Virus record (IMG/VR): IMGVR_UViG_2667528074_000009
Source of the DNA: a virus
Taxonomy: Duplodnaviria > Heunggongvirae > Uroviricota > Caudoviricetes
Length of the DNA stretch: 16,788 nucleotides
Reading direction: 5' to 3' (one strand)
The translations under genes and the position numbers were made by a program. The notes beneath the pieces were generated by a model. That model did not search any database and had not been told where the DNA came from. It was given only the letters and a program-made list of their open reading frames with translations. Positions 1 to 16,788 of this stretch are shown one piece after another (within the stretch, counting starts at the first letter, position 1; each line of letters opens with the position of its first letter).

Positions 1-105
1 AAGGTAAGTATTCTGCGCAATTTCCCCGACGGTCGCCGGTTCGGTGACGCTTAATTCATTAAACACCACTCTGGCGGTTTCGGTCATATCCTGCTGTTTT
101 AGCAT
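1..105 (-). CDS. Hypothetical protein, 5' end only (gene runs off the left edge)
   Basis: Minus-strand ATG at 105 followed by 35 sense codons (MLKQQDMTETARVVFNELSVTEPATVGEIAQNTYL) to the window edge. It sits downstream of Q and of a minus-strand terminator, where a first late gene would be expected. RBS is weak and no family is recognised. Confidence 0.3.
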   Translation of the reverse strand, partial: MLKQQDMTETARVVFNELSVTEPATVGEIAQNTYL

Positions 106-225
106 GCCTTTTTCCCTTTTCCGGTTAACGTGACATACCAATAACTCTTGTCTGAAAAGCCAGCAAGCTGAAAAACCGGTATTCGTAACCACCAGCGCGT
201 TTAACGCCCTGCACCACTTTTCGGG

Positions 226-253
226 CACAAAAAACCCGCTCGGCGGCGGGTTT
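226..253 (-). terminator. Intrinsic terminator (GC hairpin plus T6 on the minus strand)
   Basis: Stem CCCGC (235-239) pairs with GCGGG (246-250) around a 6-nt loop. On the minus strand the hairpin is followed by TTTTTTG; on the plus strand only by TTT. Possible tR'-like terminator downstream of Q. Confidence 0.5.
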
Positions 254-314
254 AAGCTGTGTGGCGAAGTAACCACTCTTAACAGCATATTTGATTTTTT
301 ACGATTGTAAACTG

Positions 315-343
315 TTGATTATTTATCTCTAATAAAAAATAAT
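315..343 (+). promoter_or_regulatory. Candidate sigma70-like promoter for the lipoprotein gene
   Basis: TTGATT (315-320), 17-bp spacer, AATAAT (338-343), within a strongly AT-rich stretch (290-378) just upstream of the ATG at 379. Hexamer match only. Confidence 0.25.
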
Positions 344-378
344 TGATCTAGGTATACCCTTAACAATGGATAAGATAC

Positions 379-825
379 ATGAATAAAATGACTGCATTAT
401 TACTTGGCGTAACTATCATTTCAGGTTGTGCATCTTCCGTACCATTGATAAAGAAAACTCAATCAGGAAAACCTGAAGGGATTTATCAAAATACGACAAA
501 AGATAAAGTCAAGGATGCCCTTGTGAATTACTGCAATAGTAAAGGATTGATAATTTACAACGCGGATAACAGCAGTGTTATATGTGGTAAAGAACTGGAA
601 GGTGGCTCTGCTGTTCTTGGACAAATGCTAATCGGGAATGCCTATTCAACAACCCCGGTATCAAAAGTCAGATTTACTATCGCTCAAGTTAATACCGATA
701 CAAAAGTATGGGCCGATATGTGGATGGAAACTCAAATGGCAATGGGGCAAGTACAACAAATGGCTATAACAGATAATGCAAGTAAAAACACTATCCAACA
801 ACGTCTTGATGAATTAAAACCTTAA
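379..825 (+). CDS. Putative lipoprotein (moron), 148 aa
   Basis: N-terminus MNKMTALLLGVTIISGC has a hydrophobic signal peptide ending in a lipobox-like ISGC with Cys at the cleavage position. The gene is visibly lower in GC than its neighbours and is oriented against the surrounding minus-strand phage genes. Confidence 0.65.
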   Translation: MNKMTALLLGVTIISGCASSVPLIKKTQSGKPEGIYQNTTKDKVKDALVNYCNSKGLIIYNADNSSVICGKELEGGSAVLGQMLIGNAYSTTPVSKVRFTIAQVNTDTKVWADMWMETQMAMGQVQQMAITDNASKNTIQQRLDELKP

Positions 826-844
826 GTCAATTAATTGAATAACA

Positions 845-866
845 TGGGGAGAATAAATCTACTCCC
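845..866. terminator. Hairpin between the convergent lipoprotein and Q genes
   Basis: GGGGAG (845-850) pairs with CTCCCC (861-866) around a 10-nt A-rich loop. No clean T-tract on either side, so terminator function is uncertain. Confidence 0.3.
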
Positions 867-912
867 CACACGTTAAGCTGATTTAATTCCCCCCCCCTCA
901 ATAAGAGGTCTT

Positions 913-1281
913 CTAACGATCCATCTCTAGCTCAACTTCTAACATCATCAACATGCCGTCAACTATCCCTTCAGCCTTTTGCAACAAACGGCCAACCCAG
1001 CAATCCGAACGACCATGCTTTCGTGCTAGCGCCATAAACGTCATGCCCGCCACGTAATAATCTACCAGCAAATCGTGTAATTCTTTGTTGTTCTTATTCA
1101 ACCGGGCCATACAGCCACAAATGATCATTGCGTCATCGTCGGAACATTGCGGACGCGATTTAACTTTCGACGGTATTAATCCTTTAAAGCCAGCAGCAAT
1201 CGATGGCCATGTGACATCCTCATGATTATTTGCCACCCACGCTCCCCAACGCTCAAGAACCATCTGAATATCACGTGCCAT
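913..1281 (-). CDS. Late-gene antitermination protein Q (short QuuD-like type)
   Basis: [25 protein letters not shown]...[16 protein letters not shown] matches the short Q antiterminator family from memory, including the Cys-rich motif. Sits directly after rusA as in DLP12-type nin regions. Start taken as ATG 1281 (AGGTGG RBS); the ORF track's earlier start at 1290 is GTG. Confidence 0.8.
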
Positions 1282-1642
1282 CGTTACCACCTGTAATTTC
1301 GTAAATCTTCACGCCCAGCCGACCACCAGGTACAAGCTGACTGCGCACAATATTAATTTCATCAAACTGCTCGTCGTCGATAAGCAGTCCCGCATGTGTC
1401 AGTGCATCCAGTGGCGCTTTCAGGATATTGTCCAGGTCTCGACGACGCTTATCCGGCGGCTCTGCGATAACCGTTATCGCCAGCCTTCCGGACAGGTTTA
1501 ATTTCAGCCTCTACTGGCGAACAATAAGTGCCACATCACGGCGATAACGCTTACCGGCTTCCGATATAAAATATGTGCTGCCACGGCGTCGCCAGTAGGT
1601 GTTCACCGTCGGCGGGTAAGGCAAAACAAACTCTATACGCAT
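1271..1642 (-). pseudogene. rusA: rusA Holliday-junction resolvase homolog interrupted by an in-frame amber codon
   Basis: Minus-strand frame from ATG 1642 reads MRIEFVLPYPPTVNTYWRRRGSTYFISEAGKRYRRDVALIVRQ, then TAG at 1513..1511 (codon 44), then continues stop-free as [79 protein letters not shown] to TGA 1273..1271. The DKRRRDLDN and LDDxQ segments are RusA signatures. Absent from the ORF track because the N-terminal piece is under 60 aa and the C-terminal piece has no Met. Confidence 0.75.
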
Positions 1643-1654
1643 CAGTAACCTCTT

Positions 1655-2704
1655 TTATCCGAGTACGCCAGTTGCAAAGGCGTGATCAAGAAAACGAAAA
1701 ATTAAATCAACCTGAGAACCATGCTTTTCTTCGAACGCCTGCGGATCTGCATGAAGTTCGTTGTGATGTTCCCGGCACAGCGGCAACGTAAAAATATCGT
1801 GGGCTTTTGTCCCCATTCCGCCCTGACCGTGACCAATCAGGTGATGTGGATCGTCTGCTGTCTTACCACAACACGTACACGGCTGTGTCTTTACCCAGCG
1901 CGTGTATTTCTCATTCACCCAGCGGCGACGTTTAGGCCGCTTCATGAATGATTCCGGTGACTCAGGATCAACGGCAATGCTGACCACCGTCTTTTCCTGT
2001 GGTGGGTTCTGTTGCTGGTGGGCTAGAGGCGGTAGCGCAATATTTTTTGTGCGCTGCTTCAGTATGCTGGTGGCTGTCTGCTCTCCCGGTACGATGTCGC
2101 TCTCGCGGTACACAGAGCGGATTTTTTCCGTACGTAATCCCAACGAACGACGTAATACTGCCTCCGGTAGCGCGTCCGCCACCTGATTGCAGACCGCCCA
2201 CCAGGATAACTCAGCCAGCGATAATTCCCGCTCTTGCGTACCATTCATTGCATGGCGTATGACGTCAATCATCCATGCTGTCAGATTTTGTTGAGCAAGC
2301 TGCCCGAGTGATTCGGATGTCTGGTCGCGCAGCTGGTTGTCGCAGTGCCAGCACAACACCATTGCGCCGGTACCGTAACGATGTATGACGGTTTCACTGT
2401 GGTGATAGTCTCCATGAGGCCACTGGCAGGATTTAACATGACGCAGGAGCCAGTCAGACAGTGCACCAGTGCCACCGGCAGCACGAATTACCCGCTCATT
2501 GCTGAAAAATGGCAGTAATGATTTATCTTCCGCCAGCGGCTGGCGAACGGCAGGGACGGCTCCGGACGGCAGACCGCGCATACTTTTCGGTTCCGGCTCC
2601 ACCAGCACTCGAGGGCTATGAAATACCTGCATGGATTCACGGCCCGGCTTTAGCACCACCAGTCCGAGTTCCGGTACCAGGGCAGGTCGAACTAATACCC
2701 GCAC
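1655..2704 (-). CDS. ydfU: DUF968-family protein (YdfU-like), 349 aa
   Basis: 349-aa ORF matching the length of the Qin YdfU protein, with a C-terminal Cys/His-rich region (CTCCGK...HHLIGHGQGG...CREHH). GTG start at 2704 preceded by GGAGG at 5-nt spacing. Confidence 0.75.
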   Translation of the reverse strand: MRVLVRPALVPELGLVVLKPGRESMQVFHSPRVLVEPEPKSMRGLPSGAVPAVRQPLAEDKSLLPFFSNERVIRAAGGTGALSDWLLRHVKSCQWPHGDYHHSETVIHRYGTGAMVLCWHCDNQLRDQTSESLGQLAQQNLTAWMIDVIRHAMNGTQERELSLAELSWWAVCNQVADALPEAVLRRSLGLRTEKIRSVYRESDIVPGEQTATSILKQRTKNIALPPLAHQQQNPPQEKTVVSIAVDPESPESFMKRPKRRRWVNEKYTRWVKTQPCTCCGKTADDPHHLIGHGQGGMGTKAHDIFTLPLCREHHNELHADPQAFEEKHGSQVDLIFRFLDHAFATGVLG

Positions 2705-2705
2705 G

Positions 2706-2978
2706 TTACCTCCAGATCCGTTGCTGGTATGTGCGGGACGGACGCGGTGGGCGTTCGGAATAAGGGAGTTTGACGTAGATTATCCAGAGACGATAATCGA
2801 GGCTGAGAGCTTTCTTAATCTCGTATCCGCGTCTGCGGTAGTTCTGAATCAGCCATTCGGCCTGTTCTTCAGTGCATGGGTCATGCTGGTACCAGTCATA
2901 TTTGAATGCATGAGAACGCCGCCCGTGCCTGCTGGCAAGGTCGGTATCAGAATTGTGATGTTTGGCATTGTGCGCCAT
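2706..2978 (-). CDS. Hypothetical protein (about 90 aa), positional equivalent of rem between hok and ydfU
   Basis: ATG at 2978 (MAHNAKHH...). The longer ORF-track start at 3089 would read through the terminator hairpin at 3055-3080. Stop TAA sits 1 nt before the DUF968 GTG. No family recognised. Confidence 0.4.
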   Translation of the reverse strand: MAHNAKHHNSDTDLASRHGRRSHAFKYDWYQHDPCTEEQAEWLIQNYRRRGYEIKKALSLDYRLWIIYVKLPYSERPPRPSRTYQQRIWR

Positions 2979-3054
2979 CGGTTTTCTCTGCTGGCGCAGC
3001 AGGTGCCAGTTGTTCAGGCTGGCCTGTGGATTGTAAACCAGAATACGTAAAACA

Positions 3055-3080
3055 AAAAACCCGCCGAAGCGGGTTTTCAT
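3055..3080. terminator. Bidirectional intrinsic terminator; copy 1 of a 21-bp direct repeat
   Basis: AAAAA-CCCGC-cgaa-GCGGG-TTTT; T-tract on plus, A-tract giving a T-run on minus. Lies 12 nt downstream of the Doc stop on the minus strand. The 21 bp at 3055-3075 are identical to 3904-3924. Confidence 0.6.
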
Positions 3081-3091
3081 TGGAAGCACCT

Positions 3092-3577
3092 TTAGTTTTG
3101 CTGTTCTATTTTAAGCTTGATAGTTTCATACAAAACAATAGTTGCGCCTGTTTTACATAATTCCCGGCTGTCATACGCACGAGACCAATAACACAACCAG
3201 TTCTCGAGATCTTCTCGAGTATAGGTTTTGCAGGCCAGTCCCTCTGCCATTTCCACGATTTCATCGCCTGGTGCTGTTAACTCATAGCCATTCAACAACA
3301 AGAAGACGTAACCAGCCATCATAGCTGTTCGTTTGTTCGCATTAGCAAACGGATGATTCTGAATCAGACTTTCAATCAATACCGATGCCAGTACAAACAT
3401 GTCATTGATCTGTTCATACCATCGAACCATGCTGGGACGGGCCTGAGAAGAACTTAAGTTATCTGGACTCAGAACACCAACGGGCTCATCTGGCGTCTGT
3501 AATTCAATTAGGGAACGATTGATTTCAACAAGATCATCAACCGTAAGGTAATGCACACCTTCAACAATCTCAGCCAT
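3092..3577 (-). CDS. doc: Doc/Fic-family toxin (death-on-curing-like), 161 aa
   Basis: Contains HPFANANKRTAM, matching the Doc variant of the Fic motif (P1 Doc has HIFNDANKRTAL). Preceded 20 nt upstream by a small antitoxin-sized gene. Confidence 0.8.
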   Translation of the reverse strand: MAEIVEGVHYLTVDDLVEINRSLIELQTPDEPVGVLSPDNLSSSQARPSMVRWYEQINDMFVLASVLIESLIQNHPFANANKRTAMMAGYVFLLLNGYELTAPGDEIVEMAEGLACKTYTREDLENWLCYWSRAYDSRELCKTGATIVLYETIKLKIEQQN

Positions 3578-3597
3578 GGAGTACAGCCCCCCATCTA

Positions 3598-3777
3598 TTA
3601 CACTTTAGAGAGGTCTTCCATGGCTTTCTCATAACGAGAAAAACCGAAATCAAAAGCATTTTTCACTTGTTCACGATGTGCGCAGTTTTCATCAATCGCT
3701 GGGCGAGGGACTGCCACAACGCTTTTATCGCGAGGCGGAATACTCAACCGCGTGTGTTTTTTGAGTGGGCAGCTCAT
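3598..3777 (-). CDS. Putative antitoxin cognate to the Doc-family toxin (59 aa)
   Basis: ATG at 3777 with AAGGA RBS about 9 nt upstream (MSCPLKKHTRLSIPPRDKSVVAVPRPAIDE...). Stop TAA 3600..3598 is 20 nt before the toxin start. Family not recognised (not Phd-like by eye). Confidence 0.55.
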   Translation of the reverse strand: MSCPLKKHTRLSIPPRDKSVVAVPRPAIDENCAHREQVKNAFDFGFSRYEKAMEDLSKV

Positions 3778-3903
3778 ACTAATGAGTCCTTTTGTTTTCC
3801 GATTATTGGCAAAGCCATGCACCAAATTTGATGCAAAATAGATCTGTTTGAGATCCTTAGGATAGTCTAATGGTAGCTAAAATTACAACCTCATAATGCG
3901 ACG

Positions 3904-3928
3904 AAAAACCCGCCGAAGCGGGTTAAGT
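3904..3928. terminator. Intrinsic terminator hairpin; copy 2 of the 21-bp direct repeat; likely 3' end of the hok mRNA
   Basis: AAAAACCCGCCGAAGCGGGTT at 3904-3924, identical to 3055-3075. Lies about 70 nt downstream of the hok stop on the minus strand. Confidence 0.55.
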
Positions 3929-3992
3929 GCGGGTGCGTTGAGGATGCCTGACACATCAGAGGTGGCGAGGGATTTCTCCCCCGCCGGGTCTC

Positions 3993-4148
3993 TTACTCCT
4001 CAGGTTCGTAAGCTGTGAAGACAGCGACCTCCGTCTGGCCGGTTCGGATTCGTACCTCGCAGAGGTCTTTCCTCGTTACCAGTGCCGTCACTATGACGGT
4101 TAAACAGATGACGATCAGGGCGATTAACATCGCCTTTTGCTGCTTCAT
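3993..4148 (-). CDS. hokD: Hok/Gef-family type I toxin (HokD/RelF-like), 51 aa
   Basis: Translation MKQQKAMLIALIVICLTVIVTALVTRKDLCEVRIRTGQTEVAVFTAYEPEE matches the HokD/RelF sequence as I recall it. GGAG RBS upstream of ATG 4148; stop TAA 3995..3993. Missing from the ORF track because it is under 60 aa. Confidence 0.9.
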   Translation of the reverse strand: MKQQKAMLIALIVICLTVIVTALVTRKDLCEVRIRTGQTEVAVFTAYEPEE

Positions 4149-4206
4149 AGCCTGCTTCTCCTTGACCTTTCGGTCCGTAAGAGGCTAACCTATGTTTGTG
4201 TGGCAT
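4000..4206 (-). CDS. mok: mok-like overlapping reading frame (68 codons)
   Basis: A 68-codon ORF starts upstream of hok and overlaps it almost entirely in another frame, the arrangement of mok in hok/mok/sok loci. Coding status inferred from position only. Confidence 0.45.
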   Translation of the reverse strand: MPHKHRLASYGPKGQGEAGYEAAKGDVNRPDRHLFNRHSDGTGNEERPLRGTNPNRPDGGRCLHSLRT

Positions 4207-4260
4207 AGATTGGGCCTCAGATTAATGTTAAGCGTCCTGCAAGACGCGTAATGTTAACTG
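4185..4260 (+). ncRNA. sok: Possible Sok-like antisense RNA (approximate, unverified)
   Basis: In hok/mok/sok loci Sok is antisense to the mok translation-initiation region, which here is around 4200. A TTGACC -35-like hexamer lies at 4162-4167 and an imperfect hairpin at 4233-4248. Boundaries are guesses. Confidence 0.2.
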
Positions 4261-4486
4261 GGGCTTTTCTCTGTCTGCCTTACAGTGGCATGCCCGAGGC
4301 AGACAGCCTCAAGCACCCGCAGCAATCTTACCGACACCGATAAGAAAACGCTATTTTTTATTGCCAGCACCATCTATCCAGGCTAATTTATCTGCGTCAG
4401 AACGGCGCAATGCGCTCGCCTGAGATACGTTTACTTGTCATTGGTAACAACAGATAACGGCAATTGTTGTTTCTGTTTTGTTTCCT

Positions 4487-4520
4487 TCAAAAACCCCGGA
4501 CCATCAAGCCGGGGTTTTTG
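4487..4520. terminator. Bidirectional intrinsic terminator
   Basis: CAAAAA-CCCCGG-accatcaag-CCGGGG-TTTTT; perfect 6-bp GC stem with A-run on one side and T-run on the other. Ends the minus-strand operon 4525-5758. Confidence 0.7.
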
Positions 4521-4524
4521 TTTG

Positions 4525-4608
4525 TTATCCCCAGCGGCAAATCGAATACACCATCAGCGCCACCGCCATCGCAATTCCTACCGTTGTGAATGCTTCAGGC
4601 CAGGTCAT
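4525..4608 (-). CDS. Small hydrophobic peptide (27 aa), translationally coupled to the upstream gene
   Basis: MTWPEAFTTVGIAMAVALMVYSICRWG; its ATG overlaps the upstream TGA (ATGA at 4605-4608); followed directly by the terminator. One predicted transmembrane helix. Absent from the ORF track. Confidence 0.4.
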   Translation of the reverse strand: MTWPEAFTTVGIAMAVALMVYSICRWG

Positions 4609-5168
4609 CGCAAAACATCCTCCGCACTTATCAGTTCGTTCCGCTTCAGGTAGTCCATCGCCTTATCCGGCAATTTACAGTCCGGCTTCACTTTCTTCAG
4701 TTGACTGACCAATTGCTTAACCAGCATGGTTAATTCGTCAGTCTGTTTGCCTGGTACTGGTGGATTGTCGGTTGTACCATGACTGGCAGTACAGTTGGCA
4801 CTTCCTCCCTTCTCCTCCCGCAGCGGTTCAGGCAACGCATCCAGTGAAGCTTTCACAAACCACGCTGCCTGTACTATAACGCCATGAATCCAGCGCAAAT
4901 CAGCATCGCGATCGTTCTTTTTCATCTTTTCACCACTTAAAGCCTGGCTTATGTGGCTGCGAACCAGGTCTTCATGTAACTCCTTCGCATCCTCAATGGT
5001 GAAACCACCAGGCAGGCGAGCCGGAGTTACCGGAGAGTTGCCAGCCTTACGCATGGCCATTTCCACGATTTCAACCATATCTCCTGGTGGAATTTTACAA
5101 AGTTGCCCAATACATTTCTGCTGCCTGGCATATTCGAGAATGTGTTCCAGTTTGGTTCGATTAATCAT
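4605..5168 (-). CDS. Hypothetical phage protein (187 aa)
   Basis: Clean ORF with ATG start; its ATG overlaps the upstream stop (TAATG at 5166-5170). No family recognised. Confidence 0.55.
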   Translation of the reverse strand: MINRTKLEHILEYARQQKCIGQLCKIPPGDMVEIVEMAMRKAGNSPVTPARLPGGFTIEDAKELHEDLVRSHISQALSGEKMKKNDRDADLRWIHGVIVQAAWFVKASLDALPEPLREEKGGSANCTASHGTTDNPPVPGKQTDELTMLVKQLVSQLKKVKPDCKLPDKAMDYLKRNELISAEDVLR

Positions 5169-5758
5169 TATTTATCTCCCTTAAGCATGGCGGCGCGGCA
5201 GGCGTTCCAGCCATCAGCATATGTTTCAGTTACACCGTCGAGATGGCAGGTAAGCAAATCCATTTCATCCGGCACTATCAGTACCGGCTGGACGGTGACA
5301 TTGGCAAAGGCTGCACGCAACCCGGCCTTAATTTCCTCTACCTCATCAGCACCTGGCGATGAATCTGACAGTGCATGATGGAATGCGTAAGCCATGTCGT
5401 CGCTTACTGCTATCGGCTCTGCTTCCAGTGATACCAGTGCAATCTGCGCCCTGACCCACGCCACCCGCGCCGGATTCACATGGCACATGTTGTTCCCTTT
5501 TTCTTCATAGTAATGCCCTTTACTCTCGTTAAATGGCAACACCTCATTCAGCCCGGCACTTCTGAAATCAGCGTGTAATTGTTCCAGTGCCGCTTCGCTG
5601 GAGGCACCGATTGATGTGAGATAATCGAAAAGATTGGCGCATAAACCATAATTTCGAGAAAACACCCCACCTGGTTTCGCCCCATTACTCAGCCACAAAT
5701 CATAAGCAATATAAAACCCGTAAAGCTGTTGTCTGATATTTTCTTTGATGTCTTGCAT
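5168..5758 (-). CDS. Hypothetical phage protein (196 aa)
   Basis: ATG at 5758 just downstream of a short hairpin; acidic protein; no family recognised. First gene of a three-gene coupled unit. Confidence 0.55.
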   Translation of the reverse strand: MQDIKENIRQQLYGFYIAYDLWLSNGAKPGGVFSRNYGLCANLFDYLTSIGASSEAALEQLHADFRSAGLNEVLPFNESKGHYYEEKGNNMCHVNPARVAWVRAQIALVSLEAEPIAVSDDMAYAFHHALSDSSPGADEVEEIKAGLRAAFANVTVQPVLIVPDEMDLLTCHLDGVTETYADGWNACRAAMLKGDK

Positions 5759-5767
5759 TATTTATTA

Positions 5768-5783
5768 CCGCCCTTTCGGGCGG
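5768..5783. promoter_or_regulatory. Short GC hairpin between two minus-strand genes
   Basis: CCGCCC-tttc-GGGCGG, a perfect 6-bp stem, with no T-run on the minus strand, so probably not a full terminator. Confidence 0.3.
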
Positions 5784-5850
5784 CCTCCCGATGTTTTGAG
5801 GGTGCAGAAATCCCTCCGGTTAAGGATTATATTTTCAATAATAATGTTGA

Positions 5851-6207
5851 TTATTCTGGGCTAAGTTTTGTCGCCCTGCGTATTCGCGCTTTCACATTAC
5901 GCTCAATCTGAATTAGCTTTTCTATATTTTTACGTCTTTCCCGTTCCTCCTGACGCAATTGTTTTACATCATCTGCCAGTCTGGTTTCTCTTTTCGCCAC
6001 AGAGAGCATCCAGTCAAATGGCTCCACAACTGCACCGCAGATTTTACAACGGACATGACGCTCTTTTTCATCAACCCTGACAGAGGCGTGATGGCAATAT
6101 GGTTTTTCCGATGGCTCATAAAGAAAATTAACCTGATTACGTGGGTCATCCTCTTTTACCGGAAATAAAACAATATTACTTAACTCATCTTCTGGTTTTA
6201 TTTCCAC
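5851..6207 (-). CDS. Hypothetical protein with zinc-ribbon-like motif and basic C-terminal helix (about 118 aa)
   Basis: GTG start at 6207 with GGAGGGAGG RBS at 5-nt spacing embedded in the upstream gene's last codons; CHHASVRVDEKERHVRCKICG motif; C-terminal K/R/E-rich helix. The longer ORF-track start would overlap the upstream gene by about 75 nt. Confidence 0.5.
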   Translation of the reverse strand: MEIKPEDELSNIVLFPVKEDDPRNQVNFLYEPSEKPYCHHASVRVDEKERHVRCKICGAVVEPFDWMLSVAKRETRLADDVKQLRQEERERRKNIEKLIQIERNVKARIRRATKLSPE

Positions 6208-6208
6208 G

Positions 6209-6538
6209 TTACCTCCCTCCGATACGAATACCTGCAACACGCAGTGCATGCTCCAAATCAGCCAGATAAAGCCAGCGCCCATGCTCTTTGGGCATCATGA
6301 CATATTGCTCATCGGCATTTATCGGATGACCCCTTCGAAGGTCATAGCAAGTCGGTAAATGCACTGCCCTTGCTTCCAGCTCTGCAATGCGTTTATCTCT
6401 GGCTTCCAGTTCGTCCAGTAACGCCAGCACAACCTGCGGTGTGACTTTCATGCGAAACGCCAGCAGTTTCTGAGGTGTGGACACTGTTTTTATTGCCTCT
6501 GCCACATCACGCAACGCCTGGTTGTTAATCTGATTCAC
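6209..6538 (-). CDS. Hypothetical phage protein, possibly Ead/Ea22-like (109 aa)
   Basis: N-terminal QALRDVAEA followed by a coiled-coil LLDELEARDKRIAELEAR segment, resembling Ead/Ea22-like prophage proteins from memory. GTG start overlaps the upstream stop (GTGA). Confidence 0.45.
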   Translation of the reverse strand: MNQINNQALRDVAEAIKTVSTPQKLLAFRMKVTPQVVLALLDELEARDKRIAELEARAVHLPTCYDLRRGHPINADEQYVMMPKEHGRWLYLADLEHALRVAGIRIGGR

Positions 6539-6849
6539 TGCGTCACCTCACGATTCCTCAACCAGATACAAACCGGTCCATCCTCGGTGTCATGAATGGA
6601 GCCAATAAACCAGCCCTCACCCTCTGGTCGTTCAGGTTCCCATGCGGAAATATCGGGACCATCTGCATCCGGGTTAAAATCATCTTCATCCATACTGCGA
6701 ATAGTCCACTGAAGATTATTTGCCTTCATCCAGGCGTTAAATTCTTCCGTCGAAATATACTCCCGGCCATCACAAAATTTTTCATATTCAGGATGCGTCC
6801 AGCAGCCATATTCATCACGTTCTACCGGCAGTTCTTTGATTTCAATCAT
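6535..6849 (-). CDS. Hypothetical acidic phage protein (104 aa)
   Basis: ATG at 6849 with GGAG RBS 9 nt upstream (MIEIKELPVERDEYGCWTHPEYEKF...). The upstream small ORF stops 13 nt before this ATG. Confidence 0.5.
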   Translation of the reverse strand: MIEIKELPVERDEYGCWTHPEYEKFCDGREYISTEEFNAWMKANNLQWTIRSMDEDDFNPDADGPDISAWEPERPEGEGWFIGSIHDTEDGPVCIWLRNREVTQ

Positions 6850-6862
6850 AACATTAACTCCA

Positions 6863-7045
6863 TTAAGATAATGCAAAACAAATTAACCACACCACGACAA
6901 CCGATGCTATTAACACCCTGATTGCAAACAGCGGTCTGATATGTCGAAAAGGATTTTCCCAGATAATAAAAGCCGCTGCCAGAAATGCACTGATAAGTAA
7001 AACAATAACAAACAGCTCAATTTTGATTATCCAGAACATATTCAC
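6863..7045 (-). CDS. Small hydrophobic membrane protein (about 58-60 aa)
   Basis: MNMFWIIKIELFVIVLLISAFLAAAFIIWENPF..., with two predicted transmembrane segments. Its start overlaps the DUF4406 stop and its stop leaves a 13-nt RBS gap before the next gene. Confidence 0.4.
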   Translation of the reverse strand: MNMFWIIKIELFVIVLLISAFLAAAFIIWENPFRHIRPLFAIRVLIASVVVVWLICFALS

Positions 7046-7332
7046 TGCATCGCCTTCTGTAAAATAACCGCATGCCCCAGCTTCTCCGCCAGCGCCAGTT
7101 CTGCCTTAGCACCCGCCGACCGCTGCCAGCCATTCAGCATGTAAATCGCATCCACGCAACGTATCATCGCCATGCAGATATCCATGTACTGCGACTGAGT
7201 CAGTCCGTCCGGAAGTACTGCCGAGTTTAAGACGGTATGCCCTTCCCGTTTCAGTTCCTCTTCCGCTTTGTGAAACGCCTCACGGTTGAAGTTTTCATGG
7301 CCAGTCATCGGCCCTGCGACATAAACCTTCAT
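7042..7332 (-). CDS. DUF4406-like protein (nucleoside 2-deoxyribosyltransferase-like fold), 96 aa
   Basis: N-terminal MKVYVAGPMTG...FN signature typical of DUF4406 prophage proteins (from memory). ATGA overlap with the upstream gene at 7329-7332. Confidence 0.55.
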   Translation of the reverse strand: MKVYVAGPMTGHENFNREAFHKAEEELKREGHTVLNSAVLPDGLTQSQYMDICMAMIRCVDAIYMLNGWQRSAGAKAELALAEKLGHAVILQKAMQ

Positions 7333-7763
7333 ATCGTTTTTACTGTCCCTTTATTGTCCCTGTAAAACATCAAAACCCGCTGCATAACATCGCTATTCCG
7401 GCACTCACGACAGATTATGTTCTGACGCCTGTCATAGCGGCGTATTTCTCCATCTGGTAATGAATAAATCAGGTCTGGGTCGCTCTTTTTCTTCGCTCTG
7501 TTTTTCTTCACTCCCCCTTTCGCGATCTTTTGGTGAGCCCTTTCCCAGTCCCTGTGCGCCTGCTCAGACGGAAATACCCCGTAGTCAGAGTTGTACACCT
7601 CACCGCTGGCAGCAAGCTCTCTGGATAAGCGACCGGTAGTGACTCTGCTGACACCCGTTTTATCTGCCAACTGCTGATGTGTTTCTCGCCCACTCTGGCG
7701 TACGAGCTCCACAATGCGCGCCTTCACTTCTTCCCGTTGTTCGTGTGTGAAAGGTTTTGCCAT
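7329..7763 (-). CDS. Hypothetical helix-turn-helix protein (144 aa)
   Basis: ATG at 7763 with GGAGG RBS 5 nt upstream; HTH-like segment HQQLADKTGVSRVTTGRLSRELA; very basic central region (KKNRAKKK). The ORF-track start at 7778 is TTG and abuts the upstream stop. Confidence 0.5.
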   Translation of the reverse strand: MAKPFTHEQREEVKARIVELVRQSGRETHQQLADKTGVSRVTTGRLSRELAASGEVYNSDYGVFPSEQAHRDWERAHQKIAKGGVKKNRAKKKSDPDLIYSLPDGEIRRYDRRQNIICRECRNSDVMQRVLMFYRDNKGTVKTI

Positions 7764-7778
7764 AAGCGCCTCCGGCAA

Positions 7779-8573
7779 TCACTTTTCTGATGCAACACGG
7801 CGGGAAGAATCAGTCATCTGCCGGAAAATATCCCGGTGCTTGTTCAGCTCCCGCAGCGCGGCGCAGACACGTTCCCACTTCCGGATATGACTTTTTGCCC
7901 GGCGCAGTTCACGGTTTGCCATATGTAGCGATGGCAGCATTACATAGTCGGTATGTTTTTCGGTGAACAATGGCAGTGACTGCACAATATCCGCCACCGT
8001 TTCTGTTTTAATTTCTTCCTGTGTTGCCGCTTCCTGTACCGGTAATGCAACACCTGCTGGCTGAGGAAAGGCTTTACCATGGGTTTTCGCTACCGGTGCA
8101 ACTTTCGGCTCTGCTGGTAAATCTTCCCCGGTTTTTTTTACCAGCATCCACTTACACCCCTTCCCCTGTCCCAGCTTAATCGCCATGCCATCGCGGCAAA
8201 GCTTTTCCATCGCAGAAACCAGCGACCTGACGCAATCAGCACGCCCCACAGCAATTGCAATCTCAGCGGTGGTCATTGCCCCACCATGAGCAAGTGTGGA
8301 CAGGATGTCGCAGCGATTCAGTGGCTCACGGTCTTTTCTGCTGACCACCATGCGGGATTTTCTTTCCGCTTTACACACCGGCACTGTTTTTTCTTTCACG
8401 CCACTTTGTCGTTCTGAAACAGACCAGTAACCATTAACCGACACAACTTCTCCCTGCTCTTCGTACTCCCGCAACATTTTAATCGCCTCAGCCGGTGCAA
8501 TGCCCAAACTGGTAGCAAGCTCAGTGCACGTCACCTTTTGCATCGCTTTTAACGTATCAATCAACGTTTCCAT
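7779..8573 (-). CDS. Replication-associated protein with winged-helix-like segments (264 aa), in the position of lambda P
   Basis: Lies directly downstream of the O-like initiator. Two segments resemble winged-helix DNA-binding domains (CTELATSLGIAPAEAIKMLREYEEQGEV and MTTAEIAIAVGRADCVRSLVSAMEKLCRDGMAI). No helicase-loader ATPase motif seen. GGGAG RBS 9 nt upstream. Confidence 0.5.
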   Translation of the reverse strand: METLIDTLKAMQKVTCTELATSLGIAPAEAIKMLREYEEQGEVVSVNGYWSVSERQSGVKEKTVPVCKAERKSRMVVSRKDREPLNRCDILSTLAHGGAMTTAEIAIAVGRADCVRSLVSAMEKLCRDGMAIKLGQGKGCKWMLVKKTGEDLPAEPKVAPVAKTHGKAFPQPAGVALPVQEAATQEEIKTETVADIVQSLPLFTEKHTDYVMLPSLHMANRELRRAKSHIRKWERVCAALRELNKHRDIFRQMTDSSRRVASEK

Positions 8574-8618
8574 TAAAATTTCTCCCGTTAAAAATTATTT
8601 ACCAATCTCAAACAAAAC

Positions 8619-9581
8619 TTATCCCCTGAACCCTGGTGGAATTTCGGTGTCCGGTTCAGAAATATGATTCACACAACGCTGCGCGGGACCACGCCACAGT
8701 CGAATAACCAGTTCATCCCATTTTTCACGGAGTTTTTCCGGGCTCTTGATGTTTTTTATCCAGAACGGATCCCGTTGTGCCCGACTGAACATTTCGCAAA
8801 TTTGTCTGTGACTTCTTCCATCCAGCATCCGCATTGTGCGCACATCATTGGCCCACGTAGTCCAGTTGGGCTCTTTCGGTCGCGTGATCTCACCATCATC
8901 GCTCGCAGCCTGCTCGTACAGGTTTAAAACCCGCCCCCAGATCCACTGTGCACACGTCAAATCCTCACGGGTTCCCCACTGGCGTTTTTTTACACTGAAC
9001 ACAACTGCGTCAGGATGGCGGGTTAAAAACTCCTGTTCAGCCGTCTGCGGGTCCGGTTGCGAAGCTTCCGGACGAGAAGATCTTTTATCTGACGGATCAG
9101 GTTTTAATACTGACGGATCGGGGCCAACCATCGCCCCCCTAACCGGCTGTTTTTTATCAACGGTTGATCCATCAAAATTTGACGGGTCAACCGTTGAGGG
9201 GGCAATATTTGACGGGTCAACGGTTGGCTGGTCATTTTTTGCCGGGTTAATTTTTCTTTTCGGTTTATATGCCTCACGCGCCGCCGCCGCTGCTGCTTCG
9301 AGTTTTTCCACATTAAGACGGTAGATATTGCTTTCATTACGCCCACCGACCTTACGTTCCTCCTTCGTCAGCCAGCCGTTCTTTTCCAGTTCAGCTATCG
9401 CAGCTTTAACCGTTGATTCACTCTTTGCCCCAATCTGACGACGAATGGTCTCCACTGCAGGCCATGACACACCTTCGTCATTGCTGTAGTCTGCAAGGCG
9501 AGCCATTACTGCCACTCTGGATAAGATCATGCCGGTGAAGGCACACCCTTCCCAGACAAGACCATGAAGCTTGCTGCTCAT
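8619..9581 (-). CDS. Phage replication initiator (lambda O-like), 320 aa, with internal repeat linker
   Basis: N-terminal winged-helix region (ARLADYSNDEGVSWPAVETIRRQIGAKSESTVKAAIAELEKNGWL); central Pro/Asp/Ser-rich linker with STVDPSN and PDPS repeats encoded by DNA iterons; position between the regulators and the rest of the early-right operon. Confidence 0.75.
   Translation of the reverse strand: MSSKLHGLVWEGCAFTGMILSRVAVMARLADYSNDEGVSWPAVETIRRQIGAKSESTVKAAIAELEKNGWLTKEERKVGGRNESNIYRLNVEKLEAAAAAAREAYKPKRKINPAKNDQPTVDPSNIAPSTVDPSNFDGSTVDKKQPVRGAMVGPDPSVLKPDPSDKRSSRPEASQPDPQTAEQEFLTRHPDAVVFSVKKRQWGTREDLTCAQWIWGRVLNLYEQAASDDGEITRPKEPNWTTWANDVRTMRMLDGRSHRQICEMFSRAQRDPFWIKNIKSPEKLREKWDELVIRLWRGPAQRCVNHISEPDTEIPPGFRG
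9090..9270. repeat. Putative replication origin: four direct iterons (core TGACGGRTC) plus AT-rich tract, inside the O-like gene
   Basis: TGACGGATC at 9090 and 9111; TTTGACGGGTCAACCGTTGA at 9178-9197 and TTTGACGGGTCAACGGTTGG at 9208-9227 (18/20 identical, 30 bp apart); near-palindrome ATCAACGGTTGAT at 9156-9168; then a T-rich tract at 9232-9270. Same layout as ori-lambda within gene O. Confidence 0.6.
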
Positions 9582-9604
9582 AAAAAACCCCGAACACCGT
9601 GCTT

Positions 9605-10030
9605 TTAGTGCATCACCACGGCATTTCCCGCCGGGCCACCACGATTCATCTGATCGAACAGAACGATCGCTGATGCAACGAAATCATCAATATCTTTCAC
9701 CAGCCGTTCCTTCGTCTCTACCAACTCCCGAAAATAAGCGGAACTGTGGCTGCGCATTCGGGCCACCAGCGGAGGCGGCATCGCTTTTTCGATCGCTGGT
9801 AACAACGCCTGAATTTTTTTAACCGCATCAGGAGTGTCTTTCTCCACCCAGCGGAAAATTTTCTGGGTGTTACGGCCCAGGGCTTCAGGATGGCTGTCGT
9901 CGTACAGTTCCGGGAACGTCATACCCAGTTCGAAATACGCTTTGGTAATTTTCGCAGCCGGTACTTTCTCGCCGTCCGGATGCGCCCAGGCATTCATCGC
10001 CATGCGGATGTGTTCATGCTTGATTTTCAT
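9605..10030 (-). CDS. YdaT-like (CII-analog) regulatory protein, 141 aa
   Basis: Begins MKIKHEHI..., length and position immediately downstream of the Cro-like gene match the Rac YdaT family. AGGAG RBS 8 nt upstream of ATG 10030; overlaps the Cro-like 3' end by 17 nt. Family call from memory. Confidence 0.55.
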   Translation of the reverse strand: MKIKHEHIRMAMNAWAHPDGEKVPAAKITKAYFELGMTFPELYDDSHPEALGRNTQKIFRWVEKDTPDAVKKIQALLPAIEKAMPPPLVARMRSHSSAYFRELVETKERLVKDIDDFVASAIVLFDQMNRGGPAGNAVVMH

Positions 10031-10295
10031 GAATCAAGCTCCTGGAAAGTGGTTGTGTTAACGTTTGGGTATCTTCCAGCTCGGGCCAAATGTTCATCCA
10101 ATCAAAAGGCCGTAGTTGCTGACGTGTAACTTCACCATTACTAGCTCGCTCAATAAGGACACATAACGATGCCCCTAACACTTGACCTTTACTCAATGCT
10201 TTTCTTAGATAACCGATGCTAGTACCACACTCACATGCAAACATACGCTGTTCATCTGACGAAATAGAATTGAGAAATATTCTTAATTCTTCCAT
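10014..10295 (-). CDS. Cro-like HTH regulator (YdaS/DicC-like position), 93 aa
   Basis: Divergent from the repressor gene across an operator-bearing region; AAGGAG RBS 5-6 nt upstream of ATG 10295; HTH-like segment CECGTSIGYLRKALSKGQ. Confidence 0.6.
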   Translation of the reverse strand: MEELRIFLNSISSDEQRMFACECGTSIGYLRKALSKGQVLGASLCVLIERASNGEVTRQQLRPFDWMNIWPELEDTQTLTQPLSRSLIHENQA

Positions 10296-10321
10296 AACTA
10301 CTCCTTAGTAAACACAGCAAA

Positions 10322-10389
10322 GAATACCTACAGGTAAACAAAAGTCAATACCCGTGGGTTGTTTACCTTGTGGTAATCGCCTCTATTAT
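10322..10389. promoter_or_regulatory. OR-like operator/promoter region: three TACC-N4-GGTA half-palindromes with divergent promoters
   Basis: Sites TACCTACAGGTA (10326-10337), TACCCGTGGGTT (10350-10361), TACCTTGTGGTA (10365-10376). Leftward promoter candidate: -35 TTGACT (complement of 10344-10349), -10 TATTCT (complement of 10322-10327). Rightward candidate: -35 TTGTTT (10360-10365), -10 TATTAT (10384-10389). Confidence 0.55.
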
Positions 10390-10395
10390 TTACCT

Positions 10396-10815
10396 ATGGA
10401 CAAATATGAATTTAGACGAAAGCAACTCATCAAAATTCGTGATGAGAAATGCGATGGTAAAGCGGTTAACGTGGCCAGAAAAATCGGCCGCGAGCCTTCT
10501 TATGTATCAAGAATGTTGTACCCAGAGGGGAAAAAAGGGAAAAAACGGATCGCTGATGATATGGTGGAGATTATCGAAGAATCCTTTGGGTTACCCAGGG
10601 GATGGATGGATGGTATCGTTTCATCATCAACGAACACAACCTCCAATTATGAAACAAGGGTTCTAACACCACGACAACGTATTTTTTTAGATCTCTTGGA
10701 CGAACTGCCAGAAAGCGAAGCGGATAACCTATTAAAAACTCTTGAAGAGAAAAAACAATATTACAATATGATCTACGAAGAAATCAGCAAAAAGAAAGCA
10801 CGAAACGCATCATAG
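10396..10815 (+). CDS. CI-type repressor (DicA-like), 139 aa, probably leaderless
   Basis: N-terminal HTH (GKAVNVARKIGREPSYVSRML); C-terminal LTPRQRIFLDLLDELPESEADNLL resembles the DicA C-terminus as recalled. ATG 10396 lies about 7 nt after the candidate -10 with no RBS. The ORF-track start at 10354 falls inside the operator/promoter. Confidence 0.7.
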   Translation: MDKYEFRRKQLIKIRDEKCDGKAVNVARKIGREPSYVSRMLYPEGKKGKKRIADDMVEIIEESFGLPRGWMDGIVSSSTNTTSNYETRVLTPRQRIFLDLLDELPESEADNLLKTLEEKKQYYNMIYEEISKKKARNAS

Positions 10816-10847
10816 CCCACCAAACAACCTACACCTGTCAAAACGCA

Positions 10848-10884
10848 TCAAAAAATTTACCTGTGGGTATTTACTTTTTAGATA
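10848..10884. promoter_or_regulatory. OL-like operator pair upstream of the dicB-type operon
   Basis: TACCTGTGGGTA (10848-10859) and TACCTATAGGTA (10873-10884), same consensus as the OR sites, 25 bp apart, at the head of the plus-strand ydfA...int transcription unit. Confidence 0.5.
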
Positions 10885-11078
10885 CCTATAGGTATTCTCT
10901 CTTTCATGCCAACCCACCCCGCCCCACAGAACGCAGGGCAATACTTCGAGTTACCAGGCAGTGGTCAGGGGGTAAGTAGCCAGCCCGAGGCGTATGAACA
11001 TGACGGCAGGGTTCAACTTTAACTATTGCAGCAGGTTTTTGTTCCGCTACCCCGGCGTTAAGGGGAAATGAGGTCAAC

Positions 11079-11234
11079 ATGGATACTATCGATCTTGGCA
11101 ACAACGAATCTCTGGTGTACGGCGTGTTTCCCAACCAGGACGGCACGTTCACCGCTATGACGTATACCAAAAGCAAAACGTTTAAAACCGAATCTGGCGC
11201 GCGTCGCTGGCTGGAAAGAAACTCAGGTGAGTGA
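11079..11234 (+). CDS. ydfA: YdfA-like small protein (51 aa)
   Basis: MDTIDLGNNESLVYGVFPNQDGTFTAMTYTKSKTFKTESGARRWLERNSGE; GAGG RBS 6 nt upstream; length and sequence match Qin YdfA as recalled. Not in the ORF track (under 60 aa). Confidence 0.7.
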   Translation: MDTIDLGNNESLVYGVFPNQDGTFTAMTYTKSKTFKTESGARRWLERNSGE

Positions 11235-11235
11235 T

Positions 11236-11364
11236 ATGGATTTCGACACAATCATGGAAAAGGCTTACGAAGAATACTTCGAATGCCTTGCCGAAGGCGA
11301 AGAAGCTCTCAGCTTCAGTGAGTTTAAACAGGCACTTTCCAGTTCGACAAAATCTAACGGCTGA
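11236..11364 (+). CDS. ydfB: YdfB-like small protein (42 aa)
   Basis: MDFDTIMEKAYEEYFECLAEGEEALSFSEFKQALSSSTKSNG; starts 1 nt after the ydfA stop; length matches Qin YdfB. Not in the ORF track. Confidence 0.7.
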   Translation: MDFDTIMEKAYEEYFECLAEGEEALSFSEFKQALSSSTKSNG

Positions 11365-11393
11365 TAAGCGAAGCGGCACAGTGAGGAATCAGT

Positions 11394-11612
11394 ATGCAGA
11401 AACCAGAACCCGTCATCATCGCTCCAGGTTATACCGATGATGAAATTTACGAATGGATGATCAAGAAAGTTAAGGCGGTACAGGATCTGAAATGGGCCTG
11501 TGACTCCAGAGAACTGCAGGTCAAAAACCTGTCAGAACTGGATAAGGAAATTGCCGGTCTTACAGAGGCGGCATCATTGAACGTAGCCAAAGTGGCTGCA
11601 CACCTGCGTTAA
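11394..11612 (+). CDS. ydfC: YdfC-like protein (72 aa)
   Basis: 72-aa ORF with GAGG RBS 8 nt upstream; correct position and length for ydfC in the dicA-ydfABC-dicF-dicB operon. Confidence 0.65.
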   Translation: MQKPEPVIIAPGYTDDEIYEWMIKKVKAVQDLKWACDSRELQVKNLSELDKEIAGLTEAASLNVAKVAAHLR

Positions 11613-11631
11613 TATCAAGCCAACGAGATTA

Positions 11632-11814
11632 ATGATGGAAGAGACAGAACTTAAACACGTTATTGCCTTGCTTCTGGAAGATGCAAAACGCTTACATGAA
11701 CTGGAGCCCAATGCAGGCACAGAGGCCCGCATTTGGTTAGCAAAAAAATGCCTGGATAGTAAAAGTTTTCAGAAAGAAATAACAATCAGTTTTGAGAATT
11801 CGCCTCGTCTATGA
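11632..11814 (+). CDS. Hypothetical small protein (60 aa) within an insertion between ydfC and dicF
   Basis: Helical-looking ORF MMEETELKHVIALLLEDAKRLHELEPNAGTEARIWLAKK...; weak RBS; overlaps the 3' end of a convergent minus-strand ORF by 29 nt. Confidence 0.35.
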   Translation: MMEETELKHVIALLLEDAKRLHELEPNAGTEARIWLAKKCLDSKSFQKEITISFENSPRL

Positions 11815-12016
11815 ATTGTTGGATCAGATTTGCTAATTCAGTGGCATGTTTATCACCTGTGCTTTTTAAAGCATCTGTTACACAATCTGAGCGAAGTTCT
11901 GGCGGAAGTCTTGTTGCCATCAAAGCTATCGCGAGCTTAATGGCCCTTAATTCTGCATTTATTCCATCATGGGATAAATCATTATTAATAGTGGTTTTTA
12001 TTGTGTTCAAAATCAC
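11786..12016 (-). CDS. Hypothetical small protein (about 74-76 aa), antisense to the dicBF operon, in an AT-rich insertion
   Basis: Perfect AGGAGG on the minus strand (complement of 12017-12022). It abuts the GTG at 12016, so the true start is more likely TTG at 12010 (6-nt spacing). Product ...INNDLSHDGINAELRAIKLAIALMATRLPPELRSDCVTDALKSTGDKHATELANLIQQFIDEANSQN; visibly low GC. Confidence 0.4.
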   Translation of the reverse strand: MILNTIKTTINNDLSHDGINAELRAIKLAIALMATRLPPELRSDCVTDALKSTGDKHATELANLIQQFIDEANSQN

Positions 12017-12333
12017 CCTCCTGAGGGTTGTTAATTAAGGAGTTCTCCACGGGTCAGGTGGAGTGCGTGCGCCGGACACGGGTGAGCATCCGGCACTGAC
12101 AGTTTACTGAAAGGATATATCCCTGAAAAGTCAGGGCATAACGCGAAAGCGCACGGCGAAGTTCGTCTCACTGTACGGTGTCGTTAAATTTAATTCGACC
12201 GTGCGCTTCCGGTTGTGGCACTCCGCGAAATGGCGCGGCGGTAAGTATGGCGGGGTTTCTCCGTTCCTCGCAAATGCCCACCGGGTTGTCAGGTTGACCA
12301 TACGCTTAAGTGACAACCCCGCTGCAACAACCC

Positions 12334-12390
12334 ATGTTGATTACCTTTTGGCGGCATCAGTTTCATTGCTGGCTGATGTCCGCCCTTTTT
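12334..12390 (+). ncRNA. dicF: DicF-like small regulatory RNA
   Basis: Lies 185 nt upstream of dicB. Conserved GGCGGCATCAGTTT core and terminator hairpin GGCGGCATCAG/CTGATGtCCGCC followed by TTTTT; downstream sequence AAAGTGAATTTTGTGATG...GGTGAATGCGGCT.AGCGCACGCG matches the K-12 dicF-dicB spacer as recalled. The 5' end is approximate. Confidence 0.55.
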
Positions 12391-12575
12391 AAAGTGAATT
12401 TTGTGATGCGGTGAATGCGGCTCAGCGCACGCGGAACAGTTAAAAAAGTGATCGGTACTCCGTATTTGTTTTATGGAGTTGGTTTCCCTGTATTCCGGCG
12501 TTAATTGTTAACTGGTTAACGTCACCTGGAGGCACCAGGCACCGCATCACAAAATTCATTGTTGAGGACGCGATA

Positions 12576-12764
12576 ATGGAAACGTTATTACCAAACGTTA
12601 ATACGTCTGAAGGTTGTTTTGAAATTGGTGTCAGAATCAGTAACCCTGTATTTACTGAAGATGCCATTAATAAGAGAAAACACGAACGGGAGCTATTAAA
12701 TCAAATATGCATTGTTTCAATGCTGGCCCGTTTACGCCTGATGCAAAAAGGATACTGGCAATGA
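12576..12764 (+). CDS. dicB: Cell-division inhibitor DicB (62 aa)
   Basis: METLLPNVNTSEGCFEIGVRISNPVFTEDAINKRKHERELLNQICIVSMLARLRLMQKGYWQ is near-identical to E. coli DicB as recalled; same length (62 aa). Confidence 0.9.
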   Translation: METLLPNVNTSEGCFEIGVRISNPVFTEDAINKRKHERELLNQICIVSMLARLRLMQKGYWQ

Positions 12765-12964
12765 ATACTGCTGTTGCTCTCACTCTGACAGTTTTTCTTA
12801 ATACGGGCGAGCCTGTTGACCTGGTTATTGACATTTACGGTTCAATGAAAGAATGCATGGCTGCCGCAGCGGAACAGAAAATTCCCGGTAACTGTTATCC
12901 GGTCGATAAAGTTATTCACCAGGATAATAACGAAATCCCGGCAGGACTTAAAACAGCGCCGTAA
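12761..12964 (+). CDS. ydfD: YdfD-like protein (67 aa)
   Basis: ATG overlaps the dicB stop (ATGA at 12761-12764). MNTAVALTLTVFLNTGEPVDL... has a hydrophobic N-terminus. Position matches ydfD, which follows dicB in Qin. Confidence 0.6.
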   Translation: MNTAVALTLTVFLNTGEPVDLVIDIYGSMKECMAAAAEQKIPGNCYPVDKVIHQDNNEIPAGLKTAP

Positions 12965-13041
12965 TTGATATTCGGTTTCATTTTTATATACCAGCAATGG
13001 CAGGGATTTGTTCACCCTTAAATCTGTAATGAGGTTTATCA

Positions 13042-15501
13042 ATGCGCACTGATAAAGAAGAATTTGCATTATATTGTGAAGCAAAAAATGACAAAGTCAG
13101 AAAACGCCTTGGAATTAAAGGTGGTTTTTACTGGACTACAGCAAAAAAATTATCTGTTGCCATCTCCCGCTGCATTACCGCAATGGATGACAACGATTAT
13201 GATGAAGACGACTTTAAAAAACCCGTCCGCGTCCATTTACCCGTTGTGAATGACCTTCCACCTGAAGGCGTGTTTGATACTGAATTCTGTAACCGTTACG
13301 AAAAAGGCGGGGAAGATGGCATCACAATGGTATTTATCGCGCCCTCACCCTCTGCGCAGGACAAACCAGCCAACACTGACAATACCAACGTCAACGGCGA
13401 AGACATGACTGAGATTGAGGAGAACATGCTCCTGCCGGTTTCAGGTCAGATTCTGCCTGTTCGATGGCTGGCACAGCACGGCAGCAAAAAACCGATCACA
13501 CACGTTTCGCGGGACGAACTGCGCGCATTACATAACGCACAGGATGAAAAACTTCCCGCCGTTACCGCGCTGGCTATCTCAAATAAAGCAGCGCAACTCG
13601 AACCGCTGGAGATTCGCGATCTCCACAAACTGGTGCGAGACACTGACAAAGTTTTCCCCGCCCCCGTAAATTCGGACCTGGGACTGATAACCTCTTTTAT
13701 CGAAGCATACCTGGACGCCGACTACACCGATCGCGGTCTGCTGACAAAAGAGTGGATGAAAGGAAATCGTGTTTCGCGTATCACCCGTACGGCTTCCGGT
13801 GCAAATGCCGGTGGCGGGAACAAAACCGATCGCAATCCGAATTTAGTACACACCTTCGATACGCTGGATGTGGAGATTGCAGCAGCCACACTTCCGATGG
13901 ATTTTAATATTTATGAAATTCCGGGCAGCGTTTATCGTCGCGCAAAAGACATCGTCCTGAAAAGAGAAAGTCCGTTCAAAGAATGGTCCGCAGCACTTCG
14001 CGCAACCCCGGGTATTCTTGACTATTCCCGCGCCGCTATTTTTGCACTTATCCGGAGCGCCCACCCTGAGTTTTATCACTACCCGGGACGCCTTCAGGGG
14101 TATATCAACGCCCACTTAACGGAGACTGATCACGAGAACCCCAGCAAGGAAACTCTCGCTGCTGCACGACATACACCGGAAAAGGATATCCTGGAAGAAG
14201 TTAACCGCGAACTGGCTGCTGAACGCGAAACAGAAGAAGAAAAAAATAATGAGGAAAAATCACAACCGTCTGACGCAATGGCAGATGAACAGGCAACGAC
14301 TACTGAAGCAATGGGACAGGATACAACTGAACATCGCCAGGACACACAATCGCTGGATACTCAGGCACAGATAAATCCGGTTAATCAGGTAAAAGTTACC
14401 GCTGTCGAAGTAAACAAAATTATGCAGGCAGCCAATATCAACCAGCCTGATGCCGACAAAATACTGGCAGTCCATCGCGGTGAGTTCGTTGACGGAATTA
14501 GCGACCCGAATGATCCGAAATGGGTTAAGGGGATTGAAACCCGCGATTCTGTGAACCAGAACCAGCCCGAATCGGAACAAAACGACCAGAAAGCGGAACA
14601 AAACAGCCCAAATGCGTTACAAAACGAGCCAGAAACGAAACAGCCTGAACCAGAAGAGCAACAAGAACCGGAAAAAGTCTGCACCGCCTGCGGTCAGACC
14701 GGCAGCGGCAACTGTCCTGACTGTGGCGCGGTGATGGGCAACGCAACATACCAGGAAACATTCGATGAAAAAAATCAGGCTGAAGTTCAGGAAGATGATC
14801 CGGAGGAAATGGAAGGCGCTGAACATCCGAACAATGAGAATGCTGGTAACGATCAGCATCACACCAGCGATAGTGAAACTGGCGAGGCGGCAGATCCCTT
14901 AATTGCGGTGAACGGTCATCACGTTATCACATCCACCAGCAGAGTGTGGATTCACCTGTCGGTCGACCTTGAAACGATGGGAACAAATCCTGATGCGCCA
15001 ATCAACTCTATTGGCGGTAAATTTTTTGATCCGGCAACCGGAGAGATGGGGCCTGAATTCAGTAAAGCTATCGATCTGGAAACCTCCGGCGGAATCATCG
15101 ACCGTAAAACAATAAAGTGGTGGGCGAAACGATCACGCGAAGCACAATCCGCTATTTTTACCGATGAAATCTCGTTAGATGTTGCTCTCCGGCTATTCAT
15201 AGAATTTATCGAAAAAAACTCCGGCGGGTGTTTTGTCCAGGTATGGGGAAATGGAGCCAACTTCGACAACGTAATTTTACGCCGTTCATATGAACGGCAG
15301 GGGATCCCCTGCCCATGGCTTTACTACAACGATCGCGATGTACGCACAATCGTTGAACTGGGTAATGCCATTGGCTTTGATGTCAGAATGGCTATTCCAT
15401 TCGAAGGCGTACCCCACAATGCGCTGGACGATGCCCGTCACCAGGCAAAACAAGTTTCAGCAATCTGGCAAAGACTGATCCCGCGTCAGGCTGATTTTTA
15501 A
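13042..15501 (+). CDS. Large early-left-operon protein (819 aa) with C-terminal DEDDh-type 3'-5' exonuclease domain, acidic low-complexity linker and CxxC-N9-CxxC zinc ribbon
   Basis: C-terminal motifs VDLETMG (Exo I), WGNGANFDNVIL (Exo II) and HNALDDARHQA (Exo III); central region about aa 380-620 is rich in E/D/Q/N/T; CTACGQTGSGNCPDCG around aa 545-560; GAGG RBS 8 nt upstream. Occupies the slot of ydfE (truncated in K-12 Qin). Confidence 0.75.
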   Translation: MRTDKEEFALYCEAKNDKVRKRLGIKGGFYWTTAKKLSVAISRCITAMDDNDYDEDDFKKPVRVHLPVVNDLPPEGVFDTEFCNRYEKGGEDGITMVFIAPSPSAQDKPANTDNTNVNGEDMTEIEENMLLPVSGQILPVRWLAQHGSKKPITHVSRDELRALHNAQDEKLPAVTALAISNKAAQLEPLEIRDLHKLVRDTDKVFPAPVNSDLGLITSFIEAYLDADYTDRGLLTKEWMKGNRVSRITRTASGANAGGGNKTDRNPNLVHTFDTLDVEIAAATLPMDFNIYEIPGSVYRRAKDIVLKRESPFKEWSAALRATPGILDYSRAAIFALIRSAHPEFYHYPGRLQGYINAHLTETDHENPSKETLAAARHTPEKDILEEVNRELAAERETEEEKNNEEKSQPSDAMADEQATTTEAMGQDTTEHRQDTQSLDTQAQINPVNQVKVTAVEVNKIMQAANINQPDADKILAVHRGEFVDGISDPNDPKWVKGIETRDSVNQNQPESEQNDQKAEQNSPNALQNEPETKQPEPEEQQEPEKVCTACGQTGSGNCPDCGAVMGNATYQETFDEKNQAEVQEDDPEEMEGAEHPNNENAGNDQHHTSDSETGEAADPLIAVNGHHVITSTSRVWIHLSVDLETMGTNPDAPINSIGGKFFDPATGEMGPEFSKAIDLETSGGIIDRKTIKWWAKRSREAQSAIFTDEISLDVALRLFIEFIEKNSGGCFVQVWGNGANFDNVILRRSYERQGIPCPWLYYNDRDVRTIVELGNAIGFDVRMAIPFEGVPHNALDDARHQAKQVSAIWQRLIPRQADF

Positions 15502-15515
15502 TGTTCAACCCTGAT

Positions 15516-15543
15516 CGCCGCTAACCGCATATAGTTAGCGGCG
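15516..15543 (+). promoter_or_regulatory. Perfect 10-bp inverted repeat between the exonuclease gene and xis
   Basis: CGCCGCTAAC (15516-15525), loop cgcatata, GTTAGCGGCG (15534-15543). No strong T-tract follows (GTTATGAG), so it is an attenuator, processing site or protein-binding candidate rather than a canonical terminator. Confidence 0.4.
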
Positions 15544-15559
15544 GTTATGAGATATAGCC

Positions 15560-15763
15560 ATGAGCAGCTTATTTTTAACCGAAGATGAATTGCTAATATT
15601 AACGGGCTGCAAATATGCAAGCCACCAGCGAAAATGGTTAATGGAAAACGGGCTTCCGTTCTATACCAATCGTAGTGGCAAACCGATTGTCAGCCGGGAT
15701 CTATTTACCCGCAATAAAACTTTACCACCACGCGAGGTAGAGCCGAATTTTGGTGCGATCTGA
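15560..15763 (+). CDS. xis: Excisionase (Xis-like), 67 aa
   Basis: Small basic protein immediately upstream of and overlapping the integrase start (ATGA at 15761-15765), as for lambda xis-int. Confidence 0.7.
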   Translation: MSSLFLTEDELLILTGCKYASHQRKWLMENGLPFYTNRSGKPIVSRDLFTRNKTLPPREVEPNFGAI

Positions 15764-16788
15764 TGGGAAGACGAAGGAAAAATCCTGAACACGAAAAATT
15801 ACCTCCAAATGTATACCCAAATAAATATAGTTATGTATGGAAACCAACATCCAGAGAATCTGTAACACTAACCGCCATCAAGGATGGTTTTGCTGCTTTA
15901 TGGAAAAAGTATGAGGAAACTGTAAATAATCGCGATCGTGCAATGACATTCGGTCGCTTGTGGGAAAAATTCCTCGCCAGCGCCTATTACAGTGACCTTA
16001 GCCCAAGAACACAAAAAGATTATCTGCAACATCAAAAAAAGTTGCTTTCCGTATTCGGTAAGGTACCAGCGGATTCCATAAAACCAGAACACATCCGTCG
16101 ATACATGGACAAAAGAGGGGAACAGAGTAAAACGCAAGCCAACCATGAAAAAAGCAGTATGTCCCGTGTTTACAGTTGGGGGTATGAGCGAGGGTACGTA
16201 AAGGCTAACCCATGTGCAGGCGTAAGTAAATTCAAGGCCAAAAACCGCGAACGATATGTAACCGACAAAGAATACCAGGCAGTATTATGCGTTGCCCCCC
16301 TTCCTGTTTTTATCGCAATGGAAATTGCCTATCTGTGTGCAGCGAGGGTTTCCGATGTGTTATCGCTGAAATGGGAACAGGTTGGAAACGACGGGATCTT
16401 TATCCAGCAAGGGAAAACTGGGAAAAAACAGATAAAAGCATGGAGTCCACGATTACAGGCAGCGGTCGAAAAAGCAAAACAGTTACCAAAATCCGCCTAT
16501 GTTATCAGCAATCAATACGGCAACCGATATATGTACAAGGGCTTTAACGAAATGTGGGTAGAAGCCAGAAACCGTGCTGGAAAAATTTCAGGTATTTTAA
16601 CCGACTTCACCTTCCATGACCTGAAGGCGAAAGGAATTTCAGACTATGAAGGAAGCAGCCGGGATAAACAACTTTTCTCTGGTCACAAGACCGAAGGACA
16701 GGTACTAATCTATGACAGAAAGGTTAAGGTTTCACCAACACTTGATGTTCCGTTACCTGAAAATATTCCAGGAAAATATTCCAAGTAA
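15763..16788 (+). CDS. int: Site-specific tyrosine recombinase, lambda-family integrase (341 aa)
   Basis: N-terminus MGRRRKNPEHEKLPPNVY parallels lambda Int MGRRRSHERRDLPPNLY. C-terminal catalytic region carries ...RVSDVLSLKW... and ...FHDLKAKG... . The stop TAA is the last codon of the window. Confidence 0.9.
   Translation: MGRRRKNPEHEKLPPNVYPNKYSYVWKPTSRESVTLTAIKDGFAALWKKYEETVNNRDRAMTFGRLWEKFLASAYYSDLSPRTQKDYLQHQKKLLSVFGKVPADSIKPEHIRRYMDKRGEQSKTQANHEKSSMSRVYSWGYERGYVKANPCAGVSKFKAKNRERYVTDKEYQAVLCVAPLPVFIAMEIAYLCAARVSDVLSLKWEQVGNDGIFIQQGKTGKKQIKAWSPRLQAAVEKAKQLPKSAYVISNQYGNRYMYKGFNEMWVEARNRAGKISGILTDFTFHDLKAKGISDYEGSSRDKQLFSGHKTEGQVLIYDRKVKVSPTLDVPLPENIPGKYSK

Follow-up and report, generated by a model that had tools for sequence, protein, structure and literature searches.

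What does a single AT-rich gene do in a lambdoid prophage where it runs against all of its neighbors beside the antiterminator gene Q? The DNA analyzed, referred to here as the window, is the whole 16,788-nt stretch of IMG/VR record IMGVR_UViG_2667528074_000009. All credible genes between position 1 and ~10300, a ~10-kb block, lie on the minus strand except one at 379–825 on the plus strand, next to Q (913–1290, minus strand). The coding sequence of this gene has a GC content of 0.371 and a GC3 of 0.289, compared with GC3 values of 0.40–0.60 for all other genes tested. The DNA segment that carries it, 313–919, has a GC content of 0.362 versus a window mean of 0.476 (sd 0.040), and 0.5% of the 607-nt stretches of the window are as low in GC or lower. 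The lowest-GC part of the window contains this segment, the minimum of 0.348 being reached in the 607-nt stretch that starts at 281. Upstream of the gene, at 312–378 (plus strand), the GC content is only 24%, and this AT-rich region is conserved in the E. coli alleles of the segment. These data support the view that the segment is compositionally foreign. An earlier note on this DNA had described a predicted lipoprotein gene that is visibly AT-richer than its neighbors, has its own AT-rich upstream region, lies against the grain next to Q and is the only plus-strand gene in a minus-strand block. Our results agree with this description throughout.

The ORF at 379–825 starts with ATG and encodes a product of 148 aa, or 131 aa in its mature form if it is cut before Cys17. 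Its N-terminus, MNKMTALLLGVTIISGC, has a positive n-region, then a hydrophobic core, then the lipobox I-S-G-C, whose cysteine is Cys17; the signal peptide and lipobox, MNKMTALLLGVTIISG followed by C17, occupy 379–429 (plus strand). The lipobox prediction that the earlier note had suggested was made with a re-implemented PROSITE-type rule, [LVI][ASTVI][GAS]C with the Cys at position 15–35, a charged n-region and a hydrophobic core. The window protein satisfies this rule (MNK-MTALLLGVTI-ISG-C17, that is, IISG before C17), as do 18 of 20 close homologs and 75 of 89 distant homologs. Cys17 is invariant in the alignment of close homologs (A1) and at least 90% conserved in that of distant homologs (A2). 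In the close homologs position 16 is conserved as Gly/Ala, and none of them has Asp at residue +2 after the lipobox Cys. By the established +2 sorting rule for lipoproteins, Ala at +2 of the window protein predicts sorting to the outer membrane. Judged from sequence and structural model, the product is clearly predicted to be a prolipoprotein, which would be processed at Cys17 by Lsp/Lgt.

The gene is under purifying selection: its dN/dS against E. coli alleles of ~93% identity is 0.13–0.17. Against the Salmonella and Jejubacter copies (70% identical), synonymous sites have reached saturation. The identical protein is recorded from E. coli on 14 contigs. Among complete E. coli genomes, 185 of 5426 carry the gene, from human, livestock and food sources, and the ORF is intact across hundreds of E. 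coli genomes. It is also retained by the viable, inducible phages PhiR40_1 and PhiR55_1; the PhiR phages were reportedly described by Brenes and Laub in 2025. Taken together, the ORF, its homologs and their conservation, the dN/dS values, the match to PHROG 3152 and the AF2 model confirm that 379–825 is a real gene of uncharacterized function.

In order to define the limits of the inserted DNA, we used sister prophages. The loci L014–L017 match the window from 1300 to 920 at 97.9% nucleotide identity and again from 312 to 1 at 94%, while the DNA between these two parts is unrelated. The whole cargo cassette thus delimited, 313–919, includes the last ~2 codons and the stop of Q. The edges of the slot are exact: Q 3′ ends diverge past ...GAGATGGA, and the other end is the TTTAC of the −35 element of the late promoter pR′, TTTAC(A/G)NTCGTAAA, at which homology starts abruptly in all loci compared. 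The right-hand boundary is common to 10 loci with 8 different cargos. A boundary repeat or duplicated target at the cassette ends, GATCGTTAG / AATCGTAAA, was considered and rejected as a coincidence, since it is absent from the other loci. The cassette is an extra gene between otherwise adjacent genes and has a distinct composition, as does a moron in the sense of Hendrix/Juhala. These comparisons identify 313–919 as an accessory cassette of a single gene (‘moron’), carried by a Rac-like lambdoid prophage of E. coli in a recombination-prone slot. We are highly confident of the anatomy of the cassette, which lies between pR′ and the 3′ end of a Q gene of the Q21 family, runs opposite to phage transcription and encodes a prolipoprotein.

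Q matches PF06530 with a Pfam E of 1.6e-50, and this family is known as Q21 (PMC9388147). The late promoter pR′ was placed on the minus strand at 277–311 by the onset of homology and by alignment, with a −35 element TTTACA at 311–306, a −10 element TATGCT at 289–284 and an inferred +1 at A277. The pR′ module of the window aligns with those of Stx2a phage, 434 and PA-2. In the Sakai Stx2a-phage Sp5 the start of pR′ has been mapped experimentally, and the published distance from the TSS to the 3′ end is 258 nt; the aligned start A in Sp5 (L100 846) and the end of the tR′ U-tract (L100 1103) span exactly 258 nt. Downstream of the promoter in the window lies a conserved initial transcribed region (229–276, minus strand) with near-invariant columns in alignments A3 and A4 and a predicted fold of −19.8 kcal/mol (z −2.5). 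It comprises a small hairpin, GTGGT-N6-GCCAC, at 276–261 and a terminator-like hairpin, AAACCCGC-N6-GCGGGTTT, with a U-tract at 253–229, both on the minus strand. It is uncertain whether the latter is the real tR′, because the 3′ end mapped in Sp5 lies at a different, second hairpin. The first ORF downstream of pR′ (1–113, minus strand), delimited from the sequence and from the annotation of related records, encodes ~65 aa and runs off the window; its relatives in related prophages are annotated as ‘TrmB family transcriptional regulator’ or hypothetical. The parts of a Q21-family unit recognized here are a PF06530 Q followed by a pR′ homologous to that of Sp5, with a conserved initial transcribed region and a terminator; the QBE and the pause element were not among them.

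From the alignment to the mapped Sp5 promoter and the 258-nt spacing, we infer that late transcripts start at about A277 and move away from the lipoprotein gene. The earlier note had expected late transcripts from the Q side to run antisense through the gene; this expectation is not supported, as the gene separates Q from pR′, which would fire away from it. A pR′ within 826–912, right after Q, had also been considered. It was rejected because this stretch is cassette-specific and absent downstream of the 97.9%-identical Q. Antisense transcription could come only from early pR transcripts reading through Q, and these would meet a hairpin at 894–846 first. The Q/pR′/StxS unit of Stx phages (Sakai Sp5, P13374) has a Q of the same family, and its pR′ −35, −10 and initial transcribed region are homologous to those of the window. 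In the Stx2a phages, however, pR′ overlaps the Q stop without cargo between them and the toxin cargo lies downstream of tR′, whereas the cargo of the window lies upstream of pR′. Its location between Q and pR′ would therefore insulate it from Q-dependent late transcription, unlike stx.

The hairpin just mentioned lies between the convergent Q and lipoprotein genes (846–894). Its predicted folding energy is −27.2 kcal/mol (z −2.9) as minus-strand RNA and −18.9 kcal/mol as plus-strand RNA. It contains a run of nine C at 889–897 and a terminator-like site at 867–848 on the minus strand, while its plus strand has no proper U-tract. We regard it as a candidate insulator or terminator. Another locus, L009, has a canonical terminator after its lipoprotein homolog, and Rfam found no RNA family in 1–1300. 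On the other side of the gene, a promoter-like site (−35 TTGATT at 315–320, a 17-nt spacer and −10 AATAAT at 338–343, plus strand) stands back-to-back with pR′. It is a consensus match only: the region has 6 such sites compared with 3.4 ± 1.9 in shuffled sequences, which is not above chance. Similar scans near homologs located elsewhere gave no informative promoter. The lack of a significant promoter signal, the very low GC and the annotation of the gene in all sources as nothing beyond ‘hypothetical protein’ would suit a silent passenger, horizontally acquired, unexpressed because of H-NS silencing and without a current role in the prophage. Against this reading, the dN/dS values, the ORF intact in so many E. 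coli genomes, the retention of the gene in PhiR40_1 and PhiR55_1 and a lipobox conserved across 806 clusters of homologs make it very unlikely.

We also compared the cargo found in the slot and the places where the family occurs. In L014–L017 a near-identical Q (97.9% at the nucleotide level) is followed by different cargo, and in the Stx2a phages Sp5 and P13374 there is none, Q and pR′ being abutted. Other cargo in the Q-pR′ slot includes a second, unrelated lipoprotein, a CPBP protease and an HEC-04-like ATPase, a defense candidate (E 4e-47). Among the closest parallels, the porin genes lc (PA-2) and nmpC (DLP12/434) occupy exactly the same slot in the same reverse orientation, each as one envelope-protein gene with its own regulatory region, and both the expression of lc and its conversion phenotype are known. 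Their products are 16-strand porins of ~365 aa, whereas that of the window is a 148-aa lipoprotein without sequence relation to them. In E. coli the lipoprotein gene is next to Q, far from the tail genes. Elsewhere, homologs lie between the tail genes K and I, between H and M, in the nin region and, on ~44-kb contigs that probably represent a plasmid, next to ToxN; a PDZ-fused homolog is found in an integrase island beside CBASS genes. Both further proposals of the earlier note, that the gene is a moron and that it lies at a known location for conversion cargo, are supported by the other or absent cargo beside related Q genes, by the other accessory slots that the gene occupies and by the porin genes. 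The cassette is an ordinary kind of prophage moron that comes from an unstudied family.

The parallel with conversion genes suggests that the lipoprotein might be a host-fitness or virulence factor of the Bor/Iss type, which, expressed from the prophage, would harden the envelope of the lysogen (resistance to serum, bile or antimicrobials) and not act on phages. Lambda Bor is a small outer-membrane lipoprotein moron that the prophage expresses, its direction of transcription being opposite to that of the late operon; the gene studied here follows the same logic, a reverse-oriented lipoprotein moron near late genes. Phage 434 has a Bor/Iss-like gene just after its lysis (spanin) genes, the Q-pR′ slot also houses the porin conversion genes, and the carriage of the gene by E. 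coli from humans, livestock and food would fit a fitness role. However, Bor/Iss (PF06291) has 97 aa and is located after Rz, whereas the window lipoprotein has 148 aa, lies between Q and pR′ and shows no similarity to it (no match to Pfam PF06291). Moreover, the cargo that neighbors the family elsewhere (ToxN, CBASS) or shares its slot (HEC-04) is defense-like and not virulence-like. We consider a Bor/Iss-type role unlikely.

A homology search, likewise suggested by the earlier note, placed the lipoprotein in a large family. PHROG 3152, in the category ‘unknown function’, matches it over its full length (residues 1–148 of 148, E 4.2e-99), and a profile search with the family found 806 homologous clusters at the 50% identity level, in which the lipobox is kept. 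Pfam gave no family at E ≤ 0.1 apart from a sub-threshold SapB_1, and NCBIfam gave nothing usable. A scan of PADLOC-DB 2.0 gave nothing significant, the only match being PbeC (E 0.012, 12 bits). A literature search for this prophage record, PHROG 3152, the carrier phages and the promoter sequence found nothing relevant. The AF2 model, with a mean pLDDT of 85, predicts for the 131-aa mature domain a compact alpha/beta, helix-grip-like fold, and does so with good confidence. Two cysteines, C52 and C69, are conserved and probably form a disulfide. Weak matches to the Rz-like spanins of PHROG (E 0.016–0.043) and the location of the gene fairly near the lysis genes might suggest a lysis accessory, an outer-membrane lipoprotein resembling an o-spanin. 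These matches are confined to the signal peptide (residues 1–33/45), and the 131-aa globular domain is not a short proline-rich Rz1. In addition, the carrier prophages have their own Rz/Rz1 region, and the gene lies outside the lysis cassette in the orientation opposite to the late operon. The domain structure effectively refutes such a lysis role.

Chromosomal PDZ-lipoproteins of Xanthomonadales and Sphingomonadales are true homologs over the whole 148-aa domain (profile E 1e-50 to 1e-70); their N-domain is 30–35% identical to the window lipoprotein and keeps the lipobox and both cysteines. They have ~300 aa with an extra PDZ (±SHOCT) module, and the prophage version is the bare domain. Such PDZ (+SHOCT) homologs were seen in Xanthomonas, Stenotrophomonas, Sphingomonas and Caulobacteraceae, and a single homolog has a YfiO/BamD-like TPR fusion. 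A search of the PDB with the family profile matched only the PDZ part of the longer homologs. One possibility is that the bare domain acts as a periplasmic adaptor or modulator, docking on the same partner as the PDZ- and TPR-lipoproteins (a protease, BAM/Lpt or peptidoglycan) and tuning envelope biogenesis or stress signaling for the phage, e.g. around lysis or assembly. The identity to the N-domain, the TPR fusion and the co-orientation of the gene with late genes in the tail-cluster contexts are in its favor. The fold similarity is generic, with 7–10% identity. No Foldseek hit of the model reached E ≤ 1e-3 in PDB or BFVD; the BamC N-terminal domain, Francisella Flpp3 (DUF3568), DUF4468/TBP-like and KA1 helix-grip-like domains reach TM-scores of 0.4–0.5 at E ≥ 1e-3 with 7–12% identity, which gives no ground for functional inference. 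Since only one homolog has the BamD-type fusion, a conserved chromosomal neighborhood was not seen among the homologs and the orientation against lytic transcription in the window suits lysogenic more than late expression, we think it improbable that the protein is such an adaptor.

We believe that the most likely role of the lipoprotein is envelope-level phage exclusion or host protection. In its specific form, which we put forward tentatively as a serious possibility short of probable, the outer-membrane lipoprotein would bind a conserved envelope component and make the lysogen refractory to competing phages. In the lysogen the gene would be transcribed from the AT-rich region in front of it, by a promoter of its own that diverges from pR′, and the hairpin behind the gene may protect it against transcripts that read through Q. 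The lipoprotein would bind its envelope component on the periplasmic side of the outer membrane, and competing phages would be blocked at adsorption or DNA entry. Superinfection-exclusion lipoproteins such as Llp, Cor and Rtp45 follow this logic, for which the prophage would here use a larger protein unrelated to them. All three, Llp from T5, Cor from phi80/N15/T1 and Rtp45 from Rtp, are phage lipoproteins that sit in the inner leaflet of the outer membrane and act periplasmically on an outer-membrane protein (PMC12685063, PMC9586334); they are ~6–8 kDa in size, with simple hairpin or small folds, and are encoded beside the cognate receptor-binding gene. The window lipoprotein, in contrast, is 14.5 kDa and has a predicted helix-grip-like fold, and no sequence or fold match to the three proteins was found. 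The placement of homologs inside tail-tip gene clusters resembles that of the known exclusion lipoproteins (mechanisms in PMC12685063). The spread of the family over accessory slots of mobile elements and the HEC-04-like defense candidate found in the same slot also count in favor of this reading. Polar motifs of surface type, TxSGKPE, GNxYST and ETQMxxGQ, are conserved across distant bacteria, as would suit a conserved binding partner.

The J protein of PhiR40_1 aligns with J of other carriers only up to residue ~1030 of 1232, and a receptor-binding C-terminus of J common to carrier phages was not found when PhiR40_1 was compared with the tail-slot carriers. The J C-termini thus differ among carriers and give no hint that the gene goes with any one receptor, which is why an exclusion factor directed at the receptor of the carrier phage itself was dropped. 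Several points were counted against exclusion. No homology link to exclusion or defense proteins was found in Pfam, NCBIfam or PADLOC. AT-rich cargo is often silenced by H-NS, and the promoter call is not above chance. The chromosomal PDZ/TPR fusions point equally well to a housekeeping periplasmic role.

A broader reading, which we regard as rather doubtful, is that the protein belongs to an unrecognized family of outer-membrane lipoproteins of mobile elements, in which an unnamed periplasmic domain that is widespread (806 clusters) and often PDZ-fused occurs on its own, and that it excludes phages or protects the envelope by binding a conserved outer-membrane machine from the periplasm. The Q-pR′ gap would then be a hotspot for cargo, with sharp limits, in lambdoid phages of the Q21 type, relatives of Stx phages included. 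If phage exclusion or envelope hardening is the true function, a new and widely mobile family would join the few phage lipoproteins known to act at the outer membrane; it has spread to the tail, nin and Q slots of prophages, to an integrase island and, probably, to a plasmid. Hundreds of proteobacterial PDZ-lipoproteins share the unnamed domain, whose function could then be approached for the first time. If the Q-pR′ gap is a hotspot, further envelope and defense genes could be mined from it. Independently of function, insertion between Q and pR′ bears on the regulation of the cargo and on the reading of Q-proximal cargo in relatives of Stx phages, and the exact slot boundaries can be used for a systematic harvest of cargo. 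No tRNA was predicted in the window by ARAGORN, although tRNAs occur a short way beyond this region in related prophages.

The lipoprotein gene of the window is carried on a replaceable cassette between the antiterminator Q gene (913..1290(-), Pfam PF06530, E 1.6e-50) and a conserved late-promoter module. The PF06530 group of Q proteins has been named the Q21 family (PMC9388147). BLAST was used to compare the window with eighty IMG/VR loci that carry related Q genes. L014-L017, the loci with the closest Q (97.9% at the nucleotide level), align with window 1300 to 920, then contain 603 nt of unrelated DNA, and align again with window 312 to 1 (94%). Because these loci match on both sides with unrelated DNA between, window 313-919 is a replaceable cassette; these exact boundaries go beyond the earlier note. 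The Q gene takes its final two codons and its stop codon from the cassette. At the other end of the cassette, ten aligned loci carrying eight different cargos all show an abrupt onset of homology at TTTAC(A/G), window 311-306(-).

The cargo of this slot varies widely. L014-L017 carry, at about 2872-3474 and also reversed, a different, unrelated 159-aa lipoprotein (MKKIALTLLSTLIITGCTAQ...; GC 0.35) that has no Pfam or PADLOC match. Other cargos are two ORFs, one transglycosylase-like (L059), a DUF4236 protein (L060), a small secreted lysine-rich protein (L065 and L066), a CPBP protease (an O157:H7 strain) and an ORF6N protein (a mouse isolate). Defence-type cargo is hosted as well, since the 483-aa AAA_15/OLD-like ATPase of L061-L063 (about 2863-4705) matches the PADLOC candidate HEC-04 (E 4e-47). 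In phages PA-2 and 434 the porin gene lc/nmpC occupies the identical gap from Q to the module, likewise reversed, as it does in DLP12. Lc is a classic lysogenic-conversion protein, and these porin genes bear out the suggestion that the lipoprotein gene sits at a site for conversion cargo. The slot differs from that of stx, which is downstream of pR'/tR' and Q-dependent, whereas the lipoprotein slot is upstream of pR' and Q-independent.

Part of the cassette is a Q/lipoprotein intergenic hairpin (894-846; -27 kcal/mol on the strand of Q read-through, z -2.9), whose stem includes a run of nine C at 889-897; in E. coli alleles of the cassette the run is only five C long. In L053 a 1805-nt insertion (2890-4694) lies exactly at the point of the C-run and carries a 420-aa ORF with no Pfam or PADLOC match. 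One E. coli database protein of 82 aa (P0030, PF06530), labelled as partial antiterminator Q, also shares 93% identity with 28% of the lipoprotein; a miscalled or chimeric ORF spanning the Q/cassette junction is its probable origin.

The lipoprotein gene (379..825(+), an ATG-started ORF of 148 aa) is real. An identical protein is recorded from E. coli, every time as 'hypothetical protein', and among 5426 complete E. coli genomes about 185 contain the locus together with both flanks. Comparison with the ~93%-identical E. coli alleles gives a dN/dS of 0.13-0.17; relative to copies that share 70% amino-acid identity, synonymous sites have reached saturation. This purifying selection contradicts the idea that the gene is a silent passenger, as does its retention in the viable, inducible phages PhiR40_1 and PhiR55_1, and we regard that idea as very unlikely.

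At the N-terminus, MNKMTALLLGVTIISGC, a basic n-region is followed by a hydrophobic core and the lipobox I-S-G-C17. Using a self-coded PROSITE-style rule, we found a lipobox in the window protein, in 18 of 20 close homologues and in 75 of 89 distant ones, in agreement with the lipoprotein call of the earlier note. Cys17 is unchanged across all close homologues, and C52 and C69 are also conserved. In E. coli, lipoproteins are sorted according to residue +2. Since this residue is Ala, Ser, Val or Thr among the proteins tested and never Asp, the rule predicts localisation to the outer membrane. As for function, a host-protective lipoprotein resembling Bor is an unlikely alternative to the phage-exclusion role proposed below. 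A spanin-like role in lysis is highly improbable, as spanin matches are limited to the signal peptide.

The window represents a Rac-like lambdoid prophage whose integrase and RecE-like exonuclease lie at the right end. As the earlier note stated, the lipoprotein gene is the only plus-strand gene of its block; the remaining credible genes from 1 to ~10300 (Q, DUF968, Fic/Doc, hok, DUF1627, DUF977, YdaT-like and others) are all on the minus strand. It is also AT-richer than its neighbours, as had been described. The coding sequence has a GC of 0.371 and a GC3 of 0.289, compared with GC3 values of 0.40-0.60 in fourteen other genes of the window, and the 66 nt before the start codon are 24% GC. 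GC is 0.362 over the 607-nt cassette (window mean 0.476, sd 0.040), and only 0.5% of 607-nt stretches are as low or lower. The cassette falls inside the part of the window where GC is lowest, down to 0.348 for the 607-nt stretch from 281.

The module next to the cassette consists of a -35 hexamer TTTACA (311-306(-)), a 16-nt spacer, a -10 hexamer TATGCT (289-284(-)), a GTTAAGAGTGGTTACTTCGCCACACAGCTT stretch almost invariant in the ten-locus alignment, and a terminator-like hairpin AAACCCGC-N6-GCGGGTTT with a U-tract (253-229(-)). It is a unit in its own right, since in two loci similarity stops directly past the hairpin. Matches to the 94-nt module occur in 359 phage records, among them 434, PA-2 and both Stx2a and Stx1a phages. 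In the Stx2a phage P13374 and the Sakai prophage Sp5 (L100) it lies directly at the end of the PF06530 Q gene, with the Q stop codon inside the promoter spacer. By dRNA-seq and Term-seq, the pR' start of Sp5 was 'closely associated with Q' and the 3' end of tR' was 258 nt downstream (PMC7547250). In Sp5 the A aligned seven bases past the -10 hexamer is L100 846, and the next strong terminator has its final U at L100 1103, a span of exactly 258 nt. Because of this agreement the module is taken as pR', with the window +1 predicted at about A277. The mapped 3' end of Sp5 is the second hairpin, although the first is conserved and terminator-like; both the 253-229 hairpin and a small invariant hairpin after the pR' start (229-276(-); L100 847-897) are conserved like the promoter. 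An old PA-2 record annotates a CRP site across the small hairpin.

Transcription from pR' runs leftwards into a ~65-aa ORF starting at 113, which in related phages is followed by methylase, holin, lysozyme, spanin and terminase genes. Late transcripts from the Q side had been expected to run antisense through the lipoprotein gene. Since pR' starts at about A277 and fires leftwards, late Q-modified transcripts begin beyond the gene and head away from it; the cargo is upstream of pR', which corrects the antisense idea. Only early pR transcripts passing through Q could be antisense to the gene, and these would encounter the 894-846 hairpin first. On the plus strand, TTGATT-17-AATAAT at 315-343 fits the promoter consensus, such matches in the region being not above chance. 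If this site is real, it and pR' are back-to-back, with ~3 bp between the -35 hexamers.

Searches of the lipoprotein against Pfam, NCBIfam and PADLOC matched no family. PHROG 3152, a group without known function, matches it end to end (E 4e-99). An AlphaFold2 model from a 20-sequence alignment (mean pLDDT 85, pTM 0.75) has the predicted order beta-alpha-beta-beta-alpha-beta-beta-beta-alpha, and Foldseek found nothing at E<=1e-3 among PDB and viral models; the modelled fold is generic and does not allow a function to be assigned. A word-indexed search gave only 30 relatives, Enterobacterales throughout, and when 1.84 billion representatives were scanned in full with an HMM, 806 clusters were recovered, 402 at E<=1e-10. 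Many of these homologues are lipoproteins of ~300 aa in which the domain is followed by PDZ and often SHOCT (Xanthomonas, Stenotrophomonas, Sphingomonas, Sphingobium, Caulobacteraceae), and one has a YfiO/BamD-like TPR in place of PDZ. A PDB sequence search of the N-domain found no related solved structure. Judged by sequence, the prophage protein is a stand-alone version of an unnamed lipoprotein domain that is widespread, a point new to this analysis. A role as adaptor in the periplasm, in keeping with its relation to the PDZ- and TPR-lipoproteins, is a reading we consider doubtful.

Homologues sit in several other places: between tail genes K and I (Salmonella, Jejubacter), past the tape-measure gene and ahead of M (Photorhabdus and three metagenomic contigs; in one case a canonical terminator, still within the tail operon, follows the copy), and in the nin region between RecA-like and LexA-like genes (Phytobacter). 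A 46%-identical paralogue in E. coli, Salmonella and Kosakonia (L102-L104, P0222) is on ~44-kb contigs and adjoins ToxN and a lasso-peptide-like cluster. In Stenotrophomonas a PDZ-fused homologue (L094-L095, P0239) occupies an integrase island, with DUF4917 and CBASS genes as neighbours. Across these settings the gene thus travels alone as a passenger in accessory regions of mobile elements, and this pattern argues most strongly that it is a moron, the term used in the earlier note. Association with these accessory neighbours is a weak argument for a role in phage conflict.

What the analysis shows is the cassette, a lipoprotein signal, a fold prediction and a map of transcription; the rest of the mechanism is inferred. 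The protein would be made in the lysogen, anchored to the outer membrane facing the periplasm, and would bind a conserved envelope component, which would keep competing phages from adsorbing or entering. This exclusion reading, which we put forward tentatively, takes Llp, Cor and Rtp45 as its model (PMC12685063), but those lipoproteins are half as large and unrelated in sequence and fold. Counting against it, the receptor-binding terminus of the tail protein J is not common to the carrier phages compared, and defence profiles gave no match for the lipoprotein. The gene, so far unstudied, is a lipoprotein moron of a prophage; it occupies an already known slot for conversion cargo and does not represent a novel type of system. 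An exclusion phenotype and an envelope partner, if found, would make it more significant.

Three further features were noted on the minus strand. An isrK-like match (RF01394, the Gifsy-1 antitermination-associated sRNA) at 3903-3984(-) scores 26 bits against a gathering score of 50 and may be due to chance. In the nin region, within 3092-3825(-), a 161-aa Fic/Doc-family ORF (PF02661, E 1e-11) is preceded by a 75-aa ORF, and the two may form a phd/doc-type toxin-antitoxin pair. A hok/sok-type toxin-antisense locus at 3993-4318(-) comprises a hok-like 51-aa ORF (3993-4148(-)) and a match to sok RNA (4146-4318(-); Rfam RF01794, 109 bits, E 5e-25).

Follow-up and report, generated by a model that had tools for sequence, protein, structure and literature searches.

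Junction nucleases encoded upstream of the antiterminator gene Q in lambdoid phages, among them Rap/NinG and RusA, are accessory. The RusA of E. coli K-12, from the DLP12 prophage (PDB 1q8r, 2h8c/2h8e), is of the same family and length class as the prophage rusA described here, and the RRRDLDN...K...DD catalytic motif is common to both. Residues D70, D72, K76 and D90/D91 of the E. coli enzyme are critical for cleavage (PMC1636454). The gene considered here is of a different subtype, one that is common in prophages with a DUF968-rusA-Q arrangement, and whereas the K-12 gene is an intact open reading frame, this one stops at codon 44 and leaves a stub of 43 amino acids. Nearer relatives are rusA genes that remain intact in lambdoid prophages and phages of E. 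coli (for example WP_072656505.1 of strain 2D, WP_001217436.1 of O157:H7, and phage Evi), which are 89-93% identical to it in DNA and have the same DUF968-rusA-Q order and the same 11-nt overlap of rusA with Q. Unlike the gene described here, which has TAG at codon 44, they encode CAG at that position and are annotated as functional.

The rusA frame and its amber codon

The window, meaning the whole stretch of viral DNA analysed (16,788 nt; IMG/VR record IMGVR_UViG_2667528074_000009), contains the following features at the rusA locus.

1271..1642, minus strand: predicted rusA pseudogene, a 123-codon RusA frame plus TGA with a single break at codon 44 (translation, Pfam and PDB match)
1511..1513, minus strand: amber codon TAG, codon 44, where all intact homologs examined have CAG (Gln) (homolog alignments)
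1511..1642, minus strand: N-terminal stub of 43 amino acids, the sole translatable product, without the active site (ORF list)
1373..1438, minus strand: codons of the catalytic residues D69, D71, K75, D89 and D90 (alignment to 1q8r)

The frame opens with ATG at 1642..1640, runs through 43 sense codons to TAG at 1513..1511, continues for 79 sense codons and closes with TGA at 1273..1271, and translation of 1642..1271 gave no in-frame stop other than the TAG at codon 44. An earlier note on this DNA had described a RusA frame intact apart from one TAG at codon 44 of 123, and its coordinates, strand and codon number were all right. It had also held that both flanks stay in frame and resemble RusA, which the read-through protein bears out: with Gln at codon 44 it scored 59.9 bits (E 4.8e-16) against Pfam RusA (PF05866; cut-off 22.8 bits), and its residues 5-116 aligned to E. 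coli RusA 1q8r (phmmer, E 3.5e-22). The family call was checked on the segment 3' of the stop, and these 79 C-terminal residues matched RusA by themselves at 32.7 bits (E 1.3e-07), above the cut-off; the 43 N-terminal residues alone scored 18.3 bits (E 0.0037), below it.

In the alignment to 1q8r, D69, D71, K75 and D89/D90 correspond to D70, D72, K76 and D90/D91 of the E. coli enzyme, and every one of these codons (1438..1373) is placed 3' of the amber codon. The uninterrupted frame that would give a full RusA protein is thus broken by the TAG at codon 44, and none of the in-frame restart codons after it, in translation and in the ORF list, yields more than about 25 amino acids. Because the catalytic residues all follow the stop and there is no useful restart, we infer an inactive stub and a null amber allele. 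Read from its sequence, the locus is a pseudogene of the RusA family and not a working member. The mechanical ORF list gives the 43-aa stub (1511..1642) as the only entry at the rusA locus, and the same stub is annotated as a gene in three sister assemblies (L007, L019 and L020) and was also found in a large protein collection. The stub's protein cluster also includes a 412-aa sequence, an unrelated transposase that was rejected as a clustering artefact.

The earlier note had left open which sense codon the TAG replaced, and the answer from every intact homolog examined was CAG (Gln). Codon-by-codon alignment placed CAG at codon 44 in E. coli 2D, C311 and O157:H7 H6437, and six further full-length homologs, from E. 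coli ECMA0423, Shigella flexneri and E. albertii, also had Gln (CAG) there. A sister allele (L014; GCA_050048895.1), 99.5% identical and annotated as intact RusA, carries CAG at codon 44 together with T82I. Since CAG occupies codon 44 in every intact homolog examined, the lesion is a single C>T transition at 1513, from Gln44 CAG to amber TAG. The exact ancestor, with CAG and Thr82, was absent from the protein collection, so that the direction from CAG to TAG rests on the outgroups and the L014 allele. A Dcm (CCWGG) deamination hotspot was ruled out as the cause of the transition, there being no such site at codon 44. No stop at codon 44 was seen among the homologs examined outside the young amber lineage. 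The E. coli genomes that we fetched carry DUF968-rusA-Q with an intact 123-aa "RusA family crossover junction endodeoxyribonuclease", and the same DUF968, rusA and Q annotations appear under the matches listed for many more E. coli genomes.

The amber allele in sister prophages

Sister loci were gathered from public assemblies by looking for proteins identical to the neighbouring DUF968 and Q products, which gave 18 loci in 12 assemblies. The 372-nt rusA was identical to that of the window, TAG included, at 15 of the 18 loci, and two others had the TAG with one additional nonsynonymous change, L7F (L008) or R42C (L020), leaving L014 as the one locus with CAG. Among the 12 sampled assemblies that have this module, 11 are thus amber carriers. 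The amber prophages fall into at least five haplotypes, which differ by scattered SNPs and by a recombined patch at 6040-6229, where about 20 haplotype-distinguishing SNPs are clustered, apparently through gene conversion or recombination. The hosts differ too: over 10 kb, the chromosome flanks of two amber carriers are about 1% divergent, and a third carrier has a mobile island inserted beside mtfA. In one carrier strain (L069, 12415-20992; GCA_018456385.1) an integrative element encoding an integrase, a shufflon, a PilS-like pilin, TraD and MobA lies beside mtfA, and the window's strain has yeeJ directly at that place.

The allele lineage is rare. Among 5,426 complete E. coli genomes the prophage variant itself was absent, the best matches reaching 88-93% identity, and deposited phages and plasmids held homologs of at most 92% identity. 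Neither the TAG nor the CAG allele lineage was present in the IMG/VR and JGI metagenome contigs scanned or in species-representative genomes. In the large protein collection 14 contigs encoded the exact Q protein, 12 the exact DUF968 protein and three the intact L014 RusA. No relevant report of a natural rusA amber allele came up in a literature search.

Prophage context and the neighbouring Q gene

Four further features on the same strand define the surroundings of rusA.

913..1281, minus strand: antiterminator Q (Pfam Phage_antitermQ, E 1.6e-50), ending in TAG
1655..2704, minus strand: DUF968 (YdfU-like) gene (Pfam DUF968, E 7.6e-78), in the same operon as rusA
3993-4148, minus strand: hok (HOK_GEF)
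4146-4318, minus strand: sok RNA (Rfam RF01794, 109 bits)

The order along the minus strand is hok with sok RNA, a Fic/DOC gene, a strong intrinsic terminator, a small gene, DUF968, rusA and Q. A hairpin like that of an intrinsic terminator, with a 10-bp GC-rich stem followed by a T run, occupies 3055-3078 on the minus strand, directly behind the Fic/DOC gene (3092-3577) and ahead of DUF968-rusA-Q. To cover rusA and Q, transcription would presumably have to pass it by antitermination or start from a separate promoter. The DUF968 gene stops 13 nt before the start of rusA, and the C-terminus of its product is HNH-like, with a weak HNHc_6 match that falls under the cut-off. The hok and sok genes make up a complete type I toxin-antitoxin module inside the early-right region of the prophage. 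Between Q and the late region, an ORF of 148 amino acids (379-825, plus strand) carries a lipoprotein-type signal (…LLGVTIISGC…) and is kept in all sister loci, where its copies have no Pfam family on record; it is probably a lysogenic-conversion "moron" gene.

Further along, the prophage carries immunity genes of the YdaT/YdaS type together with genes for DicB, a RecE-like exonuclease and an integrase. The sequence past the integrase, with mtfA, tRNA-Asn and yeeJ, matches E. coli chromosomes at 100% identity. This is a lambdoid prophage with immunity of the Rac/Qin kind, and its integration site in E. coli adjoins mtfA/tRNA-Asn. A host other than E. coli, suggested by the modest identity to complete E. 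coli genomes, was rejected because the chromosomal flank is 100% E. coli.

Q overlaps the 3' end of rusA by 11 nt, with its ATG at 1281 and its own Shine-Dalgarno sequence, AGGTGG, at 1292..1287, 5 nt before the ATG. An RNA structure that would mask the Q start when rusA is untranslated was rejected, as the fold was no better than that of shuffled sequences (z 0.59). The 229-nt stretch left untranslated after the amber codon is G-rich (C/G 0.5-1.0) and not C-rich as Rho loading sites are, and Rho-dependent polarity on Q was rejected on this ground. With its own Shine-Dalgarno sequence, no masking structure and a G-rich untranslated stretch upstream, Q would be little affected in its expression, and a strong polar effect is not predicted. 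Sixteen nucleotides after the Q stop, in the expected late promoter or Q-utilisation region, lies a homopolymer of nine G on the minus strand (C9 on the plus strand, 889-897), whose length varies among sister prophages (columns 896-898) and which could be slippage-prone or sequencing-sensitive.

Age of the allele and competing explanations

Against intact orthologs, dN/dS was 0.22-0.41 for the part of rusA before the stop and 0.11-0.15 for the part after it, and no further stops or frameshifts were found in the gene beyond the amber codon. The low ratio after the stop and the lack of other lesions indicate that the mutation is recent; the segment 3' of the stop reads as one shaped by purifying selection that has had no time yet to decay. 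The window, L014 and L020 share a near-identical module of about 1.9 kb, which runs from the 3' part of DUF968 through rusA and Q to the lipoprotein gene downstream and in which the amber counts among only a few SNPs. Upstream of about 1900 both L014 and L020 are 5-10% divergent from the window, placing a mosaic breakpoint inside the DUF968 gene (1655-2704), that is, recombination within coding sequence. L020 thus has the amber in a background whose upstream part is 5-10% divergent, which makes two mosaic backgrounds in all, and the young allele has already moved into both of them and into several strains. Two new rusA changes have arisen among the amber haplotypes (L7F and R42C), both nonsynonymous and too few for a test of excess.

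We consider it most probable (about 0.87) that this rusA represents a real and recent loss of function, an ordinary young nonsense pseudogene that is segregating in an accessory gene of a lambdoid prophage. The earlier note had listed a recent nonsense pseudogene among its options, and CAG in the orthologs, the absence of decay after the stop and the dN/dS of 0.11-0.15 all support it. The C>T change turned Gln codon 44 from CAG to TAG, so that translation now ends after 43 residues and before the catalytic residues, and no active Holliday-junction resolvase would be made, apart from trace natural read-through. The prophage would tolerate the loss because lambdoid junction nucleases such as this rusA, in the region upstream of Q, are accessory, and the null allele would persist and segregate in a small prophage lineage beside its intact CAG sister allele. 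Loss of RusA is therefore likely to be nearly neutral. The presence of the amber in 11 of 12 assemblies may exceed neutral drift, but recent spread of one phage lineage is equally expected to produce it.

Sequencing or assembly error, with a true CAG at codon 44 and an intact gene, was another option in the earlier note, and the TAG is indeed a single-base difference from the L014 sister allele. The same TAG allele, however, occurs in 11 independently produced assemblies from different submitters, accession series, haplotypes and host strains, position 1513 is outside any homopolymer, and the window is 100% identical to LIQA01000029.1 (assembly GCA_001413995.1) over 13.7 kb, so that this option is refuted for practical purposes and we give it almost no weight. 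Adaptive inactivation, in which the stop was selected because it removes a nuclease harmful at partial derepression or lowers Q through loss of coupling or polarity, could draw on the frequency of the amber among the assemblies sampled with the module, its two mosaic backgrounds and the 11-nt overlap of Q with the end of rusA. We nevertheless regard it as unlikely: Q has a good Shine-Dalgarno sequence 5 nt before its ATG that is unmasked by structure, the 229-nt G-rich stretch is unlike Rho loading sites, the allele counts come from one sampled young lineage and are not independent events, and thousands of E. coli prophages keep rusA, intact in all those examined.

The remaining alternatives keep some RusA in production. 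A Gln-inserting amber suppressor such as supE (tRNA-Gln) would restore the exact wild-type RusA, and natural near-cognate UAG read-through would give wild-type protein at trace level. That rusA is kept functional by amber suppression or programmed read-through, in suppressor hosts or at a low tuned level, would accord with the perfectly preserved frame after the stop, with a lost CAG codon that suppression of the tRNA-Gln type returns to Gln, and with the A that follows the TAG, a context in which supE suppression is reported to be favoured. Youth explains the preserved frame equally well, given how few SNPs there are across the 1.9-kb module, and a stop at codon 44 is found in no other homolog examined, while both extra changes in amber alleles are nonsynonymous, which fits relaxed constraint (n = 2). 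ARAGORN found no tRNA genes in the window, and in sister loci extended past Q it found tRNA-Gly(UCC) alone, in 11 of the 16 loci scanned; a phage-encoded suppressor tRNA was rejected on these grounds. This tRNA gene lies downstream of Q, outside the window, between the DNA methyltransferase and holin genes (8216-8288 in L004, 6790-6862 in L014). TAG is also the genuine terminator of the adjacent Q (915..913) and of the repressor gene, for which reason recoding of TAG was rejected; of the two signs by which recoding would be recognised, a conserved in-frame stop and either a nearby suppressor tRNA or a TAG unused as terminator, neither was found. The option of expression in amber-suppressor hosts, also raised in the earlier note, thus goes unsupported, and we judge the reading as a whole highly improbable. 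A related proposal, that the amber is maintained as a "leaky" allele which supplies trace RusA through tRNA-Gln read-through of UAG or tunes the overlapping Q, would explain both its majority status in the lineage and its two mosaic backgrounds; it seems very unlikely, and if true would add a modest case of dosage control by natural amber read-through.

In annotation the locus should appear as a rusA pseudogene with an internal stop, and should be neither omitted nor listed as a 43-aa hypothetical protein. Because the amber is already in two mosaic backgrounds and several strains, the RusA-less phage or prophage is transmissible, or at least recombines freely. A lineage of lambdoid prophages can therefore spread from one E. 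coli strain to another without the RusA resolvase, in keeping with the dispensability already known for junction nucleases from the region upstream of Q. The importance of the finding beyond annotation is small.

Two further systems bear comparison. Lambda Rap (NinG) occupies the same niche as rusA here, in the nin region just upstream of Q, and has a similarly dispensable role in phage recombination, but it is unrelated to RusA in fold and family. Its closer analogue in this prophage may be the neighbouring DUF968 protein, as its weak HNH-like motif hints, and one might speculate that the DUF968 protein overlaps RusA in function. The laboratory amber alleles of lambdoid phage genes, the conditional mutants used with supE and supF, resemble rusA here in being single CAG to TAG changes that a Gln-inserting suppressor would fully correct. 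They differ from it in that the rusA TAG is a natural allele, found in wild E. coli isolates and in a non-essential gene, with no sign of a suppressor.

Follow-up and report, generated by a model that had tools for sequence, protein, structure and literature searches.

A Doc-family toxin-antitoxin cassette in a probable hairpin-delimited hotspot beside hok/sok of lambdoid prophages

The DNA between hok and a conserved downstream gene module in the IMG/VR record IMGVR_UViG_2667528074_000009 is probably a moron-type toxin-antitoxin (TA) cassette that occupies a hairpin-delimited, apparently undescribed defense/TA hotspot; the window referred to below is the whole 16,788-nucleotide stretch of Caudoviricetes DNA that was analyzed. 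The moron would be a self-contained accessory transcription unit with a weak promoter, genes for a 59-aa antitoxin and a Doc toxin, and a UUCG-tetraloop terminator of its own. Its slot would be a hypervariable position that directly follows the hok/sok terminator, within the early-right (PR-direction) operon of a lambdoid prophage of the Rac/Qin type. The cassette is present or absent among otherwise collinear genomes with a precise empty site, carries its own terminator, and deviates in base composition, with a GC content of 43% compared to 54% in both flanks. The slot keeps a fixed position and holds diverse cargos that include recognized defense systems.

The Doc toxin and its companion protein

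The 161-aa protein encoded at 3092..3577 on the minus strand is, by sequence comparison, a Doc (death-on-curing) subfamily Fic protein. It matched TIGR01550 (E = 1.6e-37; 128.4 bits, cut-off 38.65), Pfam Fic (PF02661; E = 1e-11; 46 bits, cut-off 24), and the 'Doc-like toxin' family PHROG 577 (E = 1.7e-51), and it was aligned to the P1 Doc structures 3K33 and 3DD7 through the motif region. The kinase-type motif H-x-F-x-[D/N]-[A/G]-N-K-R appears as HPFANANKRTA, compared to HIFNDANKRTA in P1 Doc (3K33) and HCFYNANKRTA in 9VZC, with Asn at the position of the Asp in P1 Doc. The Doc/Fic identity proposed in the preliminary description is corroborated by this intact motif, once properly aligned, and by both above-threshold domain matches.

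The putative antitoxin of 59 aa, a member of an unnamed Doc-linked family, is encoded at 3598..3777, also on the minus strand and separated from the toxin gene by 20 nt. HMM searches with this protein retrieved nothing from Pfam or NCBIfam and a strong match to PHROG 2208 (function not assigned; E = 1.4e-40). PADLOC contained no model matching either the 59-aa protein or the Doc toxin, and searches of the PDB by sequence and by profile gave no credible match to the 59-aa protein, the best being a TLE1 fragment (E = 0.35). The family is small: in a set of 1.84 billion proteins it forms only 33 clusters (50% identity). Its N-terminal 33 residues are extended and carry a conserved RL-IP-RDK motif, and there is hardly any variation in its C-terminal helix (residues 34-57, QVKNAF..F.RYEKAME.LSKV). 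The AF2 model (pLDDT 82) consists of one helix alone, and no DNA-binding domain was recognizable in the model or in the profile searches. Assignment as a Phd/YefM antitoxin was ruled out by the empty Pfam result and by an hhalign probability of 1.4% to P1 Phd.

In all 13 loci found in other genera (11 species of Serratia, Citrobacter, Kluyvera, Hafnia, Rosenbergiella, Morganella, Providencia, Yersinia, and Ewingella), a homologue of the antitoxin gene lies directly upstream of a Doc homologue. A small co-oriented upstream gene and a pair kept across taxa are the marks of a generic type II TA operon, and by gene order and conservation the pair fits one. By the same evidence PHROG 2208 is a small, unnamed putative antitoxin family and the constant companion of this Doc subfamily in Enterobacterales prophages. 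Roughly 2% of the complete E. coli genomes carry the family, for example those of serotypes O104:H4, O121:H19, O157:H7, and ETEC O6:H16. Among isolated phages and plasmids, the cassette had weak matches only, namely to Salmonella phage SW-37 (71%), a Pseudomonas phage, and a Proteus record.

Promoter and upstream region

A candidate promoter of the cassette lies at 3859..3888 on the minus strand, with a -35 hexamer TTGTAA (3888-3883), an 18-nt spacer, and a -10 hexamer TATCCT (3864-3859). It is weak (4/6 and 4/6 consensus matches with the 18-nt spacer) and falls below the scan threshold; the sigma-70 consensus scan of positions 2900-4400 reported no promoter. The positions of the two hexamers are unchanged between two otherwise diverged classes of E. 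coli cassettes.

The inverted repeat GATCT-N5-AGATC, which had been placed at 3826-3840 and suggested as an autoregulatory operator, is located at 3841..3855, about +1 to +15 from the candidate promoter. We rejected this role: a perfect inverted repeat at least as long (5-bp arms) arose in 248 of 300 shuffles of the 126-bp spacer, the repeat is missing from class-2 E. coli cassettes, and the antitoxin is without a detectable DNA-binding domain. An 18-bp near-palindrome at 3818-3835 is class-1-specific too. The upstream regions of different genera could not be aligned and yielded no common regulatory element, and the inverted repeats found in them across genera are lineage-specific only.

Genes flanking the cassette

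The hok gene, encoding a HokD-type type I toxin of 51 aa, is found at 3993..4148 on the minus strand (Pfam HOK_GEF, PF01848, E = 1.2e-23; annotated as hokD at homologous loci). The hok leader and sok antisense region occupies 4146..4318 on the minus strand and was matched by Rfam RF01794 with 109 bits (gathering score 59). The Hok peptide and the sok/leader RNA structure together identify a hok/sok type I TA system, which lies directly upstream of the right hairpin copy.

On the other side, a minus-strand ORF of 90 aa at 2706..2978 (PHROG 1212) had been described as rem-like. It is instead homologous to the unnamed ORF of 92 aa that lies before ydfU in the K-12 Qin prophage (74% identity, E = 1e-50) and gave no alignment with K-12 Rem; rem in K-12 is itself an occupant of the post-hok slot. 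The adjacent DUF968 (YdfU-like) gene at 1655..2704 on the minus strand (Pfam DUF968, E = 7.6e-78) is part of the conserved downstream module. The window prophage also encodes an Exo VIII-family exonuclease.

Terminator hairpins at the cassette boundaries

An exact-match search of the window found exactly two copies of the 21-mer AAAAACCCGCCGAAGCGGGTT, at 3055-3075 and 3904-3924 in direct orientation. No match of any kind was obtained in 200 dinucleotide shuffles, and the repeat extends to 24 nt if one mismatch is allowed. Both copies form, on the minus strand, a CCCGC-UUCG-GCGGG stem-loop followed by a U-tract. C(UUCG)G hairpins on CCCGC stems are a common terminator design. The Rfam scan of the window matched sok as the sole family, and the hairpin repeat corresponds to no known Rfam element.

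The left copy (3055..3075, minus strand; GAAAACCCGC-UUCG-GCGGGUUUUUUGUUUU) was called as a terminator, with a folding energy of -16.9 kcal/mol (z = -3.1), and marks the 3' end of the Doc cassette as its intrinsic terminator. The right copy (3904..3924, minus strand) is the terminator of the hok mRNA. It is present at every prophage hokD locus examined, K-12 Qin included, and the match of the window to K-12 hokD begins exactly there. The U-tract of this copy has only five U residues, followed by CG. The A-tract variant of the hairpin (CAAAA or AAAAA) goes along with the downstream module.

The left hairpin is probably the cassette's own terminator rather than a target-site duplication, because Doc pairs of other genera that lack hok (Citrobacter, Morganella, Providencia, and Ewingella) still end in a similar UUCG-loop terminator, which in Providencia shows a compensatory stem change. 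A Rosmerta-a system in a hok-less prophage of strain KL53 likewise terminates with CCCGC-ATATA-GCGGG.

A variable slot after hok

The census of the slot in 119 IMG/VR contigs gave 53 empty sites, 39 with rem, 6 with Doc, 6 with Rosmerta, 2 with an HTH + M78-peptidase pair, and 13 others. The slot thus has at least 12 states and has been re-used by at least ten different inserts, of which the 64-, 83-, and 75-aa ORFs, a lipoprotein, and rem are not characterized. An empty site has exactly one hairpin between the same two flanks, and such sites were found in the 53 viral contigs and in many E. coli genomes. Besides the Doc pair, the cargos located between two hairpin copies are three subtypes of the Rosmerta system (RmrT/RmrA, recognized by PADLOC with E-values down to 6e-105), the HTH + M78-peptidase pair, and the lipoprotein gene.

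These results bear out the preliminary description of a discrete cassette between two identical 21-bp hairpins that flank both genes, for which empty sites in related prophages were the suggested check. The situation that would have spoken against it, two hairpins around unrelated DNA with no empty site, does not apply to this slot, where empty sites and alternative cargos both exist.

Physiological role of the cassette

Judging from family membership, the Doc protein would act as a kinase of the Fic fold, phosphorylating EF-Tu and bringing translation to a halt. The antitoxin would neutralize it by placing the conserved C-terminal helix, probably together with the extended N-terminal motif, onto the toxin, in a manner resembling the C-terminal part of Phd, though the two are not homologous. 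Once antitoxin synthesis stopped, through loss of the prophage or through host shut-off by an infecting phage, Doc would be freed. The location of the cassette suggests prophage-borne abortive infection or superinfection defense as its most likely role, since sibling prophages hold Rosmerta defense systems in the same slot.

It is somewhat unlikely that the unit is instead mainly a prophage-addiction module, supplementing hok/sok through post-segregational killing, rather than an anti-phage defense system. The founding Doc system, phd-doc, stabilizes the P1 plasmid prophage, and both phd and doc are present in P1 records. This precedent, the invariable position of the cassette beside hok/sok in E. 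coli, and its absence from PADLOC agree with addiction. However, the alternative cargos are the Rosmerta defense systems, the Ewingella pair is found without hok inside a tail/baseplate cluster, a typical location of defense morons, and the benefit of addiction is less obvious for an integrated prophage.

Proposed exchange of cassettes at the hairpin

In the model that we favor, the hairpin core of ~17-21 bp, as the sole sequence common to the resident site and the cassettes, would serve as the crossover point. Hairpin-by-hairpin recombination between collinear phage genomes would allow cassettes to be gained, lost, or re-partnered, so that an empty site keeps one hairpin and every cargo is framed by two direct copies. 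The crossover would turn the left hairpin into a chimera to which the recipient contributes the A-tract side and the cargo the distal side. We infer hairpin recombination from the breakpoints alone, and a terminator under functional constraint would look like a joint wherever the crossover fell inside it or beside it. The origin of the first two-hairpin arrangement lies outside what this model explains.

If cassettes were exchanged by ordinary homologous recombination within the conserved genes to either side (hok and the 92-aa ORF/DUF968), the hairpins would have no special role and would be alike through convergence of strong UUCG-tetraloop terminators or through gene conversion. The long flanks of filled and empty alleles, 95-99% identical right up to the hairpin in BLAST comparisons of allelic pairs, could host such crossovers; terminators of the C(UUCG)G/CCCGC type are common, and similar ones with other loops (CCCGCCGTAGCGGG and CCCGC-ATATA-GCGGG) occur nearby. 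We nevertheless consider this explanation unlikely. It fails to account for the varied neighbors of a single Doc cassette, which abuts at least six unrelated, non-homologous downstream modules and always breaks off inside the hairpin; three of these modules also abut the single hok hairpin directly. Moreover, within 1.29 Mb of related phage DNA the 14-nt core of the hairpin was found only at this slot, and the second hairpin is tied to two-gene cassettes, being present in 14 of 14 of these versus 0 of 105 other slot states.

Insertion of a mobile cassette at staggered cuts around the hok terminator, with the left hairpin as a 21- to 24-bp target-site duplication, would suit the direct and perfectly identical repeats exactly at the cargo boundaries and the like arrangement of five unrelated cargos but is very improbable: cargo ORFs are only TA/defense genes, with a transposase or recombinase in none; no terminal inverted repeats were found; the hok-less Doc cassettes of Citrobacter, Morganella, Providencia, and Ewingella and the KL53 Rosmerta-a already end in a hairpin-like terminator of this kind; and left copies are often unlike the right ones on the side nearest the cargo (GGGTAT versus GGGTTAAG), as expected of a chimeric rather than a duplicated site. 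A transposable element with target-site duplication was rejected on the first two of these grounds, the missing transposase or recombinase and the missing terminal inverted repeats. Of the two mechanisms suggested in the preliminary description, recombination between hairpins is the better fit; an inserting cassette that duplicated the hok hairpin is at odds with the terminators of hok-less cassettes and with the downstream modules, at least six in number.

Hairpin recombination can be taken further, in a reading that we put forward tentatively and hold at less than an even chance. The hok hairpin may be a recombinase-independent docking site, formally an attB, and the ~17-bp UUCG core of the cassettes a formal attP; cassettes would be integrated, excised, and re-partnered by short-homology recombination via phage annealases or hairpin-stalled replication. 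Transcription terminators would thereby be the linker sequences long postulated for modular phage evolution, the slot would constitute an undescribed lambdoid defense hotspot, and the 59-aa protein would be the founder of a new family of neutralization-domain-only Doc antitoxins.

The old argument over whether phage mosaic joints form where short sequences are conserved, or through random illegitimate recombination with later selection, has been reviewed (PMC3945230). The slot offers a clean natural test case for it, with one hairpin of 17-21 bp as the joint for five or more types of cargo and six or more downstream modules. As a probable lambdoid defense/TA hotspot beside hok and upstream of the DUF968/RusA/Q module, it could be mined like the P2/P4 hotspots, and PHROG 2208 gives a Doc subfamily of Enterobacterales prophages a small, so far unnamed putative antitoxin partner.

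Comparison with known systems

In the literature searched, we found no description of terminator-to-terminator exchange at the hok terminator and nothing specific on a hok-adjacent slot or a Doc/hokD linkage. Fixed-position defense/TA loci of phages (PMC13586616) similarly hold many alternative, mostly small systems between conserved genes and swap them rapidly. They belong to another phage family, whereas the slot of the window is lambdoid, lies on the nin-region side of hok, and has 17- to 21-bp terminator-hairpin junctions; the words 'terminator' and 'hairpin' are both absent from that text. Integron gene cassettes (attC) are formally alike, in that promoter- or terminator-bounded cargos have imperfect hairpin repeats as their limits and can be stacked or exchanged at a single site. 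The window, however, has no integrase or attI, its hairpin is a transcription terminator, and the cargos would have their own promoters; the likeness is one of analogy only.

The phd-doc system of P1 shares with the window pair a toxin of the same TIGR01550 subfamily with the H-x-F-x-[DN]-A-N-K-R-T-A motif, a small antitoxin gene upstream of the toxin gene, and a prophage location. In contrast to P1, the antitoxin of the window is not Phd/YefM but a 59-aa protein with one predicted helix and no recognizable DNA-binding domain, the toxin exceeds P1 Doc by 35 aa and has Asn at the acidic motif position, and the element is an integrated lambdoid prophage rather than a plasmid prophage.

As with the lambdoid morons (concept summarized in PMC3594210), the cassette would be transcribed independently and ends in its own terminator, is present or absent between collinear genes, deviates in base composition, and has a cargo of probable benefit to the host or prophage. 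It differs from them in that its slot is re-used by at least ten inserts and has a specific shared hairpin as its boundary. A similar arrangement is the relBE-hokD-rem-ydfU region of the E. coli K-12 Qin prophage, which shares its backbone and its hok terminator hairpin with the window; there, the type II TA system relBE lies upstream of hokD and rem fills the slot, whereas the window is without relBE and carries the Doc TA pair in the slot itself.

Prophage context and the hairpin-bracketed cassette

The genes of the cassette region all lie on the minus strand, in the early-right (PR) direction of a Rac/Qin-like lambdoid prophage, in the order YdaS/Cro-like and YdaT, replication genes, DUF1627, DUF977, two unknown ORFs, hok/sok, the cassette, a 90-aa ORF, DUF968, and antiterminator Q. 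The opposite strand carries a repressor-like gene, an Exo VIII-family exonuclease gene, and an integrase-like gene. Two adjoining minus-strand ORFs upstream of hok (4605-5168, 187 aa, and 5168-5758, 196 aa) have no Pfam match and match several unknown-function PHROGs piecewise, suggesting mosaic proteins. In an 819-aa protein (13042-15501, plus strand), the N-terminal region is of the Exonuclease VIII (RecE) type and the C-terminus is an Rv2179c-like 3'-5' exoribonuclease domain; no ORF beside its gene was obviously a RecT-type annealase.

Exact copies of the 21-mer AAAAACCCGCCGAAGCGGGTT occur at 3055-3075 (left hairpin, HP-L) and 3904-3924 (right hairpin, HP-R). The window holds no third copy with up to 3 mismatches, and none was obtained in 200 shuffles, confirming that two identical hairpins bracket the gene pair, as the preliminary description had proposed. 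On the transcribed strand, both form a CCCGC-UUCG-GCGGG stem-loop followed by a U-tract. HP-R is the hok terminator: it lies directly 3' of hok (4148-3993, minus strand; Pfam HOK_GEF, 1.2e-23), which has a sok region beside it (Rfam, 109 bits), and hokD of the K-12 Qin prophage has the same hairpin in that position. An AT-rich 126-bp spacer separates HP-R from the putative antitoxin ORF (3777-3598, minus strand, 59 aa), which is followed, after a 20-nt gap containing a G-rich Shine-Dalgarno sequence, by the toxin ORF (3577-3092, minus strand, 161 aa).

Positions 2900-4300 were compared by megablast with 5,426 complete E. coli genomes. The hok side was present in 4,747 of them, and many places matched the window as two pieces ~555 bp apart. 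The empty site that the preliminary description had proposed seeking in related prophages was found in strain ETEC1734, where a single hairpin lies between the same left and right flanks (…cagaatacgtaaaacaAAAAACCCGCCGAAACGGGTTaagcgcgggtgcg…), equivalent to the window minus 3076-3924. The cassette alone was detected in 125 E. coli genomes, chromosomal in every case, and directly followed hokD in every E. coli locus inspected. It has a GC content of 0.43, compared to 0.54 on either side, and falls into two E. coli classes with 86-95% identical genes and different 126-bp upstream spacers.

Toxin and antitoxin

The 161-aa protein scored 128 bits against TIGR01550 (cut-off 38.65) and also matched Pfam Fic and PHROG 577 'Doc-like toxin'. 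Its active-site motif HPFANANKRTA corresponds to HIFNDANKRTA of P1 Doc in an alignment to P1 Doc structures, in agreement with the initial Fic/Doc assignment. The toxin is an ordinary Doc-subfamily member, already named as such in the NCBI annotation.

The 59-aa protein had no match in Pfam, NCBIfam, PADLOC, or PDB, and no profile similarity to P1 Phd (sequence checked against P1 records); its sole match was PHROG 2208, where no function is assigned. The family is small, with 33 clusters in a 50%-identity set of 1.84 billion proteins and 13 in a 90%-identity set of 5.8 billion. Its C-terminal half (QVKNAF..F.RYEKAME.LSKV) is almost invariant, and AF2 models a single helix at residues 34-57 (pLDDT about 96); the N-terminal part before it is extended and carries a conserved RL-IP-RDK motif. 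At all 13 loci from other genera (Serratia, Citrobacter, Kluyvera, Hafnia, Rosenbergiella, Morganella, four Providencia, Yersinia pestis, and Ewingella), a Doc homologue (64-73% identity) lies 3-20 nt downstream of the homologous gene, and hok is absent from all 13. Because this pairing is conserved, the 59-aa protein is the putative cognate antitoxin of Doc, its binding mode and lability being presumed. Doc's partner represents an antitoxin family without a name, in keeping with the 'neutralisation-domain-only' antitoxins that PMC10440598 discusses. In Ewingella (L132/L133 4001-4670), the pair sits between tail/baseplate genes of an unrelated myovirus-like prophage and precedes a long composite hairpin with an HP-like arm.

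Occupants of the hok-adjacent slot

An IMG/VR scan with the hok-proximal hairpin and hok-side flank identified at least 120 contigs, and 119 listed contigs had flank enough to be classified by what abuts the hairpin. The slot, directly after the hok terminator, was empty in 53 of the 119 (the 92-aa ORF/DUF968 module abutting the hairpin), occupied by a Rem homologue in 39, and in four other states (small ORFs or none) in 13, always without a second hairpin. A second hairpin accompanied every Doc cassette (6 contigs), Rosmerta RmrT+RmrA pair of three subtypes (6; PADLOC E down to 6e-105), and HTH + M78-peptidase pair (2). Thus, among the matches listed, 14/14 two-gene TA/defence cassettes had a second hairpin versus 0/105 other states. 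The 14-nt hairpin core was confined to this locus in 1.29 Mb of the listed contigs. In E. coli 042, a lipoprotein gene lies between two partly degenerate hairpins.

Of the E. coli genomes, 237 carry Rosmerta-a and 23 carry Rosmerta-b, with matches running end to end, hairpin to hairpin, in almost all listed E. coli records. The three subtypes (L015, L051, and L095 from IMG/VR; also L146) carry repeated TTGTCAACCA motifs in their upstream spacers, possibly operators for the HTH protein RmrA. The HTH + M78 cassette (L029, L120; 1347 bp between hairpins) encodes a 119-aa HTH protein and a 158-aa M78/ImmA-like peptidase. It matched no PADLOC system apart from a generic HTH model and is possibly a split Rosmerta-like or ImmR/ImmA-like module of an uncharacterised kind.

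The ORF downstream of the cassette (2978-2706, minus strand), initially described as rem-like, did not align with Rem. It shares 74% identity with an unnamed K-12 ORF of 92 aa that lies upstream of ydfU. The single-gene occupant seen most often shares 72% identity with K-12 Rem, and thus K-12 rem sits where Doc sits in the window; in K-12 Qin (L147 2122-2373), rem has the hokD hairpin on one side and this 92-aa ORF on the other. Rem homologues also fill the slot, with no second hairpin, in 39 of the 119 contigs, and rem is therefore cargo rather than backbone.

Origin of the left hairpin

Beyond HP-L, one Doc cassette joins at least six unrelated downstream sequences, including two 92-aa-ORF module variants, a RelE/HTH pair, DUF1367 modules, and an IS66-interrupted context, and homology between Doc-cassette loci ends at the hairpin in every case. 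Three of these contexts also abut a single hok hairpin (53, 3, and 3 'empty' partners, respectively, among the matches listed). Doc, two Rosmerta subtypes, and the HTH + M78 pair have all entered the 92-aa-ORF context, and Rosmerta-a has entered the rem context; on either side, filled and empty partners show 95-99% identity as far as the hairpin. Since the A-tract variant beside the stem (CAAAA or AAAAA) tracks the downstream module and the bases after GGGT track the cargo, HP-L appears to be chimeric, with a predicted exchange point within the ~17-nt core. In E. coli O104:H4 2009EL-2071 (L007 2337-2966), a convergent RelE/ParE toxin + HTH pair adjoins HP-L, and therefore three TA systems (hok/sok, Doc, and RelE-like) lie within 2 kb.

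The preliminary description offered two mechanisms, namely duplication of the hok hairpin upon insertion and recombination between hairpins. Target-site duplication is disfavoured, since no cargo contains a transposase or recombinase gene and cassettes from hok-less loci already end in terminators of their own. Immediately 3' of such Doc pairs are CCCGC-UUCG-GCGGG in Citrobacter (identical core), CCCGC-UCAG-GCGGG in Morganella, CCCAC-UUCG-GUGGG in Providencia (a compensatory change), and related or different stems in the remaining loci; a diverged Rosmerta-a in a hok-less lambdoid prophage has a terminal CCCGC-AUAUA-GCGGG. These terminators favour HP-L as the cassette's own, with recombination via the shared core. 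A single unequal crossover between HP-L of one collinear phage genome and the sole hairpin of another would suffice for all arrangements, and the reverse crossover would yield the empty site. RecA usually requires longer homology than the hairpin offers; the Exo VIII-family exonuclease of the prophage might serve such short-homology exchange.

Regulation and comparison with known systems

The inverted repeat GATCT-N5-AGATC, previously placed at 3826-3840 as a candidate operator, lies at 3841-3855, is absent from class-2 cassettes, and is of chance-level length (248 of 300 spacer shuffles had a best inverted repeat at least as long); an operator at this site is not supported. TTGTAA (3888-3883) and TATCCT (3864-3859), conserved 18 nt apart in both E. 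coli classes, form a weak promoter candidate that a consensus promoter scan did not call. An 18-bp near-perfect palindrome, TGCACCAAATTTGATGCA (3818-3835), falls within the antitoxin gene's predicted 5' UTR and is confined to class-1 cassettes.

The cassette promoters of other genera hold unrelated, longer inverted repeats, and some palindrome-based regulation in the family is therefore plausible. Upstream of the antitoxin gene in Providencia and Morganella (L139, L141, L142, L144), the near-consensus promoter TTGACT-N17-TATAAC contains in its spacer an inverted repeat of 8-9 bp, TAATGNAA-N6-TTNCATTA, with covariation at the central base; it is a better operator candidate than any in the window.

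The element fits the definition of a moron in its empty site, terminator, and composition, the promoter being a weak candidate only. L001 (2048-3552), the closest full-length relative of the window region, carries a PP2C phosphatase/Ser-Thr kinase gene pair downstream of Q, another moron-like insertion. No description of this hok-adjacent slot or of terminator-hairpin-delimited cargo exchange was found in searches of PMC and bioRxiv. In its position, the slot behaves like the P2/P4 defence hotspots.

Follow-up and report, generated by a model that had tools for sequence, protein, structure and literature searches.

A complete hok/mok/sok locus and a Doc-family toxin cassette in tandem in a variable cargo slot of an Escherichia coli lambdoid prophage

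Introduction

Do two unrelated toxin genes found side by side in a prophage belong to one system, or are they separate units in a region that takes up such genes repeatedly? The question is raised by a stretch of Caudoviricetes DNA of 16,788 nucleotides, here called the window, in which a type I hok toxin gene and a type II Doc-family toxin gene are neighbours. A preliminary description placed them in the region where the Qin prophage of Escherichia coli K-12 carries relBE-hokD. It proposed a recurring hotspot for toxin and abortive-infection genes in which the type II partner is swapped, RelBE in one phage and Doc in another. Two known toxin–antitoxin (TA) types adjacent in a prophage accessory region are unsurprising in themselves. 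The composition of each unit, the boundaries between them and their distribution among related prophages are the keys to the question.

Organization of the locus

The genes of the window follow the order integrase, RecE-like exonuclease, YdaS/YdaT, replication genes, DUF977, DUF4406, then hok, Doc, p90, ydfU (DUF968) and Q. This setting resembles Qin and Rac, as in an E. coli lambdoid prophage. All features discussed here are encoded on the minus strand. They comprise hok and mok with their leader, a terminator hairpin (T1), a 59-aa open reading frame (ORF), the Doc gene and a second terminator hairpin (T2). The side-by-side placement of a type I Hok toxin and a Doc-family pair is confirmed, with hok/mok at 3993–4318, the 59-aa ORF at 3598–3777 and Doc at 3092–3577. 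The Doc stop codon and the mok start codon form the exact ends of the span 3092–4206. Two genes further downstream form the right anchor of the region: p90 (2706–2978; phrog_1212, E = 2.5e-36) and its partner ydfU (1655–2704; DUF968/HNH-like, PF06147, E = 7.6e-78). p90 lies directly upstream of ydfU in every ydfU-anchored IMG/VR locus. The DNA of the window ydfU is 84% identical to that of K-12.

The type I locus and its relation to K-12 Qin

The hok gene (3993–4148) encodes a 51-aa toxin (PF01848, E = 1.2e-23) whose peptide is 100% identical to K-12 HokD by tblastn. It is overlapped by the 68-aa mok frame (4000–4206), identified from the ORF list; to our knowledge, no family-model match is to be expected for mok. 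The 5' leader of the hok mRNA occupies 4146–4318; it includes the target of sok and the region of the antisense sok gene. This segment matches the Rfam model RF01794 over model positions 1–157 of 157, at 109.4 bits (gathering score 59). The match has the hok-sense orientation and ends at the hok ATG. Transcription of hok would end at hairpin T1 (3905–3924; AACCCGCTTCGGCGGGTTTT), which is also the left boundary of the Doc cassette. A simple terminator scan missed T1 because its T-run is short after stem extension. Hok peptide, overlapping mok, leader with sok region and 3' terminator are all present, and the type I locus is complete.

The gene order in K-12 is relB-relE-hokD-rem-ydfU. Homology between the window and K-12 is confined to two blocks, 3904–4162 (hok coding sequence and terminator, 99.6% DNA identity to hokD) and 1662–2995 (p90/ydfU). 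Accordingly, relBE lies upstream of hokD and has replaced the mok/sok leader; the presence of relBE in place of the hokD leader has also been stated elsewhere (PMC6379469). Downstream of hok, the Doc pair takes the position that rem has in K-12. The Doc pair does not occupy the position of relBE. A swap of RelBE for Doc within one slot is not supported by the same alignment, which rules out positional equivalence and corrects a tempting equation of the two pairs.

The Doc toxin and its small partner

The Doc gene (3092–3577) encodes a 161-aa protein of the Fic fold. It scores 128.4 bits with TIGR01550 (DOC_P1; cut-off 38.65) and 46 bits with PF02661 (E = 1e-11; cut-off 24), and it matches phrog_577, 'Doc-like toxin', at E = 2e-51. 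Matches in the PDB include 9vzc (E = 2.5e-13) and P1 Doc, 3k33 (E = 1e-5). P1 Doc is a type II TA toxin, a Fic-fold kinase of EF-Tu, and the catalytic motif of Doc-type proteins is HxFx(D/N)(A/G)NKR. The window protein carries H75-P-F-A-N-A-N-K82-R83, aligned with HIFNDANKR of P1 Doc so that H75 stands opposite H66 and R83 opposite R74. The alignment of H75, K82 and R83, together with what is known of P1 Doc, leads to the expectation of a Fic-fold kinase that would phosphorylate EF-Tu and arrest translation. The gene is under purifying selection (dN/dS 0.06–0.27). PADLOC has no model for the proteins of the Doc pair. None of its models gave a significant score for any window protein, the best being Doc against PDC-S23 (E = 0.0018, 15.7 bits).

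Directly upstream, the gene at 3598–3777 encodes a 59-aa protein, with 20 nt between its stop codon and the Doc ATG. Its sole family match is phrog_2208, of unknown function. Searches of Pfam and the PDB gave no match even at E ≤ 10, NCBIfam gave none either, and databases annotate the protein as 'hypothetical'. Of 89 related loci, 88 have this gene as the immediate upstream neighbour of Doc, at 59–100% identity. Its start lies 187–199 nt upstream of the Doc start across loci, and 239 nt in locus L014. Loci with the paired genes include those of Serratia, Providencia, Morganella, Rosenbergiella and Kluyvera. Purifying selection on the small gene is strong (dN/dS 0.05–0.13), and the C-terminal 23 residues are nearly invariant among aligned relatives. 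An AF2 model built on 10 sequences (mean pLDDT 73.5, pTM 0.34) predicts a disordered N-terminus, a helix at residues 34–57 and no DNA-binding fold.

A role for the 59-aa protein as the Doc antitoxin is probable. The invariance of the modelled C-terminal helix suggests that the protein neutralizes Doc by laying this helix on the toxin. Relationship to the antitoxin Phd was also considered. A C-terminal match found by eye failed a shuffle test (p = 0.19), similarity to Phd being no better than that of shuffled sequences. Judged by sequence and predicted fold, the protein is not a member of the Phd family; it may nevertheless act like the C-terminus of Phd.

Boundaries of the Doc cassette

An insertion of 829 bp (3076–3904) at the hok terminator makes up the Doc unit, since hok and p90-ydfU directly adjoin in related phages. 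The empty sites are provided by phages L096 and L126, where the order is hok, a single copy of the terminator, then p90. Window segments 4326–3905 and 3075–2658 map adjoining in these phages, with a 20-bp overlap. The right boundary of the cassette is hairpin T2 (3056–3075), a copy of T1 that the terminator scan detected as a 10-pair stem with a T-run at 3078–3055. The right flank of T2 is the empty-site flank. Other Doc-bearing prophages have unrelated downstream genes, and homology stops exactly at T2 in all contexts examined. The cassette has a G+C content of 42.9%, versus 53.8% in both the hok locus and p90-ydfU. A candidate sigma-70 promoter for the antitoxin–Doc operon is located at 3859–3888, with TTGTAA at 3888–3883, an 18-nt spacer and TATCCT at 3864–3859. 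A consensus promoter scan called none, this candidate falling under the threshold. TTGTrA, the 18-nt spacing and TATsCT are the only conserved elements between two upstream variants that are otherwise about 50% diverged, which suggests that they constitute the operon's own promoter. A plasmid origin of the cassette was examined and rejected: PLSDB yielded a single match, 68% identical, in a Proteus record.

Linkage of hok and Doc

The Doc cassette is present in 125 of 5,426 complete E. coli genomes, always on the chromosome, and is contiguous with hok in 112 of the 125. Among informative IMG/VR loci, Doc adjoins hok in 42 of 46. In E. coli, then, hok adjoins at least 90% of the Doc cassettes. 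Doc also occurs without hok, in four E. coli-type loci (L016, L020, L048 and L124) and in every one of the 40 pair-carrying loci of a more distant class, in which Doc is 66–78% identical. Divergent Hok proteins were sought in the Doc loci outside E. coli with eight Hok-family probes, and nothing scored below E = 0.2. The converse is far more frequent. Complete E. coli genomes contain 129 places with the Doc cassette versus 10,671 that match a query of Doc plus hok, nearly all through the hok part, and about 99% of hok-like matches are without Doc. None of 80 IMG/VR contigs with an identical Hok, the best 80 of more than 576 matches, carries the Doc cassette.

A variable cargo slot

The preliminary description had called for a comparison of the hok-to-ydfU interval across Qin-like prophages, and named constant co-occurrence of the Doc cassette and hok in an invariant slot as the outcome contrary to its proposal. 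What was found is Doc without hok, hok without Doc, and cargo that varies within a ydfU-anchored set of 76 informative IMG/VR contigs. Sampling of IMG/VR took the best 80 contigs out of more than 576 matches, with redundancy among them, so that the frequencies given here count contigs and not independent events. Upstream of p90-ydfU, hok is found alone in 25 of the 76 contigs. It is accompanied by rem in 17, by a BOF protein in seven, by a 64-aa ORF in four and by HTH/M78-peptidase pairs in another four. Less frequent companions are a lipoprotein (three contigs), inserts of about 450 bp without a recognized gene (three, one with a rem remnant), the Doc pair (two) and ParDE (one). The remaining 10 contigs have no hok at this place: ParDE is found in five and as a remnant in one more, NgoMIV restriction-modification in two, the Doc pair with rem in one and unknown cargo in one.

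Further occupants were encountered beyond this census. In loci L178 and L246, hok is followed by HicAB, which starts exactly at the hok-terminator junction. A RelE-like (PF06296) and HTH pair lies downstream of Doc in O104:H4. In L179 and L181, BstA is found just upstream of hok. The slot shows at least 12 occupancy states, including ParDE, HicAB, RelE-like with HTH, the Doc pair, NgoMIV restriction-modification and BstA. The left edge of the slot is the hok terminator. Its right edge is p90-ydfU, or DUF1367 or NinB in other phages. From these sequence comparisons the slot appears to be a hotspot, with conserved flanks and diverse, exchangeable cargo that includes known TA and defence kinds. 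The idea of a recurring hotspot is therefore borne out, across about 150 related prophage contigs, in the form of a slot whose variable cargo is rich in toxin and defence genes. In the non-subscription literature searched, no paper was found that describes the interval from the hok terminator to p90-ydfU, DUF1367 or NinB as a hotspot, nor any on the hok–Doc pairing.

Discussion

Two probably independent units in tandem

The favoured reading, to which we assign a probability of about 0.75, is that the window contains two independent TA units in tandem, a complete hok/mok/sok locus and an 829-bp Doc moron inserted in the variable cargo slot of a Qin/Rac-type prophage. Both systems are of known kinds; the antitoxin family of the second is unannotated. 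The proposed course of events is as follows. (i) The late-early (nin-like) region of an E. coli lambdoid prophage would have carried the complete type I locus as its first unit. (ii) The second unit, placed right after the hok terminator, would be self-contained, with a probable promoter, the 59-aa antitoxin, the 161-aa Doc and its own terminator. (iii) This cassette would have entered the slot between the hok terminator and p90-ydfU. (iv) Later spread among E. coli lambdoid prophages probably took place mostly as a linked hok–Doc block, although neither hok nor Doc requires the other. The likely benefit of the units would be prophage retention, through killing or arrest of cells that lose the prophage, and/or exclusion of other phages.

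The close linkage might instead mean that hok and the Doc pair are functionally coupled as the two layers of a single system, for example as co-regulated toxins that act together in abortive infection or lysis timing. The 112 of 125 genomes and 42 of 46 IMG/VR loci in which the two adjoin would fit such coupling, as would the candidate Doc promoter, which abuts the hok terminator. Nin-region toxins can moreover have roles in the phage cycle, since hokW-sokW in the Sp5 prophage affects phage release (PMC8621323). Yet each unit is found without the other, overwhelmingly so for hok, and a terminator stands between the two. A single insertion accounts for the linkage, having occurred beside a very common and highly conserved gene that supplies flanking homology. 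Coupling is accordingly considered improbable. The identity of the smaller Doc partner admits a different doubt. The 59-aa ORF could be an unrelated phage gene and no antitoxin, leaving Doc as a Fic-type enzyme that acts alone or is regulated in some other way, or as an inactive relic. Its isolation from Pfam, NCBIfam and PDB families, its 'hypothetical' label in all databases and the lack of a recognizable DNA-binding domain are compatible with this view. They are outweighed by the constant place of the ORF ahead of Doc, at a constant distance, in 88 of 89 loci from several genera, down to 59% identity, by the low omega of 0.05–0.13, and by an invariant C-terminal helix of the type typical for toxin-binding segments. 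The Doc catalytic motif is also intact and constrained. This alternative is given the smallest chance of those weighed here.

The paired hairpins suggest another possibility, that a specific mechanism recognizes the 20-nt sequence as a recombination site or linker bounding mobile cassettes. Four unrelated cassettes start right after the hok terminator and end in a second identical hairpin, followed by the empty-site flank. The distance between the hairpin copies is 847–849 bp for the Doc pair, 665 bp for the 130-aa lipoprotein, 1,348 bp for HTH with M78_158 and 1,835 bp for the 216-aa protein with HTH-M78_368. The start of HicAB exactly at the same junction points the same way. The exact 20-mer, however, is a generic, near-ideal intrinsic terminator with a C(UUCG)G tetraloop. 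It was found in more than 120 IMG/VR stretches, with unrelated flanks and G+C contents of 30–67%, and 88 of 120 were without hok. To account for identical copies, neither shared ancestry nor a dedicated recombinase is thus required. The rem, sm64 and DUF1367 contexts have one hairpin copy only, and the cassettes are without an associated recombinase gene. A specific recombination site is thus heavily discounted and is considered about as improbable as coupling of the toxins. Two independent units in tandem, the second inserted in an already variable slot, remain the preferred reading.

A broader proposal may be put forward tentatively, and as a conjunction it is rather unlikely to hold in full. 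The 59-aa protein would found a minimal class of Doc antitoxin restricted to Enterobacterales phages, consisting of a disordered N-terminus and one toxin-binding helix with no DNA-binding domain. At the same time, the hok-terminator junction would be a defined hotspot for the exchange of cassettes among lambdoid phages. New anti-phage or addiction systems would be present among its uncharacterized occupants (the pair of a 216-aa protein and a 368-aa HTH-M78 protein, the HTH-119 and M78-158 pair, the 130-aa lipoprotein and the 64-aa ORF). Short homology between generic terminator hairpins may promote the exchange.

The analysis provides an exact map of a variable cargo slot in very common E. 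coli lambdoid prophages of Qin/Rac/Stx type, including those of O157:H7, O104:H4, ETEC and APEC. The slot could be mined for new toxin or defence cassettes. A probable role as Doc antitoxin is now given to a small protein family that is 'hypothetical' in every database.

Comparison with known systems

The phd-doc system of P1 shares with the window pair the DOC_P1 model, the HxFx(D/N)ANKR motif, the order of small gene then toxin, and carriage by a temperate phage. The two toxins align weakly, over residues 50–115 of the window protein. P1 Doc has 126 aa versus 161 aa here, where about 30 aa are added at the C-terminus, and phd-doc resides on a plasmid prophage whereas the window pair belongs to an integrated lambdoid prophage. 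Phd/YefM antitoxins combine an N-terminal DNA-binding fold with a C-terminal toxin-binding helix; in the model of the 59-aa partner the C-terminal helix alone is predicted. The Doc cassette also resembles a phage moron, a concept that reportedly goes back to Juhala and Hendrix. It forms a discrete unit that brings its own terminator and a probable promoter, has a G+C content below that of its flanks, and lies between genes that are adjacent in relatives. At a larger scale, the slot is comparable to the prophage defence hotspots of P2 and P4, which likewise hold different TA, restriction-modification and Abi cargo in each phage (PMC9122126; for BstA, PMC8585504). It differs from them in that much of its cargo, such as rem, the BOF protein and the lipoprotein, is not obviously defensive. 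The type I locus has two close counterparts. hokD (relF) of K-12 Qin encodes the same Hok peptide at the same position relative to ydfU and Q, but its mok/sok leader was lost to the relBE insertion (PMC6379469), whereas the window locus retains the full leader. hokW-sokW of the Sakai prophage Sp5 is, like the window locus, a complete type I locus within a lambdoid prophage (PMC8621323).

Prophage setting and anatomy of the hok–Doc region

The window covers part of a Qin/Rac-type lambdoid prophage and matches contig JAENPM010000002.1 (assembly GCA_018456385.1) with 99.8% identity across 9.6 kb. An integrase (15763 to the end) and a RecE-like exonuclease (13042–15501) are encoded on the plus strand. 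Encoded on the minus strand, the early-right operon carries YdaS/YdaT-like regulators, an HTH_36 replication protein, DUF1627, DUF977 and DUF4406 proteins and several unknown ORFs, followed by the hok–Doc region, p90, ydfU (DUF968) and the Q antiterminator. Two minus-strand ORFs at 9605–10295 match the Pfam entries YdaS_toxin and YdaT_toxin. Because both lie in the immunity region, at the position of cro/cII, the word toxin in these names is probably misleading, and a third toxin–antitoxin (TA) pair is improbable here.

The hok–Doc region reads on the minus strand. The hok mRNA leader with its sok region (4318–4146) matches the full Rfam model RF01794 at 109 bits and ends at the hok ATG. It is followed by mok (4206–4000), hok (4148–3993; PF01848, E = 1e-23), a terminator hairpin (3924–3905), an intergenic stretch of about 125 nt, a 59-aa ORF (3777–3598), a gap of 20 nt, the 161-aa Doc gene (3577–3092) and a second copy of the hok-terminator hairpin (3075–3056). 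The hok 3′ UTR and terminator (3903–3984, minus strand) also resemble Rfam isrK, an Hfq-binding sRNA from a Salmonella prophage, but only weakly (26 bits, gathering score 50; E = 0.001), and the hairpin probably accounts for the match. p90 (phrog_1212) starts at an ATG at 2978, has 90–92 aa in PGAP annotations and is always coupled to ydfU. A mechanically called ORF with a GTG start (2706–3089, 127 aa) reads through the Doc terminator; the conserved p90 protein is shorter.

The Doc protein scores 128 bits against the curated DOC_P1 model, above its cut-off of 38.65, and aligns to P1 Doc and PDB 9vzc, with H75-PFANAN-K82-R83 opposite the P1 H66 motif. The preliminary description, which placed a Hok toxin and a Doc-type pair side by side, was therefore correct in content and coordinates. 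Both systems belong to known families, and the Doc toxin and HokD are already named as such in NCBI PGAP annotation.

A probable antitoxin upstream of Doc

The 59-aa ORF has no relative in Pfam, NCBIfam or the PDB. Its sole family match is phrog_2208, which has no assigned function and whose members are called hypothetical. Among 5.8 billion proteins its family forms only 13 clusters, all hypothetical and all from Enterobacterales. The Doc protein was used to retrieve 89 loci from GTDB genomes and IMG/VR. In 88 of these, from genera including Serratia, Providencia, Morganella, Rosenbergiella and Kluyvera, a homologue of the 59-aa protein (59–100% identity) directly precedes Doc with the same spacing; only a Clostridiales locus, whose Doc is 37% identical, departs from this. 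Both genes are under purifying selection, with omega of 0.05–0.13 for the 59-aa gene and 0.06–0.27 for Doc.

The N-terminus of the small protein varies and its last 23 residues are almost invariant. An AlphaFold model (10 sequences only, pLDDT 73.5) predicts a disordered N-terminal half and a single helix at 34–57; as modelled, this helix resembles the part of a type II antitoxin that binds the toxin. Membership of the Phd/YefM family was considered and rejected: comparison with P1 Phd gave no significant similarity (p = 0.19 against shuffles), and the AlphaFold model contains no DNA-binding fold. Because it combines a C-terminus of toxin-binding type with neither Phd similarity nor such a fold, the protein is probably a Doc antitoxin outside Phd/YefM. 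This unannotated, probable antitoxin family outside Phd is new here, a modest novelty; a literature search found no paper on this Doc pair or on the hok–Doc arrangement.

The Doc pair as a discrete insertion

The empty site is seen in two related phages (L096 and L126), in which hok and a single terminator are followed by p90–ydfU. These align to window positions 4326..3905 and 3075..2658, and the alignments overlap by the 20-bp terminator; the window therefore holds 829 extra bases (3904..3076) between two copies of AACCCGCTTCGGCGGGTTTT. The G+C content of this cassette is 42.9%, against 53.8% in both flanks. Homology among Doc-bearing E. coli prophages breaks exactly at the second terminator: Doc is followed by DUF1367/DUF1364/DUF1133 in O157:H7 and APEC O1, by a RelE-like + HTH pair, ORF6N and NinB in O104:H4, and by rem–p90–DUF968 in RSHH22.

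Two strongly diverged variants occur upstream of the 59-aa gene. All that they share is a TTGTrA element, a spacer of 18 nt and TATsCT, taken as a candidate promoter; it falls under the threshold of a consensus promoter scan. The promoter variant co-varies with the antitoxin N-terminus. By its insertion and its own terminator the Doc unit thus qualifies as a moron, with a putative promoter. The operon is itself mosaic. Between O157:H7 F6294 (locus L003, 4007–4690) and the window (3092–3777), dS is 0.04 in Doc versus 0.74 in the 59-aa gene, which points to a recombination breakpoint between antitoxin and toxin; the region upstream of the 59-aa gene is only about 50% identical.

Doc is contiguous with hok in 112 of the 125 complete E. 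coli genomes that carry the cassette and in 42 of 46 informative IMG/VR loci. The two are strongly linked in E. coli, yet separable and independent units: four loci (L016, L020, L048 and L124) carry the Doc pair without hok. Eight Hok-family probes (E ≤ 10) found no Hok in 40 pair-carrying loci with 66–78%-identical Doc, several of which have a nin-like context (DnaC-like or P genes, DUF1367, a p90-like gene). In complete E. coli genomes the cassette occupies 129 places, compared with 10,671 that match a Doc+hok query, nearly all through hok. The simplest reading is a single Doc insertion beside a ubiquitous, conserved hok, spread later by recombination in the flanks.

A variable cargo slot beside hok

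Three IMG/VR samples were drawn, each the best 80 of a longer match list; the contigs are redundant, and the figures count contigs, not independent events. The ydfU-anchored sample (76 informative contigs among the best 80) contains hok followed directly by p90–ydfU in 25; upstream of p90–ydfU, hok is accompanied by rem in 17, by a BOF (PF04076) protein in seven, by a 64-aa ORF in four, and in three each by inserts of about 450 bp in which no gene was recognised (a rem remnant is present in one), by a 130-aa lipoprotein, and by a 216-aa protein paired with a 368-aa HTH-M78 protein. Single contigs carry hok with an HTH and 158-aa M78 pair, with ParDE, with the Doc pair, and with the Doc pair plus rem. 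The other 10 lack hok and hold ParDE on the opposite strand (five, plus one remnant), NgoMIV-type restriction–modification (two), the Doc pair with rem (one) or unknown genes (one).

Among the best 80 contigs with a Hok that matches the window's exactly, the site downstream is empty in 27 (plus four with a short flank) and holds rem in 21 (plus one with a short flank), DUF1367, directly or past a 70-aa ORF, in eight, and the 368-aa HTH-M78 pair in six. The 64-aa ORF, the lipoprotein and p90 after an uncharacterised insert of about 290 bp account for two each, and the 158-aa M78 pair, HicA(B) and no recognised gene for one each; four flanks were too short for classing. Doc follows Hok in none of these 80. 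The differing cargo in these samples supports the earlier proposal of a variable hotspot, and its precise mapping to the hok terminator is new, if modestly so.

Further toxin and defence genes lie nearby. In the third sample, the best 80 contigs encoding the exact window Doc, two (L179 and L181, 4155–4928) have an abortive-infection-type BstA gene (KilA-N + BstA_C) just upstream of hok on the opposite strand, adjoining the hok–Doc block; L181 is an Stx phage encoding Shiga toxin A and B subunits (PF00161, PF02258). A second prophage region of L178 has a second hok followed directly by a HicA/HicB type II pair (11708–12486), and hok in L246 is likewise followed by such a pair; in L178, similarity to the window is lost where the hok terminator begins, and different sequence takes the terminator's place. 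Five hok-less phages (L097, L115, L121, L138 and L164) carry a ParE (PF05016)/ParD (PF03693) pair just upstream of p90–ydfU but encoded on the opposite strand, a true replacement of a type I by a type II locus; in L135 it accompanies hok. Inserts of about 1.8 kb after hok (L137, L146, L154 and L186) encode the 216-aa protein and a 368-aa HTH_3-Peptidase_M78 (ImmA/IrrE-like) protein, and others of about 1.35 kb (L155 and L197) a 119-aa HTH-like and a 158-aa M78 protein. Both cassettes share the insertion junction of the Doc pair and are candidate toxin or defence modules.

Four unrelated cassettes (the Doc pair, the lipoprotein and the two HTH/M78 pairs) begin right after the hok terminator and are each closed by another copy of the same 20-mer, as a specific cassette boundary would be. 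The exact 20-mer, however, occurs in at least 120 IMG/VR stretches, 88 of the 120 matches listed (L264–L383) lacking hok, amid unrelated flanks of 30–67% G+C; K-12 Qin has a minus-strand copy downstream of cspB (L001 position 1057). A specific boundary role was rejected on this distribution. It is a generic terminator of near-ideal form, built on a UUCG tetraloop, its phage copies apparently convergent, so identical copies are no proof of common descent or of a dedicated mechanism. Such terminators may recombine through short homology.

Proposed function

By analogy with P1 Doc, the toxin would phosphorylate EF-Tu and halt translation, and the 59-aa protein would block it through its C-terminal helix. 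Expressed in the lysogen from its own putative promoter, the pair may favour prophage retention, interfere with superinfecting phages, or both. PADLOC models gave no significant match among all window proteins (best, Doc against PDC-S23, E = 0.0018, 15.7 bits).

Comparison with K-12 Qin

The gene order in K-12 Qin is relB–relE–hokD–rem–ydfU–Q. Its relBE–hokD arrangement occurs in 1,163 of 5,426 complete E. coli genomes; 125 have the Doc cassette. Homology with the window is confined to 3904–4162 (99.6% identity), covering the terminator, the hok coding sequence and the 14 nt preceding it, and to 1662–2995 (84%), covering the ydfU and p90 region. Because homology ends 14 nt upstream of hok, the sequences place K-12 relBE at the position of the window's hok leader. 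A published analysis likewise reports that the ancestral hokD/mok frame was cut short when relBE inserted (PMC6379469). Where present, rem is inserted about 8–56 nt past the terminator (window 3048–2999), and hok, Doc and rem occur together in two contigs (L136 and L180). The suggestion that RelBE and the Doc pair are swappable partners is therefore positionally wrong: relBE lies upstream of hok in K-12, whereas in the window the Doc pair lies on the opposite side, downstream of hok, in the place that rem takes in Qin.

Follow-up and report, generated by a model that had tools for sequence, protein, structure and literature searches.

The hok/sok (parB) locus of plasmid R1 is a plasmid-borne system with a role in post-segregational killing, and its mRNA has served as the model for the regulation of such loci. 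In that model, the nascent hok RNA keeps its translational activator element (tac) in a metastable hairpin, and the full-length RNA is then locked by pairing of its two ends, tac with the fold-back inhibitory element (fbi), with the anti-Shine-Dalgarno box ucb lying over the mok Shine-Dalgarno (SD) sequence (PMC9841398). Trimming of the 3' end, a processing known from the R1 hok mRNA, leads to pairing of tac with ucb, by which the mok SD is freed, a stem of SDmok with dcb is formed, and both translation and binding of Sok become possible (PMC9841398). The translation of Hok requires that mok be translated at least as far as the hok SD, and translation of mok beyond the hok start is dispensable (PMC9841398). 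In the R1 numbering the start of mok is A116 and that of hok is A174, so that the two start codons are 58 nt apart and out of frame, and Mok consists of 70 amino acids (PMC9841398).

A prophage-borne relative, hokW-mokW-sokW of the Stx phage 933W and the Sakai prophage Sp5, belongs to the same clade as the locus described here, with about 91% nucleotide identity over the mRNA. The hokW-sokW pair of Sp5 is a toxin-antitoxin system of type I in which toxicity was shown and the antitoxic activity of Sok partly needed RNase III and Hfq (PMC8621323). The sokW RNA was detected in Sp5 by northern blot, mitomycin C lowered sokW and raised HokW in a way that depends on RecA, and the loss of hokW-sokW halved the release of Sp5 phage (PMC8621323).

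The chromosomal hokC/mokC/sokC (gef) locus of E. coli is a member of the same family, in which mokC and hokC are read in one frame and end at a common stop codon, and the R1-type mok frame is stopped after 4 codons. The K-12 copy of hokC is disrupted by IS186 nearby. As far as the work of Pedersen and Gerdes (1999) is cited in PMC12214031, K-12 hok loci were inactivated by IS elements (in hokA, hokC and hokE) or through rearrangements of the genome that removed canonical components. Enrichment of hok genes in prophages has also been reported (bioRxiv 10.1101/2025.08.07.668861).

A hok locus in a Rac/lambda-like prophage

The element carrying the locus is a Rac/lambda-like prophage, analysed here as a window of 16,788 nt, by which we mean the whole stretch of DNA under study. 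The genes were found in the order integrase (15763 onward), RecE-like exonuclease (13042-15501), YdaS/YdaT-type immunity region, replication genes, DUF977, hok, a Doc-family toxin, DUF968 and antiterminator Q (913-1290). The hok locus is thus located between the replication genes and Q and has the same orientation as the early-right genes, and a terminator-like hairpin (4489-4514) precedes it. The locus of 933W differs in this respect, as it lies near the end of the late region; it shares with the window a conserved 27-aa ORF just upstream. No PHROG family was found for this 27-aa ORF, and a search of the PDB sequences gave no match for the 59-aa ORF upstream of doc.

Comparison of the whole window with complete E. 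coli genomes detected no close overall match, the best one covering 65% at 89% identity. When a 541-nt query around the hok locus (3880-4420) was compared with 5426 complete E. coli genomes, 4718 of them contained a match. Among the full-length matches in these genomes, the best were 95-97% identical and annotated as 'type I toxin-antitoxin system toxin HokD', and phage loci annotated as hok/mok/sok, including hokW/mokW/sokW of 933W, were about 91-96% identical to the region. The elements tac, ucb, SDmok, sokT (the Sok target), dcb, hok and fbi follow one another in the same order in the window and in 933W, although the loop sequence of sokT and the terminator differ. The architecture and the Rfam family are also the same as those of R1, from which the locus differs in the sequence of the Sok target and in a diverged Hok protein and mRNA (mean column identity of 80% in a four-sequence alignment dominated by three hokD-type members).

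The hok toxin gene is an ATG-started ORF of 51 amino acids on the minus strand (3993-4148) with the product MKQQKAMLIALIVICLTVIVTALVTRKDLCEVRIRTGQTEVAVFTAYEPEE. The coding sequence was identical to that of K-12 hokD in 156 of 156 nt, and the protein is that of K-12 HokD/RelF, as had been proposed when the sequence was first read. This full identity also spoke against a decayed gene, which divergence at conserved Hok residues had been expected to reveal. Residues 1-44 were identical in HokW of 933W, which ends in VDYESEK instead of TAYEPEE. The product matched Pfam HOK_GEF (PF01848) with 82.9 bits against a cut-off of 22, covering model positions 1-42 of 42, and phrog_251 with 114.7 bits; the NCBIfam Hok models matched it below their strict cut-offs (48.5 versus 73). 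By these matches the 51-aa ORF belongs to the Hok/Gef toxins, which have approximately 50 amino acids, an N-terminal transmembrane helix and conserved cysteines. The SD sequence read 8 nt 5' of the hok ATG, AAGGAG (4157-4162, minus strand), showed no variation in 101 related loci and is also kept in K-12 hokD. Codon 47, UAC followed by G (4007-4010), is a TadA editing motif, and editing of the hokD mRNA has been reported in K-12 (PMC12214031).

From these comparisons and the RNA analyses described below, the locus is very likely a hok/mok/sok cassette of the type I toxin-antitoxin kind that is complete, belongs to the hokD/hokW clade of prophages and works by the R1-type mechanism. By analogy to hokW-sokW, its likely role is to promote lysis and the release of phage upon induction, to make the prophage more stable, or both. 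The same cassette with the same RNA mechanism might instead serve mainly to exclude phages (abortive infection) or simply as an addiction module of the prophage, which we regard as possible but rather unlikely. The sole prophage copy of the clade to have been tested directly showed a lysis and release phenotype (PMC8621323), no hok enrichment was seen beside defence systems (bioRxiv 10.1101/2025.08.07.668861), and PADLOC returned no match for Hok or most of its neighbours, apart from one marginal match among the latter. On induction, antiterminated read-through could both add hok sense transcripts and disturb the convergent Sok promoter, an idea that would be in line with the mitomycin C data on hokW. 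The hok locus represents one more toxin-antitoxin module in the prophage, beside the Doc-family toxin.

The hok mRNA and its predicted conformational switch

The Rfam scan of the whole window gave exactly one match, RF01794, at 4146-4318 on the minus strand with 109.4 bits (E 1.6e-24; gathering score 59), spanning the full model (1-157). Alignment to hok/sok covariance models had been suggested as a check of the locus by the sequence-only reading, and this match bore the suggestion out. Although RF01794 is named 'sok', it matches the hok-coding strand, and the last three positions of the model are the hok AUG. It was found on the hok strand in every control as well, with 118.3 bits for K-12 hokC, 113.5 bits for hokW of phage 933W and 87.2 bits for an R1-type plasmid, and the annotated Sok genes (sokC of K-12 and sokW of 933W) sit on the opposite strand. 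Because the annotated loci are matched on the hok strand, the match establishes a canonical hok mRNA leader, with Sok encoded inside it as an antisense RNA. The score in the window was in the same range as those of the bona fide hokC, hokW and R1-type hok.

The full-length hok mRNA was predicted to be about 415 nt long (3904-4318, minus strand), when its 5' end is placed at position 1 of the Rfam model and its 3' end at the U-run of the terminator. A putative -10 hexamer, TAAGAT (4325-4330, minus strand), lies 6 nt 5' of the presumed +1 (4318), and a weak -35 hexamer, TAGCGT (4348-4353), is found beyond a 17-nt spacer with an A-rich tract 5' of it. The -10 position was conserved as TAGAAT or TAAGAT across the 101 related loci. 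The intrinsic terminator recognised by folding, CCCGC-UUCG-GCGGG followed by UUUUU (3904-3922, minus strand), is common to K-12 hokD. These assignments were made by homology and folding, as a simple consensus scan of 3850-4450 called neither promoters nor terminators and missed even the obvious hok terminator. The functional unit spans about 4330 to 3904. The upstream region and the terminator that the earlier reading had ascribed to the locus were thus both real, but the unit is wider than the range of 3993-4330 given there, since fbi and the terminator are located at 3904-3943.

The structured sequence upstream of hok was likewise confirmed, by the RF01794 match and by the fold of the whole mRNA, with slightly shifted coordinates, and it exceeds chance by far. 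The perfect 9-bp stem placed at 4279-4305 is actually a 10-bp perfect stem with arms at 4271-4280 and 4297-4306 (minus strand), sitting within a 21-nt imperfect inverted repeat (4260-4280 and 4297-4317). The imperfect palindromes described at 4221-4258 correspond to one long imperfect hairpin with limits of 4218-4260 (minus strand), of which the opposite strand is the Sok terminator.

The elements of the R1 switch were located in this mRNA. The tac element, GGGUGCUUGAGG, forms the 5' end (4307-4318, minus strand), is unchanged in all 101 loci, and has three alternative partners. One is fbi, CCUCAACGCACCC (3931-3943, minus strand), whose complementarity to tac is interrupted by a single bulged C and which pairs with tac in the minimum free energy (MFE) structure of the full-length RNA. 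Another is the metastable local partner at 4288-4300 (minus strand) in the MFE structure of the 5' domain, and the third is ucb, AAAGCCCC (4260-4267, minus strand), in the Rfam consensus; ucb is predicted to cover the mok SD as long as the mRNA is full-length and to pair with tac once it is truncated. The dcb element, AGCCUC (4181-4186, minus strand), pairs with the mok SD region (4214-4218) in the truncated conformer, and this SDmok/dcb stem extends the Sok target hairpin (4187-4211, minus strand), which contains the mok start codon. A GC-rich stable hairpin of 9 bp, GGCGGGGGA-GAAA-UCCCUCGCC (3964-3985, minus strand), is predicted from R1 (PMC9841398) to protect the 3' end of the truncated (processed) hok mRNA.

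Folding of the full-length mRNA, as an RNA of 416 nt, gave an MFE of -178.8 kcal/mol with a z-score of -7.85. In this structure tac and fbi formed a 12-bp helix and GCC/CAG of the ucb region was paired with the GAGG region, in agreement with the upstream fold-back elements that had been anticipated from the letters. The 5' 173 nt alone folded into the tac/4288-4300 hairpin. When the tac/ucb pairing was forced by constrained folding, the cost was 12.4 kcal/mol in the full-length RNA but fell to 0.9 kcal/mol for an RNA with its end at 3957 and to 1.8 kcal/mol for one with its end at 3964, and in these truncated RNAs it yielded the SDmok/dcb stem (mRNA positions 101-105/134-138). The removal of fbi was thus calculated to shift the balance by approximately 11 kcal/mol to the open form. 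The unconstrained MFE structures of the truncated mRNA and of the 5' domain contained the metastable tac hairpin and not the tac/ucb stem, the latter becoming near-optimal in constrained folding solely after the loss of fbi. These thermodynamic predictions support the switch published for R1.

The conservation of the pairing was examined by deriving the structure from the window itself and applying it to 101 unique relatives. Standard pairs were kept in 95.8% of the base-pair cells, compared with approximately 40% in slid-partner controls. The tac/fbi helix was paired in all 101 relatives, with G-C to G-U as the sole changes; since tac and fbi hardly vary, this helix offers little covariation within the clade. 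Within the clade the covariation evidence is modest, and most of it was contributed by the inner stem, the long hairpin, the terminator and the 3' hairpin at 3964-3985, for which compensatory changes were seen in relatives (helix 15). Beyond the clade, our reading of the alignment with R1 indicated a compensatory change that keeps the tac/fbi pairing, the U4-A pair in the window being C-G in R1.

The mechanism proposed for the locus is modelled on that of R1, and the sequence and folding of the locus support it. A weak promoter would produce the hok mRNA of about 415 nt, in which the 5' tac would sit in a local hairpin during synthesis. In the finished mRNA, tac would pair with fbi near the 3' end and ucb would cover the mok ribosome-binding site, permitting neither translation nor Sok binding. 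Slow trimming of the 3' end would strip fbi, upon which tac would move to ucb, the mok start would be freed and the Sok target hairpin would form. The unstable Sok RNA of approximately 70 nt, transcribed from the opposite strand, would pair with this target, block the translation of mok and trigger decay. When Sok drops, ribosomes would translate mok through the hok start, and the Hok thus made would depolarise the inner membrane.

Sok, mok and comparison with K-12 hokD

The putative Sok antisense RNA was mapped, by homology to annotated sokW of phage 933W, to a stretch of 71 nt on the plus strand (4198-4268), corresponding to an RNA of about 70 nt. A plus-strand antisense RNA had been predicted near 4190-4260, and the mapped homologue, as judged from its sequence, is consistent with that prediction. 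Its predicted fold consisted of a 14-nt single-stranded 5' tail, a long terminator hairpin and a CUUUUCU tail, with an energy of -28.1 kcal/mol and a z-score of -4.24. The hexamers read as its putative promoter on the plus strand, TTGACC (-35, 4162-4167) and TAACCT (-10, 4186-4191), are separated by an 18-nt spacer. They were below the threshold of the simple scan, and the Sok -10 as well as the hok -35 are weak matches.

The mok frame on the minus strand comprises 68 codons and a stop (4000-4206), and its ATG (4204-4206) lies inside the Sok target hairpin. The SD sequence read 8 nt 5' of this ATG, GAGG (4215-4218, minus strand), aligned with the SD sequences of R1 and 933W and was paired with ucb in the full-length fold. 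Both the start (4206) and the SD were homologous to those of the annotated mokW of phage 933W. The frame runs through the SD and start of hok out of frame with it, the distance between the two ATG codons being 58 nt as in R1. The identification of the overlapping 68-codon frame as mok was thus upheld, and the lack of a mok translation signal, which had been named as a finding that would speak for a relF-like hok, was not observed, as the GAGG sequence is in place. The 68-aa Mok product had no match in Pfam or NCBIfam, as expected.

In 933W, a distance of 57 nt separates the upstream ATG from that of hok, and owing to this in-frame spacing MokW consists of Hok preceded by a fused leader of 19 aa (70 aa), whereas the 58-nt spacing makes mok of the window a separate frame. 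E. coli M8, K-12 mokC/hokC and an R1-type IncFII plasmid also had the 57-nt spacing, with Mok as an N-terminally extended Hok. An in-frame mok for R1 itself, as suggested by the 57 nt of the R1-type IncFII plasmid and the common stop codon of mokC/hokC, was ruled out by the R1 numbering (PMC9841398). Both states of mok, in frame and out of frame, occur in the hok family.

The spacing was then counted in 117 hokD/W-type loci from genomes and IMG/VR. The distance between the ATG codons was 57 nt, with mok in frame with hok, in 100 of the 117 loci, and 56 nt in 13, in which a mok of 19 codons ends in a TGA (in ATGA) overlapping the hok ATG. The remaining four, including the window, had the out-of-frame distance of 58 nt. 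The extra base behind the 58-nt spacing is T4165, part of an alternative allele of a small hairpin with a GAAA loop, and this base also changes the Sok -35 from TTGCCT to TTGACC. The simplest reading would be that the frame of mok is irrelevant.

The rarity of the 58-nt out-of-frame arrangement (4 of 117 clade members), together with promoter hexamers under the scan threshold, would agree with a locus that is structurally intact but functionally silent or decaying, in which weak promoters or the mok-hok spacing block the production of Hok. Several chromosomal hok loci have been reported in such a state, and those tested earlier gave no post-segregational killing (bioRxiv 10.1101/2025.08.07.668861). 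We nevertheless consider this improbable for the present locus. R1 itself has the 58-nt out-of-frame spacing and does not depend on mok past the hok start (PMC9841398), the sister locus hokW-sokW is active (PMC8621323), none of the known elements is missing and all of them pair in the expected way, and the hok ORF is uninterrupted and encodes the HokD sequence of K-12. The cassette is a real element that probably works.

The K-12 hokD gene (relF) in the cryptic prophage Qin has the same type of neighbourhood as the locus of the window, where a DUF968 gene and, after it, antiterminator Q follow downstream, and beyond the identical coding sequence there is also essential identity in the 3' UTR, in fbi and in the terminator. 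The homology, however, goes no further upstream than the hok SD and ends with the terminator, as the leader, mok and sok are replaced in K-12 by the end of relBE, with relE upstream. In the window, relBE is absent upstream of hok, the upstream genes being the 27-aa ORF and that of a 187-aa phage protein. The Qin hokD region gave no RF01794 match and showed no homology to the canonical 170-nt leader of the window, so that the contrast with K-12 relBE-hokD drawn from the sequence alone held, in accord with the inactivation of K-12 hok loci described in PMC12214031. A relF-like orphan hok as in Qin, having neither sok nor mok and preceded by unrelated hairpins, would account for the near identity of the coding sequence and 3' UTR to K-12 hokD, but is effectively refuted by the RF01794 leader with 109.4 bits, by its lack in Qin, and by the 170 nt 5' of hok that align base for base with the region of 933W annotated as mokW/sokW. 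With K-12 hokD alignable only from SD to terminator and the leader unmatched in Qin, K-12 hokD is a remnant and the locus of the window the intact form.

Variability of the Sok target and the mok frame

The sokT hairpin was the most variable segment in the clade. The per-site diversity among the 101 unique loci was 0.278 in this hairpin, compared with 0.029 in the hok coding sequence and 0.034 from dcb to the hok ATG. These loci carried 22 sokT haplotypes, and that of the window was absent from the 100 others. Two hok copies within one E. coli genome (L004 and L006) carried different sokT haplotypes. As far as sequence comparison can tell, the variability fits selection for Sok/target pairs that do not cross-react.

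We tentatively propose a joint view, in which the sokT hairpin is under diversifying selection and the mok frame drifts freely among the three coupling geometries, while regarding the two together as somewhat doubtful. If this is true, co-resident prophages would carry mutually orthogonal Sok specificities, and only the transit of ribosomes through mok would matter, not its frame. Neither the diversification of sokT nor the drift of the mok frame seems to have been surveyed in the literature; the 2025-26 census of Hok set mok and Sok aside by its own statement (bioRxiv 10.1101/2025.08.07.668861).

The locus itself is already known, as it belongs to a well-known family and to a clade with an experimentally studied member (hokW-sokW); it is ordinary, and hundreds of E. 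coli genomes already have it annotated. The observation and the interpretation made from the sequence alone were correct, apart from small slips in coordinates and too narrow a range. Since ORF callers often overlook small toxin genes of type I and the antisense RNAs that belong to them, flagging this locus is a useful annotation. The locus also shows what an intact ancestor of the truncated K-12 hokD looks like, and the hypervariability of sokT together with the changes of the mok frame could feed a comparative study of the number of hok/sok copies that a single genome can hold without cross-talk.

Variation in the Sok target and in mok-hok spacing

The alignment of 101 unique related loci (A3) located the greatest variation in the hairpin at 4187-4211, which comprises the Sok target and the mok start. 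The per-site variability of this hairpin was 0.278 when compared to 0.029 in the hok coding sequence, an approximately 10-fold difference. The hairpin was represented by 22 haplotypes among the 101 loci, that of the window being a singleton, and copies co-resident in one genome differed in their Sok target haplotypes.

The spacing region between mok and hok (4148-4206) was compared across the fetched loci L001-L133. The distance between the two ATG codons differed even between near-identical hokD/W loci, 117 in total. The spacing was 57 nt, in frame, in 100 of these, and 56 nt in 13, where it generates a 19-codon ORF with the TGA overlapping the hok ATG. The remaining four loci, including the window, had an out-of-frame spacing of 58 nt, an arrangement that the window has in common with R1. 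All loci lacking the allele with the extra base T4165 were in frame; loci carrying it displayed all three spacing states.

The editing site and the strand of Sok

The TadA A-to-I editing motif, UAC followed by G at codon 47 of hok (4007-4010, minus strand), is unchanged in the window relative to K-12 hokD, the mRNA of which is reportedly edited at approximately 6% at this site, resulting in Tyr-to-Cys recoding (PMC12214031). The Rfam model RF01794, although named 'sok antitoxin', actually represents the sense leader of hok mRNA, its last positions being the hok AUG. In the loci checked (L135, L001 and L134), the model matched the hok-coding strand, and sokC and sokW, where annotated, are encoded on the other strand; reading the strand off this model would therefore mis-orient Sok.

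Genes flanking the cassette

The directly downstream neighbour of hok is a gene for a toxin of the Doc/Fic death-on-curing family (3092-3577, minus strand; TIGR01550, 128.4 bits; Pfam Fic, 46 bits). Ahead of this gene lies a 59-aa ORF (3598-3777, minus strand) that matched phrog_2208, and for which nothing was found in Pfam, NCBIfam or PDB; this ORF presumably encodes the antitoxin of the Doc-family toxin, belonging to an uncharacterised family. The hok cassette, together with the adjacent toxin and its presumed antitoxin, therefore places a type I beside a type II toxin-antitoxin module, whereas the neighbour of hokD in K-12 Qin is relBE.

Immediately 5' of the hok promoter lies a hydrophobic 27-aa ORF, MTWPEAFTTVGIAMAVALMVYSICRWG (4525-4608, minus strand), the ATG of which overlaps the stop codon of a 187-aa ORF as ATGA, and which is followed by a terminator-like hairpin (4489-4514). 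Protein-level conservation of the ORF was seen in 56 of the 135 fetched loci, and an unannotated counterpart, MTWPEAFANVGTVMAVVLVVYSICRWR, exists in phage 933W. The PHROG search found no family for it. Its product may be a small membrane protein that has escaped recognition and accompanies the hok module.

Relatives of the locus and of the window

Exact hokD-type matches among genome contigs (L005, L008, L009 and L013) came from a 431-bp contig of an assembly labelled Xanthomonas pisi, an assembly labelled Candidatus Scatousia, and MAGs labelled Haemophilus and Veillonella parvula; among phages, 'Actinobacillus phage vB_Apl-pPE4' contains a match of 96% identity (H27). These matches appear to stem from contamination, from mis-binning or from E. 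coli-type prophage DNA under a wrong label. Across the whole window (1-16788), coverage by any one of the complete E. coli genomes in RefSeq did not exceed 65%, at approximately 89% identity. Close relatives exist for each of its separate modules, and the window is a typical mosaic lambdoid/Rac-like prophage.

Follow-up and report, generated by a model that had tools for sequence, protein, structure and literature searches.

Closest Described Systems and Comparison with the Locus

Mosaic proteins annotated as Ea22, EaA or DUF551 are found in lambdoid and Shiga-toxin phages and in E. coli; they include Ea22 of lambda, EaA of P22, gp35-37 of HK022, L0139/L0140 of 933W and YfdS of E. coli. The mosaic nature of ea22 and its behaviour as a set of portable domains have been published (PMC10834534, PMC7093339). 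Ea22 systems are located in the pL operon, in the exo-xis ('ea') region between exo and xis. The published pro-lysogenic phenotype is that of Ea22 itself. Among the small single-pass membrane regulators known from enterobacteria, KdpF, AcrZ, MgtS, CydX and PmrR are shorter than 50 aa, contain one helix with small-xxx-small motifs, stand at the end of operons with translational overlap, and escape annotation because of their small size. Hok/Sok is a type I toxin-antitoxin system of prophage accessory regions, and its toxin is a small inner-membrane peptide.

The stretch of DNA analysed here (the window) is 16,788 nt long and is derived from a tailed phage (IMG/VR record IMGVR_UViG_2667528074_000009). 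Three ORFs on its minus strand were studied: g1 (5168-5758, 196 aa), g2 (4605-5168, 187 aa) and pep27 (4525-4608, 84 nt), which encodes the 27-aa peptide MTWPEAFTTVGIAMAVALMVYSICRWG. The stop codon of g1 and the start codon of g2 overlap in TAATG (5166-5170, CATTA on the plus strand), and those of g2 and pep27 overlap in ATGA (4605-4608, TCAT on the plus strand). Sequence reading and translation confirmed these ORFs and overlaps, as they had been described in the initial annotation.

The g1 and g2 proteins share modules B, C and D (defined below) with the Ea22/EaA/DUF551 mosaic proteins, and their modules behave in the same portable way. An Ead/Ea22-like ORF (6209-6538; PF13935 match, E = 6.6e-10) is also present two genes upstream of the g1-g2-pep27 block. 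Unlike the Ea22 and DUF551 proteins, however, neither g1 nor g2 has a match to the N-terminal/coiled-coil Pfam profile PF13935 (Ead_Ea22) or contains the 68-residue DUF551 domain (PF04448) typical of YfdS and Ea22_V2, although relatives sharing modules B, C or D do have DUF551. The g1-g2 block also lies in the pR operon, downstream of the replication genes, whereas the Ea22 systems belong to the pL operon, and the Ea22 phenotype is not transferable to the g1/g2 modules. The pep27 peptide resembles KdpF and the other small regulators in all the features listed above; unlike them, it is phage-borne, the gene upstream of it is soluble and variable, and no obvious membrane-complex partner adjoins it. 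Like Hok, it is a small inner-membrane peptide by prediction, but it has no sequence similarity to Hok, no antisense RNA and no mok-like leader, and its expression comes from the phage early operon, in which it forms a mosaic cassette of its own.

We propose, with a probability of about 0.6, that the three genes close the early-right operon (pR-type) in an E. coli prophage of the lambdoid, Rac/Qin-like type, in which g1 and g2 are chimeras and pep27 is a separate membrane-modulator cassette.

Operon Context, Promoter and Terminator

The gene order according to Pfam is int, recE-like exonuclease, YdaS/YdaT, replication, DUF1627, DUF977, DUF4406, Ead/Ea22-like, g1-g2-pep27, hok/sok, Fic/DOC, DUF968 and Q. 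A pR-like promoter (TTGACT-16-TATTCT) is located on the minus strand at 10321-10348. The early-right transcription unit that begins near 10348 is approximately 5.8 kb in length, and g1, g2 and pep27 continue it. The 92-nt gap 5' of g1 (5759-5850, minus strand) holds a GC-rich GNRA hairpin, and no coding-strand sigma-70 promoter was detected in it; no strong minus-strand terminator was found between the 10348 promoter and position 4520. This promoter probably drives the entire minus-strand early operon through pep27. The three genes were initially considered a self-standing operon; given that the gap 5' of g1 contains no detectable promoter, they are better described as the tail of the early-right unit.

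Downstream of pep27, at ~4488-4520, there is a bidirectional intrinsic terminator, a hairpin whose GC stem stands between an A-tract and a U-tract. Its folding energy is -21.6 kcal/mol (z -4.6) for the minus strand and -19.4 kcal/mol (z -4.2) for the plus strand, and a U-run follows the stem on each of them. Thus, the strong bidirectional terminator of the initial annotation does fold on both strands; however, it is part of a rare 200-bp insert (4325-4524), which separates pep27 from hok/sok and was found in only 30 of 5,426 genomes. In most relatives this spacer is missing and pep27 passes straight into hok/sok. The hairpin was overlooked by a pattern scanner and was detected by folding. The hok/sok locus itself (3993-4318, minus strand) is located directly downstream and comprises the Hok ORF (3993-4148, minus strand), matched by Hok models, and a match to the Rfam sok model (4146-4318).

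pep27 as a Coding Gene

Comparison of pep27 alleles indicates that this ORF is a real gene under purifying selection, encoding a predicted single-helix membrane peptide, as had been suggested for it. The pN/pS ratio is 0.24 in frame (0.30 for codons 8-27) and reaches 1.05 and 1.49 in the shifted frames; these, like the g2 ratio given below, are pairwise values that ignore phylogeny. Synonymous-site divergence among the alleles is up to ~20%, and exactly 27 codons are kept in 92 of the 96 distinct contexts. The diverged versions in VT1-Sakai and PhiR12 have the same length of 27 aa, with an amino-acid identity of ~60-67%. All 72 intact alleles have an ATG that overlaps with the stop codon of the preceding gene. 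A Shine-Dalgarno sequence (GGAGG/AGGAG) is located 7-11 nt 5' of the gene in 86 of 96 contexts, behind unrelated upstream genes too; in the window, it is GGAGG at 4619-4623 (minus strand), 10 nt 5' of the ATG and inside the last g2 codons. DNA homology between phages breaks exactly at the start and stop codons of pep27. Some of the homology blocks stop just short of the ATG.

The pep27 region gave no RNA-structure signal in folding z-scores, and no credible Rfam match was found over 4525-4608 at a permissive threshold. According to the frame-specific pN/pS, selection on pep27 targets the encoded amino acids rather than the DNA. It is because of this comparative evidence that pep27 can be regarded as more than a chance open frame, for which the window alone is insufficient. 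Together, the embedded Shine-Dalgarno sequence, the ATGA overlap and the 27 codons would form a self-contained cassette, which may be translated via re-initiation or coupling from any gene standing upstream.

A programmed frameshift anchoring the upstream protein through pep27 was also considered and rejected: a slippery heptamer is missing, and the sequence preceding pep27 varies from one context to another. A fusion of pep27 with a 121-aa DUF551 protein, present in a 90%-identity cluster, looks like a clustering artefact, as the four 121-aa members that were read do not contain the peptide. The pep27 sequence is absent from the supplements of two EHEC ribosome-profiling papers, although in lysogens the early genes of a prophage are kept under repression. 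A literature search for the pep27 sequence and for hokW/933W gave no match to it.

Distribution of pep27 and Its Relation to hok/sok

The pep27 gene was detected in 1,309 of 5,426 complete E. coli genomes (~24%), with up to five copies in each. The Shiga-toxin phages 933W, VT1-Sakai and VT2-Sakai carry it unannotated, and no pep27 feature is present in any RefSeq E. coli or phage record inspected. It is preceded by at least four unrelated protein tails, including those of DUF551, coiled-coil, B-module and E-module proteins. Module E, with which g2 ends, is the commonest of them (~62% of contexts).

In 42 of 96 contexts (44%), the pep27 stop codon is directly followed by the hok promoter and the 5' end of the hok mRNA; in 933W, for instance, the gene order is L0139, pep27, sokW/mokW/hokW. 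This adjacency could reflect a functional link. The peptide might modulate or neutralise Hok, both being small inner-membrane peptides, or its coding DNA might be conserved as the upstream control region of hok. We consider either version unlikely, however. Over half of the contexts have no hok and are closed by various terminators, and in the window the 200-bp insert with its terminator stands between the two loci. The control-region version also disagrees with selection on amino acids, and the Rfam sok model does not reach over pep27. The homology blocks have their limit precisely at the stop codon of pep27, which indicates that pep27 and hok/sok are separate cassettes.

Membrane Properties and Proposed Role of pep27

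The peptide has a GRAVY value of 1.0 and a single 17-residue hydrophobic stretch (residues 7-23), in which small-xxx-small pairs are formed by G11/A15 and A13/A17. It contains one acidic and one basic residue and is neither amphipathic nor cationic, and both of its membrane-interface ends are highly conserved. A weak resemblance to a described regulator is that to KdpF (TIGR02115; 16.4 bits, E = 0.0068, 12 residues aligned); this score is below the curated cut-off of 26.85, and pep27 is not a member of the KdpF family.

Such a peptide might also be a type I toxin that damages membranes and depolarises the host for the phage. Its size and hydrophobicity fall within the range of DinQ, TisB and ShoB, and it neighbours the Hok toxin locus. 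On the other hand, no antisense RNA family covers pep27 in Rfam, where sok (4146-4318) was the only one found; no Hok or other toxin model matches the peptide; and the charge pattern described above is not that of an amphipathic or cationic peptide. The conservation of both interface ends suggests a specific partner instead. We therefore regard a toxin as improbable, to about the same degree as a function tied to Hok.

The most likely role of pep27 is that of a single-pass inner-membrane modulator. In the predicted topology, the acidic N-terminal MTWPEAF is outside and the C-terminal RWG is inside. Soon after infection or induction, the peptide would enter the inner membrane and bind a membrane-protein partner via its conserved ends at the membrane interface (W3, P4, E5, A6, F7 and Y21, S22, C24, R25, W26, G27) and via its small-xxx-small face (G11/A15, A13/A17). 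By analogy, its action would resemble that of the small bacterial membrane regulators and not that of a non-specific pore former.

Similar peptides may exist beyond enterobacteria. Peptides in which MTWPEAF precedes a membrane helix and basic residues were found in unrelated high-GC viral contigs (L095, L123/L208, L135, L173 and L201). Between L123 and L208, the peptide gene has 8 nucleotide differences, of which 6 fall on third codon positions; the 150 nt upstream are unrelated. The real MTWPEAF pattern gave nine matches and a codon-permuted control pattern gave none. A membrane helix follows the MTWPEAF DNA pattern in 4 of 6 matches in viral contigs vs 1 of 39 distinct matches in bacterial genomes (Fisher p = 5e-4). 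On this basis, a cross-phylum phage family can tentatively be imagined, with pep27 as its enterobacterial member. Its peptides would have 27-35 aa, one helix, a near-invariant N-terminal MTWPEAF and a conserved inner-membrane target, and each would overlap through ATGA with the gene that closes an early module and be exchanged as an independent cassette. We consider such a family a possibility, though a rather doubtful one.

Modular Structure of g1 and g2

Alignment start and end points place module limits at ~aa 106 in g1 and at ~aa 42 and 110/123 in g2, which gives five modules: A (g1 aa 1-106, nt 5441-5758), B (g1 aa ~107-196, nt 5171-5440), C (g2 aa 1-42, nt 5043-5168), D (g2 aa 43-123, nt 4800-5042) and E (g2 aa 124-187, nt 4608-4799). 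The g1 protein is acidic (net charge -13) and has no membrane helix.

Module A as the sole query of an exhaustive representative search retrieved 668 cluster representatives at 50% identity. Most of its relatives are stand-alone proteins of ~100 aa, and they are carried by virulent as well as temperate phages. No Pfam family or solved structure was matched by module A, and a Pfam scan of 77 members was empty. When named homologues were sought with a profile, only 'hypothetical' proteins came up; the 668 relatives carry no annotation. The neighbourhoods of two distant members are short contigs with small genes of no known function.

The other modules are related to named proteins. Module B is similar to 'EaA' and to DUF551 proteins in their N-terminal part, with 52-65% identity to genes annotated as 'EaA'. 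Module C corresponds to the N-terminus of HK022 gp35 and of Shigella DUF551 proteins and is 88% identical to the matching region of HK022, VT1-Sakai and phage 2851. Module D shares 91% identity with ORF12 of phage P13374 (aa 146-212), a protein with the layout B-like + D + DUF551, and the same segment carries the annotation 'Ea22' in PhiR5_1. Other module orders occur in single proteins: A+E (210 aa), A+B+E (263 aa), B+D+E (274-285 aa) and C+DUF551 (121 aa), besides the P13374 layout. In many of these rearranged proteins the modules are joined to DUF551 or Ea22 domains. By sharing discrete high-identity modules with Ea22-, EaA- and DUF551-annotated lambdoid proteins, g1 and g2 belong to the same informal module pool. 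From these alignments, g1 and g2 are reshuffled chimeras of five portable Ea22/EaA/DUF551-associated modules and not a conserved pair. They appear to be intact, expressed-looking genes whose modules would be exchanged at short linkers, e.g., GN(S/Y)PVTP.

That g1 and g2 fall outside recognised families, as first supposed, was borne out. No Pfam (E <= 1), NCBIfam or PADLOC family and no solved structure in PDB sequence-profile searches matched them. For g1, g2 and pep27, the models of defence systems (PADLOC-DB, E <= 0.1) gave zero matches, and the Pfam, NCBIfam, PADLOC and PHROGs scans taken together gave nothing beyond sub-threshold matches and PHROGs of unknown function. A comparison with the families of the lambda nin region (NinB, NinG/Rap, NinH, RusA and others), whose presence would have contradicted the initial annotation, likewise gave no Pfam or NCBIfam match above the cut-off for any of the three. 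Structure prediction had been suggested together with the profile searches. The AlphaFold2 models, built from shallow, E. coli-dominated alignments, are poor (pLDDT 58 for g1 and 51 for g2), and a Foldseek search of them against PDB found no match at E < 0.001.

The tight coupling of the genes had been taken to set a fixed subunit ratio in a dedicated three-component accessory system, such as a toxin with partners, superinfection exclusion or host takeover. The overlaps are real, none of the three ORFs is interrupted, pep27 is paired most often with the E-module of g2, and a complex of the soluble, acidic g1 with the membrane-embedded pep27 is conceivable. However, when the 1.5-kb stretch 4400-5900 was searched for in 5,426 complete E. 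coli genomes, only two contained it at >=80% coverage. The g1/g2 modules are freely recombined and frequently make up one protein in a different order, pep27 also stands behind DUF551, coiled-coil and B-module tails, and genes other than pep27 follow module E in 16 of 80 loci (~20%). In addition, no defence-system model recognises the genes, and ATGA and TAATG overlaps are widespread in phage early operons. A fixed three-gene partnership is accordingly very unlikely, somewhat more so than a toxin or a tie to Hok.

Least probable of all is that g1 and g2 are non-functional recombination debris and the 27-aa ORF a frame left open by chance in DNA that has spread recently: PGAP labels the near-identical copy of strain C5 as three 'incomplete' pseudogene fragments, the arrangement is rare, the structure models have low confidence and g1 compared with the C5 copy has a pN/pS of ~0.6 (from 16 differences only), but neither g1 nor g2 is interrupted in the window or in strain C5, g2 compared with the 90.6%-identical L006 copy has a pN/pS of ~0.17 (pS 0.244, pN 0.041), and pep27 has kept its length and frame-specific constraint despite a synonymous divergence of up to ~20%, with the same length in its diverged members.

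Significance

The module map of g1 and g2 shows that intact chimeric genes are mislabelled as pseudogenes by annotation pipelines, and module A, with its 668 cluster representatives, is a large phage domain family for which there is no Pfam model. The pep27 gene is a conserved protein-coding gene that is missed by standard annotation in ~24% of complete E. coli genomes. It is a tractable candidate for a phage small membrane protein, predicted to be expressed early in induction. In addition, it neighbours the hokW maintenance toxin, in the exo-xis/ea region, which is known to affect the choice between lysis and lysogeny and, through it, the release of Shiga toxin.

Prophage setting and transcription of the locus

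Judging from its Pfam and Rfam annotation, the window shows a Rac/Qin-like lambdoid prophage. An integrase gene (from 15763 onward) and a recE-like exonuclease VIII gene (13042–15501) were identified by Pfam on the plus strand, and the immunity region lies near 10.3–11.3 kb. The 819 aa product of 13042–15501 has a RecE (exonuclease VIII) region at its N-terminus and an Rv2179c-like 3'-5' exoribonuclease domain at its C-terminus. The long minus-strand early operon encodes, in this order, YdaS-like, YdaT-like, replication-type HTH_36, DUF1627, DUF977, and DUF4406 proteins, followed by an ORF without a family, an Ead/Ea22-like ORF (6209–6538, minus strand, GTG start, Pfam), a zinc-ribbon ORF (5851–6282, minus strand), and the three ORFs under study, g1, g2, and pep27. 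As listed, the Ead/Ea22-like and zinc-ribbon ORFs overlap by 74 nt; the true start of the latter is probably an internal codon close to the upstream stop. The order 3' of pep27 is a terminator, a hok/sok type I toxin–antitoxin locus, a Fic/DOC protein, DUF968, and antiterminator Q. The Fic/DOC-family ORF (161 aa), located in 3092–3825, is preceded by a 75-aa ORF without a family match, and the two could form a Doc/Phd-like toxin–antitoxin pair.

Translation confirmed in every detail the three minus-strand ORFs that the initial annotation had placed at 4525–5758: g1 (5168–5758, 196 aa), g2 (4605–5168, 187 aa), and pep27 (4525–4608, 27 aa, MTWPEAFTTVGIAMAVALMVYSICRWG). The reported stop/start overlaps are also present, namely TAATG at 5166–5170, joining the g1 stop to the g2 start, and ATGA at 4605–4608, joining the g2 stop to the pep27 start. 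The strong bidirectional terminator was found as a structure as well: the hairpin at ~4488–4520 has folding energies of −21.6 kcal/mol (coding strand) and −19.4 kcal/mol (opposite strand), a U-run lies 3' of the stem on each strand, and an equally stable fold was obtained in none, or only 2 of 200, of the shuffled sequences. The view of the trio as a self-standing operon fared worse. Since a pR-like promoter was predicted at 10348–10321 (minus strand), the scan of the early operon revealed no strong minus-strand terminator ahead of 4520, and no coding-strand promoter-like site was found in the 92-nt gap before g1, we infer that g1, g2, and pep27 are the last genes of a ~5.8-kb transcription unit. 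The gap before g1 contains a GC hairpin.

Mosaic structure of g1 and g2

A homology search revealed more than 1,000 relatives each for g1 and g2; among the matches listed, nearly all belong to E. coli and Shigella, and nearly all are named 'hypothetical' or 'DUF551 domain-containing'. Local BLAST of these matches produced sharp alignment edges, which divide g1 into modules A (aa 1–106) and B (aa ~107–196) and g2 into modules C (aa 1–42), D (aa 43–123), and E (aa 124–187). The same modules are reordered in single proteins of other composition: A+E (210 aa), A+B+E (263 aa), B+D+E (274–285 aa), and C+DUF551 (121 aa). ORF12 of Stx phage P13374 consists of a B-like module, D (91% identical), and DUF551, and the N-terminus of HK022 gp35, described in its record as 'homolog of P22 EaA C-term half', is module C. 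Module D lies within genes that carry Ea22 or DUF551 annotation. The short motif GN(S/Y)PVTP recurs exactly where different modules join (aa 42–49 of g2, ~5022–5045; aa 217–224 of P13374 ORF12; the Shigella 121-aa DUF551 proteins) and looks like a linker serving as the recombination point of these genes. Published work describes ea22 genes as mosaic and DUF551 as a portable domain (PMC10834534, PMC7093339).

By these comparisons, g1 and g2 combine known mosaic modules in new ways and do not form a conserved pair. Their exact arrangement is nearly unique: among 5,426 complete E. coli genomes, only 2 cover 80% or more of the 1.5-kb stretch 4400–5900. This rarity, together with the chimeric nature of both genes, speaks against the three-gene system proposed initially. 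For a 98%-identical copy of g1 and g2 in E. coli strain C5 (NZ_CP010122.1, positions 6085–6959 of locus L001), PGAP annotates three pseudogene fragments, each marked 'incomplete'. Neither reading frame is disrupted in that copy, and the labels look like an annotation artefact produced by comparing it with mosaic relatives whose modules are assembled differently. Given these intact ORFs and the excess of synonymous over non-synonymous differences between g2 and a 90.6%-identical copy (pS 0.244, pN 0.041), g1 and g2 look like functional chimeras.

The initial annotation had recognized no family for either protein; searches of Pfam, NCBIfam, PADLOC, and the PDB gave no match. The AlphaFold2 models of g1 and g2 are helical and of low confidence, and Foldseek with these models found no match. 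At most, g1 and g2 can be placed in the Ea22/EaA module pool as soluble, helical proteins, of which g1 is strongly acidic. The pro-lysogenic phenotype published for Ea22 itself (PMC7093339) is not transferable to the g1 and g2 modules.

Module A (5441–5758, minus strand) is a domain of ~100 aa. As the sole query, it retrieved 668 cluster representatives at 50% identity, mostly stand-alone proteins of ~100 aa, with W22, C40, P75, F76, and R98 invariant in the family. Large virulent coliphages of ~150 kb, phAPEC8 among them, carry it at 2–4 places in each genome, and Burkholderia phage BcepSaruman gp339 matches it in three stretches. Neither a Pfam family nor a relative with a solved structure was found for it.

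pep27 as a conserved coding cassette

Eighty viral loci were fetched with the E-module alone as bait and compared with the window by BLAST. In most of them, homology ends exactly at the pep27 stop codon; where the downstream gene differs, it ends at the g2 stop codon. Stx2 phage II and phage TH18 show homology from the pep27 ATG onward. Pooling these loci with 120 others, retrieved using a degenerate pattern that covered codons 1–7, yielded 96 unique 184-nt contexts. The 27-codon ORF is intact in 92 contexts; the others comprise two stop-loss extensions, one in-frame two-codon deletion, and one frameshift. The pN/pS ratio of 72 alleles is 0.24, and 0.30 for codons 8–27, which are free of the search-pattern constraint; in the two shifted frames it is 1.05 and 1.49. 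The stop codon, TAA or TGA, is constant in position. No excess RNA structure was detected across the coding region (z +1.15 and +0.30).

The genes preceding pep27 have at least four unrelated C-terminal tails: ...EDVLR of the E-module (~62% of contexts), ...PPQEVNQ of DUF551 (~18%), the coiled-coil ...NIEQEVNR (~11%), and ...KKKGMNQ of the B-module. Despite this, a GGAGG/AGGAG Shine–Dalgarno sequence (4619–4623, minus strand, in the window) stands 7–11 nt ahead of the ATG in 86 of the 96 contexts. These patterns show pep27 to be a conserved coding cassette that brings its own Shine–Dalgarno sequence and overlaps the stop codon of the gene before it. Diverged 27-aa versions occur in VT1-Sakai (MNWPEAFTAVGVAIAVAFILYSLFRWG) and PhiR12_1 (MSWPDAIVTLGMVFAAAFVVYSICRWG), and Shigella phage POCJ13 carries a nonsense copy.

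Of the 5,426 complete E. coli genomes, 1,309 carry pep27, a single genome having as many as five copies. In all 30 RefSeq records sampled, only the upstream gene, or no feature, is annotated under the match; the exact sequence is named 'bacteriophage protein' or 'hypothetical protein' in a few GenBank submissions. In 933W, an unannotated copy stands between L0139 and sokW/mokW/hokW. On sequence grounds, pep27 is a genuine, widespread, and overlooked gene for a predicted small membrane protein.

Relation to hok/sok

The hok/sok locus of the window (3993–4318, minus strand) comprises the sok model (4146–4318, 109 bits, Rfam), a 51-aa Hok ORF (3993–4148), and an overlapping mok-like ORF of 68 aa (4000–4206, minus strand); it is complete and corresponds to hokW/sokW of 933W. 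Adjoining hok on its downstream side, 3903–3984 (minus strand) matches the model of the Hfq-binding sRNA isrK below threshold (26.4 bits, gathering score 50, E 0.004).

The pep27 stop codon directly abuts the hok promoter and mRNA 5' end in 42 of the 96 contexts; the others end at assorted hairpins. A functional link between pep27 and Hok is possible and is not required, since hok is absent from 56% of contexts. In the window, the two are separated by a 200-bp segment (4325–4524) that contains the two-way terminator. Because this segment was found in only 30 of the 5,426 genomes, the strong terminator is a lineage-specific insertion; in most relatives, which lack it, early-operon transcription would run directly into hok/sok.

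Wider peptides with the MTWPEAF motif

A DNA pattern for MTWPEAF followed by a pyrimidine, which leaves out the E. coli family, has nine sites in the whole viral collection, and a codon-permuted control has none. Four of the six distinct viral matches are ORFs of 29–35 aa with a hydrophobic stretch after the motif, and a broader pattern adds peptides of 27 and 30 aa, also with a hydrophobic stretch, in contigs L173 and L201 (the latter with MTWAEAF). Such 27–35 aa peptides are carried by unrelated, mostly high-GC phage contigs (L095/L163/L206, L123/L208, L135, L173, and L201) and by the bacterial genome L311, and in most of these the peptide's start codon shares an ATGA with the 3' end of a long ORF upstream. 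The L123 and L208 peptide genes differ at eight nucleotides, six of them at third codon positions and most of them synonymous, and the 150 nt upstream are unrelated, which repeats the behaviour of the E. coli cassette. In 596 Gb of bacterial genomes, the MTWPEAF pattern gave ~39 distinct matches, only one of which is followed by a helix (Fisher's exact p = 5e-4 for viral versus bacterial matches). As the sample is small, the wider family is a lead rather than a result.

Possible mode of action of pep27

The predicted single membrane helix of pep27 spans residues 7–23 (mean Kyte–Doolittle hydropathy 1.97), with one acidic residue on its N-terminal side, one basic residue on its C-terminal side, and two small-xxx-small pairs (G11/A15, A13/A17). 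The two interface ends hardly vary among alleles. The fixed stoichiometry of the trio suggested initially is doubtful: pep27 is kept whichever protein is encoded upstream of it, and it is therefore unlikely to form a fixed complex with either g1 or g2. Its conserved ends, and a sequence that is neither amphipathic nor cationic, favour a specific partner rather than pore formation. Early after induction, pep27 would be made from the pR transcript via coupling or re-initiation, would insert into the membrane with its N-terminus out and C-terminus in, and may there bind a membrane protein.

Follow-up and report, generated by a model that had tools for sequence, protein, structure and literature searches.

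The window analysed here, a 16,788-nt stretch of viral DNA taken at its full length, carries at 8619..9581 on the minus strand an open reading frame of 320 aa that matches PHROG 391 ('replication initiation O-like') over its entire length (aa 1-320, E 1e-107 in a profile search) and is referred to below as the initiator gene. Along the locus we find, in order, a repressor gene (10354-10815, plus strand), a cro-like gene, a cII/YdaT-like gene, the initiator gene, a DUF1627 gene, and a DUF977/Ren-like gene, and an integrase gene and a RecE-like exonuclease gene lie on the far side. The order repressor, cro-like, cII-like, initiator puts the gene in the usual place of O, and we identify the locus as the early region of a lambdoid prophage of the Rac-like type. 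Prophages of E. coli are its closest relatives (93% nucleotide identity for ECOR29; at the protein level the best identity is 95%), and a match covering at least 80% of the initiator gene is found in 1511 complete E. coli genomes. The RecE-like exonuclease gene (13042-15501) holds a 21/42-nt tandem repeat at 14563-14642. The DUF1627 gene begins 45 nt past the initiator gene (8574-8618 gap), and no helicase-loader gene (P or DnaC-like) is present in the window or directly downstream of the initiator gene. The ECOR29 and ES5 prophages have a gene for a DnaC-like 'ATP-binding protein' after the initiator gene, and the prophage of the window, lacking this gene, may not replicate. The viable phages SfIV, SfII, mEp460, and Klebsiella phage 1 LV-2017 are likewise without an adjacent loader gene.

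The initiator was modelled with AlphaFold2 from 34 database homologues. The N-terminal domain (aa 1-104; 9270..9581, minus strand) is predicted to fold into four helices, a beta-hairpin wing, and one further helix, and Pfam places HTH_36 at aa 25-71 (32.8 bits against a cut-off of 25). Foldseek comparison of the model with the PDB returned weak matches to the winged helices of MarR, PadR, PaaX, and GntR (all E >= 0.008) and no match with E <= 0.001, that is, generic winged-helix regulators only. We presume that this winged-helix DNA-binding domain, as modelled, is the reader of the repeats described below. It is assigned to HTH_36 and not to Phage_rep_O (PF04492), the family that lambda O itself matches, and remote homology between this domain and lambda O was rejected, with an hhalign probability of 0.2% and no detectable similarity. 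Residues 109-173 (9063..9257, minus strand) have pLDDT values below 50 and form a predicted disordered linker, and both repeat elements are thus located within linker-coding DNA. The C-terminal domain (aa 182-293; 8703..9038, minus strand) is helical and confidently modelled (pLDDT ~90), and it is a homologue of the lambda O C-domain, with 42% identity over 112 aa to lambda O aa 171-270 (BLASTP, E 1e-24). The tail after it is disordered in the model and ends in a DnaT-like segment (aa 298-320; 8622..8690, minus strand), GPAQRCVNHISEPDTEIPPGFRG, which aligns with the last 23 residues of E. coli DnaT and matches its extreme C-terminus (PDB 9zbt_D, 2ru8, 6aep). On the whole-protein DnaT model (primosomal protein I, NF002770) the initiator scores 17 bits against a cut-off of 201, and only the last 22-23 residues align; annotations as 'primosomal protein I' arise from this tail. 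Initiators whose C-domains differ can bear this same tail, and many phage O genes are 90-94% identical over their last 63 nt.

An earlier note on this DNA had reported four copies of TGACGG(A/G)TC in the middle of the O-like gene, two of them extended to 20-mers, and this was borne out. The 16.8-kb window contains four copies of the motif TGACGGRTC (9090, 9111, 9180, and 9210; 0.17 expected), all within 9090-9218, and none of 200 shuffles reached as many. The 20-mers at 9178-9197 and 9208-9227 differ at two positions. An extended 18-mer, TTGACGGGTCAACSGTTG, is found at 9179 and 9209 (0.04 matches expected), and an opposite-strand copy with two mismatches lies at 9158. The repeats stand in the middle of the minus-strand reading frame and encode the peptide ...DQPTVDPSNIAPSTVDPSNFDGSTVDKK...GPDPSVLKPDPSDK. 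The four copies had been taken as one set of iterons; they do exist, but they are split over two elements, two belonging to an array with a 15-nt period and two to a separate GATCCGTCAG pair.

The first element, a putative iteron array at 9164..9235, consists of five dyad units of the 12-bp palindrome TTGA-SSSS-TCAA at an exact spacing of 15 bp, with plus-strand starts at 9224, 9209, 9194, 9179, and 9164. The three central units are TTGACGGGTCAA, TTGAGGGGGCAA, and TTGACGGGTCAA, and the outer units are degenerate. Palindromes of the form TCAACSGTTGA are interleaved with the units at 9157, 9187, and 9217, and Tandem Repeats Finder detects repeats with periods of 15 and 30 nt over 9157-9247. On the gene strand the 15-nt unit reads GAC CCG TCA AAT nTT, with variants. 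The second element, at 9089..9119 on the minus strand, is a conserved pair of GATCCGTCAG(T/A), with copies 21 nt apart at 9110-9119 and 9089-9098, each containing one Dam site (GATC). Some 30 nt of GC-rich DNA lie between the array and this GATC pair.

The repeats had also been described as followed by an AT-rich tract. A tract of 70% AT over 40 nt, encoding YKPKRKINPAKN, is indeed present at 9231..9270. The gene is read leftward, however, which places this tract upstream of the array and not, as in lambda, downstream of the repeats; nor is it conserved, and SfIV-like and Klebsiella relatives lack it. On the downstream side of the array, again with respect to the gene, a moderately AT-rich stretch at 9076..9122 with GATC sites at 9079, 9095, and 9116 is a candidate unwinding or regulatory region. 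The region homologous to it is the richest or equal-richest 40-nt stretch for AT in 7 of the 11 family members profiled, the window included (68-72% AT), and in the window itself it reaches ~65% AT and falls outside the three most AT-rich stretches. The highest AT content over 40 nt anywhere in the gene is 70%, compared with 80% in lambda.

Across 87 genes, GATC sites occur at 16.7/kb in the pair region versus 2.6/kb in the rest of the gene, and the Asp codon is GAT at the GATC pair and GAC in the array. This clustering suggests, by analogy with oriC or P1 oriR, a control by Dam and SeqA. SfII, YeP1, Klebsiella phage 1 LV-2017, and vB_EcoS-733R5 have genes for Dam-type DNA adenine methylases on the downstream side of the initiator gene, no further than one gene away. 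The only DnaA-box-like sites, two copies of TTATCCAGA with one mismatch at 8756-8764 and 9516-9524, are more than 300 bp from the array; they are inverted relative to each other and flank the repeat region inside the initiator gene, which may be chance.

About 90 copies of the initiator gene were compared, drawn from 80 species-representative genomes and 8 records of phages or prophages; Erwinia, Edwardsiella, Morganella, Yersinia, Providencia, Pantoea, and Rahnella were among the genera of Enterobacterales sampled. The codon analysis was anchored on the protein, so that codon choice was free to vary. The repeats, whose possible absence from relatives had been raised in the earlier note, are present in all full-length copies examined, with 3 to 11 [DE]xS units per gene. 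The Ser residue of these linker units is encoded by TCA in 505 of 589 cases (86%), versus 187 of the 1424 Ser codons elsewhere in the same genes, and in the linker units Lys is AAA (250/251) and Val is GTA (80/86). The DPS[VL] motif in 75 relatives shows the same fixation (GAT 75/75, CCG 69/75, TCA 75/75, GTA 69/75), and the 12-mer GAT-CCG-TCA-GTA is nearly invariant in those 75 genes. At 57 conserved, degenerate columns of the N-domain, the mean major-codon fraction is 0.51, and synonymous sites are saturated. The pattern of codon fixation is also seen in 8 divergent representatives. An overlapping gene was rejected as its cause, as the open stretches in the other five frames are short and unconserved in the 87 genes.

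The residues themselves are exchanged more freely than the nucleotides. The variable residues before Asp (Ser, Phe, Ile, and Pro) all share the nucleotides nYT, and in the subfamily of the window the unit TTGACCCCTCAA (Ile-Asp-Pro-Ser) and its reverse complement TTGAGGGGTCAA (Val-Glu-Gly-Ser) both occur. Since the Asp-Pro and Glu-Gly forms are reverse complements of each other, the site is kept and the peptide is not. Among close relatives we also observed synonymous changes inside the units (CCG to CCC in ECOR29) and the gain or loss of units. These comparative data indicate that selection acts on the nucleotide sequence, from which the peptide for the most part follows. The repeats could in principle be a by-product of a slippage-prone linker rich in Asp, Pro, and Ser, with no role at the DNA level: the peptide is predicted to be disordered, tandem units of 15 nt can expand by slippage, and their number does range from 3 to 11 per gene. 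Such an origin of the repeats would leave unexplained why, across genera, 86% of the units share a single Ser codon out of six when synonymous sites elsewhere are saturated, and why unlike residues (Ser/Phe/Ile/Pro, or Asp-Pro for Glu-Gly) replace one another with the nucleotide motif retained. We regard this explanation as highly improbable, and a purely protein-level account is effectively excluded. The proposal that DNA and protein are co-constrained accordingly stands for the DNA, which is conserved at synonymous sites, but not for the peptide, which is predicted to be disordered, varies in unit number, and tolerates unlike residues; its sequence seems to be set by the DNA, not constrained alongside it.

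The repeat sequence also varies with the type of N-domain, as seen for lambda, mEp460, Min27/SI5, ZF40, and two subfamilies within the family itself. The gene annotated 'Primosomal protein I' in mEp460 (LR597641.1) has a C-terminal half 85% identical at the nucleotide level to that of the window, whereas its N-domain is unrelated to that of the window and has no Pfam match. It carries repeats at the same place in the gene, followed by an AT-rich stretch with AT-rich 12-mers, and it too has no adjacent loader gene, but its repeats are unrelated, being about four 23-nt dyad units of the type CATCNGGNCATTTTGACCNGATG at a spacing of 23-24 bp. Distant HTH_36 domains are found in Min27, SI5, and ZF40, where the repeats are GGGGCAGGAGCTGCCC-type units in the first two and a 66-nt repeat in the third. 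Within the family, N-domains like that of the window pair with nTTGA...TCAA units, and SfIV-like N-domains with TCTGA...TCAAAA units. SfIV, SfII, and the Klebsiella and Yersinia temperate phages share the N-domain family (~66% identity) and the layout, and they have the related unit aaaTCTGAc.C.TCAaAAtct, in which the left half-site is TCTGA as against TTGA in the window. Their GATCCGTCAGTA...GATCC(G/A)TCA pair is identical to that of the window. The units of this group are all in one orientation, whereas those of the window type occur in both, and the copy numbers differ. Some members of the Shigella/Klebsiella/Yersinia group carry other C-domains, e.g., Phg_2220_C. A type-specific origin with a matching initiator N-domain is the classical lambdoid pattern.

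The non-random repeats, the selection at the DNA level, the co-variation with the N-domain, and the lambda-like position together support the reading that an origin is embedded in this gene. We consider it likely, on the strength of these sequence comparisons, that a Rac-like lambdoid prophage has its replication origin at these repeats, within the gene of its own initiator. Several points count against this reading, namely the maximum of 70% AT, the GC-rich spacer of ~30 nt, the 15-bp spacing, the variation of the units, and the missing DnaC-like gene. In addition, selection on the nucleotides means a DNA or RNA function and need not mean the firing of an origin. The repeats might be selected DNA sites with a different task, such as autoregulation or titration of the initiator, timing by Dam and SeqA, or the binding of another phage or host factor. 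The roughly six-fold enrichment of GATC, the Dam methylase genes that follow the initiator gene in the four phages named above, and the lack of a strong AT-rich unwinding element would all fit such a task, and codon fixation shows that the DNA has a function without telling which one. On the other hand, in relatives whose flanks were read the N-domain is the one constant partner of the repeats and the downstream genes vary by locus, and the position and architecture match those of the lambda origin, with a homologous C-domain. The functions are also not exclusive, and plasmid iterons both fire and regulate. We therefore judge a role other than that of an origin to be rather unlikely.

The conserved feature could also be a hairpin formed in a single strand, either in mRNA, where it would act on translation or stability, or in unwound DNA, as a signal of the primosome-assembly type. 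The region does fold better than its shuffles (z = -4.6 in the window and -1.1 to -8.8 in 16 relatives), and it contains a 20-nt inverted repeat of 90% complementarity at 9157-9197. However, arrays of dyad-symmetric units fold well automatically, so these z-scores do not discriminate; they also range widely and are weak in some members. The fold moreover varies among subfamilies in which the unit is constant, and the invariant 12-mer GATCCGTCAGTA lies outside any conserved stem. A hairpin thus appears improbable to us as the conserved feature.

For the proposed embedded origin, the most likely course of initiation would be as follows. The winged helix of the N-domain, probably as dimers, would bind the TTGA-SSSS-TCAA dyads tiled every 15 bp, and the complex so formed would weaken the duplex in neighbouring DNA of moderate AT content. 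Unwinding would most likely take place in the region of the GATC-bearing pair just downstream (GATC at 9079, 9095, and 9116), and Dam methylation and SeqA could regulate this pair. The lambda-O-type C-domain, together with the DnaT-like tail, would next recruit the DnaB helicase of the host by a route that we infer from these domains. A more speculative proposal, to which we give only a small chance, is that the family may fire its in-gene origin without a phage helicase loader: the DnaT-like tail would tap the host restart primosome or DnaB-DnaC, with the hairpin-prone dyad array as the entry structure and the invariant GATC pair as the point of Dam/SeqA control. If true, this would be a mechanistically distinct way to start lambdoid replication.

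At NCBI, members of this family are mostly annotated as 'helix-turn-helix domain-containing protein' or 'GntR family regulator', in clusters of thousands, and the replication role of the family is largely unannotated there. L17 of the Stx phage phiP27 (AJ298298; 10334-11260 of the record), annotated 'unknown', is a member of the family with the same repeat layout, and the DnaC-like gene L18 is next to it. We also considered plasmids that might use the initiator gene as their replicon, and this candidate was rejected: the 24 matches are prophages on megaplasmids, chromosome-sized 'plasmid' records, and small circular prophage fragments. Among these matches, the 15,977-bp circular 'plasmid' pZ1322PEC0161-2 (NZ_CP148542.1) is a piece of a related prophage that runs from the immunity to the lysis genes, and either faulty assembly or the formation of a dv-like product could account for it. 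A frameshift falling precisely on the GATC pair interrupts the initiator gene of this record, which is therefore uninformative on function.

If confirmed, the result would provide an origin and an iteron consensus for a family of initiators that prophages carry in thousands of E. coli genomes and across the Enterobacterales. Members also occur in phage P27 and in the serotype-converting phages of Shigella, and there the gene often lacks an annotation. Confirmation would also allow better annotation of prophages, prediction of replication-type incompatibility or interference among co-resident prophages, and the design of ori-based vectors. The linker is also a clean example of a coding sequence selected for its nucleotides and not for its amino acids. 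The established picture of lambdoid replication is unchanged. Among the papers searched, we found none describing the origin of this initiator family; the work retrieved on such origins concerned lambda and Stx phages only, and nothing relevant came up on DnaT in phage initiation.

The lambda origin consists of iterons and an AT-rich tract in the central part of gene O (PMC7466680). In the annotated lambda record, four iterons lie at nt 349-433 of the O gene, with start-to-start distances of 20, 24, and 23 bp, and the richest AT stretch of the gene (80% over 40 nt) starts at nt 436. In the initiator gene of the window, the array is at nt ~347-418 and the GATC pair at nt 463-493. The array and the lambda iterons thus occupy matching positions in their genes, indicating the same placement between two domains, of which the C-domain is homologous. 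Like ori-lambda, the window has direct repeats with dyad symmetry in linker DNA between an N-terminal DNA-binding domain and a C-terminal domain, and in both cases cro and cII precede the gene within the rightward early operon. The ori-lambda arrangement with unrelated iterons that had been put forward is supported by computation as to gene position and C-domain homology, but not as to the side of the AT tract. The two also differ in their repeats, which are 18-mers every 20-24 bp in lambda and 12-bp palindromes every 15 bp in the window; at 15 bp, successive sites would face different sides of the helix. In lambda an 80% AT tract abuts the repeats, and the window has no such tract. Further features that set the window apart from lambda are the separate, highly conserved GATC pair, the DnaT-like tail, the absence of a P gene, and the HTH_36 N-domain.

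Origins of the P1 oriR and oriC type contain GATC-bearing repeats in an AT-rich region, and by analogy the window would resemble them in having an iteron block beside a less stable region with clustered Dam sites. It differs from them in that it has no adjacent DnaA boxes, belongs to another initiator family, and has its candidate origin inside a coding sequence. Iteron plasmid origins of the RepA/pi/RepE type have iterons of 17-22 bp about two helical turns apart and adjacent DnaA boxes, and the window departs from this class in its 15-bp spacing and in the distance of its DnaA-box-like sites from the array. As judged from sequence, the origin of the window would join the known lambdoid kind, and what is new in it would be the reader domain and the architecture of the iterons.

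Follow-up and report, generated by a model that had tools for sequence, protein, structure and literature searches.

The window (the whole 16.8-kb stretch of DNA that was analysed) contains a gene for a 139-aa repressor, separated from a divergent Cro-like gene by a 100-bp intergenic region with promoters on both strands, back to back. A YdaT-like gene overlaps the Cro-like gene, and a dicB-type operon lies beyond the repressor. Copies of a palindrome, TACC-N4-GGTA, are found on both sides of the repressor gene. The features of the region are as follows, with matches given relative to this palindrome.

9605 to 10030, minus strand: YdaT-like gene, the CII equivalent (Pfam YdaT_toxin; phrog_163, 'CII-like')
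10014 to 10295, minus strand: Cro-like gene of the YdaS family, 93 aa, with a GGAG Shine-Dalgarno sequence (phrog_35)
10020 to 10037: YdaT operator TTGATTTTCATGAATCAA at the ydaS/ydaT junction, the sole exact match to that operator in the window
10321 to 10348, minus strand: PR-like promoter from a promoter scan; -35 TTGACT (10348-10343), 16-nt spacer, -10 TATTCT (10326-10321)
10325 to 10336: putative operator OR1, TACCTACAGGTA, exact match, covering part of the PR spacer and reaching into the PR -10 (its first two bases)
10349 to 10360: putative operator OR2, TACCCGTGGGTT, one-mismatch match whose right half is imperfect, flanked by the two -35 hexamers that stand back to back
10362 to 10389, plus strand: PRM-like promoter from the promoter scan; -35 TTTACC (10362-10367), 16-nt spacer, -10 TATTAT (10384-10389)
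10364 to 10375: putative operator OR3, TACCTTGTGGTA, exact match, overlapping the -35 and spacer of PRM
10391 to 10402: possible weak sixth site, TACCTATGGACA, over the repressor start codon, from reading of the sequence
10396 to 10815, plus strand: repressor gene, 139 aa; HTH domain (residues 1-72), disordered linker (about 76-87), DicA-like helical tail (89-138)
10858 to 10869: putative operator OL2, TACCTGTGGGTA, exact match, abutting the -35 of PL, centre about -41.5
10870 to 10898, plus strand: PL-like promoter (dicBp equivalent), from reading of the sequence; -35 TTTACT (10870-10875), 17-nt spacer, -10 TATTCT (10893-10898)
10883 to 10894: putative operator OL1, TACCTATAGGTA, exact match, overlapping the PL spacer and -10, centre about -16.5
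11079 to 12764, plus strand: putatively repressed dicB-type operon (ydfA, ydfB and ydfC homologues, DicF-like RNA, dicB)
11079 to 11234, plus strand: DUF1391/ydfA, within this operon
12335 to 12385, plus strand: DicF-like RNA, a sub-threshold match
12576 to 12764, plus strand: DicB gene, 89% identity to K-12 DicB

The exact motif, TACCNNNNGGTA, occurs four times in the window, at 10325-10336, 10364-10375, 10858-10869 and 10883-10894, against 0.14 matches expected, and none of 200 shuffles of the window gave four or more. The one-mismatch copy at 10349-10360 is the fifth site. All five flank the repressor gene, at offsets of -71, -47, -32, +462 and +487 from its ATG; the initial annotation had correctly placed three between the Cro-like and repressor genes and two downstream, but its term 'half-palindromes' is inaccurate, as each site is a complete 12-bp palindrome. 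Allowing one mismatch, the window holds 10 matches in total (3.45 expected), and the other five (1321, 3539, 9936, 12589 and 16273) are scattered and at chance level. The candidate sixth site over the start codon is confined to the Escherichia lineage, lacks conservation in the family and is probably a chance match. A 'terminator-like' hairpin called by a scan at 10858-10894 represents pairing between the two palindromic OL sites; it lies at a promoter, so it is not a terminator.

The centre of OR1 lies at approximately -16.5 relative to the predicted PR start, and its central 4 bp are YRYR. Measured from the ATG/+1 of PRM, the centre of OR2 is at -41.5, and measured from PR it is at about -40.5; the centre-to-centre spacing of OR2 and OR3 is 15 bp. 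PR precedes ydaS-ydaT and replication genes, with a predicted leader of about 19 nt that includes the GGAG sequence; the Cro-like protein matches Pfam YdaS_toxin with an E value of 9e-6, which is below the curated cut-off. PL matches the promoter consensus at 8 of 12 positions, under the promoter-scan threshold, and hence was not called by the scan; its geometry is identical to that of PR and to the family consensus. The genes downstream of PL are ydfA-ydfB-ydfC-(dicF)-dicB, and the initial assignment of a dicB-type operon is upheld by the ydfA, DicB and DicF-like matches listed above.

A forward set of 42 loci was fetched with the DNA-binding domain of the repressor, of which 34 were analysed and eight were set aside. 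The hosts are gamma- and beta-proteobacteria, and coliphage mEp043 is included. A motif scan of related prophages, proposed earlier as a check, recovered the same consensus at fixed offsets from the repressor ATG (about -72, -47 and -32) in about 34 of the 42 loci. OR1 is exact in 31 of the 34 relatives analysed, at -71 to -75, with one copy (L024) displaced to -85. OR2 is present in nearly all 34 loci at -47/-48, and its imperfect right half (GGTT, GGGA or GGTC) is conserved; the preceding TCAA, the reverse complement of the PR -35 TTGA, is retained in 33-34 of them. At -32/-33, OR3 is exact in 22 relatives and has one mismatch in eight more. The half-sites are invariant in the relatives and the central 4 bp are variable, the centre of OR3 being free of the YRYR constraint, in contrast to OR1 and OR2. 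Of the 34 loci, 26 have the downstream OL pair, at a separation of 25-26 bp; its first member is followed by TTGAC, and the base after the second completes TAnnnT in 26/26. Exact matches elsewhere amount to a background of one in about 210 kb. The operators are judged to be real because the same palindrome is found at the same offsets in dozens of distant relatives, and the arrangement, with its downstream pair, bears out the likeness to lambda OR and OL that was proposed at the outset.

The reverse comparison gave a similar picture. The OR2-OR3 DNA pattern alone retrieved 120 viral IMG/VR contigs, and in 119 of these an ORF starts 10-30 nt downstream. About 116 of the ORFs encode MDKYE-type repressors, and three encode relatives with 29% identity that keep YVSR in the recognition helix.

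The first reading of the sequence had noted TATTAT at 10384-10389, the ATG at 10396 and no ribosome-binding site; these are found as described, with 6 nt between the hexamer and the ATG and no Shine-Dalgarno sequence. From this promoter geometry the +1 of PRM is predicted to be the A of the ATG. Across the family a layout of TTTACC/-35, 16-18 nt, -10, 6-7 nt and ATG, with no Shine-Dalgarno sequence, is preserved despite divergence of the surrounding sequence. In 16 of 24 non-redundant loci a hexamer resembling a -10 lies 6-7 nt upstream of the ATG, a sharp peak compared with the 0-2 loci seen for other offsets. All loci use ATG as the start codon, and Shine-Dalgarno-like sequences occur in 5 of 44 scored sequences, where they overlap the -10. 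The start is the same as that annotated by PGAP in strain EC958. A GTG at 10354, 14 codons further upstream, is rejected as the start: it lies inside OR2 with no Shine-Dalgarno sequence, and it is also disfavoured by in-frame stops 1-9 codons upstream of the repressor ATG in about half of the loci and by the alignment of all relatives from MDKYE. Given the -10 position, the invariant ATG and the near-absence of Shine-Dalgarno sequences across the family, the repressor mRNA is most likely leaderless and starts at its own start codon. Analogues lend this earlier proposal further support: the mRNAs of dicA, racR and ymfK are leaderless by dRNA-seq (PMC4681348), as is that of racR in a separate report (PMC9638921) and that of paaR2 by 5'RACE and N-terminal sequencing (PMC8630535). 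Orbus L033 and viral L143 are exceptions with a Shine-Dalgarno leader, so that leaderless expression is not obligatory in the family.

It is possible, though improbable, that the operators are real and the repressor is made mainly from leadered transcripts, initiated at a YdaT-dependent PRE-like promoter in ydaS/ydaT or at other upstream promoters, with the -10 at 10384-10389 being minor. The YdaT operator at the ydaS/ydaT junction is identical to that (TTGATT-N6-AATCAA) defined by footprinting at the same junction in prophage CP-933P of E. coli O157:H7, where this site, OM, adjoins PRE933P, an alternative start for the repressor operon (PMC9986795). Because of the exact site at 10020-10037, a second route to repressor mRNA, with a leader and starting at a PRE-like promoter under YdaT control, is likely here. 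In addition, two of the three racR promoters are leadered (PMC9638921). In view of these additional RacR promoters and the likely PRE-like route, the repressor may also, or even chiefly, be made from leadered transcripts. However, of the three racR promoters the leaderless one is strongest, and promoter strength requires it (PMC9638921), and a -10 held at 6-7 nt before the ATG amid diverged sequence, with no Shine-Dalgarno sequence, argues for use of the leaderless start. Both routes coexist in lambda, and a PRE-like route would thus complement leaderless expression and not exclude it.

The repressor matches phrog_5736 over its full length (E 1.9e-68). Its N-terminal domain (MDKYE...REPSYVSRMLYPEGKKGKKRIADDM...GWMDG) is 69-84% identical to nine diverse members, 35 alignment columns being invariant, and 70-84% identical to S24-type CI repressors. 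An AF2 model has pLDDT >90 over residues 1-70. Fold searching gave weak matches (best E about 1e-3) to the N-terminal domains of Xre-family, C-protein, HigA and lambda cI proteins, and a PDB sequence search with the repressor gave chance-level matches only. The tail resembles DicA: residues 89-136 align with residues 84-131 of DicA (33% identity over 48 aa, E 3e-8), the N-terminal domain giving no alignment. With the NCBIfam DicA profile the repressor reaches 25.5 bits, where the cut-off is 101. PF00717 (S24) is present in relatives that share the DNA-binding domain, whereas a Pfam search of the repressor found no family and no S24 domain. In its length and in lacking both the S24 domain and the Ala-Gly cleavage module, the protein fits the short non-cleavable prophage repressors of the DicA/RacR/PaaR2 class (about 125-160 aa). 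On these alignments, the repressor is chimeric: an Xre/lambda-cI-type HTH domain, of the mEp043 kind, is followed by a flexible linker and a C-terminal tail of DicA type. The Qin prophage of K-12 has a gene for the Rem antirepressor, whereas tblastn found no Rem homologue in the window; with this and with no S24 domain, the likeliest route of inactivation is an antirepressor encoded elsewhere.

The recognition helix of the repressor is EPSYVSRML, in which Y36, V37, S38 and R39 are likely, from the sequence comparisons, to be the specificity determinants. Relatives with an altered helix, from Advenella (ASISHML) and Nitrosomonas (SYVNRIF), lack the motif. K-12 Qin has no TACC-N4-GGTA site although its ydfA-dicB genes are near-identical to those of the window, and its DicA domain differs; a tie between the motif and the DicA tail or the dicB operon is thereby ruled out. 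In these comparisons operator type tracks the DNA-binding domain and not the neighbouring genes. This agrees in part with the suggestion that the operator defines the immunity specificity of this prophage: operator type does follow the DNA-binding domain, but it is shared across many genera and is not private to one prophage.

It is very unlikely that the Cro-like YdaS, or another factor, is the main protein bound at the sites and that the 139-aa protein recognizes something else. In most relatives a homologous Cro is found with the operators, so that their joint presence does not by itself tell the two proteins apart, and in CP-933P the operators are common to both, with overlapping PaaR2 and YdaS footprints (PMC8630535). 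Against this, operator presence follows the recognition helix of the repressor, and in Klebsiella loci L005-L007, L010 and L011 the repressor domain persists together with the -73 site (in L006, L007 and L011 also with the -33 site) with no recognizable divergent Cro-like gene. To our knowledge, the repressor and Cro share operators in every characterized lambdoid switch, which also counts against exclusive binding by YdaS. Equally hard to credit is a decayed relic in a cryptic prophage, with sites that persist by descent and no longer regulate: Rac/Qin-like prophages are usually defective and some E. coli repressor alleles are frameshifted at an A-rich run (P0011-P0017, P0021), but 822 of 5426 complete E. 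coli genomes, among them ST131 strains EC958 and JJ1886, have an intact module, the differences between alleles in closely related Escherichia copies are mostly confined to the operators' central 4 bp and avoid half-sites and promoter hexamers, and the toxicity of a derepressed Qin dicB operon would select strongly for continued repression.

The preferred interpretation, to which we give a probability of roughly 80%, is that the region is a lysis/lysogeny-type immunity switch of a Rac/Qin-like lambdoid prophage, probably cryptic, in an Escherichia chromosome, with a leaderless repressor mRNA. We infer binding, activation from OR2 and an order of affinity in which OR1 and OL1 would be no weaker than OR2, and OR2 would exceed OR3. 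A repressor dimer would most likely recognize 12-14-bp palindromes of the form (T)TACC-YRYR-GGTA(A), the outer TACC/GGTA bases by direct readout and the central pyrimidine-purine steps indirectly, as in phage 434 operators. Binding at OR1, over the PR -10 and spacer, would silence the Cro-like ydaS, the CII-like ydaT and the replication genes. OR2 occupies the position from which lambda CI activates PRM, with its centre 41.5 bp before the repressor start, and OR3 would allow autorepression at high concentration through its overlap with the PRM -35 and spacer. Over PL, two sites in the same arrangement (-41.5 and -16.5) would keep the toxic ydfA-dicF-dicB operon off. The PRM transcript, starting at the A of the ATG at 10396, would be translated as a leaderless mRNA, YdaS would presumably compete for the same sites, and the YdaT site suggests an extra, establishment-type leadered route. 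Such a switch is an ordinary instance of the well-known design of DicA (Qin), RacR (Rac), PaaR2 (CP-933P) and lambda cI, and leaves the accepted view of how these switches work unchanged.

The CP-933P system (PaaR2/YdaS/YdaT) is organized similarly. A short repressor gene is divergent from a YdaS-YdaT operon at a distance of about 100 bp (97 bp in CP-933P), with back-to-back promoters, and on the far side of the repressor operon there is an analogue of OL/PL (Jurenas et al. 2021, PMC8630535; Prolic-Kalinsek et al. 2023, PMC9986795). The proteins and sites differ, as PaaR2 starts MQKKE and has no detectable similarity to the repressor of the window, and the CP-933P operators are 18-bp repeats of the GTTTAGTAA type. 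Unlike CP-933P, the window has no paaA2-parE2 toxin-antitoxin genes after the repressor, and PL would drive the dicB operon.

In K-12 Qin (DicA/DicC/dicBp), a short non-cleavable repressor with a homologous C-terminal tail likewise guards ydfA-ydfB-ydfC-dicF-dicB; DicA represses dicBp, the operon is toxic on derepression, and the switch behaves as bistable. Differences are seen in the N-terminal domain, which is unrelated in sequence, in the operators, which are TTAGCTAAC-like, and in their number, three being reported at dicBp against two at PL in the window.

The mEp043 cI and its S24-type relatives, from Salmonella, Edwardsiella, Yersinia, Klebsiella and Pantoea prophages, have the same HTH domain with an invariant recognition helix. 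Operator sequence, number and spacing are identical to those of the window, and the Cro family and leaderless geometry are the same. The C-terminal part differs, being an S24 (LexA-type) autocleavage domain, presumably RecA-inducible, in place of the DicA-type tail. A literature search on the motif string or on mEp043 immunity found nothing relevant.

A broader proposal, which we regard as plausible but falling somewhat short of even odds, is that Cro, OR1-OR3, the repressor DNA-binding domain and OL1-OL2 form one very old immunity specificity, near-unchanged among the prophages of gamma- and beta-proteobacteria. Its half-sites, their spacing and the leaderless promoter would be invariant and the sensor end of the repressor freely swapped, among several S24 peptidase types and the DicA-type tail. 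If this is true, a cryptic prophage in about 15% of complete E. coli genomes, ST131 included, could confer superinfection immunity against mEp043-like phages, a predicted cross-immunity between cryptic prophages and active phages. The dicB cell-division operon, toxic and guarded by a common module, would then be linked to any co-resident phage or antirepressor targeting this specificity. The region provides a concrete map of operators, promoters and start site for an uncharacterized immunity type, and the family comparison a clean natural case of domain swapping on a fixed cassette of DNA-binding domain and operators.

Lambda itself resembles the window in having three OR sites, divergent PR and PRM, one site centred near -42 of PRM, OL sites beyond the repressor gene with the same direction of transcription, and a leaderless cI mRNA from PRM. 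It differs in its 17-bp operators of other sequence, three OL sites, 23-24-bp spacing throughout and S24 domain. In the window, OR2 lies between two -35 hexamers, and its 15-bp distance from OR3, unlike the lambda spacing, means that lambda-style pairwise cooperativity cannot simply be assumed. The phage 434 operators (ACAA-N6-TTGT) are 14-bp palindromes in which the outer bases are invariant and the centre is variable, non-contacted yet constrained in composition. A constrained centre is common to both systems (YRYR in the window), whereas the sequence and half-site spacing differ.

The palindrome TACCNNNNGGTA occurs in four exact copies in the 16.8 kb window, at 10325, 10364, 10858 and 10883, where 0.14 would be expected; a count of four was reached in 0 of 200 shuffles. 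A fifth site, TACCCGTGGGTT at 10349, has one mismatch, and the other one-mismatch matches in the window are scattered and at chance level. The five sites proposed around the repressor gene in the initial annotation are thus borne out, as full palindromes rather than the half-palindromes described there. A promoter scan of 10200–11100 returned only two sigma-70-like promoters, back to back, while PL was read from the family-wide pattern of promoters and sites. The predicted elements are as follows.

10325, 10349 and 10364: operators OR1, OR2 and OR3
10858 and 10883: operators OL2 and OL1
TTTACC (10362)-N16-TATTAT (10389), plus strand: promoter on the repressor side, PRM (promoter scan)
TTGACT (10348)-N16-TATTCT (10321), minus strand: promoter on the Cro-like side, PR (promoter scan)
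TTTACT (10870)-N17-TATTCT (10898): PL, on the dicB operon side, with OL2 at -41.5 and OL1 at -16.5
10020–10037: TTGATTTTCATGAATCAA (TTGATT-N6-AATCAA), an exact copy of the footprinted YdaT operator

The geometry of OL2 and OL1 at PL is the same as that at PR. With three sites near PR/PRM and two at PL, the architecture is that of a lambda-type switch, in keeping with the likeness to lambda OR and OL noted earlier, and is shared with the switches of Qin (DicA), Rac (RacR) and CP-933P (PaaR2).

The motif scan of related prophages called for at the outset recovered the same palindrome at the same offsets. Loci were retrieved via an alignment of the DNA-binding domain, 41 from species-representative genomes and one from phage mEp043, giving 42. 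Five Klebsiella loci, with no OR2 and no recognisable divergent Cro, and L023, L033, L038 and L042 were left out of the site analysis, which covered 34 sequences (33 fetched loci and the window). In these, palindromes lie at fixed offsets from the repressor ATG. OR1, at about -72, is exact in 31/34, including L024, where it is displaced to -85; OR2, at about -47, is imperfect in its right half throughout (GGTT, GGGA or GGTC); and OR3, at about -32, is exact in 22/34, with one mismatch in eight more. In 26/34 the repressor gene or operon is closely followed by an OL pair, its members 25–26 bp apart. Only one exact site was found elsewhere in approximately 210 kb. The hosts span Enterobacterales, Aeromonas, Neisseria, Burkholderiales, Xanthomonas/Stenotrophomonas, Ferrovum and Oxalobacter, and the cassette occurs together with a homologous Cro-like protein (MxELRxYLNSLS...CGTSIGYLRKALS) in most loci.

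Across the sites, TACC and GGTA show essentially no variation; the central four bases vary, fitting Y-R-Y-R in OR1, OR2 and OL but not in OR3. Operators and promoter elements are locked together across the relatives: a -35 hexamer, TTGAC, comes after OR2 and after the first OL site, and the terminal TA of OR1 and of the second OL site opens a TAnnnT -10 hexamer. Among close Escherichia alleles, most intergenic and OL substitutions fall in the central 4 bp of operators (5/7 intergenic differences between the window and strain EC958; both of those in L048), the pattern expected from constraint on half-sites and promoter hexamers. When window 10325–10375 and 10858–10894 are compared with the near-identical Escherichia alleles L001 and L045–L048, the operator-centre changes are mostly transitions preserving Y-R-Y-R, and half-sites and promoter hexamers are untouched. 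The five Klebsiella loci (L005–L007, L010 and L011) have a different switch layout: an S24-type relative with the same DNA-binding domain and a retained -73 site, together with a -33 site in L006, L007 and L011, but without OR2 or a recognisable divergent Cro-like gene within 260 bp.

In a reverse test, IMG/VR was scanned with the OR2–OR3 DNA pattern alone, giving at least 120 contigs. Among the matches listed, an ORF starts 10–30 nt downstream of the pattern in 119/120 contigs, and approximately 116 of these 119 ORFs encode an MDKYE-type repressor; the other three specify a relative of 29 % identity, with YVSR retained in its recognition helix and OR and OL arranged in the same way. The motif is absent, and other palindromes are present instead, in an Advenella relative with the recognition helix ASISHML and a Nitrosomonas relative with SYVNRIF. 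No TACC-N4-GGTA-type site is present in K-12 Qin, where the ydfA–dicB genes are near-identical and the tail is of the DicA type but the DNA-binding domain differs. Operator type thus follows the recognition helix. In the searchable literature, the specificity (T)TACC-YRYR-GGTA(A), predicted to be read by the EPSYVSRML helix, appears not to have been characterised. The design of the switch is what a specialist would expect, but the map given here is a precise one that can be tested directly.

TATTAT and the repressor ATG at 10396 are separated by 6 nt, the canonical -10 to +1 distance, with no Shine–Dalgarno (SD) sequence upstream, as the initial annotation had noted; the Cro-like gene, unlike the repressor gene, has GGAG 7 nt before its ATG. 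In 24 non-redundant loci, hexamers resembling a -10 element (A2, T6 and at least 4/6 matches; offsets 0 to 39) peak at 6 or 7 nt before the ATG (eight loci each), and any other offset is represented by two loci at most. The family -35, TTTACC, has four bases in common with OR3 and a spacing of 16–18 nt. All loci use ATG as the start codon, an SD-like string is rare and, where one occurs, overlaps the -10, and about half of the loci have in-frame stops 1–9 codons upstream. As the stretch from OR3 to the ATG is otherwise poorly conserved, the positional signal of the -10 reflects selection rather than recent common descent. Leaderless expression is the rule without being obligatory, as Orbus L033 and viral L143 instead have a leader with an SD. 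Experiments have shown equivalent transcripts to be leaderless: 5'RACE, N-terminal sequencing and mass for CP-933P paaR2 (PMC8630535); primer extension for racR, whose leaderless promoter is the strongest (PMC9638921); and dRNA-seq for dicA, racR and ymfK (PMC4681348). Lambda cI from PRM is the classic case (PMC8630535, PMC9638921, PMC4681348). The conserved geometry and these equivalents lend good support to a leaderless repressor mRNA.

In many IMG/VR loci (e.g. L058, L068 and L117; proteins P0041, P0061, P0069 and P0092), the -10 TAAAAT is followed by G, creating an in-frame ATG 2–3 codons upstream of MDKYE, so that gene callers add a spurious extension (MRAMDKYE, MLDMDKYE) that would be absent from the product of a leaderless transcript. 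In beta-proteobacterial and Xanthomonas loci L026, L032, L037, L039 and L041, the Cro-like ATG, approximately 84–86 nt upstream of the repressor ATG, lies about 6 nt after the PR -10 with no SD (e.g. GGTAAAAATtcggcaATG in L026); both switch genes are thus apparently leaderless there.

Repressor dimers on OR1 and OL1 would block PR and PL at the -10 and spacer, with OR2 and OL2 predicted to abut the -35 hexamers. The centre of OR2 would lie at -41.5 from the repressor start, the position from which lambda CI contacts sigma and activates PRM. OR3 would cover the -35 and spacer of PRM, making autorepression possible. The imperfect half-site of OR2 and the unconstrained centre of OR3 suggest graded affinities, probably strongest at OR1 and OL, intermediate at OR2 and weakest at OR3. 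The spacing of OR2 and OR3, only 15 bp, is unlike that in lambda, and the rules of cooperativity may differ accordingly. The YdaT operator covers the start codon of the ydaT-like gene together with the 3' end of its ydaS-like neighbour, the same junction position as the footprinted OM site of CP-933P, which suggests an additional leadered, CII/PRE-like, YdaT-controlled route to the repressor.

The repressor has no Pfam family, no S24 domain and no solved relative found by sequence; phrog_5736 ('transcriptional regulator') matches it end to end. In a database search, residues 1–75 showed 70–84 % identity to the N-terminal domain of 221–242-aa LexA/S24-family CI repressors from Salmonella, Edwardsiella, Yersinia, Klebsiella, Pantoea, Citrobacter and coliphage mEp043. 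Residues 89–136 are homologous to the C-terminal tail of Qin DicA (33 % identity, E 3e-8), and the tail matches positions 78–132 of the NCBIfam DicA profile. By these alignments the protein is a chimera of a CI-type N-terminal domain and a DicA-type tail. An AlphaFold model (mean pLDDT 84) has a helical HTH (1–72), a disordered linker (76–87) and a helical hairpin (92–138). Weak Foldseek matches were Rep of Salmonella phage SPC32H, a protein under antirepressor control, as well as Xre-family, C-protein, HigA and lambda cI N-terminal domains. Since the repressor lacks an S24 domain and no Rem homologue is encoded within the window, induction, if any, would probably depend on an antirepressor encoded elsewhere, a speculative reading by analogy with DicA/Rem and SPC32H Rep/Ant. 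In several E. coli genomes (P0011–P0017, P0021), the called ORF starts MNLDDNNSS in the +1 frame (ATG at 10406) and returns to the repressor frame at the A-rich run GGGGAAAAAAGGGAAAAAAC (approximately 10527–10548). The true repressor is thus frameshifted within its DNA-binding domain in these alleles, which leaves two explanations, pseudogenes or sequencing errors at a homopolymer.

The window corresponds to the early-left and immunity segment of a lambdoid prophage of the Rac/Qin type. Read from right to left, its content is an integrase ORF, an exonuclease, then the dicB operon and the immunity region, followed by an HTH replication-initiator-like gene and by hok/sok and doc modules. Features include the following.

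12576–12764: DicB, 89 % identity to K-12 DicB
12335–12385: DicF-like element upstream of intact dicB (34 bits, short of the Rfam gathering score of 48), which may be a diverged DicF
3993–4318: hok/sok module, with a Hok-like ORF (3993–4148) and Rfam sok (4146–4318, 109 bits)
3092–3577: Doc-family toxin gene adjoining the hok/sok module
3598–3825: small ORF upstream of the Doc-family gene, which may encode its antitoxin

The best E. coli chromosomes match the whole window at only approximately 88–90 % identity. The 0.9 kb immunity module is present at 94–97 % identity in 822/5426 complete E. coli genomes, among them those of the ST131 strains EC958 and JJ1886. In such genomes PGAP calls the same ATG for the 139-aa ORF, labelled 'hypothetical protein', with divergent neighbours labelled 'transcriptional regulator' (YdaS-like) and 'toxin YdaT family protein', and DUF1391/ydfA, ydfB, ydfC and dicB on the 3' side. 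The main by-product of the comparison is that the cassette is, as far as these loci indicate, broad and rigid across two proteobacterial classes, with interchangeable C-terminal domains; a cryptic prophage in approximately 15 % of E. coli genomes could therefore give immunity to mEp043-like phages.

No terminator-like structure is present at 10816–10857, the stretch from the repressor stop codon to OL2/PL; unless blocked at OL, PRM transcripts could therefore enter the dicB operon. A hairpin reported at 10858–10894 is just the two OL operators pairing together. Most relatives have a Cro-like ORF of approximately 76 aa; in the window it has 93 aa, being extended at the C terminus through overlap with the ydaT-like gene (10014–10030).

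Follow-up and report, generated by a model that had tools for sequence, protein, structure and literature searches.

A small antisense gene and its leader at a polymorphic slot between ydfC and dicF in a Rac/Qin-like lambdoid prophage

Lambdoid morons are accessory genes with their own expression signals, which lie between the genes of an otherwise syntenic operon and are often expressed from the prophage. In Rac, the superinfection exclusion gene sieB is oriented against the early-left operon in which it lies. A description of the Qin dicBF operon was reportedly given by Faubladier in 1990. This operon has the order ydfABC-dicF-dicB-ydfD (Balasubramanian 2016, PMC5069750). Here we analyze the interval between ydfC and dicF in a window (the whole stretch of 16,788 nucleotides) that covers the early part of a lambdoid prophage of the Rac/Qin type.

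Besides the replication genes, the leftward, PR-type operon of this prophage carries a YdaS/Cro-like gene (10014-10295) and YdaT (9605-10030), together with a Fic/DOC gene and a hok/sok locus. At 10354-10815 there is an HTH gene of the DicA/CI-like kind, and the rightward, PL-type operon comprises ydfA, ydfB, ydfC, the interval under study, DicF, dicB, a ydfD-like gene, a RecE-like exonuclease and an integrase. As in the Qin-type dicBF operon, ydfA (11079-11234, plus strand; Pfam DUF1391, 99 bits), the ydfC homologue (11394-11612, plus strand; PHROG 1744, E 1e-28), dicB (12576-12764, plus strand; Pfam DicB, 130.8 bits) and the ydfD-like gene (plus strand; Pfam DUF1482 (YdfD), 72 bits) follow each other in this order on one strand. 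The DNA identity to K-12 Qin is 84-87% on both sides of an indel (87% up to position 11614; BLAST), ydfC being the last gene shared with K-12 before it. The hok/sok-type locus, a type I toxin-antitoxin system at 4146-4318 on the minus strand, matches the Rfam sok family (RF01794) over its full length with 109 bits, and the exonuclease (819 aa; 13042-15501, plus strand) joins an Exonuc_VIII N-terminal region to a C-terminal Rv2179c-like 3′-5′ exoribonuclease domain through a long acidic low-complexity linker.

To the right of the interval, a DicF variant with its intrinsic terminator is found at 12335-12391 on the plus strand (Rfam RF00039, 34.1 bits, E 2.6e-5). It misses the gathering score of 48 bits, the terminator hairpin (12353-12380, followed by a T run) being conserved and the 5′ seed being different, with UGUUGAUUACCUUUUGGCGG in place of UUUCUGGUGACGUUUGGCGG. 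The same variant is carried by E. coli A8 and VL7S7, and its target range may differ from that of K-12 DicF. An STnc100-like leader of dicB follows at 12383-12608 on the plus strand (Rfam RF02076, 34 bits, also under the gathering score); an element of this kind is also present in Salmonella phage 118970_sal3 (3642-3836, minus strand), on the promoter side of the antisense gene of that phage.

The homology with K-12 Qin stops at 11614 and restarts at 12026 (BLAST), so that, from these break points and the K-12 junction sequence, the extra segment is 11615-12025, i.e., 411 bp against 18 bp in K-12. A previous sequence-only reading had counted an insertion of roughly 600 bp within a gap of about 720 bp as extra DNA, had placed a GC-rich, hairpin-dense stretch inside it, and had given a ydfC-dicF separation of about 130 bp in K-12. 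These estimates have to be revised: the insertion has the limits just given, and the K-12 gap measures ~340 bp, from the end of ydfC at 1647065 to the start of dicF at 1647406 (U00096.2). Since the K-12 gap has this length and the K-12 homology restarts at 12026, the hairpin stretch lies outside the insertion. The region 12026-12334 is the ordinary K-12 spacer: among 5426 complete E. coli genomes, more than 4400, K-12 being one of them, contain it with an identity of 88-94%. The same reading had correctly seen that AT-rich DNA was added within the dicBF operon: the GC content is 39.7% in 11615-12025 and 37.8% in its minus-strand ORF, against 47.4% in the whole window and in ydfA-C and 55% in the spacer. 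It had also held that its proposal would fail if relatives carried the same interval without a conserved ORF, and here the outcome is divided: relatives do have 12026-12330 without any ORF, and in 11615-12025 the minus-strand ORF is conserved. For annotation, the interval is thus not one insertion, and K-12 has the cargo-less form of the locus.

The extra segment contains two ORFs that converge. The plus-strand ORF of 60 aa, which had already been noticed, is located at 11632-11814, and its N-terminal 39-48 aa form a conserved domain, matches to PHROG 30817, 12693 and 2982 covering residues 2-49 only. This domain corresponds to the C-terminal half of 133-aa proteins of other prophages (L031 and L003), and the homology to L003 (E. 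coli SW070917) is limited to 11646-11749. The last ~20 aa are encoded by cassette DNA, because the variable cassette (see below) spans 11750-12012. The annotation of the ORF varies, E. coli M8 having a CDS here and SE11 a pseudogene, and judged from these alignments it is probably a truncated form.

The minus-strand ORF encodes an acidic protein (pI 5.1) of 74 aa. The gene occupies 11786-12010 (the ORF extends to 12016), starts with a TTG codon at 12010, and its last 29 nt overlap the convergent plus-strand ORF. The length of about 74 aa, the convergent orientation, the low GC content and the AGGAGG ribosome binding site (12017-12022) are as the sequence-only reading had described them. The same CDS is annotated by PGAP in E. 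coli A8. The protein matches PHROG 7249 (E 2.7e-19, residues 1-70) and PHROG 36251 (E 1.9e-17), both of which carry the label "unknown function". An exhaustive HMMER scan of 1.8e9 representative proteins gave few relatives, of 73-97 aa, and a profile search of 5.8e9 proteins gave 16 clusters, from E. coli, Salmonella, Yersinia, Arsenophonus and gut metagenomes, so that among these 5.8e9 proteins the family is confined to Enterobacterales. The sole match in a family-profile scan of genome contigs, to Mycobacterium, was judged to be spurious. Across E. coli, Salmonella, Yersinia and Arsenophonus the identity is 34-61% at constant length, with a G-x3-(E/D)-L/I-R-A-L/I-K-x-A-x2-L-x-A-x-K/R-I/L-P core. 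Between the gene of the window and that of L014, six synonymous and no non-synonymous differences were counted, and the dN/dS was 0-0.3 in four of five pairs (three of them at 0.18-0.30), the fifth pair, with few changes, giving 0.77. The family is under purifying selection, and, as judged from its conservation, the minus-strand ORF is a genuine gene.

The AlphaFold2 model of the 74-aa protein has three helices (residues 14-33, 42-49 and 54-73) with moderate confidence (pLDDT 74). Foldseek found no structural neighbour in PDB and BFVD, sequence searches of Pfam, NCBIfam, PDB and PADLOC gave nothing informative, and no PADLOC defence family was matched at E≤1. A type I toxin-antitoxin (hok/sok-like) antisense pair was considered and rejected, the protein being hydrophilic (GRAVY -0.30) and no Rfam match being present in 11300-12334; the sok match of the window lies outside the interval, at 4146-4318. 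The allele itself, carried by E. coli A8 and ETEC1746 among others, is rare, with four complete and three truncated copies in the 5426 complete E. coli genomes. In E. coli M8 (L005, 2353-2937) a deletion of ~360 bp has taken some of the spacer together with the 5′ half of the gene and has spared the plus-strand 60-aa ORF, so that these mouse-derived strains carry a natural knockout of the cargo gene.

The surroundings of the homologues were then compared in Salmonella phage 118970_sal3, E. coli contigs, Yersinia, metagenomic prophages and Arsenophonus. In each of these contexts the homologue is the sole gene on its strand; at its 3′ end it runs 25-80 nt into a convergent gene, and on its 5′ side it is flanked by 360-870 bp of non-coding DNA. 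In the seven lambdoid contexts its distance from the CI/PL end of the early-left operon is one to three genes, and in Arsenophonus it lies in a different operon. In line with the earlier suggestion, the antisense gene resembles an independent cargo gene.

Comparison with prophages that have both flanks in common delimits the variable cassette proper to 11750-12012; e.g., the homology with L003 ends after 11749 and returns at 12013. On the 5′ side of the antisense gene, many prophages share a common minus-strand leader, GTGCCGGATGCTCACCCGTGTCCGGCGCACGCACTCCACCTGACCCGTGGAGAACTCCTTAATTA.CAACCCTCAGGAGGGTGA(A)ATG, which corresponds to 12096-12008 of the window. A pattern scan of viral contigs, together with the loci gathered earlier, yielded 132 copies of this leader. 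In 74 of them (56%) the leader is K-12-like, with neither a Shine-Dalgarno (SD) sequence nor an ORF, and in the remaining 58 its junction with a small ORF falls precisely on the start codon. At this place an antisense gene, which had been called unusual, is therefore not a rare architecture, and for SE11, O157:H7 and further strains RefSeq already has the antisense ORFs of the slot as hypothetical proteins. The cargo ORFs belong to at least six unrelated families, with seven to eight alleles: the 74-aa allele of the window; a divergent relative from that family, of 73 aa (MTSKNV...); a 92-aa protein (MDKKQIEALQ...); two related 91-aa proteins that are 28% identical to the latter; the 77-aa protein (MLKSTLIAK...) of O157:H7; a 69-aa protein of phage phiSTEC1589-Stx1c, unannotated there; and a 73-aa protein of phage phi367. 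None of the cargo proteins matches a known family. With PADLOC, four cargo proteins other than the 74-aa one gave no significant match (a 91-aa protein has a weak match to BrxA, E 0.014), and hhalign found no relationship between the 74-aa family and the 92-aa cargo. In E. coli SW070917 (L003, 1847-1935, minus strand) the 92-aa cargo gene is frameshifted, and RefSeq has only a 76-aa internal ORF, so that some database "hypothetical proteins" at the slot are truncated calls. As read from these alignments, a shared leader placed before at least six unrelated families of small ORFs is the main new result of this analysis.

Related phages differ in whether they have the segment between these two genes, and its base composition is unlike that of its flanks (39.7% GC), both of which are properties of morons; an own terminator, conversely, is not found, and the 74-aa gene overlaps the plus-strand ORF by 29 nt. 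No minus-strand terminator-like site lies between the stop at 11786 and ydfC (11394-11612), the nearest candidate being at 11296-11277, within ydfB. We would class the slot with the morons, with an unusual layout of constant leader and variable ORF.

The leader itself has several conserved parts, all on the minus strand. The SD sequence (12017-12022) lies 6 nt before the TTG codon and is present in all cargo alleles and absent from K-12. A CUCCU motif at 12038-12042, which is conserved in all leader variants, is predicted to pair with it, both in the MFE and in the centroid fold. Further upstream, two hairpins (12045-12063 and 12071-12094) travel together with the antisense cargo genes: this 50-nt element precedes seven to eight different small ORFs, and in phage phi367 it is the only conserved part of the spacer, directly 5′ of the minus-strand 73-aa gene. 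A candidate sigma-70 promoter at 12101-12129 consists of a -35 TTTTCA (12129-12124), a 17-nt spacer and a -10 TAAACT (12106-12101). It matches 8 of 12 consensus positions, below the cutoff of 9/12 of the scanning tool, which did not call it, and both hexamers are nearly invariant in 128 leader copies. The start predicted from it, at ~12094, coincides with the first base of leader hairpin 1 (12094-12071), and the predicted 84-nt 5′ UTR (z=-3.7) would fold into the two hairpins plus the CUCCU:AGGAG anti-SD/SD pairing. The antisense reads over ydfC in K-12 RNA-seq (see below), though few, are such as a leftward start in the spacer would produce, and they lend the candidate promoter indirect support.

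A third hairpin, CCCTGA-AAAG-TCAGGG (12121-12136), overlaps the candidate -35. Its arm variants CCC/GGG and CTC/GAG are compensatory, and in the commonest one a G-U pair would form on minus-strand RNA only. The hairpin is presumably not a boxB/nut site, since the boxB of lambda has a different stem and loop, and no boxA was seen by eye. The Salmonella and Yersinia phage homologues have a different leader, in which promoter-like hexamers overlap a hairpin; because of this, the leader hairpins may have either an RNA or an operator role. Since most copies keep the leader without an ORF, it may instead be conserved for a role on the sense strand, in the DicF precursor. No leftward transcription start site within the spacer was found in the supplements of Adams 2021, and the late-region sRNAs of the Pas sRNA preprint were set aside as irrelevant to the slot.

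The reading that we favor, with a probability of about one half, has two parts: 12026-12334 is the normal, long untranslated dicBF spacer of Qin/Rac-like lambdoid prophages, and 11615-12025, AT-rich and missing from K-12, would be a cargo slot of the moron type, expressed in the lysogen. The right third of the spacer (12212-12332) would be a conserved structured module of the DicF precursor, and its left part (~12017-12130), read on the opposite strand, would be the leader, with the candidate promoter, the two 5′ hairpins, the anti-SD and the SD. From this leader the 74-aa gene would be transcribed leftward, as one allele of a polymorphic slot, the K-12-type leader driving no ORF. In the lysogen, where a DicA/CI-type repressor would hold PL off, a weak constitutive leftward promoter would give the cargo mRNA, so that the small helical protein would be a moron product of the lysogen. 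Since the gene lacks a downstream intrinsic terminator and overlaps the convergent ORF, transcription of the cargo would enter ydfC, where it would collide or pair with leaky PL transcripts and so help to silence the toxic dicF and dicB. Upon induction, strong PL transcription would override the leftward transcription. What we infer about promoter use, expression and protein function enters this scheme together with a mechanism deduced from position and orientation. The earlier suggestion of an effect on dicF/dicB expression is thus plausible, by way of convergent transcription. As for the protein, our guess, made solely from its position and orientation, is that it most probably excludes superinfecting phages, acts against phages in another way or modulates the host. 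In a broader form, which we put forward only tentatively and regard as somewhat doubtful, enterobacterial lambdoid prophages would have an undescribed, hypervariable antisense cargo slot, with a constant riboregulated leader, interchangeable lysogen-expressed exclusion or host-modulating proteins, and leftward transcription as a safety lock on dicF/dicB (kil-type) functions.

The structure of the spacer bears on the most probable alternative. All five stem-loops that had been pointed out (12045-12063, 12071-12096, 12121-12136, 12222-12238 and 12283-12319) are present. Folding, which had been proposed as a check, gave for 12026-12334 a structure more stable than those of dinucleotide shuffles, with z=-3.3 on the plus and z=-4.2 on the minus strand. 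The proposed search of RNA family models, conversely, gave no Rfam match in 11613-12334 at gathering or permissive thresholds, the only matches being DicF and STnc100, to the right of the interval and both under the gathering score. RNAalifold on 80 spacer variants predicted a long-range helix between 12147-12160 and 12194-12208, with one compensatory pair (G-C to A-T, at 12155/12200); the divergence among these 80 variants is too small for the G-U vs C-A counts to be decisive about the strand of the 5′ spacer. The 3′ module (12212-12332, plus strand) has hairpins at 12223-12238 and 12283-12319 and a possible pseudoknot (12245-12250/12298-12303). In eight sequences, the second hairpin and the possible pseudoknot show one compensatory pair change each, and the G-U pairs of the module favor the plus strand. 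This module is conserved alone in P1, cdtI, Stx2c phages and pPE4, each time directly 5′ of a DicF-type hairpin and terminator. In P1 (L034, 1201-1354) it is the "dicF-like region" of GenBank, just downstream of the C1-controlled Pban promoters. Actinobacillus phage vB_Apl-pPE4 (L036, 2500-2900) has an E. coli-type spacer module with 83% identity and a tandemly duplicated DicF variant, which would reflect either an odd host assignment or a recent transfer.

These data make 12212-12332 a candidate cis-acting processing or antitermination element of the DicF precursor. Taken further, the spacer as a whole would be a cis-acting sense RNA, i.e., a processing guide or a put-like antiterminator that acts past the DicF terminator, and the antisense use of the leader would be incidental. 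This is possible, with clearly lower odds than the reading we favor. It would account for the position of the module downstream of early promoters in P1 (Pban), cdtI and pPE4 and directly 5′ of a DicF-type terminator, for the compensatory pairs and plus-strand G-U pairs, and for dicB and the recombination genes being located beyond an intrinsic terminator. It does not, however, fit the 5′ hairpins, which travel with antisense ORFs even where the 3′ module is missing, as in phi367; moreover, the module belongs to no Rfam family, and homology to the HK022 put sites was rejected, the match to putL being of only 9 nt and the sequence and two-stem pattern of put being absent. This alternative bears on 12212-12332 more than on the antisense gene, and it can be compatible with the two-part reading.

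A second alternative would give the function to the antisense transcription itself, as an insulator against read-through into dicF/dicB, with the ORFs as passengers. In K-12, the antisense reads of total RNA-seq amount to 7.2 RPM over ydfC (sense 3.1), 0.08 over dicF and dicB and 0.34 over ydfB, all low counts, and the dsRNA captured by p19 is enriched over ydfC (PMC7373196, Tables S1b/c). This pattern suggests an unannotated leftward transcript from the ydfC-dicF spacer even without cargo, and, with the leader intact in the 74 copies that lack SD and ORF, K-12 among them, and the cargo proteins mutually unrelated, it speaks for such an insulator. A passenger ORF, however, would hardly have a dN/dS well below 1 and a length conserved across genera, nor a strong SD in every cargo-bearing copy, and the same antisense arrangement recurs in operons without dicF/dicB, so that we consider this alternative unlikely.

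It is less likely still that the cargo acts in the early lytic phase, as an anti-defence factor made from its own constitutive promoter at DNA entry, before the PL transcripts. Counter-defence loci are typically hypervariable and encode small acidic helical proteins, as does this slot, and the slot lies among the host-takeover genes of the early-left operon; its orientation, however, opposes PL, so that expression would drop just as the lytic programme starts, and in the general libraries searched the cargo has no similarity to known anti-defence proteins. A neutral mosaic junction, i.e., recombination debris of lambdoid prophages with chance ORFs, is disfavoured as very improbable, since the truncated, chimeric plus-strand ORF with its tail from cassette DNA, the loss of half of the minus-strand gene in E. 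coli M8 and the rarity of the 74-aa allele are set against purifying selection on the 74-aa gene, an architecture that recurs in unrelated phages and precise start-codon junctions across seven to eight alleles.

The structural facts, namely the limits of the indel, the real gene, the conserved antisense architecture and the shared leader with swappable cargo, are solid. If the two-part reading of spacer and cargo slot is true, one platform at a defined position would express small, uncharacterised prophage proteins from at least six unrelated families, one of them in O157:H7, and it would be easy to test these proteins together for phage exclusion or for an influence on induction. The strong conservation of the long untranslated dicBF region would then be explained as well, one part of it serving the opposite strand.

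Among the known systems, the Qin dicBF operon has the identical gene order and the same long untranslated region with dicF; the window differs from it by the additional plus-strand ORF and antisense gene between ydfC and the spacer, and by its DicF, which has a variant seed and does not reach the Rfam gathering score. The 3′ module resembles the HK022 put RNAs in being a structured RNA that closely follows early promoters and precedes a terminator, and differs from them in having no meaningful similarity of sequence or fold. The convergent-promoter interference modules (186 pR/pL, and the lambda oop and PaQ antisense RNAs) likewise have a weaker promoter that fires into an early operon and overlapping transcripts that can be cleaved as dsRNA, whereas here the antisense transcript encodes a conserved protein and the interference is our proposal. 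The cargo gene shares with Rac sieB a comparable position, the opposite orientation in a PL-type operon and an expected expression in the lysogen; there is no sequence similarity, and SieB is larger and membrane-associated, whereas the 74-aa protein is predicted to be soluble and helical, without a membrane segment. As with lambdoid morons, related prophages differ in having the cargo segment between common flanking genes; it deviates in GC content, would be transcribed against the operon, and has its own SD and a candidate promoter. Unlike them, the cargo gene has no terminator of its own and overlaps a convergent gene, and here the platform is constant, the ORF being exchanged precisely at the start codon, and the platform is kept without cargo in K-12.

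Follow-up and report, generated by a model that had tools for sequence, protein, structure and literature searches.

A putative diverged allele of the dicF slot in a lambdoid prophage dicBF operon and its relation to the small RNAs DicF and KilS

DicF, which E. coli K-12 carries in its Qin prophage as b1574, is the textbook prophage small RNA (sRNA), by which a cryptic phage controls the division and metabolism of its host. Its 3' region pairs with the ribosome-binding sites (RBS) of ftsZ and pykA, its 5' end pairs with codons 4-7 of xylR, and its regulation is Hfq-dependent (PMC5069750). Mutations in the ftsZ-pairing region (DicF9 and DicF23) abolish the control of ftsZ, the 5' end of DicF is generated by RNase E, and the 3' end is formed either by termination (53 nt) or by an RNase III cut about 19 nt further on (72 nt) (PMC5069750). 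The 2016 survey of DicF restricted its count to copies with an identity of more than 99% to that of K-12 (PMC5069750). A second prophage sRNA, KilS, came to light in Hfq RIL-seq data, in chimeras with yncL, and was verified by northern blot (Bar et al. 2021; PMC8175672), and the paper naming it does not mention DicF (PMC8175672). Setting aside work from 1994 on dicF-like prophage sequences, the literature searched contains neither a description of natural DicF seed variants nor a link between KilS and DicF. That work, by Faubladier and Bouché, reportedly described prophage sequences homologous to dicF, one of them in Rac, and may have anticipated part of the picture of slot alleles presented here.

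The window, that is the whole stretch of DNA analyzed here, comprises 16,788 nt of a virus assigned to the Caudoviricetes (IMG/VR record IMGVR_UViG_2667528074_000009). Its gene order in the region of interest matches that of K-12 Qin (ydfA-ydfB-ydfC-dicF-dicB-ydfD) and is shared with phage Tritos, in which dicF is annotated. Pfam matches of the neighboring genes, together with the alignment with Qin and Tritos, place the putative sRNA element (Table 1) within a dicBF operon, which is the location of DicF. The ydfD-like gene is listed with an upstream start, and its true start is probably near position 12761 by the K-12 layout. The flanks of the element are 94% to 100% identical to K-12 (88% in the adjoining leader block), and the ydfC-dicB spacer is a mosaic in which the sRNA body is one of four variable patches; another of these, at 12158-12198, is enclosed by the two arms of an inverted repeat that is itself conserved. 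Judged from its sequence and setting, the element represents one allele of the slot that holds dicF in the early-left (dicBF) operon of a lambdoid prophage and belongs to a wider DicF/KilS group of sRNAs. An open reading frame across it (12201-12392, 63 aa) was rejected as a coding alternative; allele indels of 2, 10, 1, and 1 nt fall inside this frame, and K-12 annotates no gene there. Elsewhere, the window encodes an 819-aa exonuclease (13042-15501, plus strand) with an N-terminal Exonuc_VIII (RecE-like) region and a C-terminal Rv2179c-like 3'-5' exoribonuclease domain, as well as a hok/sok-type toxin-antitoxin locus on the minus strand (3993-4318), with a sok RNA (RF01794, 109 bits) at 4146-4318 and a 51-aa hok-like ORF at 3993-4148.

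Table 1. Positions of the sRNA element, its parts and neighbors in the window, block identities to K-12, and related loci elsewhere
Feature	Position	Strand	Evidence or remark
sRNA element	12335-12390	+	Between ydfA/ydfC-like genes and dicB; slot is that of dicF in E. coli K-12 Qin
5' arm, variable; candidate seed 1	12329-12349	+	U-rich tract CCUUUU directly before hairpin; 35% identity to K-12, 10 nt shorter in window
Terminator hairpin; candidate seed 2	12350-12384	+	Fold, terminator scan, stem identity with Rac KilS; 76% identity to K-12, mostly in stem/stem base
Hairpin base, GGCGG and CCGCC	12350-12354 and 12380-12384	+	
Upper stem, CAUCAGUU pairing with GGCUGAUG	12355-12362 and 12371-12378	+	
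Hairpin loop UCAUUGCU	12363-12370	+	Allele-specific
Bulge in hairpin (U)	12379	+	
C + U5 tail	12385-12390	+	Terminator tail, presumed Hfq-binding 3' end; invariant across alleles
Upstream stem-loop	12283-12319 (9-bp perfect stem 12283-12291/12311-12319)	+	Inverted repeat, also in MFE fold
19-bp perfect long-range duplex, left arm	12395-12413	+	Inverted repeat, 100% complementary; candidate RNase III site, 53+19 nt form
19-bp duplex, right arm	12540-12558	+	Just upstream of dicB ribosome-binding site; ends ~18 nt before dicB start codon
Structured leader between sRNA and dicB	12397-12553	+	STnc100 (RF02076) 33.7 bits, model 21-154/206
ydfA-like gene (DUF1391), upstream in dicBF-type operon	11079-11234	+	Pfam DUF1391, E = 9e-29
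dicB (cell-division inhibitor)	12576-12764	+	Pfam DicB, E = 1.5e-38, full length
ydfD-like gene (DUF1482), listed ORF	12707-12964	+	Pfam DUF1482, E = 4e-20, ORF residues 24-79
Spacer block	12095-12157		94% identity to K-12
Spacer block	12158-12198		57% identity to K-12
Spacer block	12199-12257		97% identity to K-12
Spacer block	12258-12279		36% identity to K-12
Spacer block containing 9-bp stem	12280-12328		100% identity to K-12
Leader block	12385-12456		88% identity to K-12
Block	12457-12500		48% identity to K-12
Block	12501-12600		92% identity to K-12
KilS	L272 7406-7503 = NC_000913.3 1418405-1418502	-	K-12 Rac prophage
STnc100 leader matches elsewhere	L003 2933-3142, L169 5778-5964, L009, L039, L109, L118		Downstream gene dicB or kilR

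The element reads AUGUUGAUUACCUUUU-GGCGGCAUCAGUU-UCAUUGCU-GGCUGAUG-U-CCGCC-C-UUUUU. Its hairpin folds with a minimum free energy of -21.0 kcal/mol (z = -4.5; not one of 200 shuffled sequences was as stable), and the terminator scan found no other terminator-like site on the plus strand of the ydfC-dicB spacer. The short-RNA terminator of DicF, a GGCGG/CCGCC base followed by a U tail, is present. The first-pass annotation of this DNA had described a retained terminator and core with a 5' leader and loop that differ from K-12, and the alignment bears this out: the core GGCGGCATCAGTTT is one base apart from GGCGGTATCAGTTT of K-12, TTTCATTGCTGG stands in place of TTTTACTCCGTGACTGC in the loop, and the arm is diverged and shortened (Table 1). 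The window element resembles DicF in the slot between ydfC and dicB, the terminator base, the U tail, the U-rich tract, and the leader with its long-range duplex. In contrast, it lacks the anti-Shine-Dalgarno motif ACUCCG, the CUGCUCUG segment, and the GGUGACGUUU seed, and its upper stem and loop are replaced.

The annotation missed both the identity of the element's stem with that of Rac KilS and its wider setting, a mosaic slot with many alleles of which the element is one. KilS has the same hairpin stem (GGCGGCAUCAG...CUGAUGUCCGCC) and U tail, and the identity extends over the stem as GGCGGCATCAG...CTGATGTCCGCCC together with the downstream leader TTTTTAAAGTGAATTTTGTGATGCGGTGAATGCGG. The two differ in the loop (UUUCAUUGCUGG versus UUUUUUUCUUGAAGUUCGG in the comparison with the window element), and the KilS 5' arm and upstream region are unrelated to those of the window and lack the 9-bp stem. 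Further, KilS lies in the 5' UTR of kilR, with kilR downstream, whereas the window element precedes dicB, and KilS is 98 nt long and may have its own promoter.

To place the element among its relatives, IMG/VR was scanned with the conserved flanks, the stem, and the leader, and the matches were tabulated. Upstream of one leader, TTTTTAAAGTGAATTTTGTGATGCGGTGAATGCG, there are 43 distinct hairpins, mosaics included. Their main classes comprise canonical DicF; the window type, GGCGGCATCAGTTTCATTGCTGGCTGATGTCCGCC, and its micro-variants; the window stem with loop TGTTTGCCCATGAA and the canonical 5' arm; GGCGGGTATCC...GATACCCGCC, seen on the 5' arm of the window; a minimal hairpin, GGCGGAAACGGATATCCGCC; and GGCGGCATCAGTTTTTTTCTTGAAGTTCGGCTGATGTCCGCC, which is exactly the K-12 Rac sRNA KilS (b4833). 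Common to the slot alleles are the GGCGG/CCGCC terminator, the U-tract, and the conserved leader with its 19-bp duplex, while 5' arms and loops vary. The window hairpin is identical in 34 IMG/VR contigs and is joined to at least five different 5' arms; a pattern anchored on the stem, with the loop unconstrained, recovered 36 contigs that have the identical loop on several different 5' arms. Conversely, the 5' arm of the window is joined to another hairpin in two loci (L069/L109), and one locus (L275 4689-4728, minus strand) is a triple mosaic of a KilS-type arm, a DicF-type stem (GGCGGTATCAG...CTGCTCTACCGCC), and a U-rich loop of a third class. Two window-type hairpins (L142 9343-9408 and L164 5269-5329, both plus strand) directly overlap a short ORF (MQKREPVIIAPDYTDDELYEWILAASVSLLADVR...) at its 3' end, in loci without the Qin-type spacer, and the sequences point to a recombination joint at the hairpin. 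On comparison of these loci, DicF, KilS, and the window element are alleles of one slot whose arms and hairpins recombine independently. At a further locus with a window-type hairpin (L039 4732-4920, minus strand), isrK (59.6 bits) and a C4 antisense RNA (76.7 bits) take the place of dicB behind the slot and leader.

Among 5426 complete E. coli genomes, the 57-nt allele of the window is present in 92 (1.7%), with 43 records at 99% identity or more, and the canonical 53-nt DicF in 3947. E. coli SE11 is one carrier of the window allele (NC_011415.1 1781395-1781475). A count of 241 genomes for the window allele was discarded as inflated, the 81-nt query having a 31-nt word in common with KilS-type loci. 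Likewise, missing annotation beneath a match was dropped as a sign of an overlooked allele, given that RefSeq/PGAP omits canonical DicF too. Among species representatives, the slot with Qin-type flanks occurs only in Escherichia and Shigella. An Escherichia-type dicF slot with exact flanks is also found in metagenomic bins labeled Veillonella parvula and Collinsella (L134 and L135), most likely through bin contamination. The best coverage of the window by any complete E. coli genome is at most 65%, at about 89% identity; its prophage is a mosaic that is not present whole in this genome collection.

The 9-bp perfect stem upstream of the element had been proposed as a processing signal. The stem is real and fully conserved in K-12, but it differs from the documented processing site of DicF. 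Where this Qin-type stem lies, Rac/KilS-type loci have unrelated, shorter sequence and still yield an sRNA, indicating that the stem is dispensable for sRNA production from the slot. The best candidate for RNase III is instead the 19-bp duplex (12395-12413/12540-12558): the position 19 nt beyond the U tract falls within its left arm, which fits the published end point of the 72-nt form of DicF. In the alignment with K-12, the region around the RNase E site of DicF is not conserved in the window element. The same 19-bp duplex forms the outer stem of an alignment of the leader with STnc100, whose gathering score of 47 bits is above the score of the window leader. This sub-threshold match recurs in every locus tested (31 to 36 bits; Qin, Rac, and other alleles). 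The leader matches the core of the STnc100 model including the outer stem, but it lies downstream of the sRNA and is not the sRNA itself, and STnc100, listed as a candidate sRNA of Salmonella, probably represents the homologous leader in a prophage of that genus and not an sRNA gene in its own right.

The conserved scaffold of the element combines a U-rich tract with a GC-rich terminator stem and a U tail, the usual module for Hfq binding. The reading that we favor, with a probability of roughly 0.6, is that the window element is an Hfq-type sRNA released from the dicBF transcript by termination or processing, with the scaffold kept and the seeds replaced, so that it would not act as an antisense RNA to ftsZ. 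Starting at the operon promoter, transcription would reach the hairpin and its U5 tail, and termination there would set the 3' end of a short transcript of roughly 50 to 60 nt. RNase E would presumably generate the 5' end, within AU-rich single-stranded sequence around 12339-12343. Alternatively, transcription would read through into dicB, and cleavage of the 19-bp duplex by RNase III would yield a form about 19 nt longer. The parts of DicF that carry its seeds are exchanged, namely the 5' arm (xylR) and the loop with the 3' side of the stem (ftsZ, pykA, and manX). Since both are replaced, an expressed, processed, and Hfq-bound RNA from this slot would act in trans on targets different from those of DicF.

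The main competing explanation is that the hairpin is a plain terminator or attenuator and a processing landmark that sets transcription into dicB, giving a short RNA without trans targets whose arm and loop vary neutrally through phage mosaicism. What stays constant across the alleles (GGCGG/CCGCC, pairing in the upper stem, and the U tract) is indeed what a terminator requires, and the hairpin of the E allele is minimal, with 6 bp and an 8-nt loop; yet the Hfq-module features are retained, and both DicF and KilS, two alleles of the slot, have been established by experiment as sRNAs associated with Hfq (PMC5069750, PMC8175672). Three further variable patches lie between conserved blocks of the spacer, at least one of them between the arms of an inverted repeat, so divergence alone is no proof of selection on the seeds, and it is these patches that keep the terminator explanation alive. 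Neutral variation sits less easily with the persistence of one loop in 36 contigs despite several 5' arms, and between the B and C alleles, which have a common stem, the loop alone differs, in a manner that looks like replacement and not drift. The pairing tests (ftsZ, xylR, pykA, and manX, and the run scan of ftsA-ftsZ) yielded no target for the window allele, as this explanation would have it. On balance we consider a mere terminator less likely than an Hfq-type sRNA.

Target pairing was modeled with windowed duplexes and the opening cost of both RNAs. Unrestricted RNAduplex on 160-nt targets was set aside in favor of this model, as it produced long, loop-filled duplexes without discrimination. 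In the windowed model, canonical DicF pairs with ftsZ at -29..-7 (-7.1 kcal/mol), with xylR at +11..+20 (-12.4 kcal/mol), with pykA at the RBS, -19..+1 (-11.7 kcal/mol), and with manX at +34..+53 (-14.0 kcal/mol), a coding-region site that we take to be the published one, versus +6.3, +0.3, +2.9, and +5.0 kcal/mol, respectively, for the window allele. For canonical DicF the model thereby recovers the reported ftsZ, xylR, and pykA sites (PMC5069750). An allele with the canonical arm and a different loop keeps only the xylR pairing, as the modular picture predicts. By the same model the window allele has lost its complementarity to all four validated targets: the ftsZ-RBS pairing of DicF, the xylR seed GGUGACGUUU, and the pykA/manX pairing of the 3' region are missing. 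The earlier suggestion of altered targets is supported in part, by the predicted loss of pairing to ftsZ, pykA, manX, and xylR, and the energies for the three leaders that it had named for target prediction (ftsZ, xylR, and pykA) are all positive (+0.3 to +6.3 kcal/mol). The hairpin of the window is also more stable than that of DicF (-21.0 versus -15.9 kcal/mol) and its loop is smaller, which makes loop-based pairing less accessible in this allele and counts against the reading that we favor.

These results bear on the possibility that the element is a still functional DicF, repressing ftsZ through a pairing geometry that the energy model misses. The element is encoded in the same operon and adjoins dicB, which also blocks division, and CCGCCC, which takes part in canonical pairing with ftsZ, is kept in its stem on the 3' side. 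However, ACUCCG and the CUGCUCUG segment are missing, in the region where the DicF9 and DicF23 mutations abolish ftsZ control (PMC5069750), and the best ftsZ energy is unfavorable where canonical DicF, scored alike, is favorable. No Watson-Crick run of 9 nt or longer was found between the arm or loop of the window allele and 801 nt of ftsA-ftsZ. We therefore regard a functional DicF as quite improbable; as far as the pairing model goes, the window allele probably does not silence ftsZ as textbook DicF does.

At gathering thresholds, an Rfam search of the whole window reported only the sok RNA, and DicF was absent. A permissive search of 12150-12600 (451 bases) matched DicF (RF00039) at 12335-12385 on the plus strand over the full model (1-52/52), with 34.1 bits and an E-value of 8.4e-6, or about 3e-4 when scaled to the whole window. 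The covariance check proposed in the first-pass annotation is thus split, with a significant E-value and a score below the gathering cut-off of 48 bits. In a similar covariance search, canonical K-12 DicF scores 76.7 bits, and the KilS-type locus, at 39.1 bits, is also below the cut-off. Since KilS is nonetheless expressed and Hfq-associated, sub-threshold alleles of the slot can be made as sRNA. A chance resemblance of an unrelated GC-rich terminator, to which the sub-threshold score might point, is effectively refuted by the exact synteny with 94% to 100% identical flanks on both sides, and the full-length model match and the graded intermediate alleles that connect the element to DicF and KilS also oppose it. 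By gene order, flank identity, and the RF00039 match, the element is a positional homologue of dicF, and its initial identification as a DicF homologue with a diverged body was correct.

A bolder proposal, which we put forward tentatively and at less than even odds, is that the dicF slot is a modular seed cassette with a fixed scaffold and freely recombining arms and loops, that its RNAs form one hypervariable family, and that the window allele is functional with targets of its own, none of them ftsZ. The scaffold would extend from the U-rich tract through the GGCGG/CCGCC terminator and U tail to the leader processed by RNase III, and regulators directed at host or phage would differ from one prophage lineage to the next, much as immunity specificities do. 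For KilS and yncL (L314), the best pairing predicted joins nucleotides 34-47 of KilS to the yncL 3' UTR at +106..+119 (hybridization -18.2, total -5.6 kcal/mol); it runs through the variable 5' arm, which fits a view of this arm as a seed. For the 5' arm of the window, a weak candidate target is the start region of the ydfA-like gene. Nine nucleotides at 11074-11082 (UCAACAUGG, with the ATG at 11079) are perfectly complementary to CCAUGUUGA in the 5' arm region, and an A/G variant at this site is associated with the arm type across loci (Fisher p = 3e-5), an association that can be linkage. There are 14 loci of the window's arm type without a nearby ydfA, and the bases complementary to the ydfA-like start also close a local hairpin with 12325-12329, perhaps removed on processing.

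The Rfam cut-off for DicF picks up the canonical allele only. Should the diverged alleles prove active, E. coli would be under more varied post-transcriptional control from its prophages than assumed, this control would differ among strains that all have dicBF, and the presence of dicBF would not imply repression of ftsZ. As alleles of one slot, DicF and KilS also provide natural seed swaps on a constant scaffold, which could be used to study the evolution of sRNA target specificity.
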